Both the position numbers and the translations under genes were made by a program. A stretch of 64,000 bases of DNA from Escherichia phage vB_EcoS_ESCO30. The stretch is taken from the sequence record NC_106513.1. One strand, given 5' to 3'. The notes beneath the pieces are model-generated. The model did not search any database. It was not told the origin of the DNA and was given only the letters and a program-made list of their open reading frames with translations. Shown piece after piece: positions 1 through 64,000 of the stretch. Each line of letters opens with the position of its first letter. Within the stretch, counting starts at the first letter, position 1.

Positions 1-2
1 GA

Positions 3-386
3 AGAAGTTCTCCAGTGACTCTGTCCATAGAACTTAACTCCGCTAAAAACCTTAGTGTAGTATCTAATTTTAGAGTAACTAATACTGCTTCTGGAGATGT
101 AACTGAGTTTGTTGGCCCAGATGTGAAACTAGCCTGGGATAAGATACCTGAGGAAGAAATAATTCCAGAAATTTATTATACCCTAGAAATACATGATTCT
201 CAGGATAGAATGCTTCGTAGTATTAGGATAGAGGATGCCTATACTTATGACTATCTATTAACATATAATAAGGCGGATTTTGCTTTGCTGAACTCAGGTG
301 CTCTAGGTATCAATCGTAAATTACGATTTAGAATACGGGCTGAAGGAGAAAGCGGAGAACAATCTGTTAGTTGGGCCACTATTTAA
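3..386 (+). CDS. tail/baseplate protein, C-terminal fragment (ORF open at window edge)
   Basis: Reading frame open from window start with no upstream stop; sits directly upstream of the tail fibre gene block. Confidence 0.4.
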   Translation, partial: RSSPVTLSIELNSAKNLSVVSNFRVTNTASGDVTEFVGPDVKLAWDKIPEEEIIPEIYYTLEIHDSQDRMLRSIRIEDAYTYDYLLTYNKADFALLNSGALGINRKLRFRIRAEGESGEQSVSWATI

Positions 387-2489
387 ATGATTTCAAATAA
401 TGCACCAGCTAAAATGGTTCTAAATAGCGTCTTAACTGGATATACGTTGGCGTATATCCAGCATTCTATTTACTCAGATTATGACGTTATAGGCAGATCT
501 TTTTGGCTAAAAGAAGGTAGTAACATTACTCGTAGAGACTTCACGGGTGTGGATACTTTCTCTGTAACTATTAATAATCTAAAACCTACAACAACTTATG
601 AAGTTCAGGGTGCATTTTATGATTCCATAATAGACTCTGAACTTCTTAATGCACAGATAGGTATTAATCTATCTGATAAACAAACTTTTAAAATGAAATC
701 AGCACCTAGAATCACGGGTGCTCGATGCGAGTCAGAACCAGTAGATGTTGGTGTTGGAGCACCAATAGTTTATATAGACACTACAGGGGAGGCCGATTAT
801 TGTACTATCGAGTTAAAAAATAATTCTAATGCTAATAACCCGTGGGTTAAATATTACGTTGGTGCGCTAATGCCAACTATTATGTTTGGCGGTGTACCAA
901 TTGGATCCTATAAGGTAAGAATTTCTGGTCAAATAAGCCTACCAGACGGTGTTACTATTGATTCGTCTGGGTACTATGAGTATCCTACTGTTTTTGAAGT
1001 TAATTATAATTTTGTTCCTCCTACCGCACCTACTAATATTGAATTTAAAGCAGCGCGTATTGCAGATGGTAAAGAACGCTATGATTTGCGTGTTCAGTGG
1101 GATTGGAATAGGGGTGCAGGTGCTAATGTTCGTGAGTTTGTTCTATCCTATATAGATTCAGCAGAATTTGCTAGAACTGGATGGACTAAGGCACAAAAAA
1201 TTAACGTGGGTGCTGCTCAATCAGCAACAATTATATCATTCCCATGGAAAGTAGAGCATAAATTTAAAGTGTCATCTATTGCCTGGGGACCCGGTGCTCA
1301 AGATGTTACTGATTCCGCAGTACAGACATTTATATTAAATGAGAGCACACCGTTAGATAATAGTTTTGTTAATGAAACTGGTATAGAAGTAAATTACGCG
1401 TACATTAAGGGTAAGATCAAAGACGGCTCTACTTGGAAACAAACTTTCCTGATAGATGCTGCTACTGGTGCAATTAACATTGGACTTCTAGATGCCGAAG
1501 GAAAAGCACCAATATCTTTTGACCCTATTAAAAAGATAGTTAACGTTGATGGAAGTGTAATAACTAAAACCATTAATGCTGCGAACTTTGTCATGACTAA
1601 TTTGACTGGTCAAGACAACCCTGCAATCTATACTCAAGGTAAGACTTGGGGAGATACAAGGTCTGGTATCTGGATGGGCATGGATAATACTACTGCCAAA
1701 CCAAAGCTAGATATCGGTAATGCTACACAATATATCCGCTACGATGGTGATACTCTAAGAATTTCTAGTGGGGTTGTGATTGGTACACCTAATGGCGACA
1801 TTGATATAGCAACAGGTATACAGGGTAAGCAAACAGTATTTATTTATATTCTAGATACTTCATTACCTGCTAAACCAACAAGCCCTGCATACCCACCTTC
1901 TGGTTGGTCTAAAACTCCACCGAATAGAACATCTAATACTCAGAATATTTACTGTTCTACTGGTACTCTGGACCCTGTTACTAATCAATTAGTATCGGGA
2001 ACTAGTTGGTCAGACGTAGTTCAGTGGAGTGGTACAGAAGGTGTTGATGGTAGGCCTGGAGCAGACGGTAAACCAGGTGCCGATGGCAGGCCAGGAGATA
2101 CAGGACAACGTGGTCCTGGAATGTATTCTCTTGCTATCGCTAATTTAACAGCATGGAATGATTCACAAGCTAATTCATTCTTTACATCTAACTTTGGTAC
2201 TGGCCCTGTTAAATATGATGTATTAACCGAGTATAAAAGTGGGGCACCAGGAACAGCGTTTACTAGGCAGTGGAATGGTTCAGCATGGGCTAGCCCTGCA
2301 ATGGTTTTACATGGTGACATGATAGTTAATGGTACAGTAACTGCTAGTAAAATTGTTGCTAATAACGCTTTCTTATCACAAATTGGTGTAAATATTATAT
2401 ATGATCGTGCAGCAGCACTATCCTCTAATCCAGAGGGATCTTACAAAATGAAGATAGACCTGCAAAACGGGTATATCCATATAAGGTAA
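387..2489 (+). CDS. tail baseplate/straight-fibre protein (T5 pb4-like) with collagen-like G-X-Y repeat
   Basis: 700 aa; [24 protein letters not shown] collagen-like stretch; Ser/Thr/Gly-rich beta-type composition; position upstream of L-shaped tail fibre. Confidence 0.55.
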
Positions 2490-2493
2490 AATA

Positions 2494-2916
2494 ATGAGTA
2501 CAGAAAATAGAGTTATTGATTTAGTAGTAGATGAGAACGTACCTTATGGTTTACTTATGCAATTTATGGATGTAGATGATAGTGTTTATCCTGCTACATC
2601 TAAGCCAGTAGATCTTACTGGCTTCTCTCTTAGAGGGAGTATTAAAAGTAGCTTAGAAGATGGAGCTGAAATTTTAGCATCCTTTACCACTTCTATTGTG
2701 GATGCTAGACAAGGTGTAGCGTCTATAAGTCTACCTGTTAATGCTGTAACTACTATTGCATCTAAAGCATCTAAAGAAAGAGATAGATATAACCCTAGAC
2801 AAAGGTTGGCTGGATACTATGATGTAATTATTACTAGAACAGCTGTTGGTAGCGCTACTAGTTCTTTCCGCATTATGGAAGGCAAGGTTTATATTAGTGA
2901 TGGGGTAACTCAATAA
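2494..2916 (+). CDS. small tail protein (possibly collar/Ig-like, T5 p132-like)
   Basis: 140 aa ORF tightly coupled between the two fibre genes (stop/start overlap with next gene). Confidence 0.4.
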
Positions 2917-5900
2917 TGGCTATAACTAAAATAATTTTACAGCAAATGGTCACTATGGACCAGAATAGCATAACTGCAAGTAAGTATCCTAAATATACAG
3001 TTGTGCTTTCTAATTCCATTAGCTCTATTACGGCAGGAGAACTAACTACTGCTATAGAATCCTCTAAAGCTTCTGCTGCAGCAGCTAAACAATCAGAGAT
3101 TAATGCTAAACAGTCAGAGCTAAACGCTAAAGACTCTGAGAATGAAGCAGAAATTTCCGCAGCATCTTCCCAGCAATCTGCAACTCAGTCTGCATCTTCT
3201 GCTACTGCTTCTGCTAATAGCGCTAAAGCTGCTAAGACTTCTGAGACTAATGCAAAAGCTAGTGAGACGGCTGCAAAAACTTCAGAAACCAATGCAAAGG
3301 CTAGTGAAACAGCGGCTAAAACTTCTGAGACCAATGCTAATAGTAGCAAAACTGCTGCTGCTGCATCTGCTTCCGCAGCAAAAACCTCAGAAACTAATGC
3401 TGCTGCATCTGCTTCTGCCGCTAAAACCTCTGAAACTAACGCTAATAGTAGTAAAACTGCTGCTGCTAACAGTGCTAGTGCTGCTAAAGCATCAGAAACC
3501 AATGCTAAGACCTCAGAAACTAATGCGGCTGCTTCTGCTACTAAAGCTGAAAACGCAGCTTCCGGTATGCGTGATTCTATAGGTTTAGGTAATGCCCCCC
3601 GTAATTGTCCTGATATTTCTGGTAATCCTTCTGCGTATATTGGCTTTATGCGTATCATGAGTACTGCGGTAGGCTTTCCATCAATAGCCTCTGGAGAAAG
3701 TAGTCTTACAGGATTTATTAGTCAAGTGGATGGTAGTCCAGCGTACACTGGTGTTTTCCAAGGATGGGCGTCCCGCTCATTATATACATATCGTTGGGCA
3801 AGCAACATAGGCCCACAGTGGACACGTCATGCTCGTAAGAATGAGGTTGATAAGCTCGTCCAACTAAGTTCTGAGACCCACCTATTAAACCCGGGTGATA
3901 ATGCTAAAATAATTATTACTTCCAATAAACTCTGGGGAGCTTATGATATAGAGAATAGGACATACATACCTCTTGCAGTAGGACAGGGAGGTACCGGGGG
4001 TAGATCAGCTGCTGAAGCAAGAGCTAATCTACAGCTAAACCGCTTCCAACGTTCCAGTGATACAAGAACCATCGTTTGTTCAACAGATGTTCAGGCGGAT
4101 GGCTGTTATTTACAGGTTGATGCTAGTGGTCAGTGGGGCGCATTTAATCCTATAACTGGTAAATGGCAACCTCTCGCAATAGCTCAGGGTGGCACTGGTG
4201 CTCTTAATACTTCTGACGCACGTAGAAATCTGGAAGTAATGTATCGTAGATTTTCTACCTTAACAGACCAGAACTTGAATGATCTTACGGGTGAGTCTAC
4301 AGGTTTCTACTACCAGGGTCTATCTGCTAATGCAACTGCAGCCCGTAATTATCCTATTCAAGAAGCGGGAAACTTAATGGTACTACAAAATGGTGCTAAT
4401 GGGGTTGCTGGATGTTGTCAAATATACATTACCTTTAGTACTAATAGGATATACGAACGTAGTTATAACCCAGGTACCTCAACATGGTCTGCCTGGGGAT
4501 CTATCCTTAATAGTTATGATCCTAGCTACTGTAGACAGCTTATTGAGCTAGGTTCCCAGCATGCACCATTATTTGCTGGTCTAGCATTAACTGGATATAG
4601 TAATAGTACGGTAGCTGCTGGAGGTATTATTAATAGCTATCTAAGAGCTACAGATGGTACTCAAAGGGTACGTATGCGCTTATATCCAGAGAAACTTGCT
4701 GATGGGGTTGCGGCTGCAACGCTACAGGTTATGGGGGAAGATACTGGTCCATCTTATAAAACATTCCATTTTAAACACAATGGCCAATTATACGTACCAA
4801 ATGAAATAAATACGGAGACTATATCTGTTAGGGATCTTACTGTAACCCAACGAAATTTAGGTATACCTACTACTGGATTTATGGGTGATTACCAGACTAT
4901 CAATGCACCCGCAGGTGCTGTAGATGGAAAATACTACCCAGTTATATTCTATACTGGAGGTACCAGTGGTTATGGTATTACGCCTGTACCTATATTTGTG
5001 CGTACTCCTGGTAGATCTGCATCCCATGAGATGAACAATAATGTTTTCTCTGGATATGTAGCTTGTGGGGGTTGGAGTGATAGTCCCACTATGGCACACG
5101 GCATGTTTACAACATACGATCCTAATGAACTAGGGATCTTATGTATAAAGGGTAGTAACAAAGACTACTCTCAGCATATAGCAGTGTATGTACACTATAA
5201 GGCATTCCCTGTAAATATTATGACAGACCCTAAGGTTGTGATAACTGTTCCAACTGAGGATTATGTATTGGGTACTAACGGTGTTAAATTTAAGTTTGGG
5301 GTAACAGATGCGGGTGATGGGAACACAGAAGGTAATGTGAGTAATATTCTAAACTTTACTGGTGGTGGTTCTGGTTACTACTCTACCCATCCTTTCCGCC
5401 AGGGATTATCTAATAATTTTGCCCTAACTAATAACCTTAGTACTGGAGATGCTTTTTCTGCTACTGCACCTTCTTTTACTTTTAATGGTAGTGTTGTCGG
5501 TGCTAATAGTTATTCTGCTAGAGGTGATGCTGTAACAAAAAATACGTATATATCTCAACTGGTAAATAGTGCCGATAACATAGTAGGACAGAGTGAGTTT
5601 AGGGCAACCGAAGAAGCAGGACAAATTATTGTTAGGGATATGACTAGTTCTGCTAGTCATAAATTCTTTAATTTTAATAAGGATGGGACCTTTTCAGCTC
5701 CTTCCGGTATTTTATCCTCTACTGGTATAGACTGGAATACACAACATAATATTATCAATAAGTTTTATGGTATTGCTGGTCAAGTTAATAGTCCTGAAAA
5801 CAATGTTGTTTTTGGTGGTGTACATATAGGTTTTAGTGGTAACTTTGCTACTCAACTAGCCGGTAGGGGTAGTAGATATTACCTGAGAAGTATTGAATCT

Positions 5901-6845
5901 GGCACTATAGGTGCATGGAATCGTATAATTACGGATCAATATGCTGATTTTAAAGCACAAATTTTTGCTAACAAAAATGGCGAAGCTATAACCATTAAAT
6001 CGACAGTGAATGACAACTCGGAATCTGGATATATCGCTGGTAGAAATAATACCAATACCCGTTTATGGTACGTAGGAAAATCCGGTCCTCAAGAAACTGT
6101 GGTTATCCGTAATGAGATGAACGGAAACCAAATACTATTAAGGGATGGTGCTGGCGATATAAGCTTGGATACAAAGGGTGGGAATAAGGTCGTATACGCA
6201 AACGCGTCGAACTTTAGGCTTATTAATAGTAACGGAAAGTATACAAGATTAGTAACATCCGGAACTTCAACTCATGCAATTAGCCTGGATAACTGGGGTA
6301 CAACTACAAGACCAACTGTATTTGAATGTAAGTACGAAAATCCTTCTACTTCTGCTAACGTTGGTTGGATATTCTATGGTCAAGTAAATACCGATGGATC
6401 TAGAGTATTTCAAGTTAATGGTGCCGTTAACTGTGTAACTTTAAATCAAAGTTCCGACCGTGATCTTAAAGACAATATTAAACCAATCAAAGACGCAACA
6501 AATGCTTTGCGGAAAATGAATGGTTATACATATACACTTAAAGAAGACGGCTTACCTTATGCGGGTGTTATTGCTCAGGAAGTGATGGAGGCTCTACCTG
6601 AAGCTGTAAGTGGATTTACAAAATATACAGATCTTGAGGGACCTACTCTTACTGGAGAACAATTAGTTGGTGAAGAAAGATTCTACTCAGTAGACTATGG
6701 AGCAATTACCGGGTTATTAGTACAGGTAAGTAGGGAATCTGATAGTAGGATCACAGCTCTAGAATCAGAAGTATCTGATCTTAAAAAGCAAATTGCAGAC
6801 CTAACTCTAGTAGTTAACTCTTTGTTAGCAAATAGGGCACAGTAA
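2916..6845 (+). CDS. ltf: L-shaped tail fibre protein with C-terminal intramolecular chaperone (peptidase S74-like) domain
   Basis: 1309 aa; N-terminal AKTSETNAKASETAAKTSETNA tandem repeats; C-terminal SDRDLKDNIKPI...GYTYTLKEDGLPYAGVIAQEV...coiled-coil chaperone-domain signature. Confidence 0.8.
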   Translation: MAITKIILQQMVTMDQNSITASKYPKYTVVLSNSISSITAGELTTAIESSKASAAAAKQSEINAKQSELNAKDSENEAEISAASSQQSATQSASSATASANSAKAAKTSETNAKASETAAKTSETNAKASETAAKTSETNANSSKTAAAASASAAKTSETNAAASASAAKTSETNANSSKTAAANSASAAKASETNAKTSETNAAASATKAENAASGMRDSIGLGNAPRNCPDISGNPSAYIGFMRIMSTAVGFPSIASGESSLTGFISQVDGSPAYTGVFQGWASRSLYTYRWASNIGPQWTRHARKNEVDKLVQLSSETHLLNPGDNAKIIITSNKLWGAYDIENRTYIPLAVGQGGTGGRSAAEARANLQLNRFQRSSDTRTIVCSTDVQADGCYLQVDASGQWGAFNPITGKWQPLAIAQGGTGALNTSDARRNLEVMYRRFSTLTDQNLNDLTGESTGFYYQGLSANATAARNYPIQEAGNLMVLQNGANGVAGCCQIYITFSTNRIYERSYNPGTSTWSAWGSILNSYDPSYCRQLIELGSQHAPLFAGLALTGYSNSTVAAGGIINSYLRATDGTQRVRMRLYPEKLADGVAAATLQVMGEDTGPSYKTFHFKHNGQLYVPNEINTETISVRDLTVTQRNLGIPTTGFMGDYQTINAPAGAVDGKYYPVIFYTGGTSGYGITPVPIFVRTPGRSASHEMNNNVFSGYVACGGWSDSPTMAHGMFTTYDPNELGILCIKGSNKDYSQHIAVYVHYKAFPVNIMTDPKVVITVPTEDYVLGTNGVKFKFGVTDAGDGNTEGNVSNILNFTGGGSGYYSTHPFRQGLSNNFALTNNLSTGDAFSATAPSFTFNGSVVGANSYSARGDAVTKNTYISQLVNSADNIVGQSEFRATEEAGQIIVRDMTSSASHKFFNFNKDGTFSAPSGILSSTGIDWNTQHNIINKFYGIAGQVNSPENNVVFGGVHIGFSGNFATQLAGRGSRYYLRSIESGTIGAWNRIITDQYADFKAQIFANKNGEAITIKSTVNDNSESGYIAGRNNTNTRLWYVGKSGPQETVVIRNEMNGNQILLRDGAGDISLDTKGGNKVVYANASNFRLINSNGKYTRLVTSGTSTHAISLDNWGTTTRPTVFECKYENPSTSANVGWIFYGQVNTDGSRVFQVNGAVNCVTLNQSSDRDLKDNIKPIKDATNALRKMNGYTYTLKEDGLPYAGVIAQEVMEALPEAVSGFTKYTDLEGPTLTGEQLVGEERFYSVDYGAITGLLVQVSRESDSRITALESEVSDLKKQIADLTLVVNSLLANRAQ

Positions 6846-6851
6846 AAAAGA

Positions 6852-6886
6852 AACCCCAGTGGACAAAATCCACTGGGGTTTTTTCT
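6852..6886. terminator. bidirectional rho-independent terminator
   Basis: AACCCCAGTGG-loop-CCACTGGGGTT hairpin flanked by A-run upstream and T-run downstream, between convergent gene blocks. Confidence 0.7.
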
Positions 6887-6887
6887 A

Positions 6888-7097
6888 TTATTCGCTTCTA
6901 CAACCTTCTATAATACCAAGATTATAAATAGTTAATAGTATTTTTAAATGCTCATTGTCGTTATTAGTACAAAGTTCCACAAAACCTTCAGGATCCCAGA
7001 AAATAACATTACCCTCTTTATCTGTTTTTAGTACAACCATTTCTGGTTCAGTAGTTTTAATCTGATAAGTTGACGCATTAGTATCAATACCTACCAT
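6888..7097 (-). CDS. hypothetical protein
   Basis: Six-frame ORF trimmed to internal Met to avoid overlap with dut. Confidence 0.35.
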   Translation of the reverse strand: MVGIDTNASTYQIKTTEPEMVVLKTDKEGNVIFWDPEGFVELCTNNDNEHLKILLTIYNLGIIEGCRSE

Positions 7098-7113
7098 ATT
7101 AGGATCAACAAAA

Positions 7114-7560
7114 TTACTTGCTTCCTGAGCTTCCAAATCCACCTTCTCCACGAATAGTCTCCCCTAGTTCGTCAACGATTTCAAAATTATGAGTTGAGTA
7201 GTGTGGTACTACTACTAGCTGACAAAGTCTTTCAAAATTTTCCAGAGTTTGAATTTCAGAACCATAGTTATAAAGGTTCATCTTAATAGTTCCACGATAG
7301 TCTGAGTCAATCACTCCTGCGGTGTTTGCAATCATCAGATGACGCTTACCTAAGGAGCTACGAGGGACCACCAAACCGAACCAACCTCGCGGAATTTCTA
7401 CCGCGACACCGGTGTCAATCATAAGAGATTTGCCTGGTGCAATAGCACGTAAATCTGCAGCAGGATTAGTACCAAAGAATGCTCGCAGATCCATACCTGC
7501 TGCATCTTCGGAACCAATCTTAGGCATACAATCTGGATGGGTTAATTTAATTTTAATCAT
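7114..7560 (-). CDS. dut: dUTP diphosphatase
   Basis: 148 aa; dUTPase motifs (AAGMDLRA, IDSDYRG, GGFGSSG). Confidence 0.85.
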   Translation of the reverse strand: MIKIKLTHPDCMPKIGSEDAAGMDLRAFFGTNPAADLRAIAPGKSLMIDTGVAVEIPRGWFGLVVPRSSLGKRHLMIANTAGVIDSDYRGTIKMNLYNYGSEIQTLENFERLCQLVVVPHYSTHNFEIVDELGETIRGEGGFGSSGSK

Positions 7561-8432
7561 TGTCCTGCAATCTCCAAAATATCTTTTGTAAATTTATCTA
7601 ATACATCTTGACCTACCGCAGCAATAGCATCCACACAGTAGGTAGGTAAATCAACCAGAATTAGGTTTCGATAAAGCAATTCTTCTGAAGCATTTAAATT
7701 CTGTATATATTTCTGTTTTCCAGGCAGTGGAAGCTGATCAATAATATCCAGAACGTTACCAAATTCACGAATAATGTTATATCCGCGCTTTGCCCCAATA
7801 CCTTCAACACCTCGGATATTATCTCCTAAATCACCCATAATTGCTTTCAGGGAGATGAACTGCTCTACATCGTCAACATTATGATGCTCATACATATCAC
7901 GAAGATGATATTCACGACGTGTTGTGAAAGAGAAGCGAGAAACTTTGTCAGTTAATAAAGTATCCCAGTCACCATCGGTAGAAATTAGCCAAACATGATC
8001 ATATAGATGCCCAATCAGCTTAACAATATAAGCTGCCATGTCGTCTGCTTCTACGCCCCGAATAGTGAAAGTTGGGAATGTAGTTTCACATAACTCGAAA
8101 GCATCTTTCAAATATTCGAAGAACTGCTCATCTAACGCTTTCTCCTCTTCCGTACGCTGCGAGTATTTCTCATCTCGGTTCCCTTTATACTCGGGGAGAT
8201 GCTCTAGGCGGAATGCGGACTTCCCTTTATCTCCTAAAACTATTGTAGTTCTAGCAGAATAAGATTTTGCTAGAGACTGAATAGTGGAAACATAACTTGA
8301 GGCAAATGGTTTTTTACTATTGTTATGCTTGAAGCGAAAGCCTAAGTTAGTTCCATCGACAATCATTAGGTTACGACGGGAAGCCATTTCAGCTTCCTCT
8401 TCTTCAATAAATTTTCCCCAGGATTTACTCAT
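7557..8432 (-). CDS. flap endonuclease / 5'-3' exonuclease (T5 D15-like)
   Basis: 291 aa; MIVDGTNLGFR N-terminus and acidic-residue pattern of the FEN/5'-nuclease family. Confidence 0.8.
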   Translation of the reverse strand: MSKSWGKFIEEEEAEMASRRNLMIVDGTNLGFRFKHNNSKKPFASSYVSTIQSLAKSYSARTTIVLGDKGKSAFRLEHLPEYKGNRDEKYSQRTEEEKALDEQFFEYLKDAFELCETTFPTFTIRGVEADDMAAYIVKLIGHLYDHVWLISTDGDWDTLLTDKVSRFSFTTRREYHLRDMYEHHNVDDVEQFISLKAIMGDLGDNIRGVEGIGAKRGYNIIREFGNVLDIIDQLPLPGKQKYIQNLNASEELLYRNLILVDLPTYCVDAIAAVGQDVLDKFTKDILEIAGQ

Positions 8433-8914
8433 TATTTAATTAAGTCCTCAACAGATGCATGATGTAGCCACGGCTCAAATAAACCAATTACGATTTCCAT
8501 GTCTTTCTTATTTAACACCATATGGGTACGACTCATTAAGTTGTCAACCATCGGGTCTGAGCTATCCAAAGCTATTAACCACTGTCCTCTGTCTTTTTTG
8601 AATATTAATGCAGGTTTGGAGTTCATCTGCTCACCTTCACGTGAGCACTGCTGCCACCACTTCTCTAGAGTGGATTCACCAACATTAAATAAATTACTTG
8701 ATATATTATCATCTTTATACCACTTAACTTCGAAGCAGTATTTACTAATGTGTCCGCTTTGTGGTGGAAGGTAGATGTCGCCCTTCAGTCCGTGGCTCTG
8801 GCCAAAAGCACCAGAGCCGGGAACACGTTCCCACTCAAGACCTGTACGCTCACGTAAAATATCTCTTACCTGATATTCACCACGTTTACCTTTCTCTCTA
8901 CTATCTACAGCCAT
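8432..8914 (-). CDS. hypothetical protein, possible nuclease/recombination accessory
   Basis: 160 aa ORF between FEN and SbcC-like genes; no confident motif. Confidence 0.4.
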   Translation of the reverse strand: MAVDSREKGKRGEYQVRDILRERTGLEWERVPGSGAFGQSHGLKGDIYLPPQSGHISKYCFEVKWYKDDNISSNLFNVGESTLEKWWQQCSREGEQMNSKPALIFKKDRGQWLIALDSSDPMVDNLMSRTHMVLNKKDMEIVIGLFEPWLHHASVEDLIK

Positions 8915-8917
8915 GTT

Positions 8918-10756
8918 TTATTCTAAGTAGGAAAATCCTTCTGCATCTTTTTTGACAGTAATCTTATGAGCTAATGGATGCGTATGCCCATGAGAAACAA
9001 TGATAGAATTTAGACTTTCTTCCTCATTTAATAGTTCAACGAGAGTATCAAGTCCTTTCGTATCAATAAAGCTAATTACTTCATCAAGGAATAGAAGATT
9101 AATATTAACTTTACTAATAGATGTTAACAGCATCCGAATAGCTAACAGGGTTGCTAGATTAATTCTACTTTGCTGACCAGTAGAGCAGTTCTCCATACTG
9201 GTACGATTTCCATCATTGAAGATTACTACTTGTAATTTCGTTTCATCAAGTTCAAACCCAAGTGCGAATTTACCACCAGTCATAATGGAAAGGTATTTAT
9301 TAATTAGTTCTTCAAATACTTTCACACTATGCTCTAGTTTATACCCCACCAGATTTTTCAAAGCAGCAATTAGAATATCAAGATCAGCTACAGCTTCTGA
9401 TACTCCATCAAGTTTGGAAGTAATTTCAGTCATTTCTGCTTCAGCTTTCTCAATCTGTTCTAGTTTCGCTTTATATTTTGCATTAGCTAATTCGACATTT
9501 GCATTATGCTCTTTGGCAATTGCAACCTTAGAGCGGCCATCAGCGATTTCCTGTTCTAATTGTCGGATTTGCACCTGTAGGATTTGCACATTGAGTTCTT
9601 CAAAAGAAGCATCACTCATTGAATTTTTGAACTCGTCTCTAGCTACCACTGCTTTATCCAAAGCATCCTTTGCTCTAGAATACGCAATGTACTCAAGTTG
9701 TTCTTTTTTCAACTGTCCTAGCTTAGCTTCAAGGGATTGCTTCTCTTTGAACAGAGGATCATATTCTACTCTAGCCATATCCATTGCTTTTTGAGCAGCA
9801 GTTGTATCCAGGTGAGTACCACAAGTAGGGCATTCAGTATTTGAAGCCTCTTGCTTGAACTTCTGATAACGTTTCTTAACTTCGCTCGCACGTGAGGTCA
9901 CAATCGTTAGGTCACGCGTAACACTCGAGATCTCTTCATTTTGGTCGGTGGGCGCGGGCAAATTTTTGAAAGGTTCAAAAGATTGTTCGGCAACTTGTAC
10001 AGCTTTGTCCAAATTACGCAACTTAGTAATATTAGCCTCTTGAGACTTGGCTAATGCCGCCTTAATTTTCGATTCAGTAAGTTCTTGTGCTAATGGCTCT
10101 TCATCAAACTCCGGCACCTCTACAGGTTCCTGCAAAGTTCCTAGATTATTTTTTCCATTAAGGATTTTCGTAATTACAGCCATTTGGCCCTGCAAATTAT
10201 TTAAGGTATTTGCTATTTCTTTACGGTCGGCCTTAATAGTTTCCGACATTTCTTTGTATTGTTCTTGGTTGAACAAGTTAACAAGAAAAGCCTTACGTGT
10301 TGCATCTGTTGCTTTTAGAAAATCTAGATTAGAACCCACTGATTGATAAATCAGTTTGGTGAATGTTTGAAAGTCACCACCCATAATTTCTTCAATCATC
10401 TTATATGTTTGGGTTGCCGTATGCCCACTAATATCTTCTCCATTCTTAATGAGTGTAACCTTAGCAGTTGATTTAACTACTTTATGCAATTCATACTCAT
10501 CTTCATCTTTTGAGAAGTAAGCGTGCATATCATACTCTTTTTTCGGAGAAGACCAAGAGAACAGAGCATCCTTCTTAATACCACGTGAGTTCTTATTATA
10601 GAACAGCTCTTCTATAACCGTGGCGATGGTAGATTTCCCTAGCCCATTGCCCCCGATTAGTTGAGTAACTGGATTCTTATCGAAATGAATTACGATATCC
10701 TTACCGTAAGACATAACGTTACTAAATTTTAGTGTCTTAATTGTAATCTTTGACAT
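8918..10756 (-). CDS. SbcC/Rad50-like recombination ATPase
   Basis: Walker A GGNGLGKST near N-terminus, long coiled-coil middle, CPTCG zinc hook, C-terminal LLFLDE Walker B-like signature; start set at MSKITIK. Confidence 0.75.
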   Translation of the reverse strand: MSKITIKTLKFSNVMSYGKDIVIHFDKNPVTQLIGGNGLGKSTIATVIEELFYNKNSRGIKKDALFSWSSPKKEYDMHAYFSKDEDEYELHKVVKSTAKVTLIKNGEDISGHTATQTYKMIEEIMGGDFQTFTKLIYQSVGSNLDFLKATDATRKAFLVNLFNQEQYKEMSETIKADRKEIANTLNNLQGQMAVITKILNGKNNLGTLQEPVEVPEFDEEPLAQELTESKIKAALAKSQEANITKLRNLDKAVQVAEQSFEPFKNLPAPTDQNEEISSVTRDLTIVTSRASEVKKRYQKFKQEASNTECPTCGTHLDTTAAQKAMDMARVEYDPLFKEKQSLEAKLGQLKKEQLEYIAYSRAKDALDKAVVARDEFKNSMSDASFEELNVQILQVQIRQLEQEIADGRSKVAIAKEHNANVELANAKYKAKLEQIEKAEAEMTEITSKLDGVSEAVADLDILIAALKNLVGYKLEHSVKVFEELINKYLSIMTGGKFALGFELDETKLQVVIFNDGNRTSMENCSTGQQSRINLATLLAIRMLLTSISKVNINLLFLDEVISFIDTKGLDTLVELLNEEESLNSIIVSHGHTHPLAHKITVKKDAEGFSYLE

Positions 10757-11714
10757 ATTTTGCAGCTCTAGCCAAGATTCTATCAATGTCGCCTTGAGAT
10801 AGCTTCTCGACTTCACGGAAGTAAAGTTCAAGTTCGCCCAACATATCAAGATCAACAAGATTTAACTTAGCATCTTTAGTAACTCGATGGTTAATCTTCT
10901 TATCTAATAAATCAGAGTCTTTAATAGACTTTAATTGAACAACGTCACCAGTAACTTCATAGACTACACGATCATAATCACTAGGTTCCATCTCTTCACC
11001 TGCTCCGATTGTTTTACGAATCAGTTGTGGTAAATCACCTAGTTCAATCCATTCTACTTTTAATGTGTCGGTATCAATGATAAAGCAACCATTTGTACCT
11101 TTTGTGCGTTCTCTATGGAACGATGTAGTTAATGGAGACCCTGGGTAGAGAAGTCTAGTAGATCCGATAGTCTGGCTATTAGTATAAGAATGTAAATCTC
11201 CAGCAATTACAGTATCATAACAGTTGTACTTAGTTAGATCAATTTCTGGTTTTACATGTGGAGGGATTTCACCACGAACATGCGTGAAACATAGTTTTGA
11301 TTCAGCAGGTTTCCACTTGGGTTTATGAATCTCATCATATGGGACAATATCAAATTCAGGGGAACGATATGGTTTGGTAATTACTTCCCACTTCCCACTA
11401 GTTACTTTATTAATAACTCCCGCATAATGGTATAGACATGAAATGGTTTTAGTTAACATTTCATGATTTCCAGTAAAGATTTTGCCTGGATGGTCAAGTC
11501 TTGACATGAACTGTTCAAGCAGTTCTATTTCTTCTGACGACGGGTCGGCAACATCAAGTATATCACCACCAGCAATATGAAGATCACAGTTATGATTATG
11601 GAATATATCATTTAACCGTTCTCCTAGCATCAGGAAGCGACGCTTCTGCCATTCCTTTGGAACTTTATCTTGTCCTAGTTTGATATGATGATCAGCACTA
11701 AATAATATTCTCAT
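10737..11714 (-). CDS. SbcD/Mre11-like nuclease
   Basis: MRILFSADHH...GDILD...GNHE calcineurin-like phosphoesterase motifs; adjacent to SbcC-like gene. Confidence 0.75.
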   Translation of the reverse strand: MRILFSADHHIKLGQDKVPKEWQKRRFLMLGERLNDIFHNHNCDLHIAGGDILDVADPSSEEIELLEQFMSRLDHPGKIFTGNHEMLTKTISCLYHYAGVINKVTSGKWEVITKPYRSPEFDIVPYDEIHKPKWKPAESKLCFTHVRGEIPPHVKPEIDLTKYNCYDTVIAGDLHSYTNSQTIGSTRLLYPGSPLTTSFHRERTKGTNGCFIIDTDTLKVEWIELGDLPQLIRKTIGAGEEMEPSDYDRVVYEVTGDVVQLKSIKDSDLLDKKINHRVTKDAKLNLVDLDMLGELELYFREVEKLSQGDIDRILARAAKYVKDYN

Positions 11715-11718
11715 TGGT

Positions 11719-11744
11719 TAAAAAGAAAGGGGCCGAAGCCCCTC
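11719..11744 (-). terminator. rho-independent terminator hairpin
   Basis: AGGGGCTTCGGCCCCT hairpin followed by T-run on minus strand after the 257-aa gene. Confidence 0.55.
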
Positions 11745-11750
11745 TATTTA

Positions 11751-12524
11751 TTAGTCATCCAGATCGCTTGCAGCTTCCTGGTCAATACCTTTCTGGGAAC
11801 CAGCATTGCTGTTACCAGATTTGGCATCATCATCTTTATTCTCACGACCTTCCATGAAGGCTAGAATTGCTTCTTTCTGCTCTTCATAGGTAGGAACCGG
11901 ATAGGTTTGTTCCAGAGAAGGAACTTTTTCGAACTTAATGATGTCGCCATCTTCATCACACATAGCTTCACCGATCAGATCTACATCCGCAGCATATTGC
12001 TTAGATTCCGCACTGTTAGGATCTTGCAGCTTAATCTGGAACTGCATAGCAGCAATCTGCTGTACATCATACTCAGTATCGAAACCTTTACCTTTTTTCT
12101 CGATAGAAATATCAATATCAAACGGAGTTGCCAGGTTCAACTGCTTCATGATAGACTGGATGCCTTTCAGAATAGTAGCCTTGACTTCCATTACTTTCAG
12201 TTTGTTATCAGAACGGTCAATAACAAAGGCGATATAGTTTTTCTTCGGTTTCAGCGGAACACGATTACCATCTTTATCCAGCTCTTTCTCGAAGAAGCCC
12301 ATCTCATGAACCGGATCAGCTTTACCACGAACAAAGCTCTCTTTGTCACGGTTAAAACGGAGACATTCGAAAGGAGCTACGTTACCCTCTTTATTAGTCA
12401 GCCAATAGACATAACGTGGAAGAACACCAGAAACGATACGAACACGAGTGATACCGTTGTTGAACTTCAGGAATTCGATTTTATCGTTAGAACCGCCAGT
12501 AGTTTCGCCCCAAGACTTAGCCAT
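11751..12524 (-). CDS. putative ssDNA-binding protein (acidic C-terminal tail)
   Basis: 257 aa; strongly acidic C-terminus ...QEAASDLDD typical of phage SSBs; replication-module context. Confidence 0.4.
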   Translation of the reverse strand: MAKSWGETTGGSNDKIEFLKFNNGITRVRIVSGVLPRYVYWLTNKEGNVAPFECLRFNRDKESFVRGKADPVHEMGFFEKELDKDGNRVPLKPKKNYIAFVIDRSDNKLKVMEVKATILKGIQSIMKQLNLATPFDIDISIEKKGKGFDTEYDVQQIAAMQFQIKLQDPNSAESKQYAADVDLIGEAMCDEDGDIIKFEKVPSLEQTYPVPTYEEQKEAILAFMEGRENKDDDAKSGNSNAGSQKGIDQEAASDLDD

Positions 12525-12801
12525 ATTTTATTTCCTCTTTAAAGATTAATTTCGATTTGTTAATTGCGATTAGTGGGTTAGTGTCGATTACTAAACGTGG
12601 TATCCATACTGGAACATATTGTATGTCCAAACTGGGATCGTTTGTAAACTTGTATTCGGCATAATTTCGTAGACTTAAAATTCCTAGATATTCTGCCAGT
12701 TGTCTATTAGACAATTTATTTGGATTATCAACTATTGTTGATTCATTCAAAATGAATGAGGAACCTACCAATAATTGGTGAGCATCAGGCTCTGTAAGCA
12801 T
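12517..12801 (-). CDS. hypothetical protein
   Basis: 94 aa ORF downstream of tandem minus-strand promoters. Confidence 0.4.
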   Translation of the reverse strand: MLTEPDAHQLLVGSSFILNESTIVDNPNKLSNRQLAEYLGILSLRNYAEYKFTNDPSLDIQYVPVWIPRLVIDTNPLIAINKSKLIFKEEIKYG

Positions 12802-12908
12802 TCTTTTGAATAGCTTAATAATTAGGTCGGAATTTCCTCTAGCTAGTAAGTATAGCTTTTCATAATCGAAGAATTTAATTTTTGTTTTCTCCTCGAATTT
12901 ATGTATAT

Positions 12909-12938
12909 ATTATACTAGATTTCGAGAGAATTTAGCAA
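12909..12938 (-). promoter_or_regulatory. sigma70-like early promoter (TTGCTA-18-TATAAT)
   Basis: Reverse-complement reads TTGCTA...TATAAT; member of repeated promoter family. Confidence 0.5.
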
Positions 12939-13009
12939 CTAAAATTTTTATTTTTCTGCTTCGGACTTTCTTATCAATCCGAAACTTTCTCTCTCAAATT
13001 TATGTATAT

Positions 13010-13038
13010 ATTATACATCATTTATGAGCTGTTGCCAA
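13010..13038 (-). promoter_or_regulatory. sigma70-like early promoter (TTGGCA-17-TATAAT)
   Basis: Second tandem promoter; -10 followed by conserved ATACATAAATTTGAGAGAG leader. Confidence 0.5.
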
Positions 13039-14374
13039 ATGCAATTTTAGCTAATTGAACTGCTTTCTCAGGAGTCATGGTAATAGTTTTCCACCCATTG
13101 TTACGATATACTGCCATCCGTCCAGAAGCCTGCCTTAGTCCAGTGCCACCTTTCATAATTAGATCTACAACAATAGGGTCGAGTTTACCATCGACAATAC
13201 GTTGAACACGTCCTGCAAGCTGTTCAATGAGAGATTCATTATTAATGAGGCTTCCCATTATTAAACAAGACAGCTCATTAAGGGAAATACCTTCAGAGAA
13301 GATACTTTGAGCTGCTGCAAGTACACAAGGCCCACCTTTTGCTATATCTTCCTGAATTTTTAATCGGTCATCCAAGTGGGTTGCCCCTATAATTTCATAT
13401 GTTGTAACACCACGCTGTGCAAGAGCTTCTAGTACTGTTTGGATTAACTCTGTTCTATCACTTACAATGAGTACTTTATGCCCCATATTCACATATAGAT
13501 GTGCTAGGTTTATAATAGTCTCTCGGTATTCAGGATGGTTATACACATCGTTAGCACGTAATGCCCACGGTACGTTTTGGTTCCCTGATAACTCAACAGG
13601 TACGGAGTATCTATGGATTGTAGGTGCAACAGTATTATTAACCGGTGGGCTAAAGATATTATATCCAAAGAAATCTTTGAACATAACTTGTAGACCATCT
13701 TTACGTTTTAATGTTCCAGATAGCCCAATCTTATAGCGAGCACATGATATTTCTAGGAAGTTAGTGAAAGTTGTAGCCACACAATGGTGAACTTCATCAA
13801 CTATAACAGTACCGAATACTTTAGAAAGATTATTCGCATGTTTATTCACTGTTTGAATATTACTGACCACAATTGGTGGATCAATATTGTATTTTCCAGA
13901 ACCTATGATACCTGGTTCAAACCCAAACCATTTACGAACTTCTGCTGCCCACATCTCACGAATAGATGTGTTAGTACAAATTACCAGAGTTTTCTGGCCA
14001 AATTTATACGCAAGTGCAAGGGCTAGGATAGTTTTGCCAAATCCAGGCTTACCATTAATAATACAGGTATCATCGCATTCTTCGTATATTGGAAGCTGGT
14101 CTTCTTCACGCAGCTTGAACTTAGGTTTTGGTATTTCTACCGGAGCTAATGTGCGTTTATCTACTAATTCGTACTTTACTCCTTTAGCATCTAGTAAATC
14201 CAGACGCGTAATAGGAATCCACTTAATCTCTTTGGCGACAACACCACTATTCTTATACATAATAGGGTATTTACTAGTCATTGTCTCGATGTGATAAGTG
14301 GTTTGTTTACTACAATAATCCCAAAGTTCATCATCGGGCTTGAAATAGGCTTTATTAGATATAACAACCTTCAT
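13022..14374 (-). CDS. SF2 (DEAD/DEAH-box-like) DNA helicase
   Basis: 450 aa; Walker A GKPGFGKT, DEVH box, C-terminal helicase motifs (QLAGRVQR). Confidence 0.75.
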   Translation of the reverse strand: MKVVISNKAYFKPDDELWDYCSKQTTYHIETMTSKYPIMYKNSGVVAKEIKWIPITRLDLLDAKGVKYELVDKRTLAPVEIPKPKFKLREEDQLPIYEECDDTCIINGKPGFGKTILALALAYKFGQKTLVICTNTSIREMWAAEVRKWFGFEPGIIGSGKYNIDPPIVVSNIQTVNKHANNLSKVFGTVIVDEVHHCVATTFTNFLEISCARYKIGLSGTLKRKDGLQVMFKDFFGYNIFSPPVNNTVAPTIHRYSVPVELSGNQNVPWALRANDVYNHPEYRETIINLAHLYVNMGHKVLIVSDRTELIQTVLEALAQRGVTTYEIIGATHLDDRLKIQEDIAKGGPCVLAAAQSIFSEGISLNELSCLIMGSLINNESLIEQLAGRVQRIVDGKLDPIVVDLIMKGGTGLRQASGRMAVYRNNGWKTITMTPEKAVQLAKIAFGNSS

Positions 14375-14868
14375 AATTTTATTCTAAGTCTAGGAATTTC
14401 AGGCTCCTCTTGATGGACTTGATAAATAACAGGGCTATTATTTACCAGAATATAGCTTATATAAGCTGGAACATAGGATAATACAAATGGATATGGAACT
14501 TTAGCTACATAGCATTGGTATTTTCCGTTATAAATTCTAGCTGAATGCAAAACTTTAGAGGTGACAACATCATAGAACGTAGTTTTCTTCCAGTTAATAA
14601 GATTTCCATCAGAATCTATAAATTGGCTACGCTTTGACCCAACTAATTGAGACAACATTGATATTCTACCTCTAATAGGGTAGAGCTTGTATGGTAATTC
14701 TTTCCGTTTCTCAAATAGGATAAGCCTACGTTGAGAAAACGTGCCAGGCAACTTCCTGTTATCTAGCACATATTTATTATATCTTGTTGTAATTACGGAA
14801 TAATCACCTTCTTGCTCAATTGATACAAACGCCCGTAAAGCATATACGGGCAATTTGAAATCAAGCAC
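14371..14868 (-). CDS. hypothetical protein
   Basis: 165 aa ORF translationally coupled between polymerase and helicase genes. Confidence 0.45.
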   Translation of the reverse strand: MLDFKLPVYALRAFVSIEQEGDYSVITTRYNKYVLDNRKLPGTFSQRRLILFEKRKELPYKLYPIRGRISMLSQLVGSKRSQFIDSDGNLINWKKTTFYDVVTSKVLHSARIYNGKYQCYVAKVPYPFVLSYVPAYISYILVNNSPVIYQVHQEEPEIPRLRIKL

Positions 14869-17428
14869 CGAGAATCCTTCTCACGTTATCCAAATCTTTA
14901 CATACAGCAATAAACTTATCATCCTTGTATTTGCTATGATCTGGATGCTCTTTATCCATTGCAGCTAGTTTCTTATACTCGAATTCTGCATCAAGTAATA
15001 CACCCTTGACATAACGAGTGTATTCATCATCATCAATACAAGCGATTGATGGATGCTGCTTCTTCATCTTACCACAAGAGTAGTCACGAGAACCTCCAGC
15101 TTCAGAATCAGAATCAATACCAATCGGACAACCAGGAATACTGATACCACGGTCTTTCTGAATATTACGAATCAGGATTTCATTGTATTGGTCGATCAAG
15201 TCTTCACGAACAATAGCAACTACGGAGTCATGAACCAGCATAACAATCTTCATCTCTTGTTCTAGGCCAAGAGAAATGATCTCATTATCTGTATCTACAG
15301 CACCTAAAAGGAGACTATCAGAAGAAGCAGACTGAATGATTGCGTTAAATCCAGAACGGATTTCTTCACCCTGAACACCACGGTCTTCGGAGTGGATATT
15401 ATGCAGACGACGTTTACGACCAAAGTGACTGTAGATAAATCCATGATTCTTGATCTGATCGTGGCACTTATCAATCCAACGCTTAAGCTGCGGGAACTGA
15501 CCGAAGTAAGTTTCAATGTACTCTTTAGCATCTGCAACAGTACACTCCACAAACGGTTCACCTGTCTTAGCAGCTTGTTCCAGAAGAGCTTCATTAACAG
15601 AATGAGCTACTTTAGCCGGGCCAGAACCGTACAAAATACCGAAGGTGATTGCTTTAGCTGCTTGACGCAGAGCTGGGAATAACTTTTTAACATCACGAGG
15701 CTCGCACTGGAGCTTAAATACCATGTGTGCGATGTTAGAGTGGAAGTCAGGATATTTATCAGGTTCATTTCTCATGTTGATAAATACTTGTTGCATATTT
15801 CTATCCCCAGATAGAACAGCAGCATAATAAACTTCCGCAGTTGTTAAGTCCCATGCGATTACACGATACCGGGGAGGAGCTACTACACAACCCTTGATAA
15901 TAGATTCATCACGAGGTAACTGTTGAAGGTTCAGTTTACCAGAAGAACTCAGACGACCAGAAGTAGTCATGTGTTCGTGGAAGCCAGTACGAATGCAACC
16001 ATCAGCATCAATGCTCAGAAGAATCTTCTCAACGTAAGTAGAGATCAGCTTAGTCAGCTTACGAATCTCTAGCAGAGTTTTAGCAATTGGATGCTGCGTA
16101 GACAGTTCGTTCAGAGCTTCTGCATCTGTAGAGTCCGCTCCAGTATCTGTCAATTTACCTGTTGGAGTTAAGCCAACATAATCAAACAGAAGAACACGCA
16201 GCTGCTTAACAGAGTTTGGGTTAAACGCCTCGTTCTGGTCTTTTTCTAGCTGAACGACTTCTGGATAAGTATACAGTTTCTCACGAGCCTTATTCAGGTT
16301 ATGGGTTAACTGGTACTGTGCTTCTTTCAAGCGATCAATAGAAATTGGTACACCACGATCTTCAACACGTTGCAGGAACACGCAACCAGGCATCAAAACA
16401 TCGTAGTATAGACTGCAAAGTTTTTCATTCTTCTCAATTTTTGGTAAGAAGAAGTTGTGCAAACGTATGGTTGCATCGGTATCTTTTGCAGCGTAAGGCC
16501 ACATAATATCAAACGGAATTAAATCATAGGTGAAATCTTCTTTCTTGATTTTATGTGCTTTGCAGTAATCATCCTTGAACTTATCTAGTTCAAAGTCATA
16601 GTCACCCATATCGGTGTACTTCATTGCTAGAGATTTCAAGCCGTGAGTACCACGACGTTCATCTAGAACATAATGCTGCAACATTGTATCATGGAGCCTG
16701 CGTTCTTTATGTGCTTTATCAAAAGTAAGTCCCAGATGGTACTTATAAAAGTGCATATCAAACTTCAAGTTGTGAAAAACAATAGTGTGGTTTTCACTAT
16801 CCAGAATTTTCTGGAGATAATATACTGCAACCTCTGTGAGACAATCAGAATCGATATACACACCCTGATACTCTTGGTGAGACATAGAAACACCAAGCAG
16901 ATAACCATCTCGACAGTATAGTGCTGAGGTTTCGGAGTCGAATGCTACAGGTCCGATAACCATATTATACACCATCTTGATATATTCTTCCGCCTCGTCA
17001 GGGTCAGTAATAGGGCGGTAATCACCAGCTTTTGCAATCTTCTCGCGACCATTGATAATATCGTGGATATTCTCTACTGTTGCATCAAAAACTGGTTTCA
17101 TTTCAGGCTTAAAGTGTAACTGGGCTGGGCTGATACTCGCAATCCAGTTAGCATATCCATTATACTCTACACGTTTACCAGTATAGTCACCAATGCCTTT
17201 CTTACCTGCGAAGTACAGGAAAGGTTCAGCACCTACTAGTATAACAAAATCGTAATCATTCGGATCAAATGGGTTTTCTGGTGTTCCAATAGTAATATGC
17301 TTTTTAAGCAAACGACCAGATAACTTCTCGTTACACATATGGAATACATCAACTTCCTCGCCGTATAGCTGGAAATGTTTATCGTAACGAGTGTTGTTTA
17401 GCGCTTTATCAACTACTGCGATTTTCAA
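14861..17428 (-). CDS. DNA polymerase, family A (T5-type, with 3'-5' exonuclease domain)
   Basis: 855 aa; Pol A motifs (DYSQ-like region, ...ILYGSGPAKVA..., ...MLVHDS...); size matches T5 polymerase. Confidence 0.85.
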   Translation of the reverse strand: MKIAVVDKALNNTRYDKHFQLYGEEVDVFHMCNEKLSGRLLKKHITIGTPENPFDPNDYDFVILVGAEPFLYFAGKKGIGDYTGKRVEYNGYANWIASISPAQLHFKPEMKPVFDATVENIHDIINGREKIAKAGDYRPITDPDEAEEYIKMVYNMVIGPVAFDSETSALYCRDGYLLGVSMSHQEYQGVYIDSDCLTEVAVYYLQKILDSENHTIVFHNLKFDMHFYKYHLGLTFDKAHKERRLHDTMLQHYVLDERRGTHGLKSLAMKYTDMGDYDFELDKFKDDYCKAHKIKKEDFTYDLIPFDIMWPYAAKDTDATIRLHNFFLPKIEKNEKLCSLYYDVLMPGCVFLQRVEDRGVPISIDRLKEAQYQLTHNLNKAREKLYTYPEVVQLEKDQNEAFNPNSVKQLRVLLFDYVGLTPTGKLTDTGADSTDAEALNELSTQHPIAKTLLEIRKLTKLISTYVEKILLSIDADGCIRTGFHEHMTTSGRLSSSGKLNLQQLPRDESIIKGCVVAPPRYRVIAWDLTTAEVYYAAVLSGDRNMQQVFINMRNEPDKYPDFHSNIAHMVFKLQCEPRDVKKLFPALRQAAKAITFGILYGSGPAKVAHSVNEALLEQAAKTGEPFVECTVADAKEYIETYFGQFPQLKRWIDKCHDQIKNHGFIYSHFGRKRRLHNIHSEDRGVQGEEIRSGFNAIIQSASSDSLLLGAVDTDNEIISLGLEQEMKIVMLVHDSVVAIVREDLIDQYNEILIRNIQKDRGISIPGCPIGIDSDSEAGGSRDYSCGKMKKQHPSIACIDDDEYTRYVKGVLLDAEFEYKKLAAMDKEHPDHSKYKDDKFIAVCKDLDNVRRILGA

Positions 17429-17489
17429 ATTTAATCTCCTCTTGGTAAGTAAGTATAACTTCAGTGTTTCTTCTCTAACTTACCAATAT

Positions 17490-17519
17490 ATTATACCAAA
17501 TCTTTAAGCGATTCAGCAA
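17490..17519 (-). promoter_or_regulatory. sigma70-like promoter (TTGCTG-18-TATAAT) upstream of polymerase gene
   Basis: Consensus hexamers on minus strand overlapping the 3' end of the primase ORF. Confidence 0.45.
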
Positions 17520-18381
17520 CTAAAATTTCAATACGTTTTGCTAACATATCAATTTCATCTTTGTTTAAATCACCCGGATCTTTACCTTCAGGCAGAAGAA
17601 AGTTAGCAACTACAGGTATTAAACGCGTTTTTGTACGAATTAACTTGGCCAACGCTTGTGCAGCCTTATTACCAGAAGCATCATTATCTAGTAAGATAAC
17701 AACAACTTTTACACCAGCAATAATATAAGGGCTGAACTTATCCGCAATGTTATCCGAAGTAAACTGATGTGTACCAAAGCAGCAAGAAGCGTAGTCTATA
17801 CCACTATCTTCTAGATTCAGCATATCAAAGATACCCTCAACTAGAATAAGAACTGGAGTATTATATCGTACAGGAAAAATTGGTGGTGAAACTTGTTTTG
17901 GTTTTACTAAGTATTTAGGAGGGGCAGAACTGTTTATAGAACGACCCAAAAATAGGATATTGCGTCCAACAGCATCTGTGATTGGGAATACAATTCTGCC
18001 TTCCCAGTCTGCTTGGTGTTGGAAAGCAAAATATTTCTTCAAGGTCTTAGAACTTATACCTCGGAAATCACCTTCGAAAAGGTAAGCAGATTCAGGAATT
18101 GCAAGATTCGTTGATCCATTCCTAATCTCTGAAATCTTTTTACGTACTTGCGATAGCCTTGGGGACTGTCGGTACTGAGTCTCATTAAAATAATGGTAAA
18201 TGCTCGGTATACCTTTACCGAAGCCACAACTCAAGCAGTGCATAATACCTGTTTCAGGGTCAATACGCAAACTTGGGTGTTTATCGTCATGATCTGGATT
18301 TAAGCAACAGATTAAAATATCTCCACCAGTATCTTTATACTCAATTCCCTTAAGATCAAGTAATTCTGTTATTCTACTCAT
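17491..18381 (-). CDS. DNA primase (DnaG-like, zinc-binding + TOPRIM)
   Basis: CCLNPDHDDKHPSLRIDPETGIMHCLSCG zinc ribbon; TOPRIM-like EG...DND acidic motifs. Confidence 0.75.
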   Translation of the reverse strand: MSRITELLDLKGIEYKDTGGDILICCLNPDHDDKHPSLRIDPETGIMHCLSCGFGKGIPSIYHYFNETQYRQSPRLSQVRKKISEIRNGSTNLAIPESAYLFEGDFRGISSKTLKKYFAFQHQADWEGRIVFPITDAVGRNILFLGRSINSSAPPKYLVKPKQVSPPIFPVRYNTPVLILVEGIFDMLNLEDSGIDYASCCFGTHQFTSDNIADKFSPYIIAGVKVVVILLDNDASGNKAAQALAKLIRTKTRLIPVVANFLLPEGKDPGDLNKDEIDMLAKRIEILVAESLKDLV

Positions 18382-18908
18382 GAATTTAGCTCCTCCAGTG
18401 AAGGATACTTAGTTGGATCAAAGATCTCTTGAACAGCATTTTCTCCATGTAATTGTAGACGTAGTTCATTGGCTTTAGTGACTGCAAGCTTTAGATCTGC
18501 GTAATTAAAGAGCCCACCGTGAACTTTTTCTCCCGTAGAATTTACTACTCTTACATGCCATTTGTGATCCCGCTTAAACCAGAAAACTCCCAAGTATCCA
18601 GATTTACTTCTAGCTGTTTTATTTCTACTATTTTCTTGCCGGGTGGATGGCCTAATATTAATCCATCTATTATCCCAAGTAATTCGATTAATATGGTCTA
18701 CTTCCTCTGGCATATATCCTTCCATATATAGGAAGGCTAGTTGGTGTGCAAAGTATAATTTTCTATCTACCTTTATCCGTATGTATCCACTATCTAGAGT
18801 ACCCGCAATACTACCAGCTTTCTGATTGCCTCTAGATACTTTTCTAGTAAACTCCCCAGTCTCTGGGGAGTAGTCAAACAGTTCTTTTAGTCGTTCCTGT
18901 GTTATCAT
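18378..18908 (-). CDS. HNH homing endonuclease (HNH + AP2-like DNA-binding domain)
   Basis: HINRITWDNRWINIR HNH core and GYLGVFW AP2-like motif; paralog of ORF at 42536-43090; inserted between primase and helicase. Confidence 0.75.
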   Translation of the reverse strand: MITQERLKELFDYSPETGEFTRKVSRGNQKAGSIAGTLDSGYIRIKVDRKLYFAHQLAFLYMEGYMPEEVDHINRITWDNRWINIRPSTRQENSRNKTARSKSGYLGVFWFKRDHKWHVRVVNSTGEKVHGGLFNYADLKLAVTKANELRLQLHGENAVQEIFDPTKYPSLEELNS

Positions 18909-20377
18909 ATATCGCTGGCCTGTTCACCTGTTGAATTTTCAGTTTTGTCTTTCTTAGCACGTTTAGGTTGAGCCGGCTTATCCTTCTCAATAGGGATAAC
19001 GAACTCAGCTTCCATTTGAGATATATCTTCCATTGCTAGGTTGGTAGTGTTATCCATTCGCAGAGTTTCCCAGTTCATCTTAGGCATAAACTTCACGCTA
19101 TCAGAAGAACGAGTTTTAACGAAGTCAAACATAATAGCACCTTGGCCATTATCAGCTTTTGCAGCATTAAGATTAGCAGCCATGTCTGCAGAATCAAGAA
19201 TCCCCTTTGACATACGTGTTCTACCATCTTGATCGATCTGGTAAGGAGCTACGCCAGCCACGTTATGTTTCTGGCAGATAGATTTGAAAGACGAGCTAAC
19301 AACCATCTGTTCTTTCCAGTCATACATATCAATGGTTTTAGAATCTGGAAGTCGGGTTTGGTTAATATAGTCCAGTAAAGCTACTGTAACTTTATCACCA
19401 TATCTAGCAACTAATTTATTTAGTTCTACGTCAACTGTTGTAATGGACAGCTCAGGATCATAAACAATAATCATAGGAGTATGTAGTTCATATCCCTCTA
19501 TTAGCTTACTCTCCATATCGTAGAAATCACTCATCTTAGCCATTGTGTACTGTTTAACGAAGTTATCAAAAAGCTCTTCACCTCCATTAAACATTCTAGC
19601 TCTAGTTCTGGCCAATCTCAACAGAGCTGCACCTTCTAGAGTATTATTACGCATTGCTAATGCTGATACACCAGCTAACATGGCTAGATTACGTCTAAAT
19701 ACTTCATGTTCTTTCATCTCAATTGAGAAGTATGGAGCAATATCTCCATTCAAATATTGCTGAACCTGTATGTTTGAACAGATAATGGATTTACCAGTAC
19801 CACGCCAACCACCAAGCAGTAACGTTTCTGTGCGAGCTAAACCGATTTGAGCGTCGAACTCATTACAAATACCAAGAGCGATTAAGTTCAGTTTGGTATC
19901 TTCTTCTCTCTGGAAAATACGCATGTTATCTGCGTTGAATACTTTTCCAGTATTCGTTACTTTCTCTTCTAATTTTAAGTGAAGGGAGGCAACTCGGTTG
20001 AGAATTTCTCCCTGATCCAGCATTGTTAAATCTTGAAGCACGTCTGTTTCTAGAAGCTTCAGGAATAAATCCTGTGTATATTCGGCTTCTAGGACTTCAA
20101 GTGCCTGTTCCATGCTCACTTCTGGAATTTGAGTGTTAGCTAAGACGACTAGAGCTTGAGAAAGGCGGGCGTTCCTATTAGCTTCAAGCATAAGTGCGTC
20201 AATGGACGGCATTGTGTTATATTTTTTATAATAATTCTGGACGGCTTGGTAAATTGAGGAGAAAGCGTCATTAAAATGATCTTTATGCAGTTTTGAGAAT
20301 GTTTCCAATGCTATTTGCTTCTGTTCGGAAGCTAGAAGCATCTTCAACACTACAGCTTGCACGTTAAACAAGGTCAT
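18905..20377 (-). CDS. DnaB-like replicative helicase (RecA-fold ATPase)
   Basis: GGWRGTGKS Walker A-like motif; start set at MTLFNV, which follows an AGGAG SD. Confidence 0.6.
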   Translation of the reverse strand: MTLFNVQAVVLKMLLASEQKQIALETFSKLHKDHFNDAFSSIYQAVQNYYKKYNTMPSIDALMLEANRNARLSQALVVLANTQIPEVSMEQALEVLEAEYTQDLFLKLLETDVLQDLTMLDQGEILNRVASLHLKLEEKVTNTGKVFNADNMRIFQREEDTKLNLIALGICNEFDAQIGLARTETLLLGGWRGTGKSIICSNIQVQQYLNGDIAPYFSIEMKEHEVFRRNLAMLAGVSALAMRNNTLEGAALLRLARTRARMFNGGEELFDNFVKQYTMAKMSDFYDMESKLIEGYELHTPMIIVYDPELSITTVDVELNKLVARYGDKVTVALLDYINQTRLPDSKTIDMYDWKEQMVVSSSFKSICQKHNVAGVAPYQIDQDGRTRMSKGILDSADMAANLNAAKADNGQGAIMFDFVKTRSSDSVKFMPKMNWETLRMDNTTNLAMEDISQMEAEFVIPIEKDKPAQPKRAKKDKTENSTGEQASDI

Positions 20378-20459
20378 TCTCCTTTGCACGCTTTCGTGCC
20401 TTCTAAATGCAAAAAGGGGAAGGAGCATAGCCCCCTCCCCTTAGGTTTAATTTACCAGA

Positions 20460-21227
20460 TTATTCAGCAGCCGCAGCTTTTGCATCCAGTTTAGCACGCT
20501 TAGCGGCACCATCATAGTCCTTAGCAACCAGACCACGACGAGACAGCATAGATTTAACACCGCGCTCAGATTTACCAGTTTTCTCAGCGATCTCAGCAAC
20601 AGTCATGTTAACCAGATCCAGGCCTTCTAACAGATCTTCACGAGTTTTAGCACTTGAGGTTTCCTGTACCGGCATAGCAGCGATACGACCTTCACGAAGC
20701 AGACTCAGAGCTTTACCGCGGATCTGCTTGATATTACGACCGAAGTGAGCAGCGATAGCTTCAATAGTAGCACCAGCAACAACCTGATTAACAAAATCAG
20801 TTTCTTCATCCGGAGTGAAGGAACGAACAGCAGCAGCTTTTTCGGTTGGCTTAACAGAAGCGGTCATTTCCAGACTCAGGATCTTACCCTGTACCTGTTT
20901 AGCACCGAACTGACCACCAGCTACAGCAGCAGCGATTTCAGCATAGGTATACTGACCAGCATGAGCATTCAGGAAATCAACCAGTTCAGCTTCCTGCTCA
21001 GGAGTCCACGGGGATTTCTGTACTTCGTTAGCTTTTTGTACTTCGAAACCTTCTTTACGCAGCTTAGAGCCAACAGAGCGAGCGGTAACGTCTTTGCCAG
21101 TTTCAGCAGCCAGTTCAGCGGCGATAGCAGCTACTTGTTCTTGAGAGATTACATCAACACCCAGAGCAGTGGCTTTTGCTTTCAGAGACTCGGTTACACC
21201 TTCTACGTTCCAGTTCAGTTTAGACAT
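20460..21227 (-). CDS. putative DNA-binding protein with repeated HTH-like modules (T5 D5-like?)
   Basis: 255 aa, Ala/Lys-rich, repeated xIAxxTGKxxxxVxSKLRxxG modules. Confidence 0.35.
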   Translation of the reverse strand: MSKLNWNVEGVTESLKAKATALGVDVISQEQVAAIAAELAAETGKDVTARSVGSKLRKEGFEVQKANEVQKSPWTPEQEAELVDFLNAHAGQYTYAEIAAAVAGGQFGAKQVQGKILSLEMTASVKPTEKAAAVRSFTPDEETDFVNQVVAGATIEAIAAHFGRNIKQIRGKALSLLREGRIAAMPVQETSSAKTREDLLEGLDLVNMTVAEIAEKTGKSERGVKSMLSRRGLVAKDYDGAAKRAKLDAKAAAAE

Positions 21228-21999
21228 TATTATTTTTCTCCAATAGTTCTTTAATCGACAGGATTTCTATCCCATTCGTTTCGGCTTTCTTATAAGATGA
21301 GGAAGAACGCTTCGATTCATCCTCACAGATTAGGTATTTGACGTCTTTGGTAACGGATTTCTTAACCGTATATCCTAGACCTTCTAAATAGTTTGTTGCA
21401 TCCGTTCTATTTGCAAAATCTTGCAAAGATCCGGTAATACACACCGTGATTCCATTTGGCTGGGCAACTAATTCATCTGTAATGATGTCAGCTTTAGCAC
21501 CCTTAATACCATTTGAGAATTTCCACGGTAGTTCGATAACATCCTTGCCTTGTGGGGAACTTAGCCAGGCTTTATAATTTTCTCCAGCCTTGCCGTCAGC
21601 CTTCACATCGTGGAAGCTAGTGCAATTTTGGGATAATTTCTTTGCTGCAACCTCTCCAATTAGAGGGATTCCTAAAGAACCGAGAACTGAACCAAAGTCA
21701 ATGTCTCCGCGAACTTTAGTATTTAATTCGCTAATTAACTTAGCGGCAACCTTGCTACCCACGGCTCTAACCAAATCTTCTTCGGTTAGGTAAAACAGTT
21801 CTGAAATCTTCGTCAGCTCCAGCTTCTCAATAGTTTTTGGGCCAAAGCCCTTTAACTTCATTTTTGAACAGAAGTTCTCAATTAACTTACTTGATTGCGC
21901 TGGACAGTTGGACTTATTCCGACAGAATAATTGTCCGTTGACAAGATCTAGCTTAGAACCACAAGAGGGACATTGTGTTGGAATTTCGATTTTCATCAA
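21220..21999 (-). CDS. NAD-dependent DNA ligase, C-terminal subunit (Zn-finger, HhH, BRCT-like)
   Basis: CPSCGSKLDLVNGQLFCRN zinc finger followed by HhH-like GFGPKTIEKL; begins 200 bp after the adenylation-domain gene. Confidence 0.75.
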   Translation of the reverse strand: MMKIEIPTQCPSCGSKLDLVNGQLFCRNKSNCPAQSSKLIENFCSKMKLKGFGPKTIEKLELTKISELFYLTEEDLVRAVGSKVAAKLISELNTKVRGDIDFGSVLGSLGIPLIGEVAAKKLSQNCTSFHDVKADGKAGENYKAWLSSPQGKDVIELPWKFSNGIKGAKADIITDELVAQPNGITVCITGSLQDFANRTDATNYLEGLGYTVKKSVTKDVKYLICEDESKRSSSSYKKAETNGIEILSIKELLEKNNNV

Positions 22000-22026
22000 A
22001 TTTCTTCCTTATCAATTTATATAAAT

Positions 22027-22055
22027 ATTATAGCAAGTATTTAAGCATTTAGCAA
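22027..22055 (-). promoter_or_regulatory. sigma70-like early promoter in the ligase inter-subunit spacer
   Basis: Minus strand TTGCTA-17-TATAAT. Confidence 0.5.
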
Positions 22056-22198
22056 CTACAATTTTAACTAACTTTGCTTACCCTCGCCATAACTTTCTAT
22101 CCCTCAACTGAATGATAATAGTATATACCTAAGCGGCGAAAATGTCAATAACCACTTTATAATTCCGATATGGTAGATGGGTAGCAAAGGGTTATGTA

Positions 22199-23170
22199 TT
22201 AATCGTATACTCTCTCTACTATGCACGGGATTACACCACCAGCACGAATCACTCGAATCTGGCAACCGATCTCTAGATCAAGAGAGTTAATATAATCAAC
22301 GTTATTAAGAGTCGCTTTAACAATTGTAGCATCATCAATAATTACCGGTTCGAAATAACCAACTGGAGTTACTTTACCAGAAGCCCCTACCTGCCATTCA
22401 ACTTTAGTAAGAGTTGTAATCTCGCCTTCTTCATCCTCTTTAATAGCGAATGCCCCGCGAGGGAATTTATTAGTCCAGCCTTCTCGGAAGAATTTGTTGT
22501 TGTCATTAATACGAACAACTTTACCATCCGTCGGAATCCATTTAAAGAAGGAACGCACATTAACAACTGTTAAGAAGTTCTCATTCTCTAGCCAGAGCAT
22601 ATCTTTTAAATACGATTCTGTAATACCTACAGATTCAGCAGAACATTGGATACCGTATGCAACGAAGATTAAACCACCTTCCCCGATACGTTGTGCGAAA
22701 TCATCGCTATCTTTGAGGTTAATAGCACCAGAGGCAAAGTTACGTTTATTTTCTACTTCTTTTGTAATTAGAACTTCACCAGTGATTTGAGTAGGTACTT
22801 TTTGGGAAATCTTTTTAGGGATGTTCAGCAATCTTACGTTGCTTGTGACATCATTCCCTAGAATACCATTACCACGAGTTAGCGCTTGAACAAATTCGCC
22901 ATTAATATATAACAGAGAAATCGCACAACCATCTAACTTATCAGTTTCTACCTGACCTAATGGGTTAAACGGAGGTTTATCTCCACGATTATAATAAACT
23001 TTCTGTAAAGAATACATACGATACAGATGTGGAATATCACCCTTAGGCCCGATCTCTTCCTCTAATGGGAAGCGTTTTACCAGGCGATCATATTCTTCAT
23101 CAGAGATTAAAGACATGCCTTGATAATATGCTTCTTGACAGCGTTTAATAAATTCTTTTACATTGGTCAT
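22199..23170 (-). CDS. NAD-dependent DNA ligase, N-terminal subunit (adenylation + OB domain)
   Basis: KLDG adenylation-site lysine motif (VETDKLDGCAISL), NAD-ligase Ia-like N-terminus. Confidence 0.8.
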   Translation of the reverse strand: MTNVKEFIKRCQEAYYQGMSLISDEEYDRLVKRFPLEEEIGPKGDIPHLYRMYSLQKVYYNRGDKPPFNPLGQVETDKLDGCAISLLYINGEFVQALTRGNGILGNDVTSNVRLLNIPKKISQKVPTQITGEVLITKEVENKRNFASGAINLKDSDDFAQRIGEGGLIFVAYGIQCSAESVGITESYLKDMLWLENENFLTVVNVRSFFKWIPTDGKVVRINDNNKFFREGWTNKFPRGAFAIKEDEEGEITTLTKVEWQVGASGKVTPVGYFEPVIIDDATIVKATLNNVDYINSLDLEIGCQIRVIRAGGVIPCIVERVYD

Positions 23171-23201
23171 TTATTTATATCTCTCATTAATTTATATAAA
23201 T

Positions 23202-23230
23202 ATTATATAACAAAACTGAGTTGAAAGCAA
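23202..23230 (-). promoter_or_regulatory. sigma70-like early promoter
   Basis: Minus strand TTGCTT-17-TATAAT followed by conserved leader. Confidence 0.5.
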
Positions 23231-23236
23231 ATACAT

Positions 23237-23548
23237 TTATTCTTTTTCCGCCAGGCGTCTAGCTTCTTTTTCTACTTCTAATAAAACCTCACTATTAGAC
23301 AATATTTTAGTAAATGCCTTAAATAAATGAGATGTTGTTTCTAGAGTGTATGGCATACTGAATCCACTTTTTGTTGGAAACCATTCGCCTTCTATATCTT
23401 GGAGCCAGTACCTAATTCCTAAGTATAGATTCCCCCTAAACTCAGATACAGTTAGCCTAACCTGTTGGCCATCTTCTCTTTCCCAGATAACTATGGACTG
23501 ATCATCTACATGCCCAACATAATCCTGATTTACATTATCTCCCGACAT
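23237..23548 (-). CDS. hypothetical protein
   Basis: 103 aa ORF. Confidence 0.4.
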   Translation of the reverse strand: MSGDNVNQDYVGHVDDQSIVIWEREDGQQVRLTVSEFRGNLYLGIRYWLQDIEGEWFPTKSGFSMPYTLETTSHLFKAFTKILSNSEVLLEVEKEARRLAEKE

Positions 23549-24195
23549 TTTATTGCTCCCTGACTTAGGAGATATTCCTCTGCCTCCTCTGGTTGAATAT
23601 TAAAAAACTCAGTAGAACCATCAAATATTGATTCTGTAAATATCTGTGTAGTACTAAAAAATCTATGAGCTTTATTTTCTAGATTATACGCTGACTCATC
23701 ATAAGAGTATACTCCATGTATACTCAAGTCCTCCAGATTAGAGTCTTTTTTGATCTCTAAAAGTCTTCTATCTGGACTTTTAGATGTTCCTATTTTTGTT
23801 CCTAACCGTGGACTATAGAATATATACAAATAGCTTGTAGTTACACAAATAGGACAAGACCTTCCTGCATTTTTAACTTTATCCACGCTACTAGTCCACC
23901 TATGCCCCTCTGCACACTCGAATACTGCTTGACTATGTGCATTGATATAGGGAGGTATAAGTTTTATGCCTCTATTGGCTAATTGTTGATTTATTTGCTC
24001 TATAGTAAGTTTAGCTTTACCGCTACAATGTGGGCAACCACTGCCTTTTCTTATATTATTTAGGTATGCCTTCCACTGGTGGCCTTTTGAGCATCTAAAT
24101 ATGGCGGGTGTTCTTATGTTAATCCACTCACTTACTATACTAAAACCTCGCGGCTCTAATTCTTTATTTATTTGCTTTACTGTTAACTTTTTCAC
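23530..24195 (-). CDS. T5orf172-domain protein (GIY-YIG-related) with tandem zinc ribbons
   Basis: Two CxxGHxW...CPxC zinc-ribbon repeats followed by ...KIGTSKSPDRRLLEIK... T5orf172-type motif. Confidence 0.65.
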   Translation of the reverse strand: MKKLTVKQINKELEPRGFSIVSEWINIRTPAIFRCSKGHQWKAYLNNIRKGSGCPHCSGKAKLTIEQINQQLANRGIKLIPPYINAHSQAVFECAEGHRWTSSVDKVKNAGRSCPICVTTSYLYIFYSPRLGTKIGTSKSPDRRLLEIKKDSNLEDLSIHGVYSYDESAYNLENKAHRFFSTTQIFTESIFDGSTEFFNIQPEEAEEYLLSQGAIKCREIM

Positions 24196-24200
24196 TATAA

Positions 24201-24240
24201 CCCATATACAGCAAAGGAGAGCCGAAGCTCTCCTTTTCTT
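24201..24240. terminator. terminator-like hairpin
   Basis: AAAGGAGAGC-CGAA-GCTCTCCTTT hairpin flanked by T/A runs. Confidence 0.45.
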
Positions 24241-24242
24241 TA

Positions 24243-24533
24243 TTATTTTTTGCCTACTGGCGTAGCTCTATCAAGTTCACTAGACAATGAAGTGATACGT
24301 TTCACCTTATTTACAGGAATAAATCGGAAGCTGTCATTAGTGCGACTAAACACTAGAATTTCGTCATCTTTTGGTTGACGGATACGCTCCTGAGCAAAAC
24401 GTTTACTTAGGTACTTATCAGAAAAATCCATAGTACCCTGAAGGTACGTAGTACCTTTTTGGCGTAGTTTCTCATAATGAAGGTAGAACTCATTATGGGC
24501 TTCACATGCGGAGATAATTTCTTGTTTGTTCAT
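24243..24533 (-). CDS. hypothetical protein
   Basis: 96 aa ORF. Confidence 0.4.
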   Translation of the reverse strand: MNKQEIISACEAHNEFYLHYEKLRQKGTTYLQGTMDFSDKYLSKRFAQERIRQPKDDEILVFSRTNDSFRFIPVNKVKRITSLSSELDRATPVGKK

Positions 24534-24547
24534 GTATAATCTCCCTA

Positions 24548-24958
24548 TTACTTAGTGATAGCTCGGATCGCTTCTGCCAGATGAGCAGCCGCTTTACCGG
24601 TCAGTTTGTCGATAATTGCATCATCCAGAAAATCTGGTGCTAAGCCAGCATCAGAGAATGCTGAACGAAGGTCGGCATGGGCTTGAGCTTTGGAGGTACG
24701 AGAGCCACCGGAAGCTTTTTCTCCAGTAGATGCGCTAGATTTAGAAGCAGAACCAGCAGCTTTCTTAATATACAAGCCCGCTTTAGTCAGCTTCATACGA
24801 AAACCGTTCGGAGTTACACCATTTTCCTGGGCAATTTCGCTAACAATTTCCATGCTAACACTCGGACGTTCATCCTCTGGGAATTGCTCCATACGAGCAA
24901 CGTATTCGGAAGACATTTTTTCGAACAGTTCATCAGTCCACTGAGTTGGAGTAGTCAT
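24548..24958 (-). CDS. hypothetical protein with HTH-like module (related to the 20460-21227 product)
   Basis: 136 aa; shares VSEIAQENGVTPNGFRMKLTKAGL module type with the 255-aa protein. Confidence 0.4.
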   Translation of the reverse strand: MTTPTQWTDELFEKMSSEYVARMEQFPEDERPSVSMEIVSEIAQENGVTPNGFRMKLTKAGLYIKKAAGSASKSSASTGEKASGGSRTSKAQAHADLRSAFSDAGLAPDFLDDAIIDKLTGKAAAHLAEAIRAITK

Positions 24959-25015
24959 ATTTTATATTTCCTTAATTAAGAATTAAACAGAATAGTTCTT
25001 TCAAACTATGAGAAT

Positions 25016-25044
25016 ATTATATCAAGAATTGTAGGATTAAGCAA
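25016..25044 (-). promoter_or_regulatory. sigma70-like early promoter
   Basis: Minus strand TTGCTT-17-TATAAT. Confidence 0.5.
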
Positions 25045-25064
25045 CTGAAATTTTTCGGTAATTG

Positions 25065-25325
25065 CTACACGTCTAGCTCAACAATCTCCCAATCATCCGC
25101 TAGAGCTTCATCTAGAGTTAATTCAACCTCTTCATCACTGGGCAGCAGCGTAGTATCTGAAGGCATCCACACGTACTGGCGTACAGTATTGCTGTCTACG
25201 TCAAATTTCAATAGTACAGTATACTCTCTATTATTTTCCCAGCTATCCCGCTGGAGATATTTTACTTCCCCATCTTTAAGTAAATCAGTTAGTCTACTCA
25301 CGGCGTTTTCCTTTTTCTTTATCAA
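25065..25325 (-). CDS. hypothetical protein
   Basis: 86 aa acidic ORF. Confidence 0.4.
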   Translation of the reverse strand: MIKKKENAVSRLTDLLKDGEVKYLQRDSWENNREYTVLLKFDVDSNTVRQYVWMPSDTTLLPSDEEVELTLDEALADDWEIVELDV

Positions 25326-25998
25326 GTTTCAAGGCGGCCTTAACAGCTTCGTTAATCAACGTAATGACTTCTTCCCGAGTCCACTTATACCCCAGAGACT
25401 TTACATCAACCCCTAACTTTTCCAGGTGTTTAACAGAAGCCAGTTCATAATTCATATAATGAACGTTCTGTTGTTTGCCTTCTGATAGAAGCCATACACG
25501 GTAACAACCAACAGGGTTATCCATTGCTTTTTTGATTTCACCGATACACTGGTATCCAGGAACCCAAACAAGCTCACCTACCTCAAATTCTTCTGCTACA
25601 GCATCGTCAGGAATAATTGGTGGATTCAATGGATCTACAATATCGTTCAAACGAAGTAGAGCACCATATCGTTCCAGAACAGATTTAACCATTGCTACAG
25701 AGCGATAATTACGATCGGCAATCTCTTCAAAAGAATCACCAGATAAATACTGCTCAATAACGTTGGCTAACTCAATGCCTTCAATGAGTGTGCCACGTTT
25801 CTTTTTCTTCATCTCGGCAACTTGAATTTGGCGATCTTGCCACTCTTCAATCATCCTTTCCATAGTTGGATTGGAGGATACTCCGAGCATTTCACATGCT
25901 GCTTTCTTAGTACCACCGTTCTCCAGATGCTCTATAACTTTTTTAAAGACTTCATCCGGGATTTCATGGATATGTTTCTTTCTGCGAGAACCAGCCAT
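25294..25998 (-). CDS. hypothetical protein, possible HTH regulator
   Basis: 234 aa; N-terminal ...GGTKKAACEMLGVSSNPTMERM... HTH-like segment. Confidence 0.4.
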   Translation of the reverse strand: MAGSRRKKHIHEIPDEVFKKVIEHLENGGTKKAACEMLGVSSNPTMERMIEEWQDRQIQVAEMKKKKRGTLIEGIELANVIEQYLSGDSFEEIADRNYRSVAMVKSVLERYGALLRLNDIVDPLNPPIIPDDAVAEEFEVGELVWVPGYQCIGEIKKAMDNPVGCYRVWLLSEGKQQNVHYMNYELASVKHLEKLGVDVKSLGYKWTREEVITLINEAVKAALKLDKEKGKRRE

Positions 25999-26029
25999 AT
26001 TTAAACTCCTCTCTCAAATTTATGAATCT

Positions 26030-26058
26030 ATTATACAGAAAAATTTTCCTGAAAGCAA
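26030..26058 (-). promoter_or_regulatory. sigma70-like early promoter
   Basis: Minus strand TTGCTT-17-TATAAT plus conserved leader ending in SD. Confidence 0.5.
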
Positions 26059-26066
26059 ATAAATTT

Positions 26067-26300
26067 TTACGATTCCTTGAGCAAAGAAGAAAGTTCAGCA
26101 TATACTTTATCTAATTCAAACCCTATGCGAAGAGATACGTTAGTCCTCCGTTGTTTAAGTAACCACTCGGATATGTTAGGGATGCCAGCTAGTCTGTGTG
26201 GTACCACCCTACATAGCTTTTCCGAAGTATCGTAAGCAGGAACTTTACGCTCTTTTACTGGAAACTTCCTTGTTTCCCATTTTTTATTCTTCACTGTCAT
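26067..26300 (-). CDS. hypothetical protein
   Basis: ORF trimmed to internal Met to limit overlap with upstream HNH gene. Confidence 0.3.
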   Translation of the reverse strand: MTVKNKKWETRKFPVKERKVPAYDTSEKLCRVVPHRLAGIPNISEWLLKQRRTNVSLRIGFELDKVYAELSSLLKES

Positions 26301-26814
26301 ATCTCTCCGAGGGATTAAATTCACCAAACAGCTCTTTAACTCCCCTAAGGTATAGCTGATGGGCTTCTTCCGGGGTATCTCGTCTACCAAAAATATGCTG
26401 CTTTCCATCGCAGTAAGCGTAGGCCATATACCTATTACCTCGTTTTACAACTCCAGTGAATCCGGTAGAATTAGTAGAACACTTCTTATTCTTTCCATTT
26501 TCGGAATAGGTAGCCTTACGTAAATTATCCCACAAGTTATTTAAACTATCACCGTCTTTATGGTCGATAGTTTTATCTCCAGGATCTTCGCCTGTCTTTA
26601 TAAACCAGATTATTCTATGGGCTAAGTAAGCTGTCCGCTCCCCATTTATCGTAAACTCTAGTTGTCTCCCAGTTTTCATTTTGGAGCCCGCTACCTTTCC
26701 CTTCCTTGGGCCAGATAACCAAATTAAGTCCCCAGTACTTTCGTCATACCTAAGCTTTTCTAGGATAAATGCCATAGGAGGCATTGGTTTATGCGTCTTC
26801 ATTAGTTGCTCCAA
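26284..26814 (-). CDS. HNH homing endonuclease (HNH + AP2-like domain)
   Basis: ...IDHKDGDSLNNLWDNLR... HNH core, ...TGFTGV... AP2-like motif. Confidence 0.65.
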   Translation of the reverse strand: MEQLMKTHKPMPPMAFILEKLRYDESTGDLIWLSGPRKGKVAGSKMKTGRQLEFTINGERTAYLAHRIIWFIKTGEDPGDKTIDHKDGDSLNNLWDNLRKATYSENGKNKKCSTNSTGFTGVVKRGNRYMAYAYCDGKQHIFGRRDTPEEAHQLYLRGVKELFGEFNPSERYDSEE

Positions 26815-29653
26815 GTTCTGACAGTACTTCTTCTGCCATAGCCTTCTCTTCCTCTGTCATGAATTTGAAAGGAATCGGCATACACTCGATTTTACAATAG
26901 GTTCTGTACCAGTCTACTATATTTTCAGTGTTCATATCCTTACCAATACCCATCATACCAAGATACATTCTAGCATATTTTGGGTTAGCACTCTGACCTG
27001 TTTTAAGGAAGAAGTCTTTCTTCTTACCTTTCAGAGCTTCTATGAAGGGTTTAATGGTTACATTTGAACACTTCTTAATGTCTTCCCAGAACATCTCGTG
27101 CATCTTATGGAAGAATGCAGCTCGATCGTTCGGCTTATCTTTGATATATTGTTCAACATGCTCAACTGTTACATCTTTAATAGACTCAAGATGATAATAG
27201 CGAACAAGAAGTAGTTTAGCTTCATACGCATCCGCATGACGTGGAGCACAATAATCTGGAGTTGAATGCAGAATAGCTTTGATTCGCTCTTCTGTGTACT
27301 CTTTACCAGCACCTTCGATAGTTCCCCAGCTTTCACTGAAAATATCAATAGTTGCACCTTGATCAAGTAAGTAATAACGTAAAGTACTAGTATAGTTCCT
27401 AGATTCCAGCTCCCTGCGACGTGCGTATAATTGCTGTGCTAATTCCAGCCAGCCTTCATCAATATTATATTGTTCAGAACCTGCGGAGAATCCACTCGTA
27501 GATTTATCAATAAAATAATAGATGTTCTGGGCACCACGGTCGCGCCTGATTGCTTGGAAACGCATGTTCGGCGCTTGATTACTGGTTCTAGTAATAACAA
27601 ATACGTTATCAAAATAGTTGAAGTCAACGCCACTCGTTACGGATGGACTACATAATAAACAGTCAATCTGTTGGTCAATTAGCTCATTAGTTGTATAATC
27701 CAGAATACGTCGAATATCCACATCTGAGGTGGAGTTTGAATGGATTTCCTTAACTAACGCACCAGTATTACGACGTAGTGCCATACCCTTCTCATTCAGC
27801 TCATCAGGGCCACAATCAGATACCAGAATAGATTTCTCACCCATCTCTAGAGAAGTCTGAAGTGCAACCCAAATACTGGATTCATCAGGGAACTCATAAG
27901 CATGAGCTTTTGACAGCATCTTACGGTGATGATTATAGAATGCAACTGGTTTATCGAACTCAATCAAAGAACCATATGCTTCAATTGTTTCCGCACTAAT
28001 ATCACCATCGGATAGTATAATGATTTTTGCAGTTGCAAGAATATCCCGAAGAACCTGAATACACTCGCGACGTTGCTTAACAACCGGGGCGAATAATAGG
28101 TCATTCATTACTGCATCACATTCATCAATAAAGATTGCATCAATTTGACCAATAAAACTTTTGAACTTATGTAAAGAGTGAATAGTTGTGGACATACGAT
28201 CAATAGCACCACGCTTGAAATTAAGCATATCTACAGACTTATCATATTGTCCTGCACTAAATTTCTTGGCATTTGAAGATACCAGTGCTCTAGTATTTGT
28301 AATTGCTAAGAAATTACCTTTAATAACCCCTGAATCTAACCAACGCACAACCGCCGTGGTTTTACCTGTGCCTAGACTTGCTTTTACAAAAGTCATATGA
28401 CCTTCTGGTGGCACAGTGTTTAATTTCAAGAAATTATCTGTTTCTAGAGAGTTAGTTTCTAGCTTTTTAAGTGGAATACCTTTTAAAACATCAGGTATAT
28501 CACGTTTAGAATTATTAACAAATGCTTTCAGAGCCTGTTTTCGACCGTTATTAAAGTAATCTTGAATATTACGACTATTATCTTTAGTTGCAATATACTC
28601 AGATAAAGCTGGGCGGATCTCCTTCTCTAGCCAACCAAAATCTACACCATCCTCTAACGCTCGGTGATAGAGTTTAGGAATAATACGTAGATACACTCCA
28701 TCTTCAGCTTCTTCTAGTTCGCTGATAGTTTCCTCTACTTTATCAGAGGCAGCTTTTTTACCTTTAATTTGATCGAGTAAAGAGTAGAATTCCTCTTTAA
28801 ACTCTCCTCTAGTTGTTTCATAGTCAACTAGATTATTAGGTAAATTTACTTTTGAGCCTTTAACAAATACCAGACGTGAAGCACCATCCGCTTTAAACGG
28901 ATCAACTATACCATCAGTAAATAAAGGATCTGCAAAATAGTGGAGCTGTACTGAAGAGTAATAAGCTAAGTCGGCAATATCAAAACCATACTTTTGTCTA
29001 CTACTTTCGTTGATAGATGTAAATAAGAACTTGATCTGACCCTGTGTAACTTTAACATTAGATTCTAGTATTAAGTGCATTCGGATACCTGGTTTTAGTC
29101 CAGCCGAAGACGATGCATGAGCAATAAACCCTGCATCAAGAGGAAACATATCCTCACTAATACTATTCAACATCCTAATAATATGACGCGCCATGCCAAC
29201 AAGATCAAACTTGTTACAACCTCCTGTATCTACAATACCATCCACATCCATTGCGATTATATGACTTGGATTAGATACATTAAAGTTGCCCTTCTTACGT
29301 CGCACATTATTTTTAGGTGCAAGACATCGACCTCGTACCACAACGATATGAGGGTCAGACGTTAAACGTCTCATAAGAGGAAGCATTTCTACTAGGGTTT
29401 GAGGATCAACTTCATCAATTACATCAAACTTGAAGGGCATTGAAGCTGGTTTACCTTCAGGATGCTTTGAGGAAAATCTTTTAGCAAAAAGATAATCTTC
29501 TGCTTTAACTTCTCGCCAATTGCCTGTGGCTAAATCGCGATGAAATCCTGCATGACCTTGTAGGATTGAAAACACAACAATACTCCTGTGTTGGAAATGA
29601 AATAAATTTTCTTTAGGACTATTCAGAAAGAATAGAACAACTGTTACTGTCAA
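26789..29653 (-). CDS. replication ATPase/helicase with N-terminal primase-polymerase-like domain
   Basis: 954 aa; N-terminal HIIAMDVDG acidic motif; Walker A SLGTGKTT, Walker B IFIDECD; start codon choice uncertain. Confidence 0.55.
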   Translation of the reverse strand: MTVTVVLFFLNSPKENLFHFQHRSIVVFSILQGHAGFHRDLATGNWREVKAEDYLFAKRFSSKHPEGKPASMPFKFDVIDEVDPQTLVEMLPLMRRLTSDPHIVVVRGRCLAPKNNVRRKKGNFNVSNPSHIIAMDVDGIVDTGGCNKFDLVGMARHIIRMLNSISEDMFPLDAGFIAHASSSAGLKPGIRMHLILESNVKVTQGQIKFLFTSINESSRQKYGFDIADLAYYSSVQLHYFADPLFTDGIVDPFKADGASRLVFVKGSKVNLPNNLVDYETTRGEFKEEFYSLLDQIKGKKAASDKVEETISELEEAEDGVYLRIIPKLYHRALEDGVDFGWLEKEIRPALSEYIATKDNSRNIQDYFNNGRKQALKAFVNNSKRDIPDVLKGIPLKKLETNSLETDNFLKLNTVPPEGHMTFVKASLGTGKTTAVVRWLDSGVIKGNFLAITNTRALVSSNAKKFSAGQYDKSVDMLNFKRGAIDRMSTTIHSLHKFKSFIGQIDAIFIDECDAVMNDLLFAPVVKQRRECIQVLRDILATAKIIILSDGDISAETIEAYGSLIEFDKPVAFYNHHRKMLSKAHAYEFPDESSIWVALQTSLEMGEKSILVSDCGPDELNEKGMALRRNTGALVKEIHSNSTSDVDIRRILDYTTNELIDQQIDCLLCSPSVTSGVDFNYFDNVFVITRTSNQAPNMRFQAIRRDRGAQNIYYFIDKSTSGFSAGSEQYNIDEGWLELAQQLYARRRELESRNYTSTLRYYLLDQGATIDIFSESWGTIEGAGKEYTEERIKAILHSTPDYCAPRHADAYEAKLLLVRYYHLESIKDVTVEHVEQYIKDKPNDRAAFFHKMHEMFWEDIKKCSNVTIKPFIEALKGKKKDFFLKTGQSANPKYARMYLGMMGIGKDMNTENIVDWYRTYCKIECMPIPFKFMTEEEKAMAEEVLSELGATNEDA

Positions 29654-30074
29654 TTTCTCAACAAATTAATCGCAAATACTGAAGTGGGGTGGCAACTTCC
29701 ACTTTCACGCTACACTGCCGCTTCACTATACCGCACAAATCCTTGAGGATGGCCGCTAAGCCAGATTTGCTCACCTAATGCTTCATGTACTAGCTCATAC
29801 TAGATGTAGTATACCTTACGTCATCACTTCTCAGAGTTTTTCACTCTTCCCGTCTCACTTCACAACCACCTCACACTAGGTTGCTTCGAGGCCTTACCAG
29901 GGTTCCTACGGGATGTAGATCGCTAAGTATTCTATTAATTATTTGTTTAAAAACTAACACGTAACAGTTAAAACAACCCTTAATGGGGCAGCCTAACTGT
30001 TCCGTATCGCGGATTGTAAACAAGAAAAATTAGCAAAATCAATTTTTACTAATGTCTCTCAATTCAATATAAAT

Positions 30075-30103
30075 ATTATATCAAGATTTTGAGCATCGTG
30101 CAA
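30075..30103 (-). promoter_or_regulatory. sigma70-like early promoter
   Basis: Minus strand TTGCAC-17-TATAAT. Confidence 0.45.
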
Positions 30104-30179
30104 GTAAATTTTTAAAGAGAATGCTATCATTGGTCTTGAGTACGGATAAAACCGAGCCAAAATGACTCGGTTACGTGGA

Positions 30180-30377
30180 TTAGACACTTAAAATACTTCT
30201 AATCTCTTCTATATACTTATCTACTTTTTTAGCATCTACTTTGCTTAGTTTTTCTATATCAAAATTAGGATCAGTAAACATTCTAGCTATCTCTATCTCT
30301 AGAGACTTACTAATTTTCCCTGTAGTATTCCACTTAGAAATCTTCCCTTTTATTTTCCAAAATTCCTTATTCATCAT
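30180..30377 (-). CDS. hypothetical protein
   Basis: 65 aa ORF. Confidence 0.35.
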   Translation of the reverse strand: MMNKEFWKIKGKISKWNTTGKISKSLEIEIARMFTDPNFDIEKLSKVDAKKVDKYIEEIRSILSV

Positions 30378-30759
30378 TTAATCCCGGAACATAAATCCCA
30401 ACACGATTTAATTGTTCTTTAGCTTCTGCGAGAATATCTGGAGTGTACTCCCAAATATCATTTTCCACCTGTAAAAGATGGGGCGAACAACCGTCATCAG
30501 GCACACGACATATGGCCAAACCACGTGGATGGAACAAAGAGAAATTTAGTGCAACAATTAAACCCATAGCAGACAACTCATTCCAATCCAATTCCCATTC
30601 CCTAGCGTAGCCTGATAGGAAAACACCAATACAGGGATAGTCTATTTGCTGCTTCGGAAAAGTGAAGGAAGCTTGTCTTACCCCCAACCAACGTTGTAGC
30701 AGCTTCTCCGCACGCTTCACCAAACTAGGATCAATCTGACGCCAATATACTTGTTCCAT
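30367..30759 (-). CDS. hypothetical protein (paralog A of tandem pair)
   Basis: 130 aa; shares PCIG...W.ELD.MGL..ALN..LF.P... and C-terminal G(I/Y)xxPGL with neighbour. Confidence 0.5.
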   Translation of the reverse strand: MEQVYWRQIDPSLVKRAEKLLQRWLGVRQASFTFPKQQIDYPCIGVFLSGYAREWELDWNELSAMGLIVALNFSLFHPRGLAICRVPDDGCSPHLLQVENDIWEYTPDILAEAKEQLNRVGIYVPGLNDE

Positions 30760-30768
30760 TGTGCCCCC

Positions 30769-31197
30769 TTAGGCAGTTAAACCAGGAATCTGATAACCAA
30801 AACGACGAAGTTTCTGGATACCATCATTTACCTCTTCCGGCGAGTAAGACCAACCGTAGTGTTCATTAACTTGAAAGCCCGGAGATTCACTGGTTTTATA
30901 ATTAACAACAATACGGTGTTTATTGGGCATAAATAGCTTATAGTTTAATGCAAAAACCAATCCCATTTCATCCAGCTCTTTCCATCCGACAATCTCTTCA
31001 AGACCATCCTCTACCTGCACAATTAAACCAATACAGGGAGCCTCTTCAATCTCACCTTTAAAAGCAAAGGAGATTTCATTATTCTCACACCATATTTTCA
31101 GAGCATTAATAGCCTCGTTGTACAGGTTGGCTGGAAGAGTACGCCAAAAATTAACCAATATTGGGTTAGCTTCTTTAGAAAATACATTATTGAACAT
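30769..31197 (-). CDS. hypothetical protein (paralog B of tandem pair)
   Basis: 142 aa; same motif pattern as 30367-30759. Confidence 0.5.
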   Translation of the reverse strand: MFNNVFSKEANPILVNFWRTLPANLYNEAINALKIWCENNEISFAFKGEIEEAPCIGLIVQVEDGLEEIVGWKELDEMGLVFALNYKLFMPNKHRIVVNYKTSESPGFQVNEHYGWSYSPEEVNDGIQKLRRFGYQIPGLTA

Positions 31198-31199
31198 AT

Positions 31200-31706
31200 T
31201 TACACCTTAAATTGTTGTAGGGCTTTACACATTTCAAGATCTGGACTAAATTCTAACATATAGCTAACAGCTCTTAAATCTTGAAGATTTATTCCAGTCC
31301 TACCGTTGACTATAACCGTTGGATACTGATACATCATAGCACCCGCATCATCAAGCACACACCAATGTTTGAGCTTATGCTTTTCAACGAAACGAAGAAC
31401 AGAATTACCCCTAGATAATCCACCCCCAGTAAAATCCGTTGTACCAAGAAAACGATCGATAAGACCTAATCCGGTCATAATCTGAACGTTCTCCATCTCA
31501 TTTCTGACAGAGAACCAAGATGATACTCCAACAATCATTATCGGAGAAGGACGAATAAAGTCCTGAAAAGCCTTGAGAAGCGGTTTAAAAACCCAGTCAC
31601 TTCCAAAGAAAATCTTTTCATCATCAGGTGCATGGTGATGAGAGATGCTCGAGTTGAGTACCCCATCAATATCTAGAAAAATAATTGGAGTATTACTTAT
31701 TTCCAT
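31200..31706 (-). CDS. HAD-superfamily hydrolase (possible 5'-deoxynucleotidase)
   Basis: IIFLDIDGVLN motif I of HAD phosphatases; later VLDD acidic motif. Confidence 0.55.
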   Translation of the reverse strand: MEISNTPIIFLDIDGVLNSSISHHHAPDDEKIFFGSDWVFKPLLKAFQDFIRPSPIMIVGVSSWFSVRNEMENVQIMTGLGLIDRFLGTTDFTGGGLSRGNSVLRFVEKHKLKHWCVLDDAGAMMYQYPTVIVNGRTGINLQDLRAVSYMLEFSPDLEMCKALQQFKV

Positions 31707-31875
31707 TTTTGTCCCTTTCTAAGAACGTATCATACTCAACCGTATCAACATATATGACACCATAGTCATCAGATTTATAGTCCATTTCCCATAGCTCACA
31801 TCGATAACACCAACTACCATCCGCCCATACAAATATATCATCGGGATGTGTATATACAGATTTAACTATGGACAT
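31693..31875 (-). CDS. hypothetical protein
   Basis: 60 aa ORF overlapping neighbours by a few codons (translational coupling). Confidence 0.3.
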   Translation of the reverse strand: MSIVKSVYTHPDDIFVWADGSWCYRCELWEMDYKSDDYGVIYVDTVEYDTFLERDKNGNK

Positions 31876-32698
31876 ATCTGTTTCCCCTCATCTCCGGTAC
31901 ATAAGGTCTACCCTCTAGATGGGCTTCTACACGAGCAATAAAATCAGGGTCACTGAAAGCATCTACCGCACCTTTACTCCAGTAAGGGATACCGCGTTCT
32001 TCCAACTGGTACATCTCACTACGAGTCATACCTTGATAGCCTGGTTCCGCCGCTAGGGCACTATCGTAGTAGTTAACTACCATAAGTTTCGCAGCAGTAC
32101 GATTAAGAGTAGGAAATAGTTCCCAGTAGAAGTTAATTACTTGGTTAGAGCAACCAACTACAACGATCATATCTTGACTGGTAATACCATCAAAAATATT
32201 GTACATTTCTGCGTACGCTGGAGCATGCTCACCAAAGAAGATTACATTAGGTTTAACCCATTTATAATCATCTGGGTCAATAGAGTTATACCCAACATCA
32301 ATAACTCGTTTATTACTACTATTGTAGCTGTCAGCTACAACAACCTCTTTTAAATATCCGTGAATGTGCAGAATGTCACTATGTGGAACACCAGCACGCT
32401 CAATAAGATCATCAACGTTAGTAGTCAAATTTACTACTTGACCCGGATATTTCTTATACCATTCACCAATACGCAGGTGTGCAAGATTGGGTTCAACAGT
32501 TTCTAACTCTTCACGACGTTTGTTGTAAAACGTGTGGGTTTTATGATAAAAATTACCACGAAAGGCATGAATATTACATATCTCTTCTAAGTCATAATCA
32601 TCCCACAATGCTTTACCACTAGCAGTATCAGTACGGAAGGCTCGTACACCACTTTCAACACTCAAACCTGCACCGCTAATAATAATTAATCTACGCAT
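31862..32698 (-). CDS. Sir2-like (sirtuin-family) protein lacking zinc-ribbon cysteines
   Basis: GAGLSVESGVRAFR matches sirtuin NAD-binding motif GAGxSxxSGIPxFR; catalytic HG (HIHGYL); no CxxC pairs. Confidence 0.6.
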   Translation of the reverse strand: MRRLIIISGAGLSVESGVRAFRTDTASGKALWDDYDLEEICNIHAFRGNFYHKTHTFYNKRREELETVEPNLAHLRIGEWYKKYPGQVVNLTTNVDDLIERAGVPHSDILHIHGYLKEVVVADSYNSSNKRVIDVGYNSIDPDDYKWVKPNVIFFGEHAPAYAEMYNIFDGITSQDMIVVVGCSNQVINFYWELFPTLNRTAAKLMVVNYYDSALAAEPGYQGMTRSEMYQLEERGIPYWSKGAVDAFSDPDFIARVEAHLEGRPYVPEMRGNRYVHS

Positions 32699-32912
32699 TT
32701 TTCACCTGTTCTCTGAAGTTTTTACTAAGGTTATGGAGTATATCAGATACTTCTGGATGGGCTTTCCCAACTACAGAATTAGCCATAATATCCATTATTT
32801 TTGCACAAGATTCAACCCCATCCTTATACCCAGCCTCCCACTGCTGCATCAATGCATTTTCCAGCGCAGCATTTAAGCCGTTATCGGGTAGCATCGGCTT
32901 CGAGAATGCCAT
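32691..32912 (-). CDS. hypothetical protein
   Basis: 73 aa ORF. Confidence 0.35.
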   Translation of the reverse strand: MAFSKPMLPDNGLNAALENALMQQWEAGYKDGVESCAKIMDIMANSVVGKAHPEVSDILHNLSKNFREQVKNA

Positions 32913-33084
32913 AAAGTTTCTCCTCTAGTTCCATAATACGACTTTCATAAGAAGCACGCAACTTTTCAATTGCTAGCGCACGCACCATAACCTCATTAGA
33001 GTTAATAGCTAATTGAGCTAGCTCTTCAGTTTCCATACGTCCGTTATAGATTAAGCGATATTTAAGGTGTTTTACGTTTTTCAT
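32881..33084 (-). CDS. hypothetical protein
   Basis: 67 aa ORF. Confidence 0.3.
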   Translation of the reverse strand: MKNVKHLKYRLIYNGRMETEELAQLAINSNEVMVRALAIEKLRASYESRIMELEEKLYGILEADATR

Positions 33085-33293
33085 TCTATGTCCTCAAACA
33101 ATTCAATTTCTGCATTTGCAATTAAAAGAGCTGGTTCCGATAAGCATATGCCTGATCTAGGGTCAATCTTCTCCTTATCCATCCAAGTATTTATTAAGCA
33201 AAATTTAGTAACATCTTCTCTTAGAATAGATCCATATGCTCCTGAGTCCATAACAAAATAGATACGATCTTTATCTACCTTATGAATCCTCAT
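33081..33293 (-). CDS. hypothetical protein
   Basis: 70 aa ORF directly downstream of conserved promoter/leader. Confidence 0.4.
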   Translation of the reverse strand: MRIHKVDKDRIYFVMDSGAYGSILREDVTKFCLINTWMDKEKIDPRSGICLSEPALLIANAEIELFEDIE

Positions 33294-33321
33294 ATCTTTC
33301 TCCTCTCAAATTTATAAATCT

Positions 33322-33350
33322 ATTATACATATATTTTTAGCTGAAAGCAA
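33322..33350 (-). promoter_or_regulatory. sigma70-like early promoter
   Basis: Minus strand TTGCTT-17-TATAAT plus conserved leader. Confidence 0.5.
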
Positions 33351-33392
33351 ATAAAATAAAAGCCAGGTCGACTAGCAACCTGGCTGATTATC

Positions 33393-35219
33393 TTACTTAA
33401 GATTTAAGTGTTTTACTCTACCAAGCACTTCTTTTTGTTTCCCAGAATTGAAAGGCCTACTGCCCGGGGATCCCAGGTACCCGCAAACCCTACGTGTAAC
33501 CTCTATTTCTTCAGACCCACAACTTGGACATACAAACCCACGCTCAGAGGCAATAGATTCACCCATATATCCGCAGTTGAAACACTCGTCAATCGGTATA
33601 TTAACACCGATATAATGGCTACACTCTAGTCCCTTATCTACTACGTATTCAAGAGCTTTATGGAATTTTTTCATTTGTGGTAATTCCACAAACGATATAT
33701 TACCCCCATTAGCTATTTTGGTAAAATGAGCTTCGTACTCAAATTTAGTATCTGGGGCTACCTTCTCTCTTACGTCCAAATGGTGACTATTAGTAAGATA
33801 GCCTTTGTCTGTTAACCAAGAATACTCTGGGAATCTACGTTCTAGTAATTTATTAAAACGATTACATAGAGACTCACTAGGAGTAGCGTATAAGCTAAAT
33901 CCAAGATTAGTCTCATTAGCTTTAACTTCGCAACGATTTTTTAAGTGAGTGAGAACTTCCTCTGTAAATTCAATACAGTCCCTATGAGTCTGTGGTAAAC
34001 TAAACATTATTTGGCACATCTCATAGACTCCAATATACCCAAGAGATACAGAAGATCTACCCTCAAAAATAGGCCATACATATTCTTCCCCCTCTAAACG
34101 TACACCAAAACCACCGTGCATATAAAGAATAGGGGCTTGTTTAGCCTTCACTTTCTTAAGTCTATCCAAGAAAAAATCATGAGCTTCAAAAGCCTCATCC
34201 ACATATTTGTCCAGAATATCCCAGAAATCTTCAAAAACCCCATCTGCCTCAGCAGCAACCATAGGTAGATTAATAGACACTACACCTAAATTATTGCGCC
34301 CTGCAATTTCTCCGGAGGGGATAGCAGATAAAAAGCTACGACAACCCATAGGGGCTTTAAAATCACCAGTAACAGCTACAACTTTCTCATAGCTTAAATA
34401 GTCTGGGTACATACGGGTAGCAGAACACTCAAGTGCTAGCTGTTTTATATCGTAGTTAGGATCGCCTGGATTTTTATTTAACCCTTCTTTAACTGAGAAT
34501 ACTAGTTTAGGGAAGATAGGGGTTGACTCAGCAGCACCTAAACCTTTAATACGATTTTGGAGGATGGCTTTCTGAATCATCCTTTCCTCCCACTCCTGAC
34601 CTAATCCAAAGCCAAGCGTAACAAAAGGGGTCTGCCCATTAGAGTTAAATAATGAATTAGTTTCATACTCTAGAGCTTGGAATGCATCATAACACTCTTT
34701 TTCAGTAAGCTCAGTGGCATACACAGCAGCTTTTCTTTCATCCTTGAGCCAACGTAGCCCACGACCCAGATGTTTATTGTAAGACTTTCTGACATACGGG
34801 GCTAGAACCTCGTCGATACGATCAATAGAGGTGCCACCATACTGAGCACCAGATACTTGGGCAATAATCTGAGCAGTGATTGCACATGCAGTAGTTATGG
34901 ATTTAGGAGTTTCAATATTTGCATTACCAATTTTAGTACCATTCTTCAGCATGCCACCAAGGTCTACTAAGCAACAGTTAGTGTACCCCTGCGCCCTGTA
35001 ATCCATATCATGAATGTGTATCTTACCTAGATTATGGGCGTCTAATAGATGTTTGGGTAATTCCTGCGATACTAAATACTTGTTGATTTCTCCGGCCAAT
35101 AAGTCTCTTTGAGTATGGAACATCTCACTAGGCTTATTAGCATTATTATGTTGTAAGTCTTTATCCGCAGTTAGAGTGAGCAGACCTTTGCAATTCTCAA
35201 TTAATTCATTCTCTGTCAT
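33393..35219 (-). CDS. nrdD: anaerobic ribonucleoside-triphosphate reductase (class III)
   Basis: 608 aa; C-terminal zinc site CxxC...CPxC and glycyl radical motif RVCGYLG. Confidence 0.85.
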   Translation of the reverse strand: MTENELIENCKGLLTLTADKDLQHNNANKPSEMFHTQRDLLAGEINKYLVSQELPKHLLDAHNLGKIHIHDMDYRAQGYTNCCLVDLGGMLKNGTKIGNANIETPKSITTACAITAQIIAQVSGAQYGGTSIDRIDEVLAPYVRKSYNKHLGRGLRWLKDERKAAVYATELTEKECYDAFQALEYETNSLFNSNGQTPFVTLGFGLGQEWEERMIQKAILQNRIKGLGAAESTPIFPKLVFSVKEGLNKNPGDPNYDIKQLALECSATRMYPDYLSYEKVVAVTGDFKAPMGCRSFLSAIPSGEIAGRNNLGVVSINLPMVAAEADGVFEDFWDILDKYVDEAFEAHDFFLDRLKKVKAKQAPILYMHGGFGVRLEGEEYVWPIFEGRSSVSLGYIGVYEMCQIMFSLPQTHRDCIEFTEEVLTHLKNRCEVKANETNLGFSLYATPSESLCNRFNKLLERRFPEYSWLTDKGYLTNSHHLDVREKVAPDTKFEYEAHFTKIANGGNISFVELPQMKKFHKALEYVVDKGLECSHYIGVNIPIDECFNCGYMGESIASERGFVCPSCGSEEIEVTRRVCGYLGSPGSRPFNSGKQKEVLGRVKHLNLK

Positions 35220-36111
35220 TGATTATTTCCTCGATAAACTTTATAGCTACTTTTGGTTCAATATTGAAGAATTCCGTAGCGCCGTCAAAATCTTTGTACT
35301 GGCAATTCTGCTCTTTAAAGTAGTTATGGGCTAATTTTTCTATTCGAACTGCACTACTATATTCTCCAATTTCAAATACTTTAATTATTTCCAAATCAGT
35401 AAGGTGGCTACTAGATCTAATTTGTAGAAGCCTACGCTCTGGGTTGTTAGATCTACCTATTTTAACCCCATGTGAGGGGCTATGCATAATATATATCCTA
35501 GTACTTTCTAAATCTCTATAATTACAGTAAGGACAACCGTTCCCTCTTAATACAGATCCTGGAGTAGCTTCCCACCTATGCCCTGCACCACAAAGAAAGG
35601 CGGTCTTAGTATTCGCGTTACTATACTCACCCACTATTCTGATATTTCTGGCAGCAAGACGATCATTTATAGTATTAACACTAAGTTTTTGTTTATTAGT
35701 AGCACAAGATGGGCAGCCACTACCTCTATTAATTATACTATTAAGTGTAGTAGCCCACTCATGACCACAAACACACCTAAATTTAGTATTTATATCGGCA
35801 CTATTTTTATAGCCGTTCAACAATGTAATACCTCTGTCCTGTAATACAGTATTAATTCTATCAATATCTAGTTTACGGCTACTAATAGAGCAAGTAGGAC
35901 AATTGGTCTTTCCATTCCTAATAGCGTCAAATTTAGCTGTCCATTGGTGACCGTATTCACACTGATACGTATGCCTATACCTAGAATTTTGATATGGCTT
36001 ATCCACCATAGTAAAACCACGCTCGGCTAGGCATTTATCTACTTCTTCTTGAGTTAATTTTTTCGGCATTCCACTTCTCCACAGAATTTTTACGGCATTC
36101 CACTTCTCCAC
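35206..36111 (-). CDS. T5orf172-domain protein with three zinc-ribbon repeats
   Basis: Three CxxGHxW...CPxC repeats, then ...VKIGRSNNPERRLLQIR... T5orf172-type motif; true start probably the internal Met (MPKKL). Confidence 0.6.
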   Translation of the reverse strand: MEKWNAVKILWRSGMPKKLTQEEVDKCLAERGFTMVDKPYQNSRYRHTYQCEYGHQWTAKFDAIRNGKTNCPTCSISSRKLDIDRINTVLQDRGITLLNGYKNSADINTKFRCVCGHEWATTLNSIINRGSGCPSCATNKQKLSVNTINDRLAARNIRIVGEYSNANTKTAFLCGAGHRWEATPGSVLRGNGCPYCNYRDLESTRIYIMHSPSHGVKIGRSNNPERRLLQIRSSSHLTDLEIIKVFEIGEYSSAVRIEKLAHNYFKEQNCQYKDFDGATEFFNIEPKVAIKFIEEIINDRE

Positions 36112-36123
36112 AGAATTTTTACA
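36064..36123. repeat. perfect 30-bp tandem direct repeat (2 copies)
   Basis: CGGCATTCCACTTCTCCACAGAATTTTTAC occurs twice back to back. Confidence 0.9.
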
Positions 36124-36292
36124 CCTATTATACTAAACATTATCCACTATGTCAATTAAAATTTTCTTTCGTCATCTAATACTGTAATATTTCGCATATA
36201 AATAAATGATTATCTAGTATCATATTTCTACCTTTATAAGCAAGTAAATTTTTTACTTAAAAGCAATATCATAGGTTTATTTAAAATTATAC

Positions 36293-36321
36293 TTGCTTTT
36301 TGCTGTAAACCTTGTTATAAT
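36293..36321 (+). promoter_or_regulatory. sigma70-like early promoter (TTGCTT-17-TATAAT)
   Basis: Consensus hexamers with AT-rich upstream region, upstream of phoH. Confidence 0.5.
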
Positions 36322-36397
36322 ATATTTGTAAGTTGATAAACAAGATCTCTTTGTTGATCCTCTGTTAGAAGCGAAGTACACTATAGGAGTGTTATTT

Positions 36398-37150
36398 ATG
36401 GGAAAAGCACGTCAAAAAAGAGAGAACCGCAATGGTTCAAGAAAGCGTGGCAACAAATATGAGAATAACGTAATTCAGGCTGATTTTTCTAATGATTACG
36501 CTAATCCAGTTGCTAAATCCCTAGTAGGTAAAAACCGCGAGCAAAAATCATATATCAATATGATCAAGAACAACACAGTGACTGTGGGTATTGGTGAGCC
36601 AGGTACAGGTAAAACCTTTATTCCGTCTGTTCTTGCAGCTCAGGAACTCGTAGACATTCACTCAGATATTGAGCAAGTGATCCTCGTACGTCCTAATGAA
36701 CCTCTAGGTAAGTCTCTTGGTATGCTTCCTGGTGATCTAGCGGAAAAGCTAGAGCCTTGGTTAGAGCCAATAGCTGATGGTATGAAATGGGCCATCGGTG
36801 ATCATGCCTATAAGGGATATGTCGAACGTCAGAAAATTAAATTTTTGGCTATAGAACATGCTCGTGGCAGAACTTTCAACAACTCCTATGTAATTGTCGA
36901 TGAAGCTCAGAATATTTCCGTTGAGGCAATGGTTTGTCTCCTAACTCGTGTAGGACAAGACTGCCGTTTAATTATCTGCGGAGATATAGCTCAGAAAGAC
37001 ATTAAAGGTGACTCAGGTCTAGCACTACTTATGGAAGTCTATGAGAAATACGAAAATGCCCCATTCTCAATGATCGAATTGATTGATAACGTTCGTTCTG
37101 TTGAGTCTAAAGCATTCTATGATATTTTTAAAGACATGGGGAAGGTGTAA
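36398..37150 (+). CDS. phoH: PhoH-like ATPase
   Basis: Walker A GEPGTGKTF, Walker B VIVDEAQN; start set at ATG after TAGGAG SD. Confidence 0.8.
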   Translation: MGKARQKRENRNGSRKRGNKYENNVIQADFSNDYANPVAKSLVGKNREQKSYINMIKNNTVTVGIGEPGTGKTFIPSVLAAQELVDIHSDIEQVILVRPNEPLGKSLGMLPGDLAEKLEPWLEPIADGMKWAIGDHAYKGYVERQKIKFLAIEHARGRTFNNSYVIVDEAQNISVEAMVCLLTRVGQDCRLIICGDIAQKDIKGDSGLALLMEVYEKYENAPFSMIELIDNVRSVESKAFYDIFKDMGKV

Positions 37151-37151
37151 T

Positions 37152-37349
37152 ATGGGAAACGTCGTACATCTACACCGTAAAACTAAAATACATCGTACTT
37201 CACTGAGTGCTGCTAATATGATTACACGTAAGGAAGGGGAAGAAAGTCCTAAGACTACCCTAGCGTGGAAAATTGTAACCTCAAATCCAAATCGGCCCTT
37301 CAATTATAATGAACTAAGTACCTCAATAGATATTCTGCTGAGAACTTAA
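37152..37349 (+). CDS. hypothetical protein
   Basis: Small ORF starting 1 nt after phoH stop (MGNVVHLHRK...). Confidence 0.35.
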   Translation: MGNVVHLHRKTKIHRTSLSAANMITRKEGEESPKTTLAWKIVTSNPNRPFNYNELSTSIDILLRT

Positions 37350-37494
37350 GTGGCCAAAAACTAGACTGACAACACAGAAGGCCTGGGTATGAAAATACTC
37401 GGGCCTTTTCTATCAGAAAATTTTATTTGCCAAATGACTGAGAATAAAGTAAACTATTTCCTAAATCCCGATAACCATAAAAAAGGAAAACCAA

Positions 37495-39825
37495 ATGAGC
37501 CATCGCATTGAAAAAGTAATTAAACGTGACGGTACTGTAGAAGACTTTGCTCCTGAAAAACTCAATGGTTGGGCAGAGTATGGTTGCAAAACAGTTGATG
37601 TAAGTTGGTCAGCCATTACTATGGCTGCTCAAAAAACTCTGCCTAAAGGGGTTGTAGATTCCGATACTCTGATGGATGCGTTAATTAAAGCTGCTGAAAG
37701 TCTTATCAAAGATAATCCAGCATACGACGTACCAGCAAAGGAACTACGTCTTGCGCAGATGCGTAAACGTCTTTATGATTCCTTCGAACCACCTTCTCTA
37801 CGCTTCTTCCACGATCATATGGTTAGTGTAGGTGCATGGGAAGACATGAGTGCATGGATTACCGATGAGCAGTTTGAGGCTTTGAATCAGGTTATTGACC
37901 ATGATCGCGACCGACTTTTTACTAGTGGTGGACTGAAGCAGTTCTTTGATAAGTATTCCCGTCGTAACATAGCCACTGGTGAAATTTATGAAACTCCGCA
38001 GTTTGCCTACATGGGTATGGCAATGGCGATGCTATCTCAACCTAACTGGACAATTCTAGATGCAATCGACCTCTACAACGCAATGTCACTCCACAAAATC
38101 AACGTTCCTACGCCGCCACTGGTTGGTCTGCGCTCTAGTGACCGTGGATTTGCTAGTTGTTGCCTCGTTGATTCCACTGACACATTGGATTCAATCGACA
38201 CAGCCGAGCACATCGTCTTCAAAATGGTCGCAGCCAGAGCGGGAATCGGGTATCATCTTGAAAGCCGATCAATTGCTGATCCGGTGCGAAATGGGGCATT
38301 CCCGCATTCCGGAAAACTGCCATATTATCGACACATTGACCGCTCAGTAAAGGCCAATACTCAGCAAACTCGTGGTGGTTCTGCTACAGTGTCTTATTCA
38401 TACTTTGACCCTGAAATCATTCAATTGATGCAGGTTAAGCAGCAACGTGCTACAGATGAGAATAAAATCGATAAGATGGATTATTCTCTGAGCTTCAACA
38501 ATCTTTTGTTAAAACGTTATCTGAAAAATGAAGATATTACGCTAATGTCATACTTCTATGCTCCAGAAGTTCATGAAGCGTTTTATAGTGATGACGAGGC
38601 TAAATTTGAAGAAATCTATGTGGCAGCGGAGAAACGTGTGGCATCTCTTACAAAGATCGACCACGAAGGAAAAACAGTTCCAGCAGCTCCTAAAGTCTCT
38701 GCAAAAGAAATCCTAGATACTTGGCTACGTATCCGAATGGAAACAGGACGTATGTATGCCCACCACATCGGGGAATCTAATCGTCACGGTAACTTCCTTG
38801 ATCCGATCCGTATGACAAACCTTTGTGTTGAGATTACTCAGCCTACACGCCCGTTCCATCATATCACGGAACTGTATAAAACAAAAGAACAACTTGATCA
38901 AATGAAGCCGGAGGATATTGGTGAAGTATCTCTGTGTAACTTAGGTGGTGTTGTACTTGGACGCATGGAATCTCTGGCTGAGTGGGAAAAAACTTGCTAC
39001 ATCCTTCTGAAATTCGTTGATACAATTATCGAAATTCAGGATTATCCGTTCCCAACTATGGAATATACGGCTAAGAAACGTCGTAATGTTGGTATTGGCC
39101 TAATGAACGCAGCAGGTGCAATGGCCGCAGAAGGTCTGGCTTACGAAGGTATTGAAGCCCGTAACTGGATTCACCGTGAGGCTGAAAAACTGTCCTACTT
39201 CCTGCATAAAGCCTCTGTACGCCTAGCTAAAGAACAGGGTGCATGTGAGTGGTTTGATCGTACTAAACCATCTAAAGGAATTCTGGTAATCGACACGTAC
39301 AAGAAAACTGTTGATGAACTGGTATCCGTAGGTCTAGAAATGGATTGGGAGTCTCTACGTGCAGATATTCTGAAATATGGTATGCGTAACTCTGTTCTGA
39401 CTGCTCAGATGCCGGGAGAAAGTTCTTCTGTTCTGTTAGGTGTTACTAACTCTATCGAACCACCACGTAAGATTGTATCTATCAAGGGTAGTGCAGTAAA
39501 TAAAGTAATTGCAATTGCTCCAGGTGCAACCGATTGGGAAACGTTAATGAGCTATAAACTGGCTTATGATGTAGATCGTATCGAGTGGATCAAATGGGTA
39601 GCAACTATGCAGAAATTCTTCAGTCAGTCTATCAGTACGAATATGTACTATGACTACACCAAGTTTGAGAATGAAATCATTCCTGGCCCAGTAGTAGTTC
39701 GTGATTTCATGACTGCTGTTAAGTATGGGTGGAAAACCTTCTACTACGCAAACTTCAACACCGAAAATGGTGGGGGTGCTGGAGAAGAAGCAGCCGGTTG
39801 TGCATCCGGTGGTTGTACTATTTAA
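37495..39825 (+). CDS. nrdA: ribonucleoside-diphosphate reductase large subunit (class Ia)
   Basis: 776 aa; N-terminal ATP-cone-like segment, catalytic-core motifs, C-terminal CxxGGC...redox tail. Confidence 0.85.
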   Translation: MSHRIEKVIKRDGTVEDFAPEKLNGWAEYGCKTVDVSWSAITMAAQKTLPKGVVDSDTLMDALIKAAESLIKDNPAYDVPAKELRLAQMRKRLYDSFEPPSLRFFHDHMVSVGAWEDMSAWITDEQFEALNQVIDHDRDRLFTSGGLKQFFDKYSRRNIATGEIYETPQFAYMGMAMAMLSQPNWTILDAIDLYNAMSLHKINVPTPPLVGLRSSDRGFASCCLVDSTDTLDSIDTAEHIVFKMVAARAGIGYHLESRSIADPVRNGAFPHSGKLPYYRHIDRSVKANTQQTRGGSATVSYSYFDPEIIQLMQVKQQRATDENKIDKMDYSLSFNNLLLKRYLKNEDITLMSYFYAPEVHEAFYSDDEAKFEEIYVAAEKRVASLTKIDHEGKTVPAAPKVSAKEILDTWLRIRMETGRMYAHHIGESNRHGNFLDPIRMTNLCVEITQPTRPFHHITELYKTKEQLDQMKPEDIGEVSLCNLGGVVLGRMESLAEWEKTCYILLKFVDTIIEIQDYPFPTMEYTAKKRRNVGIGLMNAAGAMAAEGLAYEGIEARNWIHREAEKLSYFLHKASVRLAKEQGACEWFDRTKPSKGILVIDTYKKTVDELVSVGLEMDWESLRADILKYGMRNSVLTAQMPGESSSVLLGVTNSIEPPRKIVSIKGSAVNKVIAIAPGATDWETLMSYKLAYDVDRIEWIKWVATMQKFFSQSISTNMYYDYTKFENEIIPGPVVVRDFMTAVKYGWKTFYYANFNTENGGGAGEEAAGCASGGCTI

Positions 39826-39831
39826 TAAAAA

Positions 39832-39866
39832 CAAGGAGATCTTCGGGTCTCCTTTTTCTTTGAAAT
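39832..39866 (+). terminator. rho-independent terminator after nrdA
   Basis: AAGGAGA-loop-TCTCCTT hairpin followed by TTTTTCTTT. Confidence 0.6.
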
Positions 39867-39871
39867 TTTAC

Positions 39872-39900
39872 TTGCTAATCGCTATCAGATTTGCTATAAT
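39872..39900 (+). promoter_or_regulatory. sigma70-like promoter (TTGCTA-17-TATAAT) upstream of nrdB
   Basis: Consensus hexamers. Confidence 0.5.
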
Positions 39901-39931
39901 ATTCCTGAAATAGTGAGAAAGAGGAAAATCA

Positions 39932-41077
39932 ATGACTACTTTACTAAACCTGAATTGGGATCATACTAACGCTGACCTTTTCCTGGGAGATTCTCTCGGT
40001 ATCGCAGATTATGTACGTGTAGCACATCCAGAACTAGAACGTCTGGCACTTCTGCAACGCTCTCAATTTTGGACTGAGACAGAAATCAGTCTGGAGGCAG
40101 ATAAGAAACAATGGCCTAATCTCCCGCGTGAAATTCAGGAAATTACACTCCTGAACTTAGCATGGCAGACTCAAACTGATTCCTTTATCAGTCGTGCCCC
40201 TGAAGCAGCTATTATGCCACTTGTAAGTCGTCCAGAATTGGAAGGTATGCTCAAACAGTGGAGCTATTTTGAAGACCTGCATAGTCGTGCTTATAGCAAT
40301 ATTATTCGTAATGTGCTGACTGATCCAGCAGAATTTATTGATTCTGTAACCAAAAACCAAGAAGCATTCGCGCGCATCGCTGATTCTGTTGAACTATTCG
40401 ATGAACTGTACCAGTTAGGTCAGTATTTCATCGCAGTACGCGATCATCGTGGCGACAATACATACCCAGAAACGGAGTTCCCTGAAGTTAAACGTGAAAC
40501 TCAGGCTAAACTATTAGACGCTTACTTTGCGATCTATGGTCTGGAAGCAATGCAGTTTTACGCATCCTTTGCATGTACCTTTGCATTAGCAGAGAACGAT
40601 ATTCTGCAAGGTATTGCTAAAAATCTGCAATTAATCGCTAAAGATGAAGCTCTGCACACTCAGATGTCAAAAGCAATCATCCAGATTATGTTTCAGCAAT
40701 TTGACAAAGATCTGGTAGATGAGGCAGTGGCTAAAGCACCAGCACAGCTCCTGAAAACTCTGAAAACTGAAATTGAATGGGGTCATTTCATTTTCAAAGG
40801 TCGTAGTCTGATTGGCTTGAATGCAGAACTTCTAGAAGAATATCTGTACTTTGTGGGGCGCAATGCATTTATGCACATCGGTATAGAATGGCCAAGTAAT
40901 CTGCCGGTAATCACCAAAAACCCTATTCCGTGGATCATGAACTGGTTGGATACTACTTCTCTACAGCCTGCTCCGCAAGAAATCCAGATTGGTGCAGCTT
41001 ACCGTGTAGGTCAGGTAACTGAGACCTCTACTGATACTCTGAAAGATCTGGGCAATGAATTTGGAGATTTCCTATGA
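39932..41077 (+). CDS. nrdB: ribonucleoside-diphosphate reductase small subunit
   Basis: 381 aa; di-iron ligand pattern (E...EALH...) and conserved tyrosyl-radical region. Confidence 0.85.
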   Translation: MTTLLNLNWDHTNADLFLGDSLGIADYVRVAHPELERLALLQRSQFWTETEISLEADKKQWPNLPREIQEITLLNLAWQTQTDSFISRAPEAAIMPLVSRPELEGMLKQWSYFEDLHSRAYSNIIRNVLTDPAEFIDSVTKNQEAFARIADSVELFDELYQLGQYFIAVRDHRGDNTYPETEFPEVKRETQAKLLDAYFAIYGLEAMQFYASFACTFALAENDILQGIAKNLQLIAKDEALHTQMSKAIIQIMFQQFDKDLVDEAVAKAPAQLLKTLKTEIEWGHFIFKGRSLIGLNAELLEEYLYFVGRNAFMHIGIEWPSNLPVITKNPIPWIMNWLDTTSLQPAPQEIQIGAAYRVGQVTETSTDTLKDLGNEFGDFL

Positions 41078-41607
41078 TTACAGCAATGTATGCAGTTGGG
41101 CCGAATGGGGAGTTCGGCCTCCGAGGTAAGCTTCCCTGGGGTTCTTTTAAAGAAGAACTAGATGCTTTTTATTCACAATTAGATGTACTAAATCCTGATA
41201 ATATTATTATTGGGGCGGGTACTTATTTAGCTCTTCCATATGCCGTTAGGGAACGTATGATTGGAGCTTCTGACCTATTTATTCGTGCTGATCGTCCACT
41301 GCCAGACGATATTACACATGATATTTACACCCCAATTTCTAAGATTGGGGATACATTGCCCACGTTCTTAAAAGATCAACAGACAGTGGTTTTAGGTGGC
41401 GCAACATTACTGTACGAAATGTATATTCATGGTCATATTGAAAGTGCTTTCGTATCCACAATCTTTAGTAATCAAAAACTAGAGGCAGATGTACATCTGG
41501 ATAATACGATTCTAGATTACAACTATGAATCTACTCGTTTAGTTTACGCAACTGGCGCAAACAGTGATAACAGCCTGCGATTTGTACAGGAATTGGTTAC
41601 TTATTAA
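41074..41607 (+). CDS. dihydrofolate reductase
   Basis: 177 aa; [15 protein letters not shown]...LPW N-terminal DHFR signature. Confidence 0.75.
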
Positions 41608-42461
41608 TGGATCAGTATATCGAAGTTGGAAAACGTATTCTATCAGAGGGTCAGTGGGTAACGAATCCTAGAACAGGGGTTCGTTGCCTCACTATTATTG
41701 ACGCAGACTTTACTTTTAACGTAGGTGCAGGGGAATTCCCCCTTATTACTACTCGTAAGGCGTTTGCAAAACAAGCAATAATGGAAATGATTGGGTATCT
41801 ACGTGGGTATGACTCAGCAGCACAATTCCGCGCTATTGGTGTTAACACATGGAATGCTAATGCAAATGAAAACTTAGCTTGGCTAGACAATCCATACCGT
41901 AAAGGTGAGGATGATATGGGACGAGTCTATGGTGTTCAAGGACGTCAGTGGACTAATTCCGATGGTCTTATGTTTGACCAATTAGCCAAGATTTATCATA
42001 ATCTGAAAAAGGGCATTGATGATCGTGGGGAAATTCTAACCTTCTGGAATCCTGGAGAGTTCTCGAAAGGTTGCTTACGTCCATGTATGCATACTCATCA
42101 GTTCTCTATTTTGGGGGGTACATTATACCTGAACTCTTTCCAGAGATCTAATGACTTCCTGTTAGGCCAAGTATTTAACATGGTTCAGTGCTATACGCTT
42201 CTAGCATTAATGGCACAGATTACGGGCCTTAAACCAGGAATTGCACGCCAGAAGATTATCAATCTTCATATCTATGAGGATCAGTATAATGTTTTGATGG
42301 AGCACAAGCAATTCGATCGTGAACCTTTTGCACTCCCAACTCTAGAAATTAATCCAAATATTAAGACTTTAGATGACGTATTGACTTGGGTAAGTAAGGA
42401 TGATTTTACTGTTCAAGGTTATGAACATCATCCAGCTATTGCATATCCATTCACTGTTTAA
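41607..42461 (+). CDS. thyA: thymidylate synthase
   Basis: 284 aa; ...FWNP... and [10 protein letters not shown] active-site region. Confidence 0.8.
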
Positions 42462-42474
42462 TTTAAAATATTAT

Positions 42475-42504
42475 TTGCTTTAATCCCAGTACTTATAGTA
42501 TAAT
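42475..42504 (+). promoter_or_regulatory. sigma70-like promoter (TTGCTT-18-TATAAT)
   Basis: Consensus hexamers; followed by SD-containing hairpin CTCCTATA-loop-TATAGGAG. Confidence 0.45.
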
Positions 42505-42535
42505 ATCTCCTATATACATTATAGGAGATATATTT

Positions 42536-43090
42536 ATGATCGTACAAGAGGGGTGGACAAAAGAATCCGCACGTAATAGGTTTATCTATAATCCTCTTAC
42601 TGGGGAGATTTTAAATAGAATTAACAGTGGTAGGGCTAAGAAAGGACAGACAGCCGGGTACCTCGACAAGTCTACTGGATATATTCGGGTAACATTGGCA
42701 GGAAAAAGAATGAAAGGACATCAGTTAGCCTTCTTATACATGGAAGGATATATACCTGATACTATAGATCACATCAACAGAATAAAATCTGATAATAGAT
42801 GGTGTAATTTAAAGGAATCTTCACCCCAAGAGAATGCTAGAAATATTAAAGCAAGAAGTAAATCTGGTTATTTAGGGGTTGGGTGGCATAAGCCAAGTCA
42901 AAAATGGTGGGTATATACTAAAGATGTAAAAGGAGCGCAGATTAATGGTGGTTACTTTGATTATACGAAATTAGAGGAAGCAGTCAATAAAGCTAATGAA
43001 CTCCGTCAGCAATTACATGGACATACTGCTATTTTAGAAGTTTTTAATCCTGATCAACCAATACCTACCATAGAGGAACTTAATAAATGA
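42536..43090 (+). CDS. HNH homing endonuclease (HNH + AP2-like domain)
   Basis: HINRIKSDNRWCNL HNH core and GYLGVGW motif; paralog of 18378-18908; inserted between thyA and RNase H. Confidence 0.75.
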   Translation: MIVQEGWTKESARNRFIYNPLTGEILNRINSGRAKKGQTAGYLDKSTGYIRVTLAGKRMKGHQLAFLYMEGYIPDTIDHINRIKSDNRWCNLKESSPQENARNIKARSKSGYLGVGWHKPSQKWWVYTKDVKGAQINGGYFDYTKLEEAVNKANELRQQLHGHTAILEVFNPDQPIPTIEELNK

Positions 43091-43563
43091 GTGTTTTCCA
43101 CATTTACACAGATGGTGCTTGTAAGTCTAATCCAGGTCCAGGTGCTTGGGGTTTTATTGTCTATGATGATAACGACGATCGTTTAGGTTCTAAATCTGGT
43201 TATAATCCTAAAACCACAAATAACGAGATGGAACTCACAGCTATTGTAGAAGCTCTACGTTGGTCCGTTAAAAAAGATAATAGACCAATTGCTATCTATA
43301 CTGACTCTGCTTATTGCAAAAATGGTATGGAAAGTTGGATGTTTTCTTGGCAAAAGAAAGGCTGGAAGAAAGCAGATGGTGAAATCCCTCTTAATCTAGA
43401 ACTTTGGCAAGAAGCATTTAAATTAACTCAGCAATACATTAACTTCCACAATACTAATCCTACTTTTATTAAAGTAAAAGGGCACTCAGGAATTAGTGGT
43501 AATGAAGCTGTAGATGCACTATGTAATACAGTTATTACTGAAGCTGAAATGGCTGAGATGTGA
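43087..43563 (+). CDS. ribonuclease H
   Basis: 158 aa; MSVFHIYTDGACKSNPGPGAWG RNase H1 N-terminal signature, later acidic catalytic residues. Confidence 0.8.
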   Translation: MSVFHIYTDGACKSNPGPGAWGFIVYDDNDDRLGSKSGYNPKTTNNEMELTAIVEALRWSVKKDNRPIAIYTDSAYCKNGMESWMFSWQKKGWKKADGEIPLNLELWQEAFKLTQQYINFHNTNPTFIKVKGHSGISGNEAVDALCNTVITEAEMAEM

Positions 43564-43583
43564 TAAATAAATTAAAAATTTTC

Positions 43584-43612
43584 TTGCTTAAAGCCCTTTA
43601 ATTTAGTATAAT
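43584..43612 (+). promoter_or_regulatory. sigma70-like early promoter
   Basis: TTGCTT-17-TATAAT. Confidence 0.5.
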
Positions 43613-43638
43613 ATTCGTATTGAAAGTGAGGGGGCTTT

Positions 43639-43917
43639 ATGCGAATTTATAACTCAAATTCATTAGGATTTAAACCGTTGAGAAAACGTGCGCAATCACC
43701 TCGTCAAATAAGAAAGGCTAATATTGGTGAACCAGAAACACGTCTTCCACCTCCCCCAGAACAACGTTTAGTTTATCTGGATGAAGAATTAGCTGAACGC
43801 GAAAGAAAAGCTCAAGAAGAGATTGAGCGTAAGAAAATGTGTACTGCTCCAGCGTATAATAAAGGAGCGTATCAATACGTTTCTGATGAAGAACAAGCTA
43901 AGCTGGTCGGCAGATAA
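43639..43917 (+). CDS. hypothetical protein
   Basis: 92 aa ORF with SD. Confidence 0.45.
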   Translation: MRIYNSNSLGFKPLRKRAQSPRQIRKANIGEPETRLPPPPEQRLVYLDEELAERERKAQEEIERKKMCTAPAYNKGAYQYVSDEEQAKLVGR

Positions 43918-43933
43918 TTTTTAAAAAATTCAT

Positions 43934-43962
43934 TTGCTAAACGCTTCAAATTCTCGTATAAT
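43934..43962 (+). promoter_or_regulatory. sigma70-like early promoter
   Basis: TTGCTA-17-TATAAT plus conserved leader. Confidence 0.5.
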
Positions 43963-44000
43963 ATACTTCATAAATTGATAAACAAAAAGGAAAACAAATA

Positions 44001-44516
44001 ATGGCTAAGCAGAAAAACGCAAAAACTCAAGCAGCTACTACAGTTAAAACTTTCCCGCAGACTGAGGCTAACCGCAAAGCTCGTCTGGAACGCCACCTAC
44101 GCAAGCACCCTACTGATGCTCAGGCTGCACAGGCACTGAATCGTCCGGCCCCGATTCGTCAAAAGCCGAAGGCTAAGAATGCTACTCGTTCTGTAGCCCG
44201 CCTTGTGACCTATGTACAGGGTTATGGTCACAAATCTGTTCCAGTAACACTGAGTTTCAATGCTGGAGCTGAATTGTTCTCTCGTAATGGCATGGCCATG
44301 AAAGATTATGAGAAAGCAGTTAACCAGAAACGTAAACCAACGGCAGATGTACTGCGTGATACTCGTGGCCAGTTTGGTTCTGTTAAGCCAAATATCTTTG
44401 GCGTAGAATATAGCAAGGATAATGTTCGTGCTCTGTGTTACGGTGTGGGTATTAAATTCACAGGCGATTCTGCTCGTAAATCTGCTAAACCAGCTCGCAA
44501 ACGTAAAGTGAAGTAA
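44001..44516 (+). CDS. hypothetical basic protein
   Basis: 171 aa Lys/Arg-rich ORF with SD. Confidence 0.45.
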   Translation: MAKQKNAKTQAATTVKTFPQTEANRKARLERHLRKHPTDAQAAQALNRPAPIRQKPKAKNATRSVARLVTYVQGYGHKSVPVTLSFNAGAELFSRNGMAMKDYEKAVNQKRKPTADVLRDTRGQFGSVKPNIFGVEYSKDNVRALCYGVGIKFTGDSARKSAKPARKRKVK

Positions 44517-44575
44517 TAGATAGGGGCGAAAGCCCCTACAGTCAACTAATTCTCTAACCAATCAAGGATATTTTT

Positions 44576-44791
44576 ATGTTCTCTAAGAAACCACGTTCCG
44601 TTACTGAAATCGTTGCTTCCTTTACTACTATTACTGATGAACTTCAAGCTCGTATTGAGGCTGATCAGAAAATTGCTGCTGATATTCAGAAACAACAGGA
44701 AGAACTTGCCCTGAAACTGGCCGAAACTACTAAGAGTGAAAAATCTGCCCAAACTATTATGGAAAATATCCTTAAACTGCTGGGCAAGTAA
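44576..44791 (+). CDS. hypothetical protein
   Basis: 71 aa coiled-coil-like ORF. Confidence 0.4.
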   Translation: MFSKKPRSVTEIVASFTTITDELQARIEADQKIAADIQKQQEELALKLAETTKSEKSAQTIMENILKLLGK

Positions 44792-44833
44792 TTTAAGTTA
44801 GGGGGCGAAAGCCCCTCTTAGTTTGGAGAAACT

Positions 44834-45070
44834 ATGCGTAATTTTGTAGCAAAGAATGATTTTAACCGTGCTAGCACTCATAAGTCCGCTAGAGATTATA
44901 CACGACTTTCTAGTCATGAGGTAATGGATACCTGTTATGAAGAGCTGGAAGATAACTGGAATGAATGGCCAGACTTTTCTATGGAAGAAAACTGGGATGT
45001 CAGTGAGGATATGCTTCCTAGTTTTAAAGACCCCAAGAAGTGGGAGTCTATTAAAGAGACAGCTCTTTAA
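44834..45070 (+). CDS. hypothetical protein
   Basis: 78 aa ORF. Confidence 0.4.
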   Translation: MRNFVAKNDFNRASTHKSARDYTRLSSHEVMDTCYEELEDNWNEWPDFSMEENWDVSEDMLPSFKDPKKWESIKETAL

Positions 45071-45098
45071 TAGTTTTCTACACAATAAAGGATAAGTT

Positions 45099-45800
45099 AT
45101 GAAAGTAAAACCATTTGGTATGTTAGATATTGAATCTCTAGGAACCCCAGGAGATTGTGGTACTACTCATATCGTAATGCCTTCTTTCGCTTTTGTGGCT
45201 ATGCATGGAATTGATAAAGATCCTGATCTAGTGTTTGTTACTTTGGATGTACAAGATCAGCTTAATTCTGGAGCCAAAGTTACGGCATCTACTCTAGCAT
45301 TCTGGATGGATCAAGCTAAAAATAGCCCATCAGCTCTCCATATTATGGAAGCTATGAAGGAATGCAATCCAAAGCTGATTGCTTTTCAAGATGGTAAACA
45401 TCACTGTACTAATAAGCTTGGCTCTAACTATGCAGCTTATTCTATGGCTAAAAACATTATGGAGTTGGCTCTAGGCGAAAATACTTTGTATTATGGCAAT
45501 GGCCCAGAATTTGATATGACTATCTATTCTGCAAATACGTTCCATGCTGGAACCAATGAAGAGGTAATTCCGTGGAAATTCTGGAATTTGGGTAATGTTC
45601 GATCTCTTCGTAATCTCTGGATGCAAGCTGGATATAGTTACAAAGACCTAGAAGCTGAGGGGATTAGCTGGGCAAAAGCTAAGATGGAGAAGATGGACAC
45701 CATTCGTTATGGGATCTATCCGGTTAAGCATGATCCTGCATTTGATGCCTTAGTTGAAAGCTATTGTGTTGCAGCTATGATCGAAAAAATGAAAATTTGA
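45099..45800 (+). CDS. putative 3'-5' exonuclease (DEDDh family)
   Basis: MLDIESLG (Exo I D-x-E), NGPEFD (Exo II), HDPAFD (Exo III H-x4-D) motif order. Confidence 0.5.
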   Translation: MKVKPFGMLDIESLGTPGDCGTTHIVMPSFAFVAMHGIDKDPDLVFVTLDVQDQLNSGAKVTASTLAFWMDQAKNSPSALHIMEAMKECNPKLIAFQDGKHHCTNKLGSNYAAYSMAKNIMELALGENTLYYGNGPEFDMTIYSANTFHAGTNEEVIPWKFWNLGNVRSLRNLWMQAGYSYKDLEAEGISWAKAKMEKMDTIRYGIYPVKHDPAFDALVESYCVAAMIEKMKI

Positions 45801-45801
45801 T

Positions 45802-45830
45802 TTGCTTCCGGCTCCAAAATTCTGTATAAT
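45802..45830 (+). promoter_or_regulatory. sigma70-like early promoter
   Basis: TTGCTT-17-TATAAT plus conserved leader. Confidence 0.5.
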
Positions 45831-45870
45831 ATATTCATAAATTTGAGAAAACAATAAAAGGAAAACAAAT

Positions 45871-46053
45871 ATGCCAGTATCTAAAAATGTTCGTAAAAAT
45901 GGTAAGAAAGCTACTCGTAATCTTGGTATCCGTCGTATGGCTGAACGTCAATCAGGTATCCAGAAAATCTTTGATCTGTTAAATCGTGCTAATCCTAAAA
46001 TTGATAACAGTAATGATACTGTTCTGCGCACTCTGCTGGCAATTGGTCTGTAA
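45871..46053 (+). CDS. hypothetical protein
   Basis: 60 aa ORF with SD. Confidence 0.35.
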   Translation: MPVSKNVRKNGKKATRNLGIRRMAERQSGIQKIFDLLNRANPKIDNSNDTVLRTLLAIGL

Positions 46054-46106
46054 TAGATCAAATTTAAACAAATTCAAATCTCAAACTTCATATAAGGAAG
46101 CAAATA

Positions 46107-46745
46107 ATGACTACTCGTATTTCTAAAACTCGCGCTCTGGCAACTATCAAATCTCTGGAAGCTAAAATCCGTAAAGCTACTGAACAACAGCTTCTGATCG
46201 CTGTTGGTGAAGGTAAGGATAAAAATAAGGTTGTAGTTGGCGCTGCAATCGAAGTAGACGATCTGTCTAATCGTATTAGGACAGATTTCCAGTCTCTGCT
46301 GGATATGATGTCCCAGCGTGACCGAATCAAAGCAGCTTTGATTAAGAGCAATGCGGAAACAATCGTTGAGATTGGTTCTCGTAAAATGACTGTTGCAGAA
46401 GCAATTGAAGCTAAACGTTCTATGGAGCTTAAAGCTCAGTTGCTGGCTAATATGCGTAAGCAGTTCCATGCCGCTACGGTTAAGTTTAATACGCAGAAAG
46501 CACAGTTTGATGCTAAATATGAGCGTTTGCAGGATAGCATGGCTACCCGCGATAAGAAAACTTCCGAAGATGAAGTTAAAATGCAGCTCAACCTGCTGGA
46601 ACTCAAGAATACTCCATTCTTGATTGATCCGCTGGAACTGGAGAAGCTGATTAAACAGCATGACGAGGAATACCAGGACTTTGCAACAAATGTTGACTTT
46701 GTTCTGTCCGAGTCTAACGCCTCTACTTTCATTGAAGTAGAGTAA
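46107..46745 (+). CDS. hypothetical coiled-coil protein
   Basis: 212 aa ORF with AAGGAAG SD; plus strand chosen over the overlapping minus-strand ORF. Confidence 0.5.
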   Translation: MTTRISKTRALATIKSLEAKIRKATEQQLLIAVGEGKDKNKVVVGAAIEVDDLSNRIRTDFQSLLDMMSQRDRIKAALIKSNAETIVEIGSRKMTVAEAIEAKRSMELKAQLLANMRKQFHAATVKFNTQKAQFDAKYERLQDSMATRDKKTSEDEVKMQLNLLELKNTPFLIDPLELEKLIKQHDEEYQDFATNVDFVLSESNASTFIEVE

Positions 46746-47128
46746 TAATTTAAAAGCTAGTAAATCGGTAGACGAAAGCCCAAGCATCTTACCTCGCAGC
46801 AGCGGTTGAAATACGAGGTTAAATAAGACCGCTGACCATACTATAAAGTATAATCTATTGGAGATTATGTTTATTACATCAGACATTTAATCTGACACGT
46901 AAAAACAAAGCGTCGTTGATATTACCGACACAACTTCAAAGATCAACATTTAAGTATGAAAGCTGAAAAGTTTAAAGAACTCAAACTTCTAAACTTCTAA
47001 AGCTAAAAGATGCAAAGTATTCGTTGATGATTCAAACCCTAGATCAAAGGTACATGGCTCGTAAGATATGGCCTGTGGCGCCTCTAGGCTGTTTATCGGT
47101 TTACTAGTTTCACAATTTAAAAATGTAT

Positions 47129-47157
47129 TTGCTAATTTATTAAGTTTTCTGTATAAT
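47129..47157 (+). promoter_or_regulatory. sigma70-like early promoter
   Basis: TTGCTA-17-TATAAT. Confidence 0.5.
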
Positions 47158-47187
47158 ATATTTTTAAATTGATGAAACGAGGCTATT

Positions 47188-47505
47188 ATGACTTTTCATA
47201 TTTTGATTGATGATGTGCGTAATCTTCACGGAATGGACATTATCATTCGAACCCCAGAAGCCGCTGTCGAGTTTCTGAATAAAACTGATACCACAGGCCA
47301 CTTCGTTTATATGGATAATGACTTGGCTGTAGATGGTATGGAAGGTTATCAAATTCTTCGTTTACTCTTAGAATTTGGGCAGAGACCAAAGAAAGTGGTA
47401 CTAGTAACCTCGAATCCCGTAGCTAAGCAAACTATGCGTAATGATTTGCTTGACTTGGGATACAAAGAAAACCCCAATCGTATTGAATATGATTGGCAGG
47501 AGTAA
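47188..47505 (+). CDS. hypothetical protein with receiver (CheY-like) domain-like motif pattern
   Basis: ILIDDV N-terminal acidic pair, YMDNDLAVDGMEG mid acidic pocket, VVLVTS, downstream Lys: order typical of REC domains. Confidence 0.35.
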   Translation: MTFHILIDDVRNLHGMDIIIRTPEAAVEFLNKTDTTGHFVYMDNDLAVDGMEGYQILRLLLEFGQRPKKVVLVTSNPVAKQTMRNDLLDLGYKENPNRIEYDWQE

Positions 47506-47510
47506 AAAGA

Positions 47511-47960
47511 ATGAAGGCAGCTTTGCTTTTAGTAGCTGCCCTTACCTTCAGCTTTAGTAGTCAGGCATCGCACGATGCAAAAGAAATAGATTGCATTGCT
47601 AAAAATATCTATTTCGAAAGTCGTGGTGAGGGCATAAAGGGAATGACGGCGATTGCACATGTTACTAAAAACCGTGTAAACTCCGGTAAATTCCCAGATT
47701 CCTACTGTAAAGTAGTATATCAGTCTAACCAGTTCTCTTGGGTATCTAAGAGACCAAAAGTTGATAAAACTGATGAGGCTTGGCAAACCGCTAAGAATTT
47801 AGCTAGAGTGATATACTACGTTGATTTACCACAAGATCCTACATATGGAGCACTTTACTTCCATAGTGGTAAAGATAAACCTTACTGGACAAAGAAGTTT
47901 AAGAAAACAACTAAGATTAAGGGACATACGTTTTATAAACCTGTTGTCACTAAAACTTAA
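47511..47960 (+). CDS. secreted SleB/CwlJ-like cell wall hydrolase (Hydrolase_2 family)
   Basis: Signal peptide MKAALLLVAALTFSFSSQA; IAKNIYFESRGE...AIAHVTKNRV motif block. Confidence 0.55.
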   Translation: MKAALLLVAALTFSFSSQASHDAKEIDCIAKNIYFESRGEGIKGMTAIAHVTKNRVNSGKFPDSYCKVVYQSNQFSWVSKRPKVDKTDEAWQTAKNLARVIYYVDLPQDPTYGALYFHSGKDKPYWTKKFKKTTKIKGHTFYKPVVTKT

Positions 47961-47968
47961 AAATTTAC

Positions 47969-47997
47969 TTGCTTAAATACTTAAATTTCCGTATAAT
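47969..47997 (+). promoter_or_regulatory. sigma70-like early promoter
   Basis: TTGCTT-17-TATAAT. Confidence 0.5.
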
Positions 47998-48028
47998 ACT
48001 TCCATAAATTAATGAGAGGAAGCGAAAT

Positions 48029-48198
48029 ATGAAATCAGTTGTAATTATTGGTGTTAACACTCGCGGTATTCGTACTACGAAAACTGTTAAAACTTCTAAC
48101 GTTGCTGAGATCACTACGAACCCTAAAAAGTTTGATTTCGCCAAAGTCTCAGCAGTTATGACAGAACAATCTTTTAACCAAGCGTTAGGAATGAAATA
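48029..48198 (+). CDS. hypothetical small protein
   Basis: 56-codon ORF with GAGGAAG SD, coupled to next gene. Confidence 0.3.
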
Positions 48199-48642
48199 AT
48201 GGAAGAGAATATTTTAGATGTTTTGCGTAGAGCTTTGCAGGATTCTAAGTTTAATGGTTCTGATAAAGAAGTCGCTAAAAGCTATCAGACCATAATCGGG
48301 GATCTTCAGCGTATTGATAAAGATTTCATCACTTCTGAACAATTTGTGTCTTATCTCAAAGCTCAACTAAAAAGCATTAACCAGATGAAAGCTAAACTTC
48401 ATGGTCAAGATCTTGATAGTTATAGCTTGCAGTCCGCTCAGTATGAATACATTCTAAATAAGTGGTTGCAGGAGTATCTGCCTCCTCAGTTATCTGATAC
48501 TGAGATTCGTAAATACTTTGCAGAATTAGTTAAGCTAAACCCTGGAATTACAAAAGGTATGCTGATGAAAGCGATTAAGGAAGAATTTCCTGGGCGTTAT
48601 GATGGTGGTACTGCTGCTCAGATTGCTGGCGAATTTAATTAA
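48199..48642 (+). CDS. GatB/YqeY-domain-like protein
   Basis: 147 aa; YLPPQLSDTEI and KGMLMKA...G..DG motif pattern resembling bacterial YqeY. Confidence 0.45.
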   Translation: MEENILDVLRRALQDSKFNGSDKEVAKSYQTIIGDLQRIDKDFITSEQFVSYLKAQLKSINQMKAKLHGQDLDSYSLQSAQYEYILNKWLQEYLPPQLSDTEIRKYFAELVKLNPGITKGMLMKAIKEEFPGRYDGGTAAQIAGEFN

Positions 48643-48650
48643 AAATTTAT

Positions 48651-48679
48651 TTGCTAAATGCTTATAAATTCTGTATAAT
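48651..48679 (+). promoter_or_regulatory. sigma70-like early promoter
   Basis: TTGCTA-17-TATAAT. Confidence 0.5.
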
Positions 48680-48902
48680 ATATTCATAAATTAGAGAACA
48701 GCGAGCCGATTACGCTGAGTGCAGAATCCCAACCGGAGCGCATTGAATAGAGTCGGTGGGTTAGTTGGAAAACTAGTACACAGGGGGCGGCAATCCCGGT
48801 TAGTGGCTAGAACGTGTAAAATGAGGCGTCTGAAACCTCTCCCCTAAACTCTTCTCTAATTTACTGATAGTGGGGTGTGGAAATCACTTATGTAGTAACA
48901 CT

Positions 48903-48974
48903 GCCGATCTAGTATAAACGGTATTATCAAGCCGTAACTGGTGGAAGATGTAGGTTCGAATCCTACGGTCGGTA
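48903..48974 (+). tRNA. tRNA-like element (anticodon not assignable)
   Basis: 7-bp acceptor pairing (2 G-U) and consensus T-arm GTAGG-TTCGAAT-CCTAC; D and anticodon arms do not fold canonically. Confidence 0.3.
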
Positions 48975-49476
48975 AGAACTGGATAACTGGTGCTTTTAAC
49001 GTAAAAGCTTCCGAGGTTAGTTGCGCACTGCCTAAACCACGCGGTAGTTGGTTCCAGACTAACCAACCAGTCTGCTGAATAGTTTTATTACGATTTAACT
49101 ATGTCCAGGCATAAAGAAGAACTTTAGAAGGTATTCTAGGTAGTGAAGTTTTTCCTCCATATCGGAGTAGTTTTTCAAGCTATCCACAAAGTGGGAAATG
49201 ATGGCATGAGAGATGCCACTAATGGTGCACAATAGCACAGGTAATTCGCGATAACCCCTGTTGAGTAGCAGCAAAAAGGTGGGGAGTCATGACCCTAACC
49301 TAACCGAGTCCTCAGTATACCGCAGGACATAACCACTAAGTCACCTTGACTTAAACTGGAAAATAATAGACGTTACTGTATTTTGTCTTGAAATACTTAA
49401 TGAGTGAGACTTATGACTCTCCCGGTATCGTCTGTATTTTTAAGAGTTTTTACGAGAGTTCTTAAAAATACTTAAA

Positions 49477-49548
49477 CGGGGTGTAGTCTAAGGGAGAGGC
49501 AGGAGTCTTCTAAATTCCTTTATGCAGGTTCGAATCCTGTCACCTCGG
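49477..49548 (+). tRNA. tRNA-Arg (anticodon TCT)
   Basis: Hand-folded cloverleaf; loop CTTCTAA; T-arm GCAGG-TTCGAAT-CCTGT; encoded CCA. Confidence 0.6.
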
Positions 49549-49585
49549 CCAATTTTATTAACTGTAACTAAGACAAAGGAAATAT

Positions 49586-50533
49586 ATGTTTAATACTAAA
49601 AATATGAAAGAACTGACTTCTGAGCAAAAAGTAATTCGCACTATTAAACGTTGGGGTATTGGTGCTGTAGTTGGTTTAGCAGGTTTAATCCTAGCTTTTA
49701 ATTCATATACTATTGTTTCTGATGGTACGGTTAAAACCCAAACATTTCTGGGTAAAGTAGATCCTAACCCAGTATTACCTGGTTTCCATCTTGTAAACCC
49801 ATTTGCATCTTTCGATACTTTTAGTACAAAAGATATTGCTGTAAAATTAGATAAACTTCAGGTTCCTAGCCAGGATAAGTTTAAATCCACTGTTGACCTG
49901 ACTGTTATGTTACAATTTGATGGTTCTAAGGCACCGATCAACCGTATTAACGCAGGTACTCAGGATCAGGCGTTAGATAAGTATGTAACTGAGAAATTGC
50001 TATCTACTATTCGTGAATTTGGTAAGTCTGTTCCTAAAGCACAAGATTTGTTTGACGCTAAAATTCAGGCACAATTGCAAACCGCAATTCAACAGGAAGT
50101 TGAAGAGTATGCACGCCCCTATGGTTACACAGTTAAGCAAGTATTCCTTCAGGATATTACATTGCCACCGGTAATTATGGAACAGGTACAGAATACCAAA
50201 GTTCGTGAAGAACAAGTTAATGCTGCGAAAGCTGAATTGGCTCGTGTTGAACAAGAAGCACAGCAGAAGGTTAAACAAGCAGAAGCAGATCGTGAAGCTC
50301 GTAACAACCAAGCTATTGCAAACGAACGTGATGCAGATGCTAAACTGTACGCAGCTAAGAAAGAAGCTGAAGCTAACGCTGCTCTGCAACGTACTATTAC
50401 TCCTGAGATGATTCGTTGGAAACAACTAGAAGTTGAAATGATTCGTGCTCAGAAATATCAAGGTGGTGTACCGCAAACAGTAGTTGGCACTGGTTACGAT
50501 GGCCAGATGATTATGGATATGCGTAACAAGTAA
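49586..50533 (+). CDS. SPFH/band-7 (prohibitin/HflC-like) domain membrane protein
   Basis: N-terminal TM helix, ...PGFHLVNPF... SPFH start motif, long C-terminal coiled coil. Confidence 0.55.
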   Translation: MFNTKNMKELTSEQKVIRTIKRWGIGAVVGLAGLILAFNSYTIVSDGTVKTQTFLGKVDPNPVLPGFHLVNPFASFDTFSTKDIAVKLDKLQVPSQDKFKSTVDLTVMLQFDGSKAPINRINAGTQDQALDKYVTEKLLSTIREFGKSVPKAQDLFDAKIQAQLQTAIQQEVEEYARPYGYTVKQVFLQDITLPPVIMEQVQNTKVREEQVNAAKAELARVEQEAQQKVKQAEADREARNNQAIANERDADAKLYAAKKEAEANAALQRTITPEMIRWKQLEVEMIRAQKYQGGVPQTVVGTGYDGQMIMDMRNK

Positions 50534-50557
50534 TACCCACATGTAATATTCGAAGTA

Positions 50558-50596
50558 AGCCCTGCGTTCCCTGGAGAGCGCAGGGCTTTTCTGTAT
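50558..50596 (+). terminator. rho-independent terminator
   Basis: GCCCTGCG-loop-CGCAGGGC hairpin followed by TTTTCTG. Confidence 0.65.
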
Positions 50597-50607
50597 TTAA
50601 GGTAAAA

Positions 50608-50645
50608 GAAAAGCCCCTAAGTCTTTCGACTAGGGGCTTTATTGT
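50608..50645. terminator. second hairpin terminator (bidirectional)
   Basis: GCCCCTAG-TCTTTCGA-CTAGGGGC hairpin with A-run upstream and T-run downstream. Confidence 0.6.
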
Positions 50646-50653
50646 TTGGTTCT

Positions 50654-50848
50654 TTAGAACCATATACTCTTATTACAGCAACCACCCATACGGGAGGCCA
50701 ATCTTGACTGAAAATCTACTCTAGGGGGCAGGATAAGAGTAGGCTTAAAGGCAAAGGGATTGAACGCCGGTATTTGTGTAAACATTGCTGGAGAGCAACA
50801 ACGTGCTACAGGCATTGGGCAGCACGAAACAGATTTTCTGCAACACAT
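50654..50848 (-). CDS. hypothetical Cys-rich small protein (uncertain)
   Basis: 64 aa ORF, 8 Cys, immediately downstream of Gln-rich gene; may be non-coding. Confidence 0.2.
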   Translation of the reverse strand: MCCRKSVSCCPMPVARCCSPAMFTQIPAFNPFAFKPTLILPPRVDFQSRLASRMGGCCNKSIWF

Positions 50849-50857
50849 AATTCCTCC

Positions 50858-51274
50858 TTAGGAGTTATTATCACCATTTTGAGCTTTTGCAACTTGGCTT
50901 TGGCAGAAGCTATTAAACTTACCCATAAGTGATACAAGCTGTTTCCCATCCTCTGTCTTTGCGAAGTCTTCGAAAAGGGCTAGTACTGCCTGTCCTTCCG
51001 CAGAAACCTGCGGTTGTTGGGTTTGTTGCTGAACTTGCTGCTGAGCCACCTGTTGCTGCATTTGTTGAGGCATTTGCGACTGCCCGCTCATTTGCTGCAT
51101 CATTTGCATAGGACTCACACTTCCAGGGTTTTGCTGGAGTTGTTGCTGCATCTGTTGCGCTTCTGCTAAACGCTGTTGCAACTGTTGTAGGTAAGGGTTA
51201 TCCAGTCCCGGAACGGGCTGCTGGGAGCCCATTTGTTGATTAAATCCGTTGTTTACAAAACCATATTTACTCAT
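50858..51274 (-). CDS. Gln-rich low-complexity protein
   Basis: 138 aa; extended QQ/QM repeats; SD upstream. Confidence 0.5.
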   Translation of the reverse strand: MSKYGFVNNGFNQQMGSQQPVPGLDNPYLQQLQQRLAEAQQMQQQLQQNPGSVSPMQMMQQMSGQSQMPQQMQQQVAQQQVQQQTQQPQVSAEGQAVLALFEDFAKTEDGKQLVSLMGKFNSFCQSQVAKAQNGDNNS

Positions 51275-51295
51275 AATGGGCTCCTCCCCTTAATT

Positions 51296-52276
51296 TTAAG
51301 CCGGCAGTTTAGCCTGCAGACCAGCCAGAGTCTGAGTGATAGCACCAAGACTTACAGCGATTTGGTTGATTACCTGACCGTTTGCACCACTACCTGCAGC
51401 GATTGCTTCGCGCAGACGGCATTCATTCAGTTCGTCCTGGATACGTGCAGTAGTTACACCAGCGATTGCAGTCTGAAGCTCACAGCAACATTCAGCAAGC
51501 TGACGTTCGATAGCGTTCTGGTTAGCACACATCTGAGCCTGAACAGCGGCAAACTGGTTGTTGGTCTGAATAGACTGCTGGAAAGCAATCTGAGCAGAGT
51601 CAAACTTATCTTGAGCACGTGCTATCTGGTTAGCAGCGAAAGACTGATCCATCTGACGAGAAAGATCGAACTGACCCTGAATAACGTTACGAGTTTCAGC
51701 ACAGATCTGATTTGACAGATTAGCACCTGTACCATAGATAGTAGTCAGAACTTGCTGAGTGCTAGCAGCTTGAGCAGCTCCCACACCGTTTACTGCGCTT
51801 AGAACAGCCCCAGTGCCCTGGTTAGCTTCTGTACGAGTAGTATTGATTGCAGCTAGAATACTTGCAGTATCTTGGTTAGAAAGGATCGCGTCCACAGCAG
51901 TTCCTTCAGCGGCAACACCAACACCGCGACCAAAACCACCAAAACCACCAAATCCGCCTGTTAATAGAGCACCGATTAGGATAGCTCCGAATAGACCCAT
52001 ACCTTCTCCACCGAAAGCACTTGCGTTAGCTGGGAATGCACCCATGCCAGGGAAGCCGTTAGTAAATACGTTTACTGGTTCTTGCATTTTATGTTTTCCA
52101 TATTTATGACAATGTTCATCATCGTCATCTTCTTCATCTTTATCATCGTGTTCACGATGTTCTTCTTCGTAGGCTTTGACTTTCTCCCACTTTTTCTTAT
52201 CTGATTCCTCGTGACGATGCAGTTCTGCTGCTACGCTAGCGACGGTTTCAGGACTCTTAGCTACTTCTTCTGTCAT
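51296..52276 (-). CDS. hypothetical protein with acidic/His-rich N-terminus and Gly-rich hydrophobic segment
   Basis: Start set at MTEEV after strong AGGAGGTG SD; GLFGAILIGALLTGGFGGFGGFG segment; Ala/Gln-rich coiled C-terminus. Confidence 0.55.
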   Translation of the reverse strand: MTEEVAKSPETVASVAAELHRHEESDKKKWEKVKAYEEEHREHDDKDEEDDDDEHCHKYGKHKMQEPVNVFTNGFPGMGAFPANASAFGGEGMGLFGAILIGALLTGGFGGFGGFGRGVGVAAEGTAVDAILSNQDTASILAAINTTRTEANQGTGAVLSAVNGVGAAQAASTQQVLTTIYGTGANLSNQICAETRNVIQGQFDLSRQMDQSFAANQIARAQDKFDSAQIAFQQSIQTNNQFAAVQAQMCANQNAIERQLAECCCELQTAIAGVTTARIQDELNECRLREAIAAGSGANGQVINQIAVSLGAITQTLAGLQAKLPA

Positions 52277-52483
52277 TTTTTGACACCTCCTAGTATATAG
52301 AAAATGTGTGTCTCTTTGATCACTCATCCATAACATATACTTTACACTACCCCGGCGAAAATGTCAAGGGGTCTTTAAAAATTGCCCCCGGATTTTTAGT
52401 GGGGTCACAAATTTTGGTCCTCACCACTTATCTGCTACCCTTAAGTGCCCTATGATTTTCCCCTAAAAAGTTAAAAAATTTGA

Positions 52484-52512
52484 TTGCTTGAATGCTAAAT
52501 TCTCTGTATAAT
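52484..52512 (+). promoter_or_regulatory. sigma70-like early promoter
   Basis: TTGCTT-17-TATAAT plus conserved leader. Confidence 0.5.
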
Positions 52513-53061
52513 ATATCTATAAATTTGAGAGAGGAACCAAATATGAATGTTGATGAGCTAACACAGCACCTCTTATCTAGGGGATTTGATACTGATAAAT
52601 ATCATTGCTGGTTAAGTCCGGAAGGATGGCTAACAGTCCCGTTGTATGATTTCTCTGGGATGTTGAGGGGCTATCAAACTTATAATCCTTCTGCTCCAAA
52701 AGGTCATGGTAAGTGCCCCCTTGAAGCTAAATACTTTACTTATTCTACCACCCAGTGTGTATGGGGACTAGAAACTCTCAATGGAGATGAAAAAGTAGTA
52801 TTGATCGCTGAATCTGTATTTAAGGCAGTTGCGTTACATAACGCTGGTTATCCAGCCATAGCAATGTTGGGTTCTTCTCCAGGAAAAGCGTTATTAAAGC
52901 AACTAAAATTACTACCTTTTAAATTGGTAGCTGTTGGTGATAATGATCCTGCTGGTGAAAAATTTGCTAGAAAATTAAACGGTTTTGTTTCTCCCGTAGA
53001 TGTGGATGAGATGTCTACCGAAAACTTGAAAAATTTTCTTGCTATGAAGCTAAATTTCTAA
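52492..53061 (+). CDS. hypothetical protein
   Basis: 189 aa ORF; probable start at internal Met MNVDELT after GAGAGAGG SD. Confidence 0.45.
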   Translation: MLNSLYNISINLREEPNMNVDELTQHLLSRGFDTDKYHCWLSPEGWLTVPLYDFSGMLRGYQTYNPSAPKGHGKCPLEAKYFTYSTTQCVWGLETLNGDEKVVLIAESVFKAVALHNAGYPAIAMLGSSPGKALLKQLKLLPFKLVAVGDNDPAGEKFARKLNGFVSPVDVDEMSTENLKNFLAMKLNF

Positions 53062-53081
53062 TATAATATATCTTATAAATT

Positions 53082-53168
53082 CGGAAGAATAGCATAACGG
53101 TATTGCAGCAGATTGCTAATCTGTCGGTTTGAAATATAGCCTTGTGGGTTCGATTCCCACTTCTTCCG
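53082..53168 (+). tRNA. tRNA-Ser (anticodon GCT), type II
   Basis: Loop TTGCTAA; long variable arm; T-arm GTGGG-TTCGATT-CCCAC; encoded CCA. Confidence 0.6.
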
Positions 53169-53177
53169 CCAGATTTT

Positions 53178-53252
53178 GGTTCTCAAGCTCATATGGTATG
53201 AGCACCCGGCTCATAACCGGAAGGTACGTAGGTTCGAATCCTCGGGGAGCCA
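53178..53252 (+). tRNA. tRNA with CAT anticodon (Met or Ile-lysidine)
   Basis: Acceptor and D-arm fold well; loop CTCATAA; T-stem has mismatches. Confidence 0.45.
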
Positions 53253-53275
53253 CCAACTTAATTAGGGGATTACAA

Positions 53276-53464
53276 GTGGAATTATACATAGTTTATGTTG
53301 TGTTCATTCAAGATAGAGAATACCCTGATGAATATAAAAAAGGATATAGATTAGCCAGAGCTACCTCTGAAGCCCAAGCTATGGATAAAGTGGCAGATTA
53401 TATGATTACGGTAGAAAACGTACACTATATCGACTACCTTGAAGCCTCAAAAGTAATTGACTAG
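53276..53464 (+). CDS. hypothetical small protein (GTG start, uncertain)
   Basis: Portion of the 53129-53464 ORF not overlapping tRNAs; AGGGG SD 7 nt upstream of GTG. Confidence 0.25.
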   Translation: MELYIVYVVFIQDREYPDEYKKGYRLARATSEAQAMDKVADYMITVENVHYIDYLEASKVID

Positions 53465-53473
53465 GGAGACTAT

Positions 53474-53659
53474 ATGTCTAAGTTTCAAGAACTCAAGCAA
53501 GAGCTAGAAGAATGTGCCTGCCCTGAATGTCTGGGGATTGGAGAAAGTTCTGATGCAGAAGCAGGAGATACTTTTTGCAATATCTGGGTTTGCCCAAATT
53601 GCAATGGTACAGGTATTAATCCTAACTGTGGTATTTCTCTAGATATTGAAAGAGGATAA
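53474..53659 (+). CDS. hypothetical Cys-rich zinc-ribbon-like small protein
   Basis: 61 aa; CACPEC...CPNCNGTG cysteine pairs. Confidence 0.4.
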   Translation: MSKFQELKQELEECACPECLGIGESSDAEAGDTFCNIWVCPNCNGTGINPNCGISLDIERG

Positions 53660-53761
53660 TACCTGTGAAACTAAAAGATTATTATATTGGTTGGTTTGTG
53701 GGACTAGTAGTAGGATTTTCACTAGGCTATAATATGTATCAACTAATAAACTGATTACACG

Positions 53762-53835
53762 GGGGGTGTAATCGAATTGGCATAGGTACTGGACTTAAAA
53801 TTCAGGTTTTGTGGGTTCGAATCCCACCACCCCTA
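53762..53835 (+). tRNA. tRNA with TAA anticodon (Leu-type anticodon, short variable loop)
   Basis: Acceptor GGGGGTG/CACCCCT; loop CTTAAAA; T-arm GTGGG-TTCGAAT-CCCAC; encoded CCA. Confidence 0.45.
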
Positions 53836-54013
53836 CCAAATTAAGGAAATAAGATGTATAGACATCCACCTCCGCCAACACGTCGTTCTAGGGAAGTCAT
53901 CCTTATGGAATTGACTAAAAACTTCAAGGCAACTCTTGAAGATAGAGATCTAGGCACGGATGAAGATATTGATTTTATTTGTAGACTATTAAAGATGAAA
54001 CTGGAGAAACAAC

Positions 54014-54220
54014 ATGGCTAATCCTGAAATTACCGCACAACGTTTCATGCTTAAAGGCATGATTGCTGAGGCAGGTATAACTCAAGAGGTTGCAGATTTT
54101 CATAAGCAATTTCTTGACATTATAACTCTAGCTAAAGAGACTGGAGAAAAAGAACATGGAGCGGCAATTATGGCTATATCTCTTATTAGTCTAGACTTGG
54201 CTGAAGAATCTGGAGTTTAG
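54014..54220 (+). CDS. hypothetical protein
   Basis: 68 aa ORF. Confidence 0.4.
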   Translation: MANPEITAQRFMLKGMIAEAGITQEVADFHKQFLDIITLAKETGEKEHGAAIMAISLISLDLAEESGV

Positions 54221-54250
54221 CTCCTCCAAACAGAATTTTTAAAAATGTAC

Positions 54251-54280
54251 TTGCCTTTTGCTTTAAATTTCTGATATAAT
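54251..54280 (+). promoter_or_regulatory. sigma70-like early promoter
   Basis: TTGCCT-18-TATAAT plus conserved leader. Confidence 0.45.
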
Positions 54281-54310
54281 AGTTATATAAATTGATGAAG
54301 GAGTTAACGA

Positions 54311-54586
54311 ATGCAAAATCGTGTTATAGCAGCTGGTATTGAAAGTGCAATCTGTAAATCCTGGGAAGGCTGGGAAGGTGAGATTGAATGGCTTTATTTC
54401 TATGATGTAGAACTTCTGCCGGAAGTTAAAGCTAAATGTGTTAAAGCTGGCATGGCTCCGGATGCAAAAGCTGATATTGATATTTCAATGTCTGAACTTA
54501 AAGGTCGTGTAGTTACCGTTAGTAATGAGGGGGAAGAAGTTTTCGAACTTCCATTCTCCTTAACTGTCACTCCTAAGTTCGACTAA
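54311..54586 (+). CDS. hypothetical protein
   Basis: 91 aa ORF with GGAG SD. Confidence 0.45.
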   Translation: MQNRVIAAGIESAICKSWEGWEGEIEWLYFYDVELLPEVKAKCVKAGMAPDAKADIDISMSELKGRVVTVSNEGEEVFELPFSLTVTPKFD

Positions 54587-54622
54587 CTAATACAGCACTG
54601 AGCAAGTTCTTTAAAATTTGAC

Positions 54623-54651
54623 TTGCTCAGTGCCTTAAAACTTGGTATAAT
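54623..54651 (+). promoter_or_regulatory. sigma70-like promoter inside terminator-like hairpin
   Basis: TTGCTC-17-TATAAT; -35 lies within GCACTGAGCAAG...CTTGCTCAGTGC inverted repeat. Confidence 0.45.
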
Positions 54652-54716
54652 AGTTATCTAATTTGGAAACATATTTAAAAGTGTTTAAATTAGAATTTTT
54701 GAATACTTCTAAATAT

Positions 54717-54801
54717 GGGCGTTTATTCCGTAAGTGGTAGCGGAGGGGATTGTAAATCCCTGGTCATTGCGACTCGAGTGGTTCGACTCCATTAACGCCC
54801 A
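54717..54801 (+). tRNA. tRNA-Tyr (anticodon GTA), type II
   Basis: Acceptor GGGCGTT/AACGCCC; loop TTGTAAA; long variable arm; T-arm AGTGG-TTCGACT-CCATT; encoded CCA. Confidence 0.6.
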
Positions 54802-54821
54802 CCAAATTAAAGGTAAAGGAT

Positions 54822-55313
54822 ATGTATATTGATCGGATAATTCAAGAAGCTGCAAATAGAGGTATTATACAGTTGGGTTCACCAGCTGATATAAATAAAG
54901 ATCTAATATTAGAAAGCCTCACATTTGGTACAGCTAACTTTGGTCGCGATAGTAATCGTCGATATAGCTTGAAGTTATCTGCACTATCTTTTATCAAGTA
55001 TAACAAAAGTATTGGAGAAAAATCCAGCTGTGGTTTTATTTACGCAATAACTAACCCAGCTTGGGATAACTATGTAAAAATTGGTATGTCTTCTGATCCT
55101 AAAACAAGATTAAGAAATTACCAAACCTATTCTCCTTTACGTGATTATAAGTTAATACATTGGTCATTTTGGTTTAATGCTAGAGAAGCGGAGAAAATGC
55201 TTCATAATAGCTTTCCTGAACGGCTTAATGAATGGGTAGTGTTAGACAGAGGTGTAGACGAAATACTTTCCGAGTTTAACAATTTATCCAATAAGCAATT
55301 TAAGTCCTGTTAG
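54822..55313 (+). CDS. T5orf172/GIY-YIG-related domain protein
   Basis: GFIYAITNPAWDNYVKIGMSSDPKTRLRNYQT motif block. Confidence 0.55.
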   Translation: MYIDRIIQEAANRGIIQLGSPADINKDLILESLTFGTANFGRDSNRRYSLKLSALSFIKYNKSIGEKSSCGFIYAITNPAWDNYVKIGMSSDPKTRLRNYQTYSPLRDYKLIHWSFWFNAREAEKMLHNSFPERLNEWVVLDRGVDEILSEFNNLSNKQFKSC

Positions 55314-55377
55314 ACAAACTGGTAAAGTCACTACCCTTTCAAGGTAGGATTTGCGGGTTCGATCCCCGCACAGGACG
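55304..55377 (+). tRNA. tRNA-Glu (anticodon TTC)
   Basis: Acceptor GTCCTGT/ACAGGAC; loop CTTTCAA; T-arm GCGGG-TTCGATC-CCCGC; 5' end overlaps stop codon of upstream CDS. Confidence 0.6.
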
Positions 55378-55386
55378 CCAATTTCT

Positions 55387-55462
55387 GCATTCCTAGAGTG
55401 TTACTGGACAGCATGTCGGTCTCCAAAACCGTACGGTCTAGGTTCGAGTCCTAGTAGGTTTG
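55387..55462 (+). tRNA. tRNA-like gene, possible Trp (CCA anticodon), acceptor stem unresolved
   Basis: T-arm CTAGG-TTCGAGT-CCTAG and CGGT-CTCCAAA-ACCG anticodon hairpin; acceptor pairing not found by eye. Confidence 0.3.
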
Positions 55463-55471
55463 CCAAAATTT

Positions 55472-55543
55472 GCACCTTTAGCTGAGATGGATTAGCGCTT
55501 GCCTGAAGAGCTTGAGAGGTTCGTTCGATTCGAACAGGGTGCA
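55472..55543 (+). tRNA. tRNA (possibly Phe, GAA), anticodon stem imperfect
   Basis: Acceptor GCACCTT/AGGGTGC; D-arm and T-arm GTTCG-TTCGATT-CGAAC fold; loop CTGAAGA with two stem mismatches. Confidence 0.4.
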
Positions 55544-55557
55544 CCAATTTGAAGGAG

Positions 55558-55836
55558 ATGCTGATGCATCCTGAAAACTTCTTTATTTACTGCGCGGATA
55601 AGTCGCTGAAACGTAGAATTAATAAAGTCTATCATTATCGTGCTAGTCAACAGCCTTATGTATATGCTTTTGACGGTGATCACATCCCACTAGAACAATT
55701 ATCTTGTGATTACATGATATTGAAGAACTTTGACGAGACGAAGATCTCAAGCGTTCATAATCGACAGAATCCTTTAACGTGGAAATATAAGAGGAAAAAG
55801 AAAGGCATCAAATTCTTAAAAAATGTAGTTGCTTAG
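55558..55836 (+). CDS. hypothetical protein
   Basis: ORF beginning after tRNA; GGAG SD upstream. Confidence 0.4.
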   Translation: MLMHPENFFIYCADKSLKRRINKVYHYRASQQPYVYAFDGDHIPLEQLSCDYMILKNFDETKISSVHNRQNPLTWKYKRKKKGIKFLKNVVA

Positions 55837-55857
55837 TTTCCAAAAGTTCTGTATAAT
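55829..55857 (+). promoter_or_regulatory. sigma70-like early promoter
   Basis: TTGCTT-17-TATAAT; overlaps 3' end of upstream ORF. Confidence 0.5.
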
Positions 55858-55886
55858 AATTACATAAATTGAACTGGAGAAGCGAC

Positions 55887-56111
55887 ATGACAGAACAAGA
55901 ATTGAATGAACGTAAGTTGGTAATGCTTCGCTTACTAAATATTTTCTCTGGTATGGATGGTGGAATTGACTTTGTTCATCTACGTTCTTTCGTAGAAGAA
56001 GCCGAGGGCGAATCTATCACTAAAATCCTTAAACACATGGGATTACTTTTAGACGCTGCTAATGTGGCTACTGAATATAAACTAGAAGATCTACCAGAGC
56101 GTGTTAAATGA
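55887..56111 (+). CDS. hypothetical protein
   Basis: Start at MTEQEL after GGAGAAG SD. Confidence 0.45.
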   Translation: MTEQELNERKLVMLRLLNIFSGMDGGIDFVHLRSFVEEAEGESITKILKHMGLLLDAANVATEYKLEDLPERVK

Positions 56112-56299
56112 AACGATTAGTTAGATTTAAGTGTTGTGGTTCCGAGCACATTTTCACACATCTTCGTGAATTTAAAATGTGCGATTGTGGTAAATCAGGC
56201 TATGACTCAGGAGATGGGTTCTACACCCGTACTCTAGGGAACTTCAATGATCTAGAATTTGAAGATCTCGAAAAACAAGATAAATCGACCGTTGGCTGA
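56108..56299 (+). CDS. hypothetical Cys-containing small protein
   Basis: 63 aa; CCGSEH...CDCG motif; translationally coupled. Confidence 0.4.
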   Translation: MKRLVRFKCCGSEHIFTHLREFKMCDCGKSGYDSGDGFYTRTLGNFNDLEFEDLEKQDKSTVG

Positions 56300-56358
56300 A
56301 TGGCTTAGGCGAAGGATTGCAAATCCTTTTTATGTGAGTTCAAATCTCATGCGGTCGT
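56286..56358 (+). tRNA. tRNA-Cys (anticodon GCA)
   Basis: Acceptor CGACCGT/GCGGTCG; loop TTGCAAA in AAGGA/TCCTT stem; T-arm GTGAG-TTCAAAT-CTCAT; overlaps 3' end of upstream CDS. Confidence 0.6.
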
Positions 56359-56513
56359 CCAATTTGCTGAAAGAATTGTTAAATCAATTCAGGCACGCGT
56401 AGGAACACTGTCTCCGTAATTGAAAGATGAGGCACGGTTTGGAGAGGTATGCCGCTACACGCTACGGTGCTAACTCCGTCTAGGTGAAAATCCTAGTCAG
56501 CAATATAAATTTA

Positions 56514-56593
56514 GGGTCGTTAGCCAAGCGGTTTGGCGGTGGACTGTTAATCCATGTCGAAAGACAACGTAGGTTCGAATCCTACACGGCCCG
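56514..56593 (+). tRNA. tRNA with GTT (Asn) anticodon and extended variable arm
   Basis: Acceptor GGGTCGT/ACGGCCC; D-stem GCCA/TGGC; loop CTGTTAA; 13-nt variable hairpin GTCGAAAGAC; T-arm GTAGG-TTCGAAT-CCTAC. Confidence 0.5.
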
Positions 56594-56698
56594 CCAAATT
56601 CTGTGTAGAGTTAAGTAAACCGGTAGCCAACCAGCTATCATTGCTGACATCGAATTCAGCCACAGATACCATTTTCATTAATAATTGAGGAAACAAGC

Positions 56699-56884
56699 AT
56701 GTCCAAGAATGTAATTGCACAGCTAGAAGTTCATCGTGATAGCACTATCAACAATATTGAAGTTGAGAAGAAATACATCGAAGAACTTAAACATGATATA
56801 CTAGTAAGTCTCAATCGTCTTAATGTACGAAAAGAGTTTCTTAAAGAACTTAATGCAGCTATTGAAAAACTCAAAGCTGAGTAA
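56699..56884 (+). CDS. hypothetical coiled-coil small protein
   Basis: 61 aa ORF with GAGGAAA SD. Confidence 0.4.
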   Translation: MSKNVIAQLEVHRDSTINNIEVEKKYIEELKHDILVSLNRLNVRKEFLKELNAAIEKLKAE

Positions 56885-56893
56885 ATAAATTAT

Positions 56894-56967
56894 GCGACCG
56901 GGGCTGGCTTGGTAATGGTACTCCCCTGTCACGGGAGGGAATGTGGGTTCAAATCCCATCGGTCGCG
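56894..56967 (+). tRNA. tRNA-Asp (anticodon GTC)
   Basis: Perfect acceptor GCGACCG/CGGTCGC; CTCCC-CTGTCAC-GGGAG anticodon arm; T-arm GTGGG-TTCAAAT-CCCAT; encoded CCA. Confidence 0.65.
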
Positions 56968-56995
56968 CCAAATTAATTTAGTATGAGAATATACT

Positions 56996-57343
56996 ATGCG
57001 TAATGCCAAAGAAGAGTTGTTACTTGCCTTAAAAAATACTAATTCTGAAGTTAAGTGTATTAAAATAGAATTCGGGTATTATGGGGATAAAAAAGTTTGG
57101 GTATTACCTTTAGGTTATACAGAAGAAGACATTGAGGATTTTCTTAATAACCTAGACTTTGAATATGATTCTGGATATGGTGGACAATTACTTTATGGTA
57201 ATGTATGGTTTGCCGACGGAACTTGGCTAGAACGTGGGGAATATGACGGTGCTGAGTGGTGGGAATACAAGGCCACCCCGGCAATCCCAGAGGAATGCCG
57301 AACAATTAATGGTGAAGTAGACAATACTTTACGGTTAAACTAA
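56996..57343 (+). CDS. hypothetical protein
   Basis: 115 aa ORF. Confidence 0.45.
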   Translation: MRNAKEELLLALKNTNSEVKCIKIEFGYYGDKKVWVLPLGYTEEDIEDFLNNLDFEYDSGYGGQLLYGNVWFADGTWLERGEYDGAEWWEYKATPAIPEECRTINGEVDNTLRLN

Positions 57344-57351
57344 TAAAATTT

Positions 57352-57424
57352 CAGTGCGTAGCGCAGTTGGTAGCGTGGGATCCTTGGATGATTCGGGTCG
57401 CAGGTTCGAGTCCTGCCGCACTGA
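57352..57424 (+). tRNA. tRNA-Pro (anticodon TGG)
   Basis: Acceptor CAGTGCG/CGCACTG; GGATC-CTTGGAT-GATTC anticodon arm; T-arm GCAGG-TTCGAGT-CCTGC; encoded CCA. Confidence 0.65.
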
Positions 57425-57433
57425 CCAAACAAT

Positions 57434-57506
57434 TGCGGGTGGGAGGCATAGAGTTCTTCTTAGTCTCATAAGCTAAGTAAGTCCAGGGCAGTACTGGAAC
57501 CCGCTA
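57434..57506 (+). tRNA. tRNA-like gene with CAT anticodon and non-canonical T-loop
   Basis: 6-bp acceptor pairing; loop CTCATAA; T-arm TCCAG-GGCAGTA-CTGGA lacks TTCRA consensus. Confidence 0.35.
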
Positions 57507-57527
57507 CCAATTTCAAGAAAAACGCAG

Positions 57528-57556
57528 TTGCTTAATGCTTAATTTCTTGTTATAAT
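57528..57556 (+). promoter_or_regulatory. sigma70-like promoter driving an untranslated leader into tRNA genes
   Basis: TTGCTT-17-TATAAT; followed by GATGAGGAGAAATCCTCATC hairpin, no ORF before tRNA-Ala. Confidence 0.5.
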
Positions 57557-57794
57557 ATTTATATAAATTGATGAGGAGAAATCCTCATCATAGTTCACTA
57601 AGGTATTAGCTCGACCTAGGACTGGCTGCCAAAAAGCACGATCCCTACTATTTGGGAGAAGTTCTAGATTAGTCCACTAGATTCAGCGGCAACTGAATAG
57701 TGTATTGGGTTTGCGAGATGACGCAGTTCCTTCCGCTCGAAGCGAAGGTGCTGTAGTTACGCCGAGCTAATAGCCTTAGTAAACTAAAGAATTT

Positions 57795-57866
57795 GGGCGA
57801 ATAGTGTCAGCGGGAGCACACCAGACTTGCAATCTGGTAGGGAGGGTTCGAGTCCCTCTTTGTCCA
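57795..57866 (+). tRNA. tRNA-Ala (anticodon TGC)
   Basis: Acceptor GGGCGAA/TTTGTCC (G-U pairs); D-stem GTGT/GCAC; CCAGA-CTTGCAA-TCTGG; T-arm GAGGG-TTCGAGT-CCCTC; encoded CCA. Confidence 0.65.
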
Positions 57867-57874
57867 CCAAATTC

Positions 57875-57956
57875 GGGGCTATGCTGGAACTGGTAGACAA
57901 TACGGCCTTAGATTCCGTAGCTTAAATGCGTGGGAGTTCGAGTCTCCCTAGCCCCA
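57875..57956 (+). tRNA. tRNA-Leu (anticodon TAG), type II
   Basis: Perfect acceptor GGGGCTA/TAGCCCC; loop CTTAGAT; long variable region; T-arm GGGAG-TTCGAGT-CTCCC; encoded CCA. Confidence 0.5.
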
Positions 57957-57976
57957 CCAACTCATAGGATTTATGT

Positions 57977-58561
57977 ATGCAGTTTGTACCAGTAAAAGAT
58001 GCACCAGGGTATTTAGTAAATGAGGCGGGGGATGTGTTCTCTACATTTACTAATAAAGTTTTATCAAGATATATAGTTGATGGATACCCTGCTGTAAAAT
58101 TACAGATAAATGGTAAACAAACCTCTGTACTTATACACCGAATTATTTCTCATGTATTTGGGGACTTATATAATCTATTTGACCCTGAATTAGAGGTAGA
58201 TCATAAGGATAGAGATAGACTGAATCTATCTAAAGATAATCTTCAAGTCCTATCAAAAATAGAACATCAGAGGAAAACTAATAAAGATAATGGGTGGTCT
58301 GACAGTAGAGTACCTTGCCCCCTATGTGGGAGTCTAATGCTTCAGAGATCTGTAACATGTACAAATTGTAAGCCAAAACCTACAGGAAGGTTGATAAAAC
58401 CAGAATTGTCTTTAGACGACATAACTGAAAAGGTTTTATTAATGGGGTGGGTTAAGGCAGCTAAAGAGTTAGAAGTATCAGAGTCCACTTTGCGCAGGAG
58501 GTATACTAAACTAACTGGATTAAGCCCAAAAGTATTAACAGAACAACGGAAAAGCAAATAG
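57977..58561 (+). CDS. HNH homing endonuclease (NUMOD-like N-terminus + HNH)
   Basis: ...LIHRIISHVFGDL...EVDHKDRDRLNLSKDNLQVLSKIEHQRK... HNH core; embedded in tRNA cluster. Confidence 0.65.
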   Translation: MQFVPVKDAPGYLVNEAGDVFSTFTNKVLSRYIVDGYPAVKLQINGKQTSVLIHRIISHVFGDLYNLFDPELEVDHKDRDRLNLSKDNLQVLSKIEHQRKTNKDNGWSDSRVPCPLCGSLMLQRSVTCTNCKPKPTGRLIKPELSLDDITEKVLLMGWVKAAKELEVSESTLRRRYTKLTGLSPKVLTEQRKSK

Positions 58562-58638
58562 ACTGGCGACTAAACCCGATTGGAAATCGGTTGAGTAATA
58601 GCAATATTGCCTTATGGGTTCAACTCCCATCTTTTCCG
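58548..58638 (+). tRNA. tRNA-Ser (anticodon GGA), type II
   Basis: Perfect acceptor GGAAAAG/CTTTTCC; ACCGA-TTGGAAA-TCGGT anticodon arm; long variable arm; T-arm ATGGG-TTCAACT-CCCAT; overlaps 3' end of HNH CDS. Confidence 0.5.
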
Positions 58639-58648
58639 CCAAACAAAT

Positions 58649-58735
58649 GGAAGATAGGACGTAGTGGTACGTAACTGGTCTTGAAAACCAGCCCGCTGTA
58701 GTGATACGGTGATGGTTCGACTCCATTATCTTCTG
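58649..58735 (+). tRNA. tRNA-Ser (anticodon TGA), type II
   Basis: Acceptor GGAAGAT/ATCTTCT; perfect CTGGT-CTTGAAA-ACCAG anticodon arm; long variable arm; T-arm GATGG-TTCGACT-CCATT; encoded CCA. Confidence 0.6.
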
Positions 58736-58754
58736 CCAACTTATAGGGTAATAT

Positions 58755-58937
58755 ATGTCTTTAACGAAAACTGTGAAGGTTACACTAACTGATGGCACAG
58801 AGTTTAGTGCACAAATAACCTTACTAGAAGACGGTTATTGGGAAGTATATCTTCCACACGTTAATTCTACTGGTAGAGGATGGACTCAACAACAGGCTAT
58901 TGTTGATGCTTTAAATGAGGCTTCCGCTGGTTTATAA
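58755..58937 (+). CDS. hypothetical protein
   Basis: 60 aa ORF. Confidence 0.4.
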   Translation: MSLTKTVKVTLTDGTEFSAQITLLEDGYWEVYLPHVNSTGRGWTQQQAIVDALNEASAGL

Positions 58938-59304
58938 AAATTCTTGGAATATGCCGGAATTGGTAGACGGGACTGCCCAATAGGTTTACTAGGAACATCC
59001 ACTCCTAGAAATATACCTTAAAAGCGGTTGAGTTAAATGGTCTAACTCATGAAGGTTCAAGTCCTTCTGCTTCTTGATACATCTATGGCTCAAAGTGTAA
59101 CGGTGCTATTTGATGCTCTTGGAAAGACTTTCCCGACAGGCGTTCGGGGGTAAGCTTCTGAGGCTAGAATAGAAGAGTTTCTGAGAGCCGCCACAATTGA
59201 AAATTCGTACTCGTCTTGAGCTGCGTGCAATAGGAGATAACTTGATTAGTATTCTAGAACATGCTAATTGAGGATGGTTTCGCTAACCCTGCGAGTTTTC
59301 AATT

Positions 59305-59378
59305 GTGGCTATATCATAATTGGTTAATGATCCTGATTGTGAATCAGGCCTATGTGGATTCGAATTCCACTAGCCACC
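59305..59378 (+). tRNA. tRNA-His (anticodon GTG)
   Basis: Perfect acceptor GTGGCTA/TAGCCAC; CCTGA-TTGTGAA-TCAGG anticodon arm; T-arm GTGGA-TTCGAAT-TCCAC; encoded CCA. Confidence 0.65.
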
Positions 59379-59406
59379 CCAAATTAACTTAAATAGGAAA
59401 TAAAAT

Positions 59407-59604
59407 ATGGCTGATTTCTGCAAACAATGCTCCATTGATATGTGGGGCAGAGATACTGGTGATCTTTCTGGTTTGATTACAGAAGCCGAAGTCAAAGAAG
59501 GTTATGGTGCAGTTGTGATTTGCGAAGGATGCGGAGTTATTCGAGTAGATCATGAAGGCAAACGTTTAGAAGAACCGGAAAATTTAGGAGAAACAAATGA
59601 GTAA
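59407..59604 (+). CDS. hypothetical Cys-containing small protein
   Basis: 65 aa; CKQCS...CEGCG cysteine pairs. Confidence 0.4.
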   Translation: MADFCKQCSIDMWGRDTGDLSGLITEAEVKEGYGAVVICEGCGVIRVDHEGKRLEEPENLGETNE

Positions 59605-59833
59605 TGCTTTAATTAGTGAAATTATGTTAACACGTCTTGCAGAACTGCAAACTCTTCGAGATGAATCTCAGAATAACTTAGCCTATCATAAACAGATGGT
59701 AGATACTCTTACTACTCGTATTGAAACTTACGAGCGTGATATTGCAGCATTACAAGCTCTTTTCTCTGTATCAGCACCAGATACATTAGAACAGCCTGCC
59801 GTATCTCAGCCGGTAGAAACAGCATCTAGTTAA
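59597..59833 (+). CDS. hypothetical protein
   Basis: 78 aa ORF overlapping previous by 8 nt. Confidence 0.4.
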   Translation: MSNALISEIMLTRLAELQTLRDESQNNLAYHKQMVDTLTTRIETYERDIAALQALFSVSAPDTLEQPAVSQPVETASS

Positions 59834-59842
59834 TAGCATTCT

Positions 59843-59915
59843 TGGAGTGTAGATCAATTGGCAGATCGTCGGCCTCTGACTCCGAAGGTTCCTGGTTCGA
59901 TCCCAGGCACTCCAG
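59843..59915 (+). tRNA. tRNA-Gln (anticodon CTG)
   Basis: Perfect acceptor TGGAGTG/CACTCCA; loop CTCTGAC; T-arm CCTGG-TTCGATC-CCAGG; encoded CCA. Confidence 0.5.
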
Positions 59916-59924
59916 CCAAACAAT

Positions 59925-59997
59925 TGGAGAGTAGTGTAACGGTTAGCACAACGGCCTTTGACTCCGTTAATGGTAGGTTCGATTCCTCCTTCTCCAG
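59925..59997 (+). tRNA. tRNA-Gln (anticodon TTG)
   Basis: Acceptor TGGAGAG/TTCTCCA; D-stem GTGT/GCAC; loop CTTTGAC; T-loop TTCGATT; encoded CCA. Confidence 0.5.
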
Positions 59998-60008
59998 CCA
60001 AACAATAA

Positions 60009-60081
60009 GCGGTTAAGCACACGGGTTGTGTCGCAGGCCTTCCAAGCCTCGCTGAGTAGGGTTCGATTCCCTCTAGCCGCT
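60009..60081 (+). tRNA. tRNA-Gly (anticodon TCC)
   Basis: Acceptor GCGGTTA/TAGCCGC; AGGC-CTTCCAA-GCCT anticodon hairpin; T-loop TTCGATT; encoded CCA. Confidence 0.5.
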
Positions 60082-60100
60082 CCAACTTTAAGGAAACGTT

Positions 60101-60322
60101 ATGCACGTTTTTGAGTTTCGTAATAAAAGTACCAATAAACGAGTTATTGTTATTGGGGAAACATATCGAGCATATGAACAAACTGACGGCTCTGTTATCT
60201 TGAATGATGAGAAAGGGGGTTTTAGCTTTTATCCAGAAGAAACGTATGAGGGGTTTCGTACTAAGTTTCTTTTACCAGACTGGCTAGCAGTAGCCGAGCA
60301 ACGAGAATCCGAAGATGGCTGA
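60101..60322 (+). CDS. hypothetical protein
   Basis: 73 aa ORF. Confidence 0.4.
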   Translation: MHVFEFRNKSTNKRVIVIGETYRAYEQTDGSVILNDEKGGFSFYPEETYEGFRTKFLLPDWLAVAEQRESEDG

Positions 60323-60479
60323 TAACCTAAAATTAAGAGTTGACAAACAAAAGAAATACGTTGAGGTTGAATTAGGCGAAGAACGCTTAAAGCTAACTTT
60401 CGAGTTTCTTCAGCAGTTGGCTATGACAGTTATGACTGATAAGTCTCCTGTTATTGAAAAAGAAATCCCGTTGAAATAA
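60315..60479 (+). CDS. hypothetical small protein
   Basis: 54-aa ORF overlapping previous stop (ATGGCTGA), coiled-coil-like. Confidence 0.3.
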   Translation: MADNLKLRVDKQKKYVEVELGEERLKLTFEFLQQLAMTVMTDKSPVIEKEIPLK

Positions 60480-60489
60480 CGGGATTATC

Positions 60490-60561
60490 GCTCCTAAAGC
60501 ATTGCTGGCGATGCAGCTGCCTTGTAAGCATCTGAACCGGGTTCGATTCCTGGTGGGAGCA
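60490..60561 (+). tRNA. tRNA-Thr (anticodon TGT)
   Basis: Acceptor GCTCCTA/TGGGAGC; D-arm GCAT...ATGC; loop CTTGTAA; T-arm CCGGG-TTCGATT-CCTGG; encoded CCA. Confidence 0.55.
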
Positions 60562-60579
60562 CCAAATTTAAAAATTCAT

Positions 60580-60608
60580 TTGCCTTCTCTCTTATTTCTT
60601 GTTATAAT
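60580..60608 (+). promoter_or_regulatory. sigma70-like early promoter
   Basis: TTGCCT-17-TATAAT plus conserved leader. Confidence 0.5.
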
Positions 60609-60638
60609 ATTTATATAAGTTAATGAGAGGGAAACCAA

Positions 60639-60932
60639 ATGAAACGTTATCTTTCTGTTGTGTTCCAAACTGGTGGTCAACGCTATACCTATGAATTTCC
60701 TAGCTCTTGGAAGATCAAAGAAGGTGATCAAGTAGTAGTGTTAACACCGCGTGAGGGTTTCAAGGTAGTAACGGTTAAGCAAGTATTTCCAAAAGAGCAT
60801 GAACCAGCTAAAGGCATTCGCTATAAGATGATTCATGGTGTAGTTCGTCAAGTACCACGAGTGGAGGTCGAAATCAAAGTAGATAAAGATGGTAAACTTA
60901 AATATACCTCTTGCTTAGACGAGTTGCTATAA
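60639..60932 (+). CDS. hypothetical protein
   Basis: 97 aa ORF with GAGAGGG SD. Confidence 0.45.
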   Translation: MKRYLSVVFQTGGQRYTYEFPSSWKIKEGDQVVVLTPREGFKVVTVKQVFPKEHEPAKGIRYKMIHGVVRQVPRVEVEIKVDKDGKLKYTSCLDELL

Positions 60933-61138
60933 TGAGGATTACTTTTACAGAAAAGATCATGAGTAATGGTGTTATGATCATTACCGCATGGGATGGCAAT
61001 CAGTGGTGTAGTGTTTCAGGTATTAAGCCTGAAAAACAAACACTAGAAAATATCTCAAAGATTAAGCGAAGAATGGCAGAACGTGCACGACTTCCAGGTG
61101 CACCTAGAAATGGCAAACGTTCTGCTGTAAAATGTTAA
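60932..61138 (+). CDS. hypothetical protein
   Basis: Start at MRITFTEK overlapping previous stop (TAATG). Confidence 0.4.
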   Translation: MRITFTEKIMSNGVMIITAWDGNQWCSVSGIKPEKQTLENISKIKRRMAERARLPGAPRNGKRSAVKC

Positions 61139-61139
61139 T

Positions 61140-61213
61140 GCTTCGGTAGCTTAGCGATCTAAAGCACTCGGCTGATAACCGAGAGATCGGGGGTTTAAAT
61201 CCCTCCCGGAGTA
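61140..61213 (+). tRNA. tRNA-Ile (anticodon GAT)
   Basis: Acceptor GCTTCGG/CCGGAGT; D-stem GCTT/AAGC; perfect CTCGG-CTGATAA-CCGAG; unusual T-loop TTTAAAT; encoded CCA. Confidence 0.55.
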
Positions 61214-61312
61214 CCAAATTTAGGAATTAAGACTATGCGTCCAGGAAAGTTTAAAAAAGCTAATTGGACTAAAGAGTATAAAGAATACTTACTTAGCCTA
61301 ATAAAACATAAT

Positions 61313-61385
61313 AGTTAGTTGGCAGAGTGGTTATGCACCTCCTTCATACGGAGCGACTACAGTGGTTCAAATCCACTACTAACTA
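61313..61385 (+). tRNA. tRNA with CAT anticodon (Met or Ile-lysidine)
   Basis: Perfect acceptor AGTTAGT/ACTAACT; loop TTCATAC; T-arm AGTGG-TTCAAAT-CCACT; no encoded CCA. Confidence 0.5.
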
Positions 61386-61425
61386 TCATTAAAAGAGCTA
61401 GAGATAGCTAACTTTAGGAGCAGCT

Positions 61426-61620
61426 ATGTTAACAATTAAAATAATGTCAGCCAAGAATGGGGAACAGATTCATACAGGCAAAAGTGTAAGCTTTAATCCT
61501 AGAAATAAAAGATTGGCTATAGTTGGAGTAGACCAAGCCATCTTTTTAAAAGAAGATGAAGTAGCATATGTCATGAACCAAACTGGTAAGACAGTTTCCG
61601 TATACTATGGAAAAGTATAA
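61426..61620 (+). CDS. hypothetical protein
   Basis: 64 aa ORF with AGGAG SD. Confidence 0.45.
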   Translation: MLTIKIMSAKNGEQIHTGKSVSFNPRNKRLAIVGVDQAIFLKEDEVAYVMNQTGKTVSVYYGKV

Positions 61621-61662
61621 AGAATAAATAGCTGAGCCAAATTCTAACATCGGGGAGATCTA

Positions 61663-62031
61663 ATGAAAGCATATCAAAATCTTAAATCTGGCGTAATTAA
61701 CCTTGTTCATGAAAATCAGATTATTCAGCTATACTCCGACAATGGTGAACTTAAACAGAAAGTTCTAGTTGAAGATCTAGAAGGTATCACACCACAATTC
61801 GATCCAGAAGCCTTCCGTGAAGTCAAAGTGGAAGTCGCCCCTCAAATCGAAGGTGGTCAGCACCTAAATGTCAATGTATTAAGCCGTGATCAGCTTTTGG
61901 ATGCACAGAAACATCCTGAAAAATACCCTCAATTAACTATCCGTGTTTCAGGGTACGCTGTACGTTTTAATGCACTGACTCGTGAACAGCAGAACGACGT
62001 TATTAGTCGTACATTTACTCAGGCGATGTAA
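61663..62031 (+). CDS. grcA: autonomous glycyl radical cofactor (GrcA/YfiD-like)
   Basis: 122 aa; C-terminal ...[56 protein letters not shown] closely matches E. coli YfiD glycyl-radical region. Confidence 0.75.
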
Positions 62032-62112
62032 TGGGGTTTGGATACGATTTCTCCGAACTACGTGAGGTAGTCGAGCAAATTCCATTTATCTCCCAAGTTT
62101 TAGGAGAAATGT

Positions 62113-62418
62113 GTGGATCGAGCATTAAGACGCCATCATCGGCAACGTGTGAAGAACAACCGCAAGAAGTATTGGACAGTCTTCCCACATGAAGAAAGCC
62201 CTAAGCGGTTAGGTATTATCACTACTACTCCTTGCATTTGTTCTTGTTGGATGTGTGGGAACCCTCGCAAATACTATAAAAATAGTAAAGCAGGTATGAA
62301 AACCTCGGAGATCAGGAAAATGGAAGCGATGATTGCGGACATCACCTATACTGGTGGTATTTCAAATGATGAATTTGATGGCTTCGTAGCGTTCGAAGAT
62401 GAACGTCCCGATCTGTAA
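62113..62418 (+). CDS. hypothetical Cys-containing protein (GTG start)
   Basis: 101 aa; CICSCWMCG motif; TAGGAGA SD 5 nt upstream. Confidence 0.4.
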   Translation: MDRALRRHHRQRVKNNRKKYWTVFPHEESPKRLGIITTTPCICSCWMCGNPRKYYKNSKAGMKTSEIRKMEAMIADITYTGGISNDEFDGFVAFEDERPDL

Positions 62419-62427
62419 TTAATAACA

Positions 62428-62466
62428 AACCCCAGCTATTGAATAAGTAGTCTGGGGTTTTTCTGT
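62428..62466 (+). terminator. rho-independent terminator
   Basis: CCCCAG-loop-CTGGGG hairpin followed by TTTTTCTGT. Confidence 0.65.
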
Positions 62467-62539
62467 ATACAGGAAAATAGTTTATGTATAATAAAATTCA
62501 TCCACATTAGGTTAATTTAAAAGACTTAATGGAGGTAAT

Positions 62540-62887
62540 ATGAGCCGTACTTATCGTAGACAATCTGGTGATCAGTGGTGGAAGTCTAAAGAACAATTCT
62601 CTCAAGAATATTCTTTCCTTAAAGAAAATGGCTACTGGATTCGTGTTATTTATGCTAAATCCTGGGATGATGTAGAACAGGAAATGAAGGAAGCAACCAT
62701 TCGTAATGAGAAAAAGGATGGTTATAACTGGAATTCTATTAGTAAGAATGTTAAGTGGCATTCTAATAAAATGGTTCGTCAAGGGAATCGTCAAGAACTC
62801 CACCGCGTGATGAAAGATCCAGAAAATGATGATTATAATCGCGATCATGACATGCGTAAGCGTGGGTTATGGTGGCGCTATGACTAA
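62540..62887 (+). CDS. hypothetical protein
   Basis: 115 aa ORF with GGAGG SD. Confidence 0.45.
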   Translation: MSRTYRRQSGDQWWKSKEQFSQEYSFLKENGYWIRVIYAKSWDDVEQEMKEATIRNEKKDGYNWNSISKNVKWHSNKMVRQGNRQELHRVMKDPENDDYNRDHDMRKRGLWWRYD

Positions 62888-62904
62888 ATTCTGAAATAAT
62901 TCAT

Positions 62905-62933
62905 TTGCTAAACCTCTCTTTTCTTGCTATAAT
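62905..62933 (+). promoter_or_regulatory. sigma70-like early promoter
   Basis: TTGCTA-17-TATAAT plus conserved leader. Confidence 0.5.
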
Positions 62934-62963
62934 ATGTTTATAAATTGATGAGAGAGGTTTGAA

Positions 62964-63245
62964 ATGAAAACTCGTCTAGACTGTGCTGTTCATGTTCTTG
63001 AACATGATGTTGCGGGAACCTGTATGTCTTACCACGAAGCAGGTCGTTTAATTAAAGAACGTGTGGCAGATGTGTGCGGATTGAAGATTACTGCTGAGGA
63101 AGCTGATGATCTTTTAGGTCAAGCACTGGAGAAAACCGAAATGTTTCTCTGCGATTCTTGTTCTTGGTGGTGTGAAGCTCACGAACGTTCTTTCAACGAT
63201 TATGATGTATGTCGTGATTGTAGTGGGGAGGATGAAGATGAATAA
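62964..63245 (+). CDS. hypothetical Cys-rich protein with acidic C-terminus
   Basis: 93 aa; CDSCSWWCEAHE...CRDCSGEDEDE. Confidence 0.45.
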   Translation: MKTRLDCAVHVLEHDVAGTCMSYHEAGRLIKERVADVCGLKITAEEADDLLGQALEKTEMFLCDSCSWWCEAHERSFNDYDVCRDCSGEDEDE

Positions 63246-63537
63246 GTTTATTATTGCACTGATGATCTCCGCAGTTAGTTTCGGTTCTCTGGCGTCTACC
63301 AAAGTTTCTATGAAAAATGGTAATGTTAAAGTCCAACAGAACGGCATTATTACAGAGTATGGTAAAGTTCGTGATGTTAAGGAACGTAATGGTAAAGTAG
63401 AAATATATACTAATAAAAACTTCTCTACTCCGGCTGTTACTGTTAGCAAACGTGGTGAGATAACTACTCAACGTACTAATAGCTCTAGTTCTTTTACTTG
63501 TCGTTATGATTGCGACTTCGAAGGTGAAGATGAATAA
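63232..63537 (+). CDS. hypothetical secreted protein (signal peptide)
   Basis: Start MKMNKFIIALMISAVSFGSLAS; overlaps previous ORF; ends CRYDCDFEGEDE. Confidence 0.45.
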   Translation: MKMNKFIIALMISAVSFGSLASTKVSMKNGNVKVQQNGIITEYGKVRDVKERNGKVEIYTNKNFSTPAVTVSKRGEITTQRTNSSSSFTCRYDCDFEGEDE

Positions 63538-63925
63538 TTTAGATCCTAGAATTAAATTTGCAATTACAGAAATCCAAGATCAAATTGATGAGGACTTCAC
63601 TGTTTGGTCAAGGTCCGGTAATGGGGAATACTGCCAGCTTTATAGCATGAAAATGGGCATTTCAATCGAGCTTAACATTAACTCTGAAGGTAGAGTAGAA
63701 GCCCAACCACTATTCAGTGTTCCAGGCTTCTCTGGATTTGTTGCAGGTATGAAATTGTGTCTACCAAATAACCATCTTCATCGAGTTATTTGTCAGCTAG
63801 AGACTATTAAACATTTCTTGCCAGAAGGTAACATTAATGACTACTACCATGAAGTTGTAGCAGCTCATATGATGAAAGAACGCAAACGTCGGAGAGAAGA
63901 ACGTGAAAAAGCTAAACATCAATAG
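63530..63925 (+). CDS. hypothetical protein
   Basis: Start MNNLDPRIKF overlapping previous stop (ATGAATAA). Confidence 0.45.
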   Translation: MNNLDPRIKFAITEIQDQIDEDFTVWSRSGNGEYCQLYSMKMGISIELNINSEGRVEAQPLFSVPGFSGFVAGMKLCLPNNHLHRVICQLETIKHFLPEGNINDYYHEVVAAHMMKERKRRREEREKAKHQ

Positions 63926-64000
63926 CACAGTGCAGATTCCAGCAACTAAGGACATCTTAACATTCCTGCGTAGTGAGAATACACAATTTTGGCATGACTA

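What the first reader, a model, noticed from the sequence alone, without database searches (positions are those of the whole stretch)
48199..48642. GatB/YqeY-like domain protein at the entrance to the tRNA cluster
The 147-aa product resembles bacterial YqeY (YLPPQLSDTEI and KGMLMKA...G..DG pattern). This domain is found in the tRNA-interacting tail of GatB amidotransferase. Its position immediately upstream of about 25 phage tRNA genes suggests a role in tRNA handling, for example protecting or charging phage tRNAs.
Basis: partly seen in the sequence, partly recalled or inferred. Interest (0 to 1): 0.5.

Follow-up and report, generated by a model that had tools for sequence, protein, structure and literature searches.

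The report
Free-standing YqeY-like protein, T5-like phage
The ORF is a real, non-catalytic YqeY-family protein of a T5-like phage that databases already annotate (often wrongly, as "tRNA amidotransferase"); relatives in other large phages sit near tRNA genes more often than control genes do, but its function is untested.

Summary

The tRNA idea is partly supported. In 42 independent phage lineages, 16 have a tRNA within 2 kb of their YqeY-like gene, against 3 of 31 control-gene lineages (p = 0.006). RNA ligases, NAD-salvage enzymes and CCA-adding enzyme recur nearby. The link is not universal: about a third of lineages show none of it. It is not significant against one control taken alone. Nobody has shown that a free-standing YqeY binds tRNA.

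The most likely role is a non-enzymatic RNA/tRNA-binding accessory of the phage tRNA-maintenance region. The domain call is already in GenBank, PHROGs and Pfam, and the tRNA-charging speculation was published for phage pf16. Verdict: already known, modest interest.

The parts
47969..47997 (+). Promoter-like site TTGCTT-17-TATAAT upstream of the two-gene unit; it corresponds to the T5 early promoter P-D/E 33
   Evidence: Sequence read. T5 annotates a promoter at the homologous position, just upstream of T5.082. It falls below the threshold of the consensus scan (3 of 6 matches in the -35 hexamer).
48029..48199 (+). 56-aa ORF (DUF7616 / phrog_5077; T5.082 ortholog). Its TAA stop overlaps the ATG of the YqeY-like gene (TAATG), which implies translational coupling
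   Evidence: overlap; phrog_5077, E 3.9e-41; PF24592 DUF7616, E 4.7e-33.
48199..48642 (+). YqeY-like protein gene, 147 aa (T5.081 ortholog): the finding itself
48199..48483 (+). N-terminal helical subdomain (residues 1-95; helices 5-18, 23-39, 46-66, 69-74, 77-93). It carries a family-invariant T..GDLQR..K motif but has otherwise diverged strongly between T5-like subgroups
   Evidence: Secondary structure of the model; alignment A1; DNA comparison with T5.
48484..48639 (+). C-terminal three-helix subdomain (residues 96-147). It is the equivalent of YqeY-C and the GatB/GatE tail domain, carries the signature Q-L-(S/T)..E-I-R...G..MK..K....G.YDG, and is the most conserved part of the protein
   Evidence: Pfam match at residues 90-142; invariant columns in A1; GatE tail hit by profile positions 74-138; about 85% nucleotide identity to T5 in this third only.
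48651..48679 (+). Strong sigma-70-type promoter TTGCTA-17-TATAAT, 9 nt after the stop codon (T5 promoter P16-17). It drives the rnaX-like RNA and tRNA-Arg
   Evidence: 10 of 12 matches; T5 annotation; identical sequence in T5.
48686..49476 (+). Equivalent of T5 'rnaX' (stable RNA of unknown function). About 98-100% identical to T5 except for a 147-nt insertion at about 48698-48846. The 5' end is inferred from the promoter, not mapped
   Evidence: T5 annotation; alignment; weaker homologs follow the YqeY gene in Pectobacterium phages My1 and DU_PP_V.
48902..48975 (+). tRNA-like element inside rnaX (ARAGORN calls it 'tRNA-Ser, anticodon ACT'; Rfam tRNA 36.8 bits against a gathering score of 29)
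   Evidence: the same element is in T5.
49477..49551 (+). tRNA-Arg (TCT), the first ordinary tRNA downstream
50557..50588 (+). First intrinsic-terminator-like hairpin downstream (13-bp stem plus T tract). No terminator lies between the YqeY gene and this site, so read-through into rnaX, tRNA-Arg and the SPFH gene is possible
   Evidence: T5 annotates a bidirectional terminator at the homologous place.
53083..61387 (+). Main phage tRNA array (20 tRNA genes)
47188..47505 (+). Upstream neighbour with a cREC_REC domain (predicted cyclic-phosphate-processing receiver domain, tied to RNA-repair contexts in the literature)
   Evidence: PF20274, E 1.4e-14; PMC7824862.

Best explanation
The gene encodes a free-standing, non-catalytic member of the YqeY family. 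It has two small all-helical subdomains, and the C-terminal three-helix one is homologous to the tRNA-docking tail of GatB/GatE. It is probably expressed early in infection from a T5-type promoter, and its start overlaps the stop of a 56-aa DUF7616 protein. It ends 9 nt before the promoter of a stable RNA (rnaX) and tRNA-Arg, at the edge of the phage tRNA region. I think it most likely acts as an RNA-binding accessory. By analogy with the GatB/GatE tail, which docks on the D-loop at the tRNA elbow, the conserved G..MK..K....G.YDG face would dock on tRNA or tRNA-like RNA. That would help keep the phage's own tRNA supply working (maturation, presentation to host enzymes, repair or shielding) in a host (E. 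coli/Salmonella) that has no YqeY of its own. Shown here: gene, family, fold, absence of a catalytic domain, local gene and promoter layout, and statistical linkage to tRNA genes in other phages. Inferred only: RNA binding, which RNA, and the benefit to the phage. The identity layer is about 0.95 certain. The functional layer is about 0.4, and the confidence given is for that layer.
Against: No free-standing YqeY has been shown to bind tRNA. The D. radiodurans module worked only in cis and had no effect in trans. The protein is mildly acidic to neutral (pI 5.3-6.6 in most family members), and it lacks the Lys-rich motif and extra helix that GatB uses for tRNA contact. About a third of phage lineages have no tRNA gene, RNA ligase, CCA-adding enzyme or peptidyl-tRNA hydrolase within 10 kb. 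Named phages PA5oct, muut, RBC57, phiN3 and Aeromonas G2 have no tRNA within 12-20 kb. Enrichment against the SleB control alone is not significant (p = 0.06-0.3), control lineage numbers are small, and the protein neighbour families were discovered in the YqeY loci themselves, which biases that part of the comparison. The same fold serves as a protein-protein bridging subunit of mitochondrial complex I (AIM41/NUQM), so the fold does not imply RNA binding.
Confidence: 0.4

Rival explanations
1. It is a translation or ribosome-associated factor rather than a tRNA factor. In bacteria yqeY is typically co-operonic and co-regulated with rpsU (ribosomal protein bS21). The phage would supply a YqeY to a host that lacks one, to tune ribosomes for phage mRNAs.
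For: rpsU-yqeY co-regulation and a suggested functional link to translation (PMC13374519; PMC12054373). E. coli lacks yqeY. The phage protein is closest to the free-standing bacterial YqeY structures, not to GatB.
Against: The phage context is tRNA genes, RNA-repair and NAD-salvage genes, not ribosomal proteins. No ribosome binding has been shown for any YqeY.
Confidence: 0.2
2. It is the protein partner of the adjacent stable RNA (rnaX, with its embedded tRNA-like element) and forms a phage ribonucleoprotein of unknown role.
For: The gene ends 9 nt before the rnaX promoter. The YqeY-then-rnaX order is kept in T5 and, more weakly, in My1 and DU_PP_V, where the proteins are only about 38% identical. 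rnaX is about 98-100% conserved between this phage and T5, while the N-terminal two-thirds of the protein gene has diverged. There is preliminary evidence that YqeY binds the large OLE RNA in Halalkalibacterium.
Against: Adjacency within a single phage family is weak evidence. rnaX was not detected beside YqeY in Providencia PSTCR5-type or Vibrio Demerecviridae, nor in RSP15. The OLE-YqeY interaction is described as preliminary or unpublished.
Confidence: 0.1
3. It is a protein-protein adaptor or regulator unrelated to RNA, for example binding a host enzyme or a phage partner such as the coupled DUF7616 peptide. This would parallel the way AIM41/NUQM bridges domains of mitochondrial complex I.
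Against: This does not explain the enrichment near tRNA arrays and RNA ligases. The most conserved surface is the one homologous to the tRNA-docking face of the GatB/GatE tail. DUF7616 was seen only in T5-like phages, so it cannot be a general partner.
Confidence: 0.15
4. It is a tRNA-dependent amidotransferase (subunit B), as RefSeq, PHROGs and several GenBank records name it, converting Glu-tRNAGln or Asp-tRNAAsn.
For: Only the name and the distant similarity of the last ~65 residues to the GatE tail.
Confidence: 0.02
5. It is a recombination-related exonuclease, as many GenBank and UniRef records of T5-like phages call it.
For: The name only.
Against: No nuclease family was hit in Pfam, PHROGs or NCBIfam, and the fold is YqeY. 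This looks like a propagated annotation error.
Confidence: 0.01

Closest known systems
Free-standing bacterial YqeY (B. subtilis 1NG6; C. jejuni 8XJE; V. parahaemolyticus 8XJG; Pfam PF09424)
   Different: Only 15-21% identity. The single sequence falls just below the Pfam cut-off. The gene is phage-borne, in a tRNA/stable-RNA context rather than the bacterial rpsU operon. It has a T5-family-specific invariant GDLQR..K motif in the N-subdomain.
T5.081 of phage T5 and PHROG 1460 ('tRNA amidotransferase'); identical proteins in GenBank named 'YqeY-like protein' or 'GatB/YqeY domain-containing protein'
   Same: Ortholog at the same genome position: SleB hydrolase, 56-aa ORF, YqeY, promoter, rnaX, tRNA-Arg, SPFH gene. 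Proteins 100% identical to this one are already deposited.
   Different: 50% identity to T5.081 itself, with divergence concentrated in the N-terminal two-thirds. The window has a 147-nt insertion in rnaX.
Tail domain of GatB/GatE (tRNA-dependent amidotransferase)
   Same: The C-terminal three-helix subdomain is homologous (GatE 1zq1_C 554-625, E 0.0087). The conserved G..MK....G..DG stretch corresponds to the hydrophobic pocket that docks the tRNA D-loop (PMC2811023).
   Different: There is no cradle (catalytic) domain, no GatB Lys-rich motif or extra helix, no PF02637 hit, and no GatA/GatC context. GatB is not among the top structural matches.
C-terminal YqeY module of Deinococcus radiodurans GlnRS
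   Same: A YqeY-type module used without catalysis as a tRNA-affinity enhancer (PMC1865053). This is the clearest functional precedent.
   Different: That module is fused to the synthetase and works only in cis. The phage protein is free-standing.
gp65 of Pseudomonas phage pf16 and other phage YqeY-like proteins (Aeh1 ORF245c, phage G gp509, Atu_ph07, nt-1, Serratia BF)
   Same: [quoted passage not shown]
   Different: 15-30% identity, different phage families, and variable context.
AIM41 / NUQM (mitochondrial YqeY homolog; bridging subunit of Pichia pastoris complex I)
   Different: It acts as a protein-protein bridging subunit of a respiratory complex, only 8% identity, and is eukaryotic.

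Membership tests
YqeY family (PF09424), free-standing type | Significant full-length sequence homology to family members | tested here: met
   hhalign of A1 against A3 (members scoring 40-78 bits on PF09424): 99.8%, E 6.5e-30, 138 columns. Profile A2 against 1ng6, 8xjg and 8xje: E 1.8e-15 to 1.3e-9, full length.
YqeY family (PF09424), free-standing type | Single sequence reaches Pfam's curated gathering score (an operational criterion) | tested here: not met
   25.4 bits against a cut-off of 27, E 1.7e-5, residues 90-142 only. This is a narrow miss. A 99%-identical cluster representative (P0001) and several relatives carry precomputed PF09424 hits.
YqeY family (PF09424), free-standing type | Two-subdomain all-helical fold superposable on YqeY crystal structures | tested here: met
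YqeY family (PF09424), free-standing type | Stand-alone protein of about 140-150 aa with no fused catalytic domain | tested here: met
   147 aa, and no other domain in Pfam, PHROGs or NCBIfam.
YqeY family (PF09424), free-standing type | C-terminal signature LP.QL(S/T)..E ... G..M(K)......G..DG | tested here: met
   Invariant Q97, R104, M123, K127, G132, Y134, D135 and G136 in A1. They align to the same residues of 1ng6.
YqeY family (PF09424), free-standing type | Operon linkage with rpsU (bS21): typical of bacterial members, not defining | tested here: not met
   No bS21 homolog in the phage YqeY loci searched.
YqeY family (PF09424), free-standing type | Shared biochemical activity | not testable with these tools
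   The family's activity is itself unknown.
GatB/GatE subunit of tRNA-dependent amidotransferase | Catalytic cradle domain (GatB_N) | tested here: not met
   The protein is 147 aa and has no such Pfam hit even at E <= 10.
   Not listed at E <= 10. HMMER filters may drop very weak matches.
GatB/GatE subunit of tRNA-dependent amidotransferase | Tail-domain homology | tested here: met
   Met for the C-terminal subdomain only: GatE 1zq1_C residues 554-625, E 0.0087 with profile A2.
GatB/GatE subunit of tRNA-dependent amidotransferase | GatB-specific Lys-rich motif (KxGKxK) on an extra helix of the tail | tested here: not met
   The C-subdomain of the model has three helices (100-113, 119-129, 136-145). 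The loop reads KLNPGITKG, with no KxGKxK; the motif is defined in PMC2811023.
GatB/GatE subunit of tRNA-dependent amidotransferase | GatA and GatC (or GatD) partners encoded alongside | not tested
   No systematic HMM scan of the whole phage genome was made. None is annotated in T5-like records near the gene.
Recombination-related exonuclease (name used in many GenBank records) | A nuclease domain or fold | tested here: not met
   No nuclease family hit; the fold is YqeY.
Phage tRNA-maintenance / RNA-repair gene neighbourhood (defined by context) | tRNA genes or RNA-repair genes within a few kb | tested here: met
   In the window: tRNA-like element 260 nt, tRNA-Arg 835 nt and the main array 4.4 kb downstream; cREC domain 0.7 kb and exoribonuclease 2.4 kb upstream. 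Across phages: 28/42 lineages against 11/31 controls.

The most novel reading that the evidence does not exclude
Phage YqeY-like proteins are dedicated RNA-binding parts of phage tRNA-maintenance regions. They would dock on the elbow of tRNAs or tRNA-like RNAs, such as the element in T5 rnaX. This could shield or present phage tRNAs during the contest with host tRNA-cleaving defences (PARIS, PrrC-type nucleases), or hand broken tRNAs to the co-located RNA ligases. If true, this would give the first function for the widespread, still uncharacterised free-standing YqeY family.
Probability: 0.15. Interest if true: 0.6.

Novelty: already known. Interest (0 to 1): 0.28.

Why it matters
The function of free-standing YqeY proteins is still unknown in bacteria, mitochondria and phages. 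The phage copies offer a simple genetic system for asking what they do: a non-essential-looking early gene in well-studied T5-like phages, next to tRNA genes that are now known to counter host tRNA-cleaving defences. Practically, the analysis shows that the RefSeq and PHROG name "tRNA amidotransferase" and the GenBank name "recombination-related exonuclease" should both be replaced by "YqeY-like protein". It also gives a first controlled estimate of how often phage YqeY genes travel with tRNA and RNA-repair genes. It is not a new discovery: the domain call and the tRNA speculation both exist already.

Tried and rejected
1. NCBIfam gave no hit.
2. The word-indexed homolog search returned only T5-like relatives. 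The exhaustive profile search was needed to reach other clades.
3. The search for related loci with the very diverse alignment A2 failed for lack of a conserved stretch. The narrower A3 worked.
5. A ribosomal link was tested by searching for bS21 next to phage YqeY genes; none was found.
6. Viable T5 deletion mutants were checked for whether the gene is dispensable. The published deletions (30661-38625 and 29191-32442) stop short of T5.081 (41617-42051), so they say nothing, assuming the paper uses the same coordinate system as NC_005859.
7. The 'histidyl tRNA synthetase' label on the gene directly upstream of YqeY in phage muut looked like support, but it has no Pfam backing and rests on a PHROG name only, so I do not count it.
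8. The SleB-hydrolase control showed a fairly high tRNA proximity of its own (8/20 lineages within 10 kb), so the enrichment is not significant against that control alone. SleB is itself often near YqeY (T5-like phages, L043, L056), so it is not fully independent.
9. The search for a universal small partner ORF failed. DUF7616 is T5-specific, and the coupled downstream ORFs in other phages are unrelated to each other.
10. Rfam found nothing in rnaX apart from the tRNA-like element.

Full report
**What is there.** The window is a T5-like phage of the Demerecviridae. Region 47000-50600 is 98.3% identical to Escherichia phage IrisVonRoten, and 461 phage records match it. ORF 48199..48642 (+) has an ATG start and a TAA stop and encodes 147 aa. 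It is a genuine gene:
- tblastn finds full-length homologs in 453 phage records at 30-100% identity.
- It matches PHROG 1460 end to end (E 3e-47).
- It is the ortholog of T5.081 (50% identity) in the same gene order: SleB-type hydrolase, 56-aa ORF, this gene, promoter, rnaX, tRNA-Arg, SPFH gene, terminator.

**Family and fold.** The single sequence hits Pfam YqeY (PF09424) at E 1.7e-5. The score is 25.4 bits against a cut-off of 27, and only residues 90-142 match. PF02637 (GatB_Yqey) is not hit, and NCBIfam gives nothing. Profiles settle the question:
- A 22-sequence family alignment (A1) aligns collinearly with B. subtilis YqeY 1NG6 over residues 11-139.
- An exhaustive search of 1.84 billion representatives gives 860 hits. 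The more distant ones are full-length PF09424 members scoring 40-78 bits.
- hhalign between the T5-type family and those members gives 99.8% probability, E 6.5e-30, over 138 columns.
- A broader phage profile (A2) hits all three YqeY crystal structures at E 1.8e-15 to 1.3e-9. Through its C-terminal part only, it also hits the tail domain of archaeal GatE (1zq1_C 554-625, E 0.0087).

The protein is therefore a free-standing YqeY. It is not an amidotransferase subunit, because it lacks the ~290-residue catalytic cradle domain and the GatB Lys-rich motif and extra helix described in PMC2811023. The widespread names "tRNA amidotransferase" and "recombination-related exonuclease" are not supported.

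**Local anatomy.**
- A T5-type early promoter (TTGCTT-17-TATAAT, 47969-47997) precedes a 56-aa DUF7616 ORF.
- That ORF's stop overlaps the YqeY start (TAATG), which implies translational coupling.
- Nine nucleotides after the YqeY stop lies a strong promoter (TTGCTA-17-TATAAT, 48651-48679; T5 P16-17).
- That promoter heads the equivalent of T5 rnaX, a stable RNA of unknown function. It contains a tRNA-like element (48902-48975; Rfam tRNA 36.8 bits) and is followed directly by tRNA-Arg (49477-49551).
- The first terminator-like hairpin is at 50557-50588.
- The main tRNA array (20 genes, 53083-61387) begins 4.4 kb downstream, beyond a minus-strand gene block. So "at the entrance to the tRNA region" is fair, but "immediately upstream of about 25 tRNAs" overstates it.
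- Upstream neighbours include a cREC_REC domain protein and an Rv2179c-like 3'-5' exoribonuclease. The cREC domain is a predicted cyclic-phosphate-processing enzyme linked to RNA ligases in phages (PMC7824862).

Compared with T5, rnaX and tRNA-Arg are about 98-100% identical apart from two indels and one variable patch. Within the YqeY gene, only the last third is well conserved.

**Testing the tRNA inference.** I asked whether YqeY-like genes in other phages also sit with tRNA genes.

Named phages gave a mixed picture:
- Vibrio phages VPT02 and Quinn: the gene lies inside the tRNA array.
- Ralstonia RSP15: it lies 668 nt after a 20-tRNA array and just before a P-loop kinase, phosphoesterase and Rnl1-type ligase set.
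- Xanthomonas XaC1: it lies two genes after a tRNA nucleotidyltransferase.
- PA5oct, muut, Caulobacter RBC57, Sinorhizobium phiN3 and Aeromonas G2: no tRNA within 12-20 kb.

For a less hand-picked sample, I took 66 loci from the viral contig collection. I ran ARAGORN on each and collapsed them to 42 lineages at 60% protein identity. I then put two control genes from this same window, thymidylate synthase and SleB hydrolase, through the identical pipeline. Results per lineage representative:

| Feature near the gene | YqeY | ThyA | SleB | Pooled p |
|---|---|---|---|---|
| tRNA within 2 kb | 16/42 | 0/11 | 3/20 | 0.006 |
| tRNA within 500 nt | 7/42 | 0/11 | 0/20 | 0.017 |
| Any tRNA within 10 kb | 25/42 | 9/31 (pooled) | | 0.009 |

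Against SleB alone the differences are not significant (p = 0.06-0.3), and SleB is not a fully independent control.

A census of neighbours found other recurrent genes near YqeY and rarely or never near the controls:
- RNA ligases of three families (PF09414 types: 7/42 vs 0/31).
- NAMPT (8/42 vs 0/31).
- CCA-adding enzyme, peptidyl-tRNA hydrolase and a DUF2828 "RNA-binding protein".

These protein families were discovered in the YqeY loci, so that comparison is biased upward. No bS21 gene was found next to any phage YqeY.

In sum, the linkage to tRNA and RNA-repair regions is real but moderate. It holds for roughly two-thirds of lineages at 10 kb and about 40% at 2 kb.

**How it most likely works.**
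- Established: the GatB/GatE tail, homologous to the C-subdomain here, docks on the tRNA D-loop through a conserved hydrophobic pocket flanked by basic residues (PMC2811023).
- Established: the YqeY module fused to D. radiodurans GlnRS raises tRNA affinity without contributing to catalysis, but only in cis (PMC1865053).
- Preliminary: bacterial YqeY may bind the large OLE RNA (PMC12054373).
- Established: E. coli has no yqeY (PMC13374519), and T5 tRNAs protect the phage from the tRNA-cleaving PARIS system (PMC11464382).

The most conserved part of the phage family is the stretch corresponding to that pocket: M123, K127, G132, Y134, D135, G136. From this I infer a non-enzymatic RNA-binding accessory that supports the phage's tRNA supply. 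My confidence in that functional layer is about 0.4.

Against it:
- No free YqeY has been shown to bind tRNA.
- The protein is acidic to neutral.
- It lacks GatB's Lys-rich element.
- A third of lineages lack the context.
- The same fold is a protein-protein bridge in complex I (AIM41).

The rivals are a ribosome-linked role, an rnaX partner, a protein adaptor and the two database names. They are scored separately in the report.

**Novelty.** Proteins 100% identical to this one are already in GenBank, named "YqeY-like protein" or "tRNA amidotransferase". The family is PHROG 1460. A GatB/YqeY domain was noted in phage Aeh1 in 2006 (PMC1524935). [quoted passage not shown] The finding is therefore already known. 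What this check adds is a firm fold and family assignment, rejection of two misleading names, and a controlled measure of the tRNA and RNA-repair linkage.

Noticed in passing
window 48686-49476 (tRNA-like element at 48902-48975): This is the equivalent of T5 'rnaX', a roughly 0.8-kb stable RNA of unknown function with its own strong promoter. It contains a tRNA-like element (ARAGORN 'Ser-ACT'; Rfam tRNA 36.8 bits) and runs directly into tRNA-Arg. It is about 98-100% identical to T5, although the flanking YqeY gene is only 50% identical at protein level. The window has a 147-nt insertion (about 48698-48846) and T5 has an 87-nt insertion. Weaker homologs follow the YqeY gene in Pectobacterium phages My1 and DU_PP_V.
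   Followed up: partly
window 47188-47505 (+): A 105-aa protein with a cREC_REC domain (PF20274, E 1.4e-14; T5.084 ortholog). The literature predicts this domain to be a cyclic-phosphate-processing phosphoesterase linked to RNA ligases and NAD/ADP-ribose conflict systems. Homologs were found in the Demerecviridae loci I held.
   Followed up: partly
window 45099-45800 (+): An Rv2179c-like 3'-5' exoribonuclease domain protein (PF16473, E 5.8e-8; T5.087 ortholog, annotated only as 'exonuclease'). It lies 2.4 kb upstream of the YqeY gene and is also present in the Vibrio Demerecviridae loci.
   Followed up: no
window 48029-48199 (+): A 56-aa DUF7616 / phrog_5077 ORF whose stop codon overlaps the YqeY start (TAATG). 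I saw it conserved only in T5-like phages. It could be a partner peptide.
   Followed up: partly
window 47493-47960 (+); also L056 10694-11257, L043 about 19794, L003 19364-19879: A SleB-type cell-wall hydrolase or endolysin lies next to or near the YqeY-like gene in several otherwise unrelated phages: T5-like phages, two uncultivated contigs, and PA5oct (adjacent but on the opposite strand). In the control set, SleB genes also lay near tRNA arrays fairly often (8/20 lineages within 10 kb). I have no explanation for this.
   Followed up: partly
L002 (Ralstonia phage RSP15) 9301-22988: A compact arrangement: a 20-tRNA array, then the YqeY-like gene (20001-20420), a weak HD-domain protein, a P-loop kinase of the AAA_33/polynucleotide-kinase type (21518-22060), and a T4 Rnl1-type RNA ligase homolog (22029-22988; GenBank labels that ORF 'metallophosphoesterase'). 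It looks like a complete tRNA supply-and-repair region. GenBank annotates the YqeY-like gene only as hypothetical.
   Followed up: partly
L006/L057 (phiN3), L031, L068, L069, L072 and other YqeY loci: NAD-salvage genes recur within 10 kb of phage YqeY genes: NAMPT (8/42 lineages against 0/31 controls) and an NMN-adenylyltransferase/Nudix fusion.
   Followed up: partly
window 48199-48642 compared with L001 4001-4435: There is a sharp change in conservation inside the gene. The first ~290 nt are close to saturated divergence between this phage and T5. The last ~150 nt are about 85% identical, and the adjoining non-coding rnaX is nearly identical. This suggests either a recombination boundary or very different constraints on the two subdomains.
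   Followed up: no
L004 (phage muut) 19416-19985: The gene directly upstream of the muut YqeY-like gene is labelled 'histidyl tRNA synthetase' in RefSeq and PHROG 4806. It is only 190 aa and has no Pfam hit, so the name is probably another over-annotation.
   Followed up: partly

What the first reader, a model, noticed from the sequence alone, without database searches (positions are those of the whole stretch)
48680..49476. About 800 bp without credible ORFs, containing a tRNA-like element and a pseudoknot-capable motif
Between the promoter at 48651-48679 and tRNA-Arg there is no plus-strand ORF of 60 aa or more. The region holds a tRNA-like structure (48903-48974) with a good acceptor and T-arm but non-canonical internal arms. 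It also holds an interleaved inverted-repeat pair (GTTGGTT/AACCAAC and CAGACT/AGTCTG, about 49049-49078) able to form an H-type pseudoknot. The strongest candidate is a structured non-coding RNA or a set of degenerate tRNAs.
Basis: seen in the sequence. Interest (0 to 1): 0.5.

Follow-up and report, generated by a model that had tools for sequence, protein, structure and literature searches.

The report
Large structured phage RNA "RNAX"
The ORF-free 800 bp is the gene for RNAX, a large, intricately folded non-coding RNA of T5-like phages that GenBank already lists as a stable RNA of unknown function; its embedded tRNA look-alike is only one optional domain, and two of its loops look built to stick RNAX molecules together.

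Summary
The window is a T5-like phage (Tequintavirus). Region 48680-49476 is 97% identical to the BF23 feature annotated 'rnaX, stable RNA with unknown functions', which follows promoter P16-17 and abuts tRNA-Arg. In detail: there is no conserved ORF, and a tRNA-like element (Rfam 36.8 bits) lies at 48903-48974. The interpretation as a structured ncRNA is supported. 'Degenerate tRNAs' and the proposed H-type pseudoknot are not.

Comparison across Demerecviridae shows a modular RNA of about 640 to 900 nt or more. Covariation is strong for a long helix that carries the tRNA-like cloverleaf at its tip. Some lineages replace the cloverleaf with a plain hairpin. Several 3' hairpins also covary, and a different pseudoknot lies in the optional 5' domain. 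No Rfam family matches.

Two hairpin loops stay palindromic while their sequences change between lineages. In OLE and GOLLD this signature marks symmetric intermolecular kissing loops.

Best reading: a stand-alone, ornate, probably self-associating phage RNA at the head of the tRNA island. It resembles GOLLD/ROOL in kind but is not homologous to them. Its function is unknown.

The parts
48651..48679 (+). Strong sigma-70 early promoter (TTGCTA, 17 nt, TATAAT). It corresponds to 'promoter P16-17' of BF23.
   Evidence: The same roughly 55-bp promoter module recurs elsewhere in every T5-like locus.
48686..49476 (+). RNAX transcript. The 5' end is inferred about 7 nt after the -10 box. The BF23 annotation starts at the equivalent of 48693. 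The 3' end is the RNase P site of tRNA-Arg (inferred).
   Evidence: 97% identity to BF23 misc_RNA rnaX. DT57C rnaX is 636 nt. No conserved ORF. MFE z-score is -2.5 on the + strand and -1.3 on the - strand.
48690..48860 (+). Helix P1 (48690-48698 / 48852-48860) closing the optional 5' domain. In T5 and DT57C the same helix is capped by a short loop and the domain is absent.
   Evidence: Sequence comparison. In DU_PP_V a G-C pair becomes A-U. In KEY/AAS21 one residue is lost from each strand. These changes were read by eye and not counted statistically.
48699..48756 (+). 5' pseudoknot. S1 is 48699-48703/48713-48717. The S1 loop (48706-48711) pairs with 48751-48756 (S2). A lineage-variable hairpin lies between.
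   Evidence: 98% of cells paired against 53% or less when slid. One covarying pair in S1. One covarying pair in S2 with three pair types (CG, AU, UA).
48872..48878 (+). Invariant single-stranded motif GGGGUGU, 5' of helix P-x. Its pairing partner is unknown.
   Evidence: Invariant in alignment A1. PM135 has GGGUGUGU at this position.
48883..48991 (+). Helix P-x (48883-48896 / 48978-48991) with conserved G.G and C.C mismatches. An internal loop (AACACU / AAGA) leads to the tRNA-like domain.
   Evidence: (MAFFT alignment): 12 pairs, 99.6% paired, 7 with changes on both sides. (41 sequences including Serratia, Yersinia and Proteus phages): 9 of 12 pairs with changes on both sides.
48903..48974 (+). 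tRNA-like cloverleaf. Acceptor 48903-09/48967-73. D stem 48912-14/48925-27. A 3-bp stem 48931-33/48940-42 with the 6-nt loop GUAACU. T arm 48950-54/48962-66 with a canonical T loop.
   Evidence: Called anticodons differ among relatives. Pair 1-72 is G.U or G.A. The cloverleaf is replaced by a hairpin in L027/L044/L050 and PM135.
48992..49008 (+). Hairpin stacked directly on the 3' side of P-x (GCUUUU / AAAAGC).
   Evidence: helix 6: 93.5% paired, 3 pairs with changes on both sides.
49047..49074 (+). Hairpin S1 (49047-53/49061-67) has the conserved loop CCAGACU. S2 (49055-60/49069-74) is an alternative pairing.
   Evidence: S1 changes G-C to A-U in L050 and L056, and the S2 3' strand is absent in Epseptimaviruses.: -6.6 and -6.4 kcal/mol, with connecting loops of 1, 0 and 1 nt.
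49202..49218 (+). Hairpin H-a (UGGCAU / AUGCCA) with the loop GAGAG, which resembles a GNRA tetraloop.
   Evidence: helix 1: 100% paired, 2 pairs with changes on both sides. T5 and L024 carry further compensated versions.
49237..49261 (+). Hairpin H-b (ACAGG / CCUGU). Its 15-nt loop holds the palindrome UCGCGA (49246-49251) followed by AUAAC.
   Evidence: Other lineages have CGCGCG, CUCGAG, CUGCAG, CCGCGG or GUGCGCAC at the same place, with different stems. The chance of a palindrome of 6 nt or more in a window of the same length is 0.02-0.15.
49277..49301 (+). Hairpin M1. Outer stem 49277-80/49298-301 and inner stem 49281-83/49293-95. The loop holds the palindrome GUCAUGAC (49286-49293).
   Evidence: helix 3: 3 of 4 pairs with changes on both sides. 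The loop is the same in all lineages, including PM135. Serratia phage Kamaji has GUAGCUAC in the same hairpin.
49308..49328 (+). Hairpin H-d (GUCCU / AGGAC), variable in length between lineages.
   Evidence: helix 5: 100% paired, 3 pairs with changes on both sides; 5 of 5 pairs.
49333..49359 (+). Helix CCA/UGG enclosing the invariant hairpin M2 (AGUCA CCU UGACU, 49339-49351), followed by UAAACUGGAA.
   Evidence: Always complementary but invariant, so covariation gives no information. In KEY/AAS21 M2 is replaced by a plain hairpin UUCCAAU/AUUGGAA.
49368..49433 (+). 3' multi-helix module. Closing helix 49368-72/49429-33. Hairpins 49378-83/49391-96 and 49404-08/49417-21.
   Evidence: Read from the sequence. 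Three lineage-specific versions keep a closing helix and a hairpin after GCUUAA using different sequences. These were not counted statistically.
49434..49471 (+). Terminal 13-bp hairpin 'hp'. It marks the 3' end of the unit in most lineages.
   Evidence: helix 8: 98% paired. It always ends the unit, even where a 510-nt ORF separates it from tRNA-Arg. It is not followed by a U run.
49477..49551 (+). tRNA-Arg(UCU). It is co-transcribed, and its RNase P site would release the RNAX 3' end (inferred).
50557..50588 (+). First intrinsic terminator downstream. This makes the operon promoter, RNAX, tRNA-Arg, SPFH/Band 7 gene.
   Evidence: BF23 annotates 'ter1' at this position.

Best explanation
The region is the gene for RNAX, a stand-alone, non-coding, highly structured RNA of about 790 nt. 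It is conserved throughout the T5-like phages (Demerecviridae).

Shown:
- It is transcribed from its own strong host-type promoter as the first gene of the tRNA island.
- It is built of modules hung on conserved helices: an optional 5' pseudoknot domain on helix P1, a long helix P-x whose tip carries a tRNA-shaped domain, a variable middle, and a conserved 3' domain of hairpins ending in a terminal hairpin.
- The tRNA-like part cannot decode. Its loop is 6 nt, its 'anticodon' is not conserved and its ends are buried in P-x. It is an exchangeable peripheral domain.

Inferred:
- The 3' end is made by RNase P cutting at tRNA-Arg, or by an intrinsic terminator in Serratia phage Kamaji.
- The RNA acts as an RNA-only or RNA-scaffold particle that binds copies of itself. 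The contacts would be two symmetric kissing loops, the H-b and M1 loops. This would give dimers or larger closed assemblies like those of OLE, ROOL and GOLLD.
- The biological role is probably linked to phage tRNA or translation takeover, given its fixed place at the head of the tRNA island. The role is not known.

Probabilities: non-coding structured RNA gene about 0.95; self-association through the palindromic loops about 0.45.
For: - Identity: 97% to BF23 'rnaX, stable RNA with unknown functions', with the same promoter and the same junction to tRNA-Arg. The same feature is annotated in DT57C.
- Non-coding: no plus-strand ORF longer than 45 aa. All small ORFs are broken in relatives.
- Structure, block B: 38 pairs, 84% paired against 48% or less when slid, and 19 pairs with changes on both sides on a plain MAFFT alignment. 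On the model-guided alignment of 41 sequences, 94% paired and 28 of 36 pairs with changes on both sides.
- Structure, 3' domain: 44 pairs, 98.9% paired, 10 pairs with changes on both sides against 3 or fewer when slid.
- Structure, 5' pseudoknot.
- Independent gene: the Kamaji homologue has its own promoter and a terminator with a long T run, followed by a new promoter. In Epseptimaviruses an ORF sits between hp and tRNA-Arg.
- Breadth: found in Tequintavirus, Epseptimavirus, Sugarlandvirus, Hongcheonvirus and Novosibvirus, and in Erwinia, Pantoea, Serratia and Yersinia phages.
- Self-association: the H-b loop is palindromic in 6 of 9 lineages with 5-6 different sequences. The M1 loop is an 8-nt palindrome in all, changing from GUCAUGAC to GUAGCUAC in Kamaji. 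The same palindrome-to-palindrome switching supported symmetric kissing loops in OLE and GOLLD (PMC12286853).
- Like GOLLD, RNAX is phage-encoded, lies at a tRNA island, has a variable 5' and conserved 3' part, and carries an embedded tRNA-like unit.
Against: - No experiment was seen. 'Stable RNA' rests on a GenBank note only, and no paper in the searchable library mentions RNAX.
- Oligomerisation is inferred from sequence alone.
- H-b has only a 4-nt palindrome (CGCG) in the L024/Eos/KEY type. It has none of 6 nt in PM135 or DU_PP_V.
- The M1 switch rests on one lineage.
- Palindromes could reflect a constraint at DNA level.
- No terminator separates RNAX from tRNA-Arg and the SPFH gene in this window, so a leader role is not excluded.
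- The sequences are related and mosaic. Cells counted are therefore not independent events, and alignment A2 was fitted to the model.
- The middle region and the long-range contacts were not solved.
Confidence: 0.7

Rival explanations
1. tRNA-mimic decoy. RNAX works mainly through its tRNA-shaped domain. It would soak up or redirect a host factor that recognises the tRNA elbow, such as RNase P, a tRNA-modifying enzyme, the CCA-adding enzyme or a tRNA-targeting defence nuclease. This would complement the phage's own tRNA set.
For: - The T arm and T loop and the D-loop GG are kept in most lineages.
- RNAX sits at the head of the tRNA island.
- T5 tRNAs are known to counter tRNA-cleaving defences (PMC11464382; PMC10644984).
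- A weak YqeY-like protein (25.4 bits, below the cut-off) is encoded just upstream.
Against: - The cloverleaf is replaced by a plain hairpin in one Epseptimavirus group and in Proteus phage PM135. One metagenomic relative lacks its D arm.
- The anticodon loop, the usual target of defence nucleases, is degenerate and not conserved.
- The most conserved parts of RNAX lie outside the cloverleaf.
Confidence: 0.12
2. Processed leader or spacer. The stretch is only the long 5' leader of the tRNA-Arg / SPFH operon. Its hairpins serve transcript stability, processing or regulation in cis. It has no function as a free RNA.
For: There is one promoter at 48651-48679 and no terminator until 50557-50588. 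RNAX abuts tRNA-Arg.
Against: - In Kamaji the unit has its own terminator and there is no adjacent tRNA-Arg.
- In many Epseptimaviruses an ORF is inserted between hp and tRNA-Arg without disturbing the unit.
- About 100 covariation-supported or complementary base pairs, and invariant loops kept across subfamilies, are far more than leaders carry.
- GenBank annotators call it a stable RNA.
Confidence: 0.08
3. Genomic debris. The region would be decayed tRNA genes plus scars and target sites of the homing endonucleases that crowd the T5 tRNA region, conserved only through recent common ancestry.
For: Homing-endonuclease-like ORFs are inserted on both sides of the unit in relatives. The unit is mosaic. 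T5 carries an 82-nt insertion flanked by a direct repeat.
Against: - Compensatory changes keep the helices paired across subfamilies that share under 70% sequence identity.
- Only one tRNA-like unit is detected by ARAGORN and by Rfam at E up to 10.
- Loops and junctions are invariant while stems vary.
Confidence: 0.04
4. Small-protein genes. One or more of the short ORFs annotated in some genomes (for example 48719-48847 or 48941-49078) would encode micro-proteins.
For: Several GenBank records annotate hypothetical proteins here.
Against: - The ORFs start with GTG or TTG and overlap the cloverleaf.
- Relatives interrupt them with stops or frameshifts.
- One lies in a domain that T5 lacks entirely.
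Confidence: 0.02
5. DNA-level element. The palindromes and hairpins would act in the DNA, as a replication origin, a nick site or a protein operator, rather than in RNA.
For: The conserved palindromes are 6-8 bp, typical of sites for dimeric DNA-binding proteins. T5 DNA carries site-specific nicks, and BF23 annotates one about 1 kb downstream.
Against: - G.U pairs and strand-specific covariation fit RNA, not DNA.
- The palindromes sit in loops of covarying RNA hairpins.
- A strong promoter reads through the whole unit.
Confidence: 0.04

Closest known systems
rnaX / RNAX of phages BF23 (AJ604530) and DT57C (NC_027356), GenBank misc_RNA 'stable RNA with unknown functions'
   Same: The same locus. 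It is 97% identical to BF23, has the same promoter (P16-17) and the same junction with tRNA-Arg(UCU). This window's element is an ortholog.
   Different: The annotation gives only coordinates and a note. No structure, family model or function was found in Rfam or in the searchable literature. The domain map, the distribution across Demerecviridae and the palindromic loops are worked out here.
GOLLD RNA (large ornate phage/prophage RNA; forms a 14-mer nanocage)
   Same: Phage-encoded, often over 800 nt, next to tRNA islands, with a conserved 3' region and a variable 5' region. tRNAs are sometimes embedded. Symmetric kissing loops switch between palindromes (PMC12286853). RNAX shares each of these descriptive traits.
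   Different: No sequence or structure match to the Rfam model, even at E up to 10. In RNAX the tRNA-like unit caps a conserved helix rather than lying in a disordered linker. Oligomerisation of RNAX is untested.
ROOL RNA (large ornate phage RNA; forms an octameric nanocage)
   Same: About 600 nt, found in phages and prophages near tRNA islands, contains pseudoknots, has no known protein partner and is abundant (PMC12286853).
   Different: No Rfam match. ROOL hosts are mainly Firmicutes and rumen organisms. RNAX is found in lytic phages of Enterobacterales.
OLE RNA (forms a dimer through symmetric contacts)
   Same: A loop palindrome that changes while staying palindromic (GGCC, GAUC, AGCU) marks a symmetric kissing loop. 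RNAX M1 changes CAUG to AGCU and H-b behaves the same way.
   Different: OLE is a bacterial, membrane-associated ribonucleoprotein with known protein partners. It is unrelated in sequence and context.
Embedded tRNA-like structures (tmRNA, MALAT1 mascRNA, plant-virus 3' tRNA-like structures, bacterial YrlA Y RNA)
   Same: A cloverleaf or L-shape mimic with a good T arm inside a larger RNA, without a decoding function.
   Different: ARAGORN and Rfam find no tmRNA or YrlA here. From my own knowledge, YrlA opens at the anticodon stem. RNAX opens at the acceptor stem, which continues into helix P-x. No terminal CCA context is present.
Phage T4 stable RNAs 'species 1 and 2' (rnaC, rnaD) in the T4 tRNA cluster
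   Same: Stable phage RNAs of unknown function encoded within a tRNA gene cluster (from my own knowledge, not tested here).
   Different: The T4 RNAs are only about 120-140 nt. No homology was tested or expected.

Membership tests
RNAX (rnaX of BF23/DT57C) | Sequence identity and the same genomic position: after promoter P16-17 and abutting tRNA-Arg(UCU). | tested here: met
   100% coverage at 97.0% identity to AJ604530 rnaX. Feature table. DT57C.
RNAX (rnaX of BF23/DT57C) | Accumulates as a stable RNA in infected cells. | not testable with these tools
   Only the GenBank note supports this. No paper was found.
tRNA (Rfam RF00005) | Cloverleaf with acceptor stem, T arm and T loop scoring above the gathering threshold. 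| tested here: met
   36.8 bits against 29. The T arm is 97.9% paired with 4 covarying pairs.
tRNA (Rfam RF00005) | A 5-bp anticodon stem with a 7-nt loop, and an anticodon conserved among orthologs. | tested here: not met
   The stem is 3 bp with the 6-nt loop GUAACU. The Rfam alignment skips the arm. ARAGORN calls ACU, UCA, UGG, UAG or 'none' in orthologs. Klebsiella phages carry a 20-nt insertion there.
tRNA (Rfam RF00005) | Free, processable ends with a paired 1-72 position. | tested here: not met
   Position 1-72 is G.U in 22 sequences and unpaired (G.A) in 19. Both flanks are locked in the covarying helix P-x. Actual processing cannot be tested here.
GOLLD RNA | Match to the family covariance model (conserved 3' domain). 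| tested here: not met
   No hit at E up to 1 over 20 kb, or at E up to 10 on the region alone.
GOLLD RNA | Phage-encoded, over 600 nt, at a tRNA island, with a variable 5' and conserved 3' part. | tested here: met
   compared with the description in PMC12286853. These are resemblances in kind and do not define membership.
GOLLD / ROOL / OLE kind (homo-oligomeric ornate RNAs) | Forms a defined homo-oligomer. | not testable with these tools
   Only indirect evidence: palindromic loops that stay palindromic across lineages.
ROOL RNA | Match to the family covariance model. | tested here: not met
   No hit.
   S1 is kept, with a compensatory G-C to A-U change. The S2 3' strand is replaced by unrelated sequence in six Epseptimavirus variants.
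   The loops are 1, 0 and 1 nt. By established pseudoknot geometry, a 1-nt loop cannot span a 7-bp stem.
tmRNA / YrlA Y RNA | Match to ARAGORN tmRNA or to the Rfam models. | tested here: not met
   None reported.
Protein-coding gene | An ORF kept open in orthologs. | tested here: not met
   Stops, frameshifts or deletions affect every candidate.

The most novel reading that the evidence does not exclude
RNAX would be a third, independently evolved class of self-assembling 'ornate' phage RNA. Two symmetric kissing loops per chain (UCGCGA and GUCAUGAC) would build dimers, rings or a closed cage during T5 infection. The tRNA-shaped tip or the neighbouring phage tRNAs could serve as cargo or docking sites. 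Because it occurs in a classical, genetically tractable E. coli phage, the function of such RNA assemblies would become directly testable.
Probability: 0.3. Interest if true: 0.85.

Novelty: new member of a known kind. Interest (0 to 1): 0.62.

Why it matters
Large ornate RNAs of phages (GOLLD, ROOL) were recently shown to form RNA-only nanocages. Their function is unknown, and they occur mostly in organisms that are hard to manipulate. RNAX shares their descriptive traits: phage origin, position at a tRNA island, large size, a variable 5' and conserved 3' part, an embedded tRNA-like unit, and palindromic loops that stay palindromic. It sits in T5 and BF23, textbook coliphages with good genetics, defined deletion collections and known interactions with tRNA-targeting defences.

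If RNAX self-assembles, the question of what these RNA particles are for becomes an ordinary E. coli experiment.

There is also a practical point. Hundreds of T5-like genomes mis-annotate this region as hypothetical proteins or as tRNA-Ser, tRNA-Sec or tRNA-Pro. A covariance model would correct those annotations.

Tried and rejected
- Rfam at permissive thresholds, on 20 kb and on the region alone. Only tRNA hits appeared. The weak SpF41, Hrs13 and mir-3167 hits are far below their gathering scores and were rejected.
- Literature searches for RNAX, T5 stable RNAs and T5 ncRNA. Nothing described this RNA. The 2023 BF23 genome paper does not mention it.
- Pattern scans of IMG/VR and metagenomes with the block-B motif. 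They returned almost only known T5-like isolates plus chance hits.
- Model R1 searched in 72 unrelated phage contigs that encode the neighbouring SleB hydrolase. Only ordinary tRNAs matched, so the family seems confined to Demerecviridae as sampled.
- An automatic all-against-all search for covarying columns. It was too noisy because of G.U pairs and mosaic misalignment, and was used only as a pointer.
- A small hairpin within GGGGUGUSGAA...CAC, and a pairing of GGGGU with the H-b loop. Both were inconsistent across lineages and were dropped.
- Pairing between the M1 loop and M2. Rejected because M2 is missing in KEY/AAS21 and Kamaji while M1 is kept.
- GUGCAC (49226-49231) as a third palindromic contact. 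Rejected because it is GUGCCC in Epseptimaviruses.
- The middle region 49009-49190 and the closing helix of the 3' module. Three or more lineage-specific versions prevented a common alignment, so no statistics are given.
Full report
**What the window is**

Megablast places the region in T5-like phages (Tequintavirus). The best identities are 98.7% to chee24 and IrisVonRoten. In all, 442 records match, almost all of them Escherichia or Salmonella T5-like phages. ARAGORN finds 22 tRNA genes downstream in the window, so the finding lies at the head of the T5 tRNA island.

**Checking the observation**

- The promoter TTGCTA-17-TATAAT is at 48651-48679.
- tRNA-Arg(UCU) is at 49477-49551.
- The plus-strand ORFs between them are 42, 45, 30 and 25 aa, and the minus strand has 60 and 59 aa ORFs. 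In relatives every one is interrupted by stops or frameshifts, or lies in a segment that T5 lacks. The region is non-coding.
- The tRNA-like element is real. ARAGORN calls 'tRNA-Ser(ACU)' at 48902-48975 and Rfam tRNA scores 36.8 bits at 48903-48974.
- The Rfam alignment succeeds only by skipping the anticodon arm.
- No other Rfam family matches, even at E up to 10.

**What it is called**

A sensitive BLAST finds 523 phage records with similarity. Two carry an explicit annotation over this stretch: BF23 (AJ604530) and DT57C (NC_027356) list 'rnaX: RNAX, stable RNA with unknown functions'.

- In BF23 the feature is 784 nt. It follows 'promoter P16-17' and ends exactly where tRNA-Arg begins. Its start corresponds to window 48693.
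- In DT57C it is 636 nt.
- Other genomes annotate the same DNA as hypothetical proteins or as tRNA-Ser, tRNA-Sec, tRNA-Pro or tRNA-OTHER.
- I found no paper describing RNAX. The 2023 BF23 genome paper does not mention it.

**The unit and its modules**

Block-wise comparison shows a mosaic of very conserved motifs and variable stems.

- The unit always runs from the promoter to a 13-bp terminal hairpin (hp, 49434-49471). In many Epseptimaviruses a 510-nt ORF lies between hp and tRNA-Arg, and an HNH endonuclease gene lies between the promoter and the core. The unit itself stays intact.
- In Serratia phage Kamaji the homologue has its own promoter and an intrinsic terminator with a long T run, followed by a fresh promoter for the next gene. 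It is therefore an independent gene. In this window no terminator occurs before 50557-50588, so RNAX, tRNA-Arg and the SPFH gene are co-transcribed.
- The 5' domain (48699-48851) is absent from T5 and DT57C. It is an insertion at the tip of helix P1 (48690-98/48852-60), which T5 simply caps with a short loop.

**The tRNA-like element in context**

The flanks of the cloverleaf are more conserved than the cloverleaf itself. They form a 12-pair helix, P-x (48883-96/48978-91), with conserved G.G and C.C mismatches.

- On a plain MAFFT alignment of 38 distinct sequences, P-x is 99.6% paired and 7 of 12 pairs change on both sides. The whole block has 19 such pairs. Shifted controls give 9-11 or fewer, and their pairing falls to 32-48%.
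- A covariance model of this block (R1) found full-length homologues in Serratia (122.6 bits), Yersinia (110 bits), Pectobacterium (110 bits) and Proteus (61 bits) phages.
- On the 41-sequence model-guided alignment, 94.3% of cells pair and 28 of 36 pairs change on both sides. Shifted controls give 9 or fewer. This alignment is fitted to the model and so leans towards it.
- Within the cloverleaf, the T arm and D stem covary. The 'anticodon' stem has 3 pairs with the 6-nt loop GUAACU. Pair 1-72 is G.U or G.A. Most sequences have a U.U mismatch in the acceptor stem.
- The called anticodon differs between orthologs. Klebsiella phages insert a covarying hairpin into that loop.
- One Epseptimavirus group and Proteus phage PM135 replace the whole cloverleaf with a short hairpin while keeping P-x.

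The element is therefore a tRNA-shaped peripheral domain of a larger RNA. It is neither a decoding tRNA nor a decayed tRNA gene.

**The other helices**

- In the 3' domain, 44 proposed pairs are 98.9% paired. Ten change on both sides, against 0-3 in shifted controls. Hairpins H-a, M1 (outer stem) and H-d carry the covariation. H-b, CCA/UGG and M2 are invariant and so give no information within that set.
- The 5' domain has a pseudoknot. Hairpin 48699-703/48713-17 pairs through its loop (48706-11) with 48751-56. It is 98% paired against 53% or less in controls, with one covarying pair in each stem. This is moderate support.
Stem 1 (49047-53/49061-67) is a genuine hairpin with one compensatory change. 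The 3' strand of stem 2 is not conserved, and the 1-, 0- and 1-nt connectors make coexistence impossible.
- The single-sequence fold is modestly more stable than shuffles on the + strand (z = -2.5) and less so on the - strand (z = -1.3).

**Palindromic loops**

Two hairpin loops hold self-complementary sequences that change between lineages yet remain self-complementary.

- H-b (loop 49242-56) carries a different sequence in each lineage:

| Lineage | H-b loop sequence |
|---|---|
| This window | UCGCGA |
| T5 | CGCGCG |
| L056/L027 type (different stem) | CUCGAG |
| Kamaji (different stem) | CUGCAG |
| Klebsiella phages | CCGCGG |
| phiR2-01/S126 type | GUGCGCAC |
| L024/Eos/KEY type | CGCG only |
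| PM135 and DU_PP_V | no palindrome of 6 nt or more |

- M1 (loop 49284-92) has GUCAUGAC in every lineage including PM135. Kamaji has GUAGCUAC in the same hairpin, a four-base change from one palindrome to another.
- A window of the same length taken at random from the same RNA holds a palindrome of 6 nt or more with probability 0.02-0.15.
- A 6-nt palindrome cannot pair within its own loop. The natural reading is pairing between two copies of the RNA.
- This signature was used to support the symmetric kissing loops seen by cryo-EM in OLE and GOLLD: a loop tetranucleotide switching among GGCC, GAUC and AGCU, and GC to CG (PMC12286853).

**Comparison with known RNAs**

GOLLD and ROOL are large phage or prophage RNAs 'often near tRNA islands'. 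GOLLD has a conserved 3' and a variable 5' region and sometimes carries tRNAs in its linker. Both form RNA-only cages, and their function is unknown (PMC12286853). RNAX resembles them in all these descriptive traits. It does not match their covariance models, so it is not a member of either family.

RNAX lies outside the T5 deletions reported to remove tRNA genes. Those span 29191-38625, while RNAX maps to about 40.85-41.6 kb of the 121,750-bp T5 contig. I assumed the two coordinate systems agree.

**Verdict**

The finding is a real, conserved, structured non-coding RNA gene. It is already annotated as rnaX in two records but otherwise uncharacterised. The structured-RNA reading is supported. 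The degenerate-tRNA and pseudoknot details are not. How it works is unknown.

The best-supported mechanistic inference is self-association through two symmetric kissing loops (about 0.45). Rival readings are a tRNA-mimic decoy, a cis-acting leader, genomic debris, micro-proteins and a DNA-level element. The report gives evidence and refutation tests for each.

Noticed in passing
window 53178-53252: Rfam calls a tRNA (40.3 bits) that ARAGORN did not report in this window. The equivalent gene in DT57C is annotated tRNA-Ile(CAU), and ARAGORN calls it tRNA-Met(CAU) in relatives.
   Followed up: partly
window 60008-60081: A weak tRNA-Sec-like Rfam hit (30.9 bits against a gathering score of 47) directly after tRNA-Gln(UUG). 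ARAGORN does not call it. It may be another degenerate or unusual tRNA.
   Followed up: no
window 48643-48697, and several places in every T5-like locus: The promoter belongs to a family of roughly 55-bp modules at 78-88% identity. The conserved part includes about 18 nt of A/T-rich sequence downstream of the -10 box. The module recurs before several neighbouring genes.
   Followed up: partly
L013 (phage T5) 2665-2790; also L121: T5 carries an insertion of about 82 nt in the 3' domain. It is flanked by a direct repeat of AGUCACCUUGAC(U/A)UAAACUGGAA (the M2 hairpin and its 3' flank), and looks like a small duplicative insertion.
   Followed up: no
L049 1016-1495 and 2082-2591; L175 1022-1504; L178 1522-2004; L050 2292-2801: ORFs of about 480 and 510 nt sit exactly at the two borders of the RNAX unit in Epseptimaviruses: after the promoter, and between hp and tRNA-Arg. 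The 480-483-nt ORFs in L175 and L178 are annotated as HNH or homing endonucleases. The 510-nt ORFs are annotated only as hypothetical proteins. The highly conserved hp sequence may double as an endonuclease target.
   Followed up: partly
L170 (metagenome contig OLXE01000031.1) 713-852: An otherwise typical Tequintavirus RNAX has a 10-nt deletion that removes the D arm of the tRNA-like domain. This natural variant argues that an intact cloverleaf is not required.
   Followed up: no
window 48199-48642: The ORF just upstream of RNAX is annotated variously as 'recombination-related exonuclease', 'tRNA amidotransferase' or 'YqeY-like'. Pfam gives only a sub-threshold YqeY match (25.4 bits against 27). 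YqeY/GatB-tail domains are tRNA-associated, so it could be a partner of RNAX.
   Followed up: partly
window 48983-48988 and 49250-49255: The motif GAUAAC occurs twice in conserved positions: in the 3' strand of P-x, and right after the H-b palindrome. It recurs in the same positions in distant relatives (Kamaji, PM135). Its meaning is unknown.
   Followed up: no
L182 (Proteus phage PM135) 5657-6460: In PM135 the M1-type hairpin with the GUCAUGAC loop lies upstream of block B instead of downstream. The RNA appears rearranged or permuted in this genus. About 2 kb here is unannotated in the record.
   Followed up: partly
L181 (Serratia phage Kamaji) 4347-4715: A minus-strand 'hypothetical protein' is annotated on top of the RNAX homologue and is probably spurious. 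Similar spurious CDS calls cover RNAX in IrisVonRoten (bas32_0077-0079), VAC35 and Roth37.
   Followed up: partly

What the first reader, a model, noticed from the sequence alone, without database searches (positions are those of the whole stretch)
49586..50533. SPFH/band-7 family membrane protein in a phage
The product has an N-terminal TM helix, SPFH-like core and long coiled coil typical of HflK/HflC/prohibitin-like proteins. Those proteins scaffold membrane microdomains and regulate FtsH. A phage copy could modulate FtsH-dependent proteolysis or membrane organisation during infection.
Basis: partly seen in the sequence, partly recalled or inferred. Interest (0 to 1): 0.45.

Follow-up and report, generated by a model that had tools for sequence, protein, structure and literature searches.

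The report
Phage T5 SPFH membrane-cage protein (T5.080)
The gene is a real SPFH/Band-7 membrane-scaffold gene, the already catalogued, lab-dispensable T5.080 of T5-like phages (mislabelled "lipoprotein"), and its supposed control of the host protease FtsH is plausible but untested.

Summary
Observation confirmed. The ORF at 49586..50533 (+) encodes 315 aa. It matches Pfam Band_7 (E 2e-17, 64 bits against a cutoff of 23.6). It has one N-terminal membrane helix and a long C-terminal helical region. Its model matches full-length cage-forming SPFH proteins: erlin, prohibitin, HflK/C, stomatin and QmcA.

The window is a T5-like phage. The protein is 99.4% identical to T5.080, which RefSeq and PHROGs call "lipoprotein". 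That label cannot be right, because the protein has no cysteine.

The family is a narrow SPFH clade:
- It is strongly conserved (dN/dS 0.02-0.06).
- It is shared at about 75% identity by unrelated virulent phage families, which implies horizontal transfer.
- It has stand-alone chromosomal relatives in Morganella/Providencia and in methylotrophic Gammaproteobacteria.

It matches no HflK/HflC-specific model, and no locus shows a paralogue, an NfeD gene or ftsH next to it. A published T5 knock-down screen scored it "Not Fit", and one natural T5-like phage has deleted it.

Best reading: an accessory, periplasm-facing, homo-oligomeric SPFH cage on the inner membrane, made early in infection. FtsH is the leading candidate client (about 0.3) but is unproven. 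Gene neighbours (a secreted cell-wall hydrolase, the antiholin rI, Ter genes) hint at an envelope role instead. The gene is already known, so interest is modest.

The parts
48651..48679 (+). Sigma-70-type promoter-like site (TTGCTA-17-TATAAT). It corresponds to T5 early promoter 'P 16-17' and is the likely start of the transcript carrying the RNAX region, tRNA-Arg and the SPFH gene.
   Evidence: 10 of 12 consensus matches. The T5 record annotates a promoter at the equivalent position. No other + strand promoter-like site lies between it and the ORF start.
49477..49551 (+). tRNA-Arg(TCT), 34 nt upstream of the ORF on the same strand.
   Evidence: ARAGORN; Rfam tRNA 49.3 bits; annotated as tRNA-Arg in T5.
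49576..49580 (+). Shine-Dalgarno sequence AAGGA, 5 nt before the ATG.
   Evidence: Read directly from the upstream sequence printed.
49586..50533 (+). SPFH/Band-7 protein gene, 315 aa plus stop; orthologue of T5.080 (YP_006908.1).
   Evidence: dN/dS 0.02-0.06.
49586..49651 (+). Residues 1-22: basic N-terminal tail (6 K/R, 2 D/E), predicted cytoplasmic.
   Evidence: Across the family, the mean K+R count is 2.8 on the N-flank and 1.2 on the C-flank, with N>C in 33 of 42 members. The topology is inferred from the positive-inside rule, not shown.
49652..49705 (+). Residues 23-40: single hydrophobic signal-anchor helix (WGIGAVVGLAGLILAFNS). It has no lipobox and no conserved signal-peptidase site.
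   Evidence: Hydropathy maximum. AF2 helix 12-38. The protein has zero cysteines. The alignment shows no conserved AXA or lipobox.
49706..50161 (+). Residues 41-192: SPFH1/SPFH2 alpha/beta core, with the family hallmark motif VPSQDKFK at residues 93-100.
   Evidence: Pfam Band_7 over residues 52-225. AF2 secondary structure. The motif is invariant in the phage clade and is shared with the cellular outgroup clade.
50168..50395 (+). Residues 195-270: one continuous 76-residue helix rich in Ala, Glu, Lys and Gln (CC1, the wall of an SPFH cage).
   Evidence: AF2; composition. It aligns with CC1 of the solved cages.
50402..50530 (+). Residues 273-315: the CC2 helix (273-290) and a conserved C-terminal tail (KYQGGVPQTVVG..G.MIMDMR) with short strands. 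These are the elements that close the cap in solved SPFH cages.
   Evidence: AF2, with low pLDDT after residue 291. Conservation in A1. The architecture of the solved cages is described in PMC12624060.
50557..50598 (+). Strong intrinsic terminator (13-bp stem with 8 G-C pairs, then a T-run), 24 nt after the stop codon.
   Evidence: The T5 record annotates an 'efficient bidirectional rho-independent terminator' here.
50609..50644 (.). Second G+C-rich hairpin (AGCCCCTA...TAGGGGCT) flanked by A-runs and T-runs on both sides. It probably terminates the convergent minus-strand genes.
   Evidence: Read from the sequence printed.

Best explanation
The gene encodes the T5.080-type phage SPFH protein. 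It is made early in infection from a transcript that also carries RNAX and tRNA-Arg. It inserts into the host inner membrane through one N-terminal signal-anchor helix, with the short basic tail in the cytoplasm and the SPFH domain in the periplasm. This is the same orientation as HflK/C in bacteria and prohibitin in mitochondria. Like every solved full-length SPFH protein with this TM-SPFH1-SPFH2-CC1-CC2-CT layout, it most likely self-assembles into a dome-shaped cage. Here the cage would be homo-oligomeric, of roughly 22-25 subunits judging from its 76-residue CC1 helix, and would fence off a patch of inner membrane. The fenced patch would hold or exclude particular membrane proteins. The single most likely client is the host AAA+ protease FtsH, whose periplasmic domain sits inside HflK/C cages. 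The phage would then dampen or redirect membrane-protein quality control so that phage-made and host envelope proteins, and the membrane itself, stay functional until lysis. The gene is an accessory fitness factor, not an essential one. Shown: family, architecture, conservation, dispensability and distribution. Inferred: topology (about 0.75), cage formation (about 0.8) and homo-oligomeric state (about 0.6). Speculative: FtsH as the client (about 0.3).
For: - Band_7 HMM match above cutoff.
- Full-length structural matches to erlin, prohibitin, HflK/C, stomatin and QmcA cages.
- The profile search of PDB sequences finds QmcA (3.6e-7), PHB2 (8.6e-5) and PHB1.
- The basic N-flank is conserved across the family.
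- No second SPFH paralogue lies nearby in any locus, which favours a homo-oligomer.
- The published regression of subunit number on CC1 length (y = 0.1782x + 10.22; PMC12624060) gives about 24 subunits for 76 aa.
- The promoter-tRNA-ORF-terminator layout fits an early transcript.
- Purifying selection is strong, dN/dS 0.02-0.06, and mean column identity across five phage lineages is 61%.
- The gene is dispensable in the laboratory: the CRISPRi-ART screen scored T5.080 'Not Fit' (7 guides, p 0.85; PMC11879866 supplement).
- Phage NG_S8 carries a clean internal deletion of the gene.
- The FtsH link rests on established knowledge. HflK/C cages enclose FtsH periplasmic domains (PMC12048511). Prohibitins regulate the m-AAA protease (reference cited in PMC12624060). 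These are the two bacterial-lineage SPFH systems (bacterial inner membrane, mitochondrial inner membrane) that share the topology predicted here; erlin shares it too but has no FtsH-type partner.
Against: - There is no evidence of any contact with FtsH.
- No HflK/HflC NCBIfam model is matched, and HflC scores only E 0.008 in the profile search.
- The best sequence match among solved structures is QmcA, whose SPFH domain faces the cytoplasm and which works with NfeD, not FtsH.
- Cellular members of the clade are never next to ftsH.
- E. coli already has HflK/C, so the benefit of a second cage is unclear.
- T5 is strictly lytic, so the classical Hfl phenotype (control of lambda CII) is irrelevant.
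- Gene neighbours point to cell-wall and lysis functions rather than proteolysis.
- The topology rests on the positive-inside rule only, and the oligomeric state rests on analogy only.
Confidence: 0.5

Rival explanations
1. Envelope-integrity or lysis-timing scaffold. The periplasm-facing cage works together with other phage proteins that act in the periplasm: the secreted SleB-type cell-wall hydrolase in T5-like, Privateer-like and ~150-kb phages, and the antiholin RI in T4-like phages. It would stabilise the inner membrane or corral holin/antiholin or hydrolase, so that the envelope survives until the programmed lysis time.
For: - The SPFH gene lies within 0.4-2.3 kb of a Hydrolase_2 gene, on the same strand, in all complete T5-like loci examined and in most loci of the ~90-kb Grimontviridae and uncultured ~125-153-kb phage groups. 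The Hydrolase_2 proteins are only about 40% identical between groups, whereas the SPFH proteins are about 75% identical.
- In the Enterobacterales-infecting T4-like loci examined, it directly follows rI (Pfam Antiholin) and rI.-1.
- In the ~150-kb phages it is fused to a TerC/TelA/vWA-TerF/TerD membrane-stress cluster.
- Bacterial SPFH proteins are tied to membrane-stress responses such as PspA (PMC8581546 abstract).
Against: - The linkage could simply reflect a shared accessory block, and these regions are hyper-plastic. The same block also carries tRNAs, cREC_REC, RtcB and YqeY.
- The T4-like placement is probably one ancestral insertion. In Aeromonas phages rI lies about 3 kb away.
- Cellular homologues have none of these neighbours.
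- The T5 holin/endolysin cassette was not seen next to the gene in the ~11-kb T5 stretch examined.
- Knock-down had no measurable effect on plaque-level fitness.
Confidence: 0.2
2. Superinfection exclusion or anti-defence device. The cage sequesters an inner-membrane host protein that competing phages or colicins need for entry, or a membrane-bound defence effector. This would protect the infected cell for the resident phage.
For: - The gene is an early, accessory, non-essential gene, yet it is strongly conserved and horizontally mobile between unrelated virulent phages. This is the typical profile of host-interaction and competition genes.
- It is adjacent to Ter genes in one phage group. From my own knowledge, not checked here, plasmid ter clusters confer phage inhibition and resistance to pore-forming colicins.
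Against: - It matches nothing in PADLOC.
- No literature support was found.
- Stand-alone housekeeping-context homologues in free-living bacteria argue for a generic membrane function.
- No target is suggested by any data here.
Confidence: 0.12
3. Cytoplasm-facing stomatin/QmcA-like scaffold. The protein inserts N-out/C-in and organises the cytoplasmic face of the membrane, for example replication or assembly sites.
For: QmcA is the best sequence match among solved structures (E 1.8e-6 with the single sequence, 3.6e-7 with the profile).
Against: - The 22-residue N-terminal tail carries 6 K/R, which is unfavourable for translocation. The bias holds in 33 of 42 family members.
- From established knowledge, QmcA has almost no N-terminal tail.
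- No NfeD-like partner gene was found in any locus.
Confidence: 0.1
4. It is a lipoprotein, as RefSeq and PHROG phrog_200 label it.
For: Only the database label.
Against: - The protein has no cysteine at all, so no lipobox is possible.
- 37 of 42 family members examined have no cysteine.
- The hydrophobic segment is followed by the conserved NSYT(I/V)V motif, not by a lipobox.
Confidence: 0.01

Closest known systems
Phage T5 gene T5.080 (YP_006908.1) and its orthologues in Tequintavirus and Epseptimavirus
   Same: 99.4% amino-acid identity. The position is the same: after RNAX and tRNA-Arg, and before the nick site and bidirectional terminator. It is the same gene.
   Different: Nothing of substance. 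The RefSeq/PHROG product name 'lipoprotein' is wrong. Other records call it an SPFH domain-containing, band-7-like, stomatin-like, PHB-domain or prohibitin-family protein.
SPFH ORFs of T4-like phages (RB43ORF139c, 44RRORF098c, Aeh1ORF064c; GAP161_127)
   Same: Same narrow clade, 60-80% identical in protein, with the same length and architecture. They were listed as SPFH/Band 7 hits in 2006 (PMC1524935), and the T5 record cites them.
   Different: They sit in a different genomic setting (after tk, rI and rI.-1) in an unrelated phage family (Straboviridae versus Demerecviridae).
E. coli HflK/HflC-FtsH complex
   Same: The domain order is the same (TM-SPFH-CC1-CC2-CT), and so is the predicted N-in/C-out topology with a periplasmic SPFH domain. 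Foldseek matches are full-length (7vhq, 7wi3, 9cz2). Established knowledge: the cage encloses FtsH (PMC12048511).
   Different: - Identity is only about 17-18%, and no HflK/HflC NCBIfam model is matched.
- It is a single gene rather than a K/C pair.
- It lacks HflK's long cytoplasmic N-terminus.
- The canonical PSQ-x5-KDN motif is shortened to VPSQDKFK.
- FtsH binding is untested.
Mitochondrial prohibitin PHB1/PHB2
   Same: Similar size (272-299 aa), an N-terminal anchor and the SPFH domain on the non-matrix side. PHB2 is the second-best sequence match among solved structures (E 8.6e-5). Some records name the phage protein 'prohibitin family'.
   Different: Prohibitin is a hetero-oligomer of two paralogues and is eukaryotic. 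Sequence similarity is marginal.
E. coli QmcA-YbbJ (stomatin/NfeD type)
   Same: It is the best sequence match among solved structures (8z5g; E 3.6e-7). Its cage is homo-oligomeric, as proposed here.
   Different: From established knowledge, QmcA is oriented with its SPFH domain in the cytoplasm and is paired with an NfeD gene. No NfeD-like gene lies near any member of this clade, and the basic N-tail predicts the opposite orientation.
Stand-alone chromosomal SPFH genes of Morganella/Providencia and of Methylococcaceae, Methylophagaceae and other Gammaproteobacteria
   Same: They belong to the same clade: 57-59% identity (Morganella/Providencia) and 31-41% identity (the others). They share the VPSQDK and NSYT.V motifs and have the same length.
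   Different: They are cellular genes in housekeeping neighbourhoods, without the phage neighbours. Their function is uncharacterised.

Membership tests
SPFH / Band 7 superfamily (Pfam PF01145) | Match to the Band_7 profile above the curated gathering score | tested here: met
   E 2e-17, 64.2 bits against 23.6, over residues 52-225. The Morganella and Methylophagaceae relatives also match.
SPFH / Band 7 superfamily (Pfam PF01145) | SPFH alpha/beta fold followed by long CC1 and CC2 helices and a C-terminal cap segment | tested here: met
   AF2 model with pLDDT 77.7. Foldseek gives full-length hits with probability 1.00 to erlin, prohibitin, HflK/C, stomatin, QmcA and flotillin. This is a prediction, not an experiment.
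SPFH / Band 7 superfamily (Pfam PF01145) | Membrane anchoring next to the SPFH domain | tested here: met
   A single hydrophobic helix at about residues 23-40, conserved across the family.
SPFH / Band 7 superfamily (Pfam PF01145) | Assembly into a large ring or cage oligomer | not testable with these tools
   Only monomer prediction is available. About 24 subunits is an extrapolation from CC1 length using the regression in PMC12624060.
HflK/HflC (FtsH modulators) | Match to HflK or HflC family models | tested here: not met
   No NCBIfam family is matched at E<=1. In the PDB profile search HflC appears only at E 0.008, with no stretch passing on its own.
HflK/HflC (FtsH modulators) | Two adjacent paralogous genes forming a hetero-oligomer | tested here: not met
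   A single SPFH gene is present in every phage and cell locus examined.
HflK/HflC (FtsH modulators) | Type II topology (N-in) with a periplasmic SPFH domain | tested here: inconclusive
   The positive-inside rule favours N-in (6 K/R against 2; the family-wide bias holds in 33 of 42 members). There is no experimental test.
HflK/HflC (FtsH modulators) | Physical association with FtsH and modulation of its proteolysis | not testable with these tools
   It needs pull-down, cryo-EM or substrate half-life assays. The reported HflK Arg191-FtsH 62-64 contact (PMC12048511) cannot be mapped reliably at 17% identity.
Stomatin/QmcA-NfeD operon type | Adjacent NfeD-family partner gene | tested here: not met
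   No NfeD hit among the neighbours scanned in the T5-like, T4-like, Privateer-like, ~150-kb phage, Morganella, Providencia and Methylophagaceae loci (precomputed Pfam).
Prohibitin family | Significant sequence relationship to PHB1/PHB2 and a hetero-oligomer of two paralogues | tested here: inconclusive
   The sequence relationship is weak but above noise (PHB2 E 8.6e-5, PHB1 E 4e-4). There is no paralogue pair.
Bacterial lipoprotein (the label in RefSeq and PHROG phrog_200) | Lipobox with an invariant cysteine after a signal peptide | tested here: not met
   The protein has zero cysteines. 37 of 42 family members have none.
Known anti-phage defence proteins (PADLOC) | Match to a defence-system protein model | tested here: not met
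   No PADLOC family is matched at E<=1.

The most novel reading that the evidence does not exclude
Virulent phages of several unrelated families carry and exchange a dedicated viral SPFH protein that builds a virus-made periplasmic cage on the host inner membrane. The cage either captures host FtsH (a viral HflK/C mimic) or works with secreted phage cell-wall hydrolase or antiholin proteins to control envelope integrity and lysis timing. That would be the first functionally defined virus-encoded membrane micro-compartment in bacteria.
Probability: 0.25. Interest if true: 0.6.

Novelty: already known. Interest (0 to 1): 0.3.

Why it matters
The presence of the gene is not news. It is T5.080. 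Many GenBank records already call it SPFH/band-7, and SPFH ORFs in T4-like phages were tabulated in 2006.

What remains open is what any viral SPFH protein does. The fold recurs in many phages and in giant viruses, and I found no functional study. The clade is strongly conserved, is swapped between unrelated phage families at about 75% identity, and is still dispensable in the laboratory. It is therefore likely to matter under natural conditions such as envelope stress, competition or particular hosts.

T5 is genetically tractable and SPFH cages are now easy cryo-EM targets, so the question can be tested directly. A practical by-product is that the 'lipoprotein' label propagated by PHROG phrog_200 and RefSeq should be corrected.

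Tried and rejected
- **NCBIfam and PADLOC scans:** no hits. There is therefore no HflK/HflC equivalog assignment and no link to a known defence system.
- **Literature:** 'T5.080' gave 0 papers. 'SPFH' with T5, 'phage-encoded', 'superinfection exclusion' or 'phage infection' gave only genome-annotation mentions. The BioReason-Pro and HIDEN-SEQ preprints were irrelevant. The PARIS paper confirms that T5 deletion variants in the tRNA region exist but does not say whether T5.080 is included.
- **The listing of cluster members** on ten distant representatives gave no names, only metagenomic sources.
- **The afdb50 fold library** was unavailable.
- **Two paper-reading runs** failed on a term that was too short. 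One script failed on a file name.
- **Cleavable Sec signal peptide:** considered and rejected, because no conserved AXA site exists and the NSYT.V segment after the helix is part of the conserved domain.
- **Lipoprotein:** rejected, no cysteine.
- **Virion component:** considered and set aside. The gene lies in the early tRNA/accessory region between early promoters, not among structural genes. This was not tested further.
- **Antisense ORFs within the gene** (for example 50000..50425 on the minus strand): treated as shadow ORFs, because the + frame shows dN/dS of about 0.05.
- **Prophage or defence-island origin of the Morganellaceae chromosomal copies:** their neighbours are ordinary metabolic and transport genes.
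Full report
**1. The observation**

An AAGGA ribosome-binding site lies 5 nt upstream.

Pfam PF01145 Band_7 matches residues 52-225 with E 2e-17 and 64.2 bits, against a gathering score of 23.6.

The other claimed features are also present.
- One hydrophobic helix lies at about residues 23-40, behind a basic 22-residue tail.
- The AlphaFold2 model, built on a 24-sequence family alignment (mean pLDDT 77.7), shows an alpha/beta SPFH core (41-192), one uninterrupted 76-residue helix (195-270), a second helix (273-290) and short C-terminal strands.
- Foldseek against the PDB returns full-length hits with probability 1.00 to essentially every solved SPFH cage: erlin1/2 (E 9e-15), prohibitin, HflK/C, stomatin, QmcA, flotillin and the vault shoulder.
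- Against T5-like orthologues the gene shows dN/dS of 0.02-0.06, so it is a real gene under strong purifying selection.

**2. What genome and what gene**

The region is 97.8% identical in DNA to T5-like phages such as chee24 and IrisVonRoten. The protein is 99.4% identical to T5.080 (YP_006908.1) of phage T5.

In the T5 record the gene follows 'RNAX' (a stable RNA of unknown function) and tRNA-Arg. A mapped nick site and an 'efficient bidirectional rho-independent terminator' come after it.

The window shows the same layout:
- a strong promoter-like site at 48651-48679;
- tRNA-Arg at 49477-49551;
- the ORF;
- a 13-bp-stem terminator at 50557-50598;
- a second hairpin that probably serves the convergent minus-strand genes.

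The gene therefore appears to be part of an early transcript that also carries stable RNAs. This is inferred from the layout and from the T5 annotation.

**3. The 'lipoprotein' label is wrong**

RefSeq and PHROG phrog_200 (E 1.7e-86) call the product a lipoprotein. The protein has no cysteine at all, and 37 of 42 family members examined have none. The hydrophobic segment runs directly into the conserved NSYT(I/V)V start of the domain, with no lipobox and no conserved signal-peptidase site. It is a signal-anchored SPFH protein. Other depositors already call it an SPFH domain-containing, band-7-like, stomatin-like, PHB-domain or prohibitin-family protein, or an 'HflC-type regulator of protease activity'.

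**4. The family**

tblastn finds the protein in 724 phage records:
- T5-like Demerecviridae, at 90-100% identity;
- T4-like Straboviridae of Klebsiella, Enterobacter, Cronobacter and E. coli (RB43, GAP161, the KP15 type), at 74-80%;
- Aeromonas T4-like phages, at about 60%;
- more distant hits in Vibrio and jumbo Aeromonas phages.

The word-indexed metagenome search adds ~90-kb Grimontviridae (Proteus phage Privateer, Cronobacter vB_CsaP_009) and uncultured ~125-153-kb phages.

A 3.8-kb piece of one such uncultured phage matches T5-like genomes at 75% nucleotide identity over the SPFH gene only, not over the flanks. This is direct evidence that the gene moves on its own between unrelated phage families.

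A profile search of 1.84 billion representative proteins finds only 1,979 sequences at E<=1e-3 and 346 at E<=1e-10. This is a narrow clade within the very large SPFH superfamily.

A scan of one genome per prokaryotic species finds chromosomal members in Morganella and Providencia (57-59%). It also finds members in Methylococcaceae, Methylophagaceae, other marine Gammaproteobacteria and Desulfocapsaceae (31-41%).

In a neighbour-joining tree the methylotroph/marine cellular group is the outgroup. A long branch leads from it to a clade that holds all the phages. The Morganellaceae chromosomal copies are nested in that clade, next to a T5-like phage contig. Phage-to-host transfer is therefore plausible for Morganellaceae, but the direction is not proven.

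The hallmark motif VPSQDKFK is a shortened form of the usual SPFH 'PSQ-x5-KDN' segment. Phage and cellular members share it.

**5. Sub-family placement**

No NCBIfam model is matched at E<=1, including those for HflK and HflC. Against PDB sequences, the best matches are QmcA (E 1.8e-6 with the single sequence, 3.6e-7 with the profile), then PHB2 (8.6e-5) and PHB1. HflC appears only at E 0.008.

No locus in phages or cells has a second SPFH paralogue, an NfeD gene or ftsH beside it. The protein is therefore a member of the SPFH superfamily. It is not a member of the HflK/HflC pair, nor of the QmcA-NfeD type.

The basic N-terminal flank (6 K/R against 2; N>C in 33 of 42 family members) predicts an N-in/C-out orientation. 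That would put the SPFH domain in the periplasm, as in HflK/C and, topologically, prohibitin and erlin. This is an inference from the positive-inside rule.

**6. Experimental knowledge**

I found no functional study of any phage SPFH protein. SPFH/Band 7 ORFs in 44RR, Aeh1 and RB43 were tabulated in 2006 (PMC1524935), and the T5 record cites two of them.

The transcriptome-wide CRISPRi-ART knock-down of T5 lists T5.080 as 'Not Fit': 7 guides, mean fitness -4.28, p 0.85 (PMC11879866, supplementary file 16). A natural T5-like phage, NG_S8, carries a clean internal deletion that removes window positions 49639-50410 of the gene. The gene is therefore dispensable in standard laboratory hosts, even though it is strongly conserved in nature.

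**7. Gene neighbourhood**

In all complete T5-like loci, a signal-peptide SleB-type cell-wall hydrolase (Pfam Hydrolase_2) lies 1.5-2.3 kb upstream on the same strand. A cREC_REC gene precedes it.
- In Privateer-like phages the order is Band_7, a small ORF, cREC_REC, Hydrolase_2.
- In the uncultured ~150-kb phages it is TerC, NinX, TelA, vWA-TerF, TerD, Band_7, a 116-aa ORF, Hydrolase_2.
- In Enterobacterales T4-like phages the gene directly follows rI (Pfam Antiholin) and rI.-1.
- In Aeromonas T4-like phages it follows tk and precedes a pseudopilin-like ORF and a DUF1190 gene, with rI about 3 kb away.
- Cellular members have none of these neighbours.

The recurring partners act in the periplasm or on the membrane, which hints at an envelope role. 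These are, however, plastic accessory regions that also carry tRNAs and RNA-repair genes. The linkage may be inherited rather than functional.

**8. Mechanism**

Every solved SPFH protein with the TM-SPFH1-SPFH2-CC1-CC2-CT layout forms a dome-shaped oligomer on a membrane (PMC12624060; structures). The most likely mechanism is therefore self-assembly into a cage that fences off a patch of inner membrane on its periplasmic face.

With a 76-residue CC1, the published regression of subunit number on CC1 length gives about 24 subunits. This is an extrapolation. With no paralogue present, a homo-oligomer is the simplest model.

For the client, FtsH is the leading single candidate, because the two bacterial-lineage SPFH systems with the same topology (HflK/C and prohibitin) both enclose FtsH-family proteases (PMC12048511; reference). 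I put this at only about 0.3. Nothing specific supports it, and the neighbourhood data point at least as much to envelope integrity or lysis timing (about 0.2). Superinfection exclusion or anti-defence is about 0.12, and a cytoplasm-facing QmcA-like role about 0.1.

**9. Verdict**

The family call is right. The FtsH interpretation is an untested analogy.

The gene is already known (T5.080) and widely annotated, and SPFH proteins recur in many phages and in giant viruses. Useful additions from this work:
- correction of the 'lipoprotein' label;
- definition of a narrow clade, shared between phages and Gammaproteobacteria, that moves horizontally between phage families;
- the conserved association with periplasm-acting phage genes;
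- the combination of strong purifying selection with laboratory dispensability.

Interest is modest (0.3). It would rise if a viral SPFH cage with a defined client were demonstrated.

Noticed in passing
window 48902-48975 (+): A tRNA-like element lies inside the region that the T5 record annotates as 'RNAX, stable RNA with unknown functions'. ARAGORN calls it tRNA-Ser with anticodon ACT, and Rfam scores it at 36.8 bits as tRNA. Some T5-like records annotate 'tRNA-OTHER' here.
   Followed up: partly
window 47116-47170, 48639-48693, 52475-52547, 54238-54298: A conserved element of about 55 nt is repeated in front of gene groups. One copy holds the TTGCTA-17-TATAAT promoter-like site. The copies correspond to the early promoters annotated in T5.
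   Followed up: partly
window 50654-52336 (-): A convergent three-gene block (orthologues of T5.079, T5.078 and T5.077) has a locally high G+C content (0.457 against about 0.38-0.40). It contains a Q-rich 138-aa protein. It also contains a 346-aa protein with an acidic/His-rich N-terminal part and a Gly-rich hydrophobic stretch. Neither has a Pfam match. The whole block (window 50686-52432) is missing in phage NG_S8.
   Followed up: partly
window 47188-47505 and 47493-47960 (+): A cREC_REC ('cyclic-phosphate processing receiver') gene sits directly upstream of, and slightly overlaps, a signal-peptide SleB-type cell-wall hydrolase gene (Hydrolase_2; RefSeq labels it 'endolysin'). The same cREC_REC-then-Hydrolase_2 pair lies beside the SPFH gene in Proteus phage Privateer, which belongs to a different phage family.
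   Followed up: partly
L004 (phage NG_S8, LC788711.1), locus 3950-4130: This natural T5-like phage has a clean internal deletion of the SPFH gene (window 49639-50410 absent). A 55-codon remnant ORF is left. It amounts to a natural knock-out.
   Followed up: yes
L005 (NZ_JBHSCL010000010.1, 178,077 bp, filed under Flagellimonas marina): This contig in a Flavobacteriia genome assembly carries rI and rI.-1 at 100% identity to Cronobacter phage GAP161, plus the SPFH gene. It is almost certainly a complete T4-like enterobacterial phage genome that contaminates the assembly. NCBI accordingly lists an 'SPFH domain-containing protein [Flagellimonas marina]'.
   Followed up: partly
L069/L070 (uncultured phage contigs of 124 and 49 kb; other contigs carrying the same protein reach ~153 kb), locus 1-7840: This phage group carries a tellurite-resistance-type membrane-stress cluster (TerC, TelA, vWA-TerF-like, TerD) immediately upstream of its SPFH gene and a Hydrolase_2 gene. 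No cultured relative was found in the phage collection.
   Followed up: partly
window 52492-53061 (+): A Toprim-domain ORF, orthologue of T5.076 ('DNA primase' in RefSeq). The CRISPRi-ART re-annotation table lists it as 'anti-defense, Known, Semi-Fit'.
   Followed up: no
L003 (Aeromonas phage 60AhydR15PP), locus 5026-5862: In Aeromonas T4-like phages the SPFH gene is followed by a 75-aa ORF with a prepilin-type N-terminal methylation motif and by a DUF1190 protein. The 2006 survey also listed an N-methylation-motif ORF (44RRORF097c) next to the SPFH ORF of phage 44RR.
   Followed up: no
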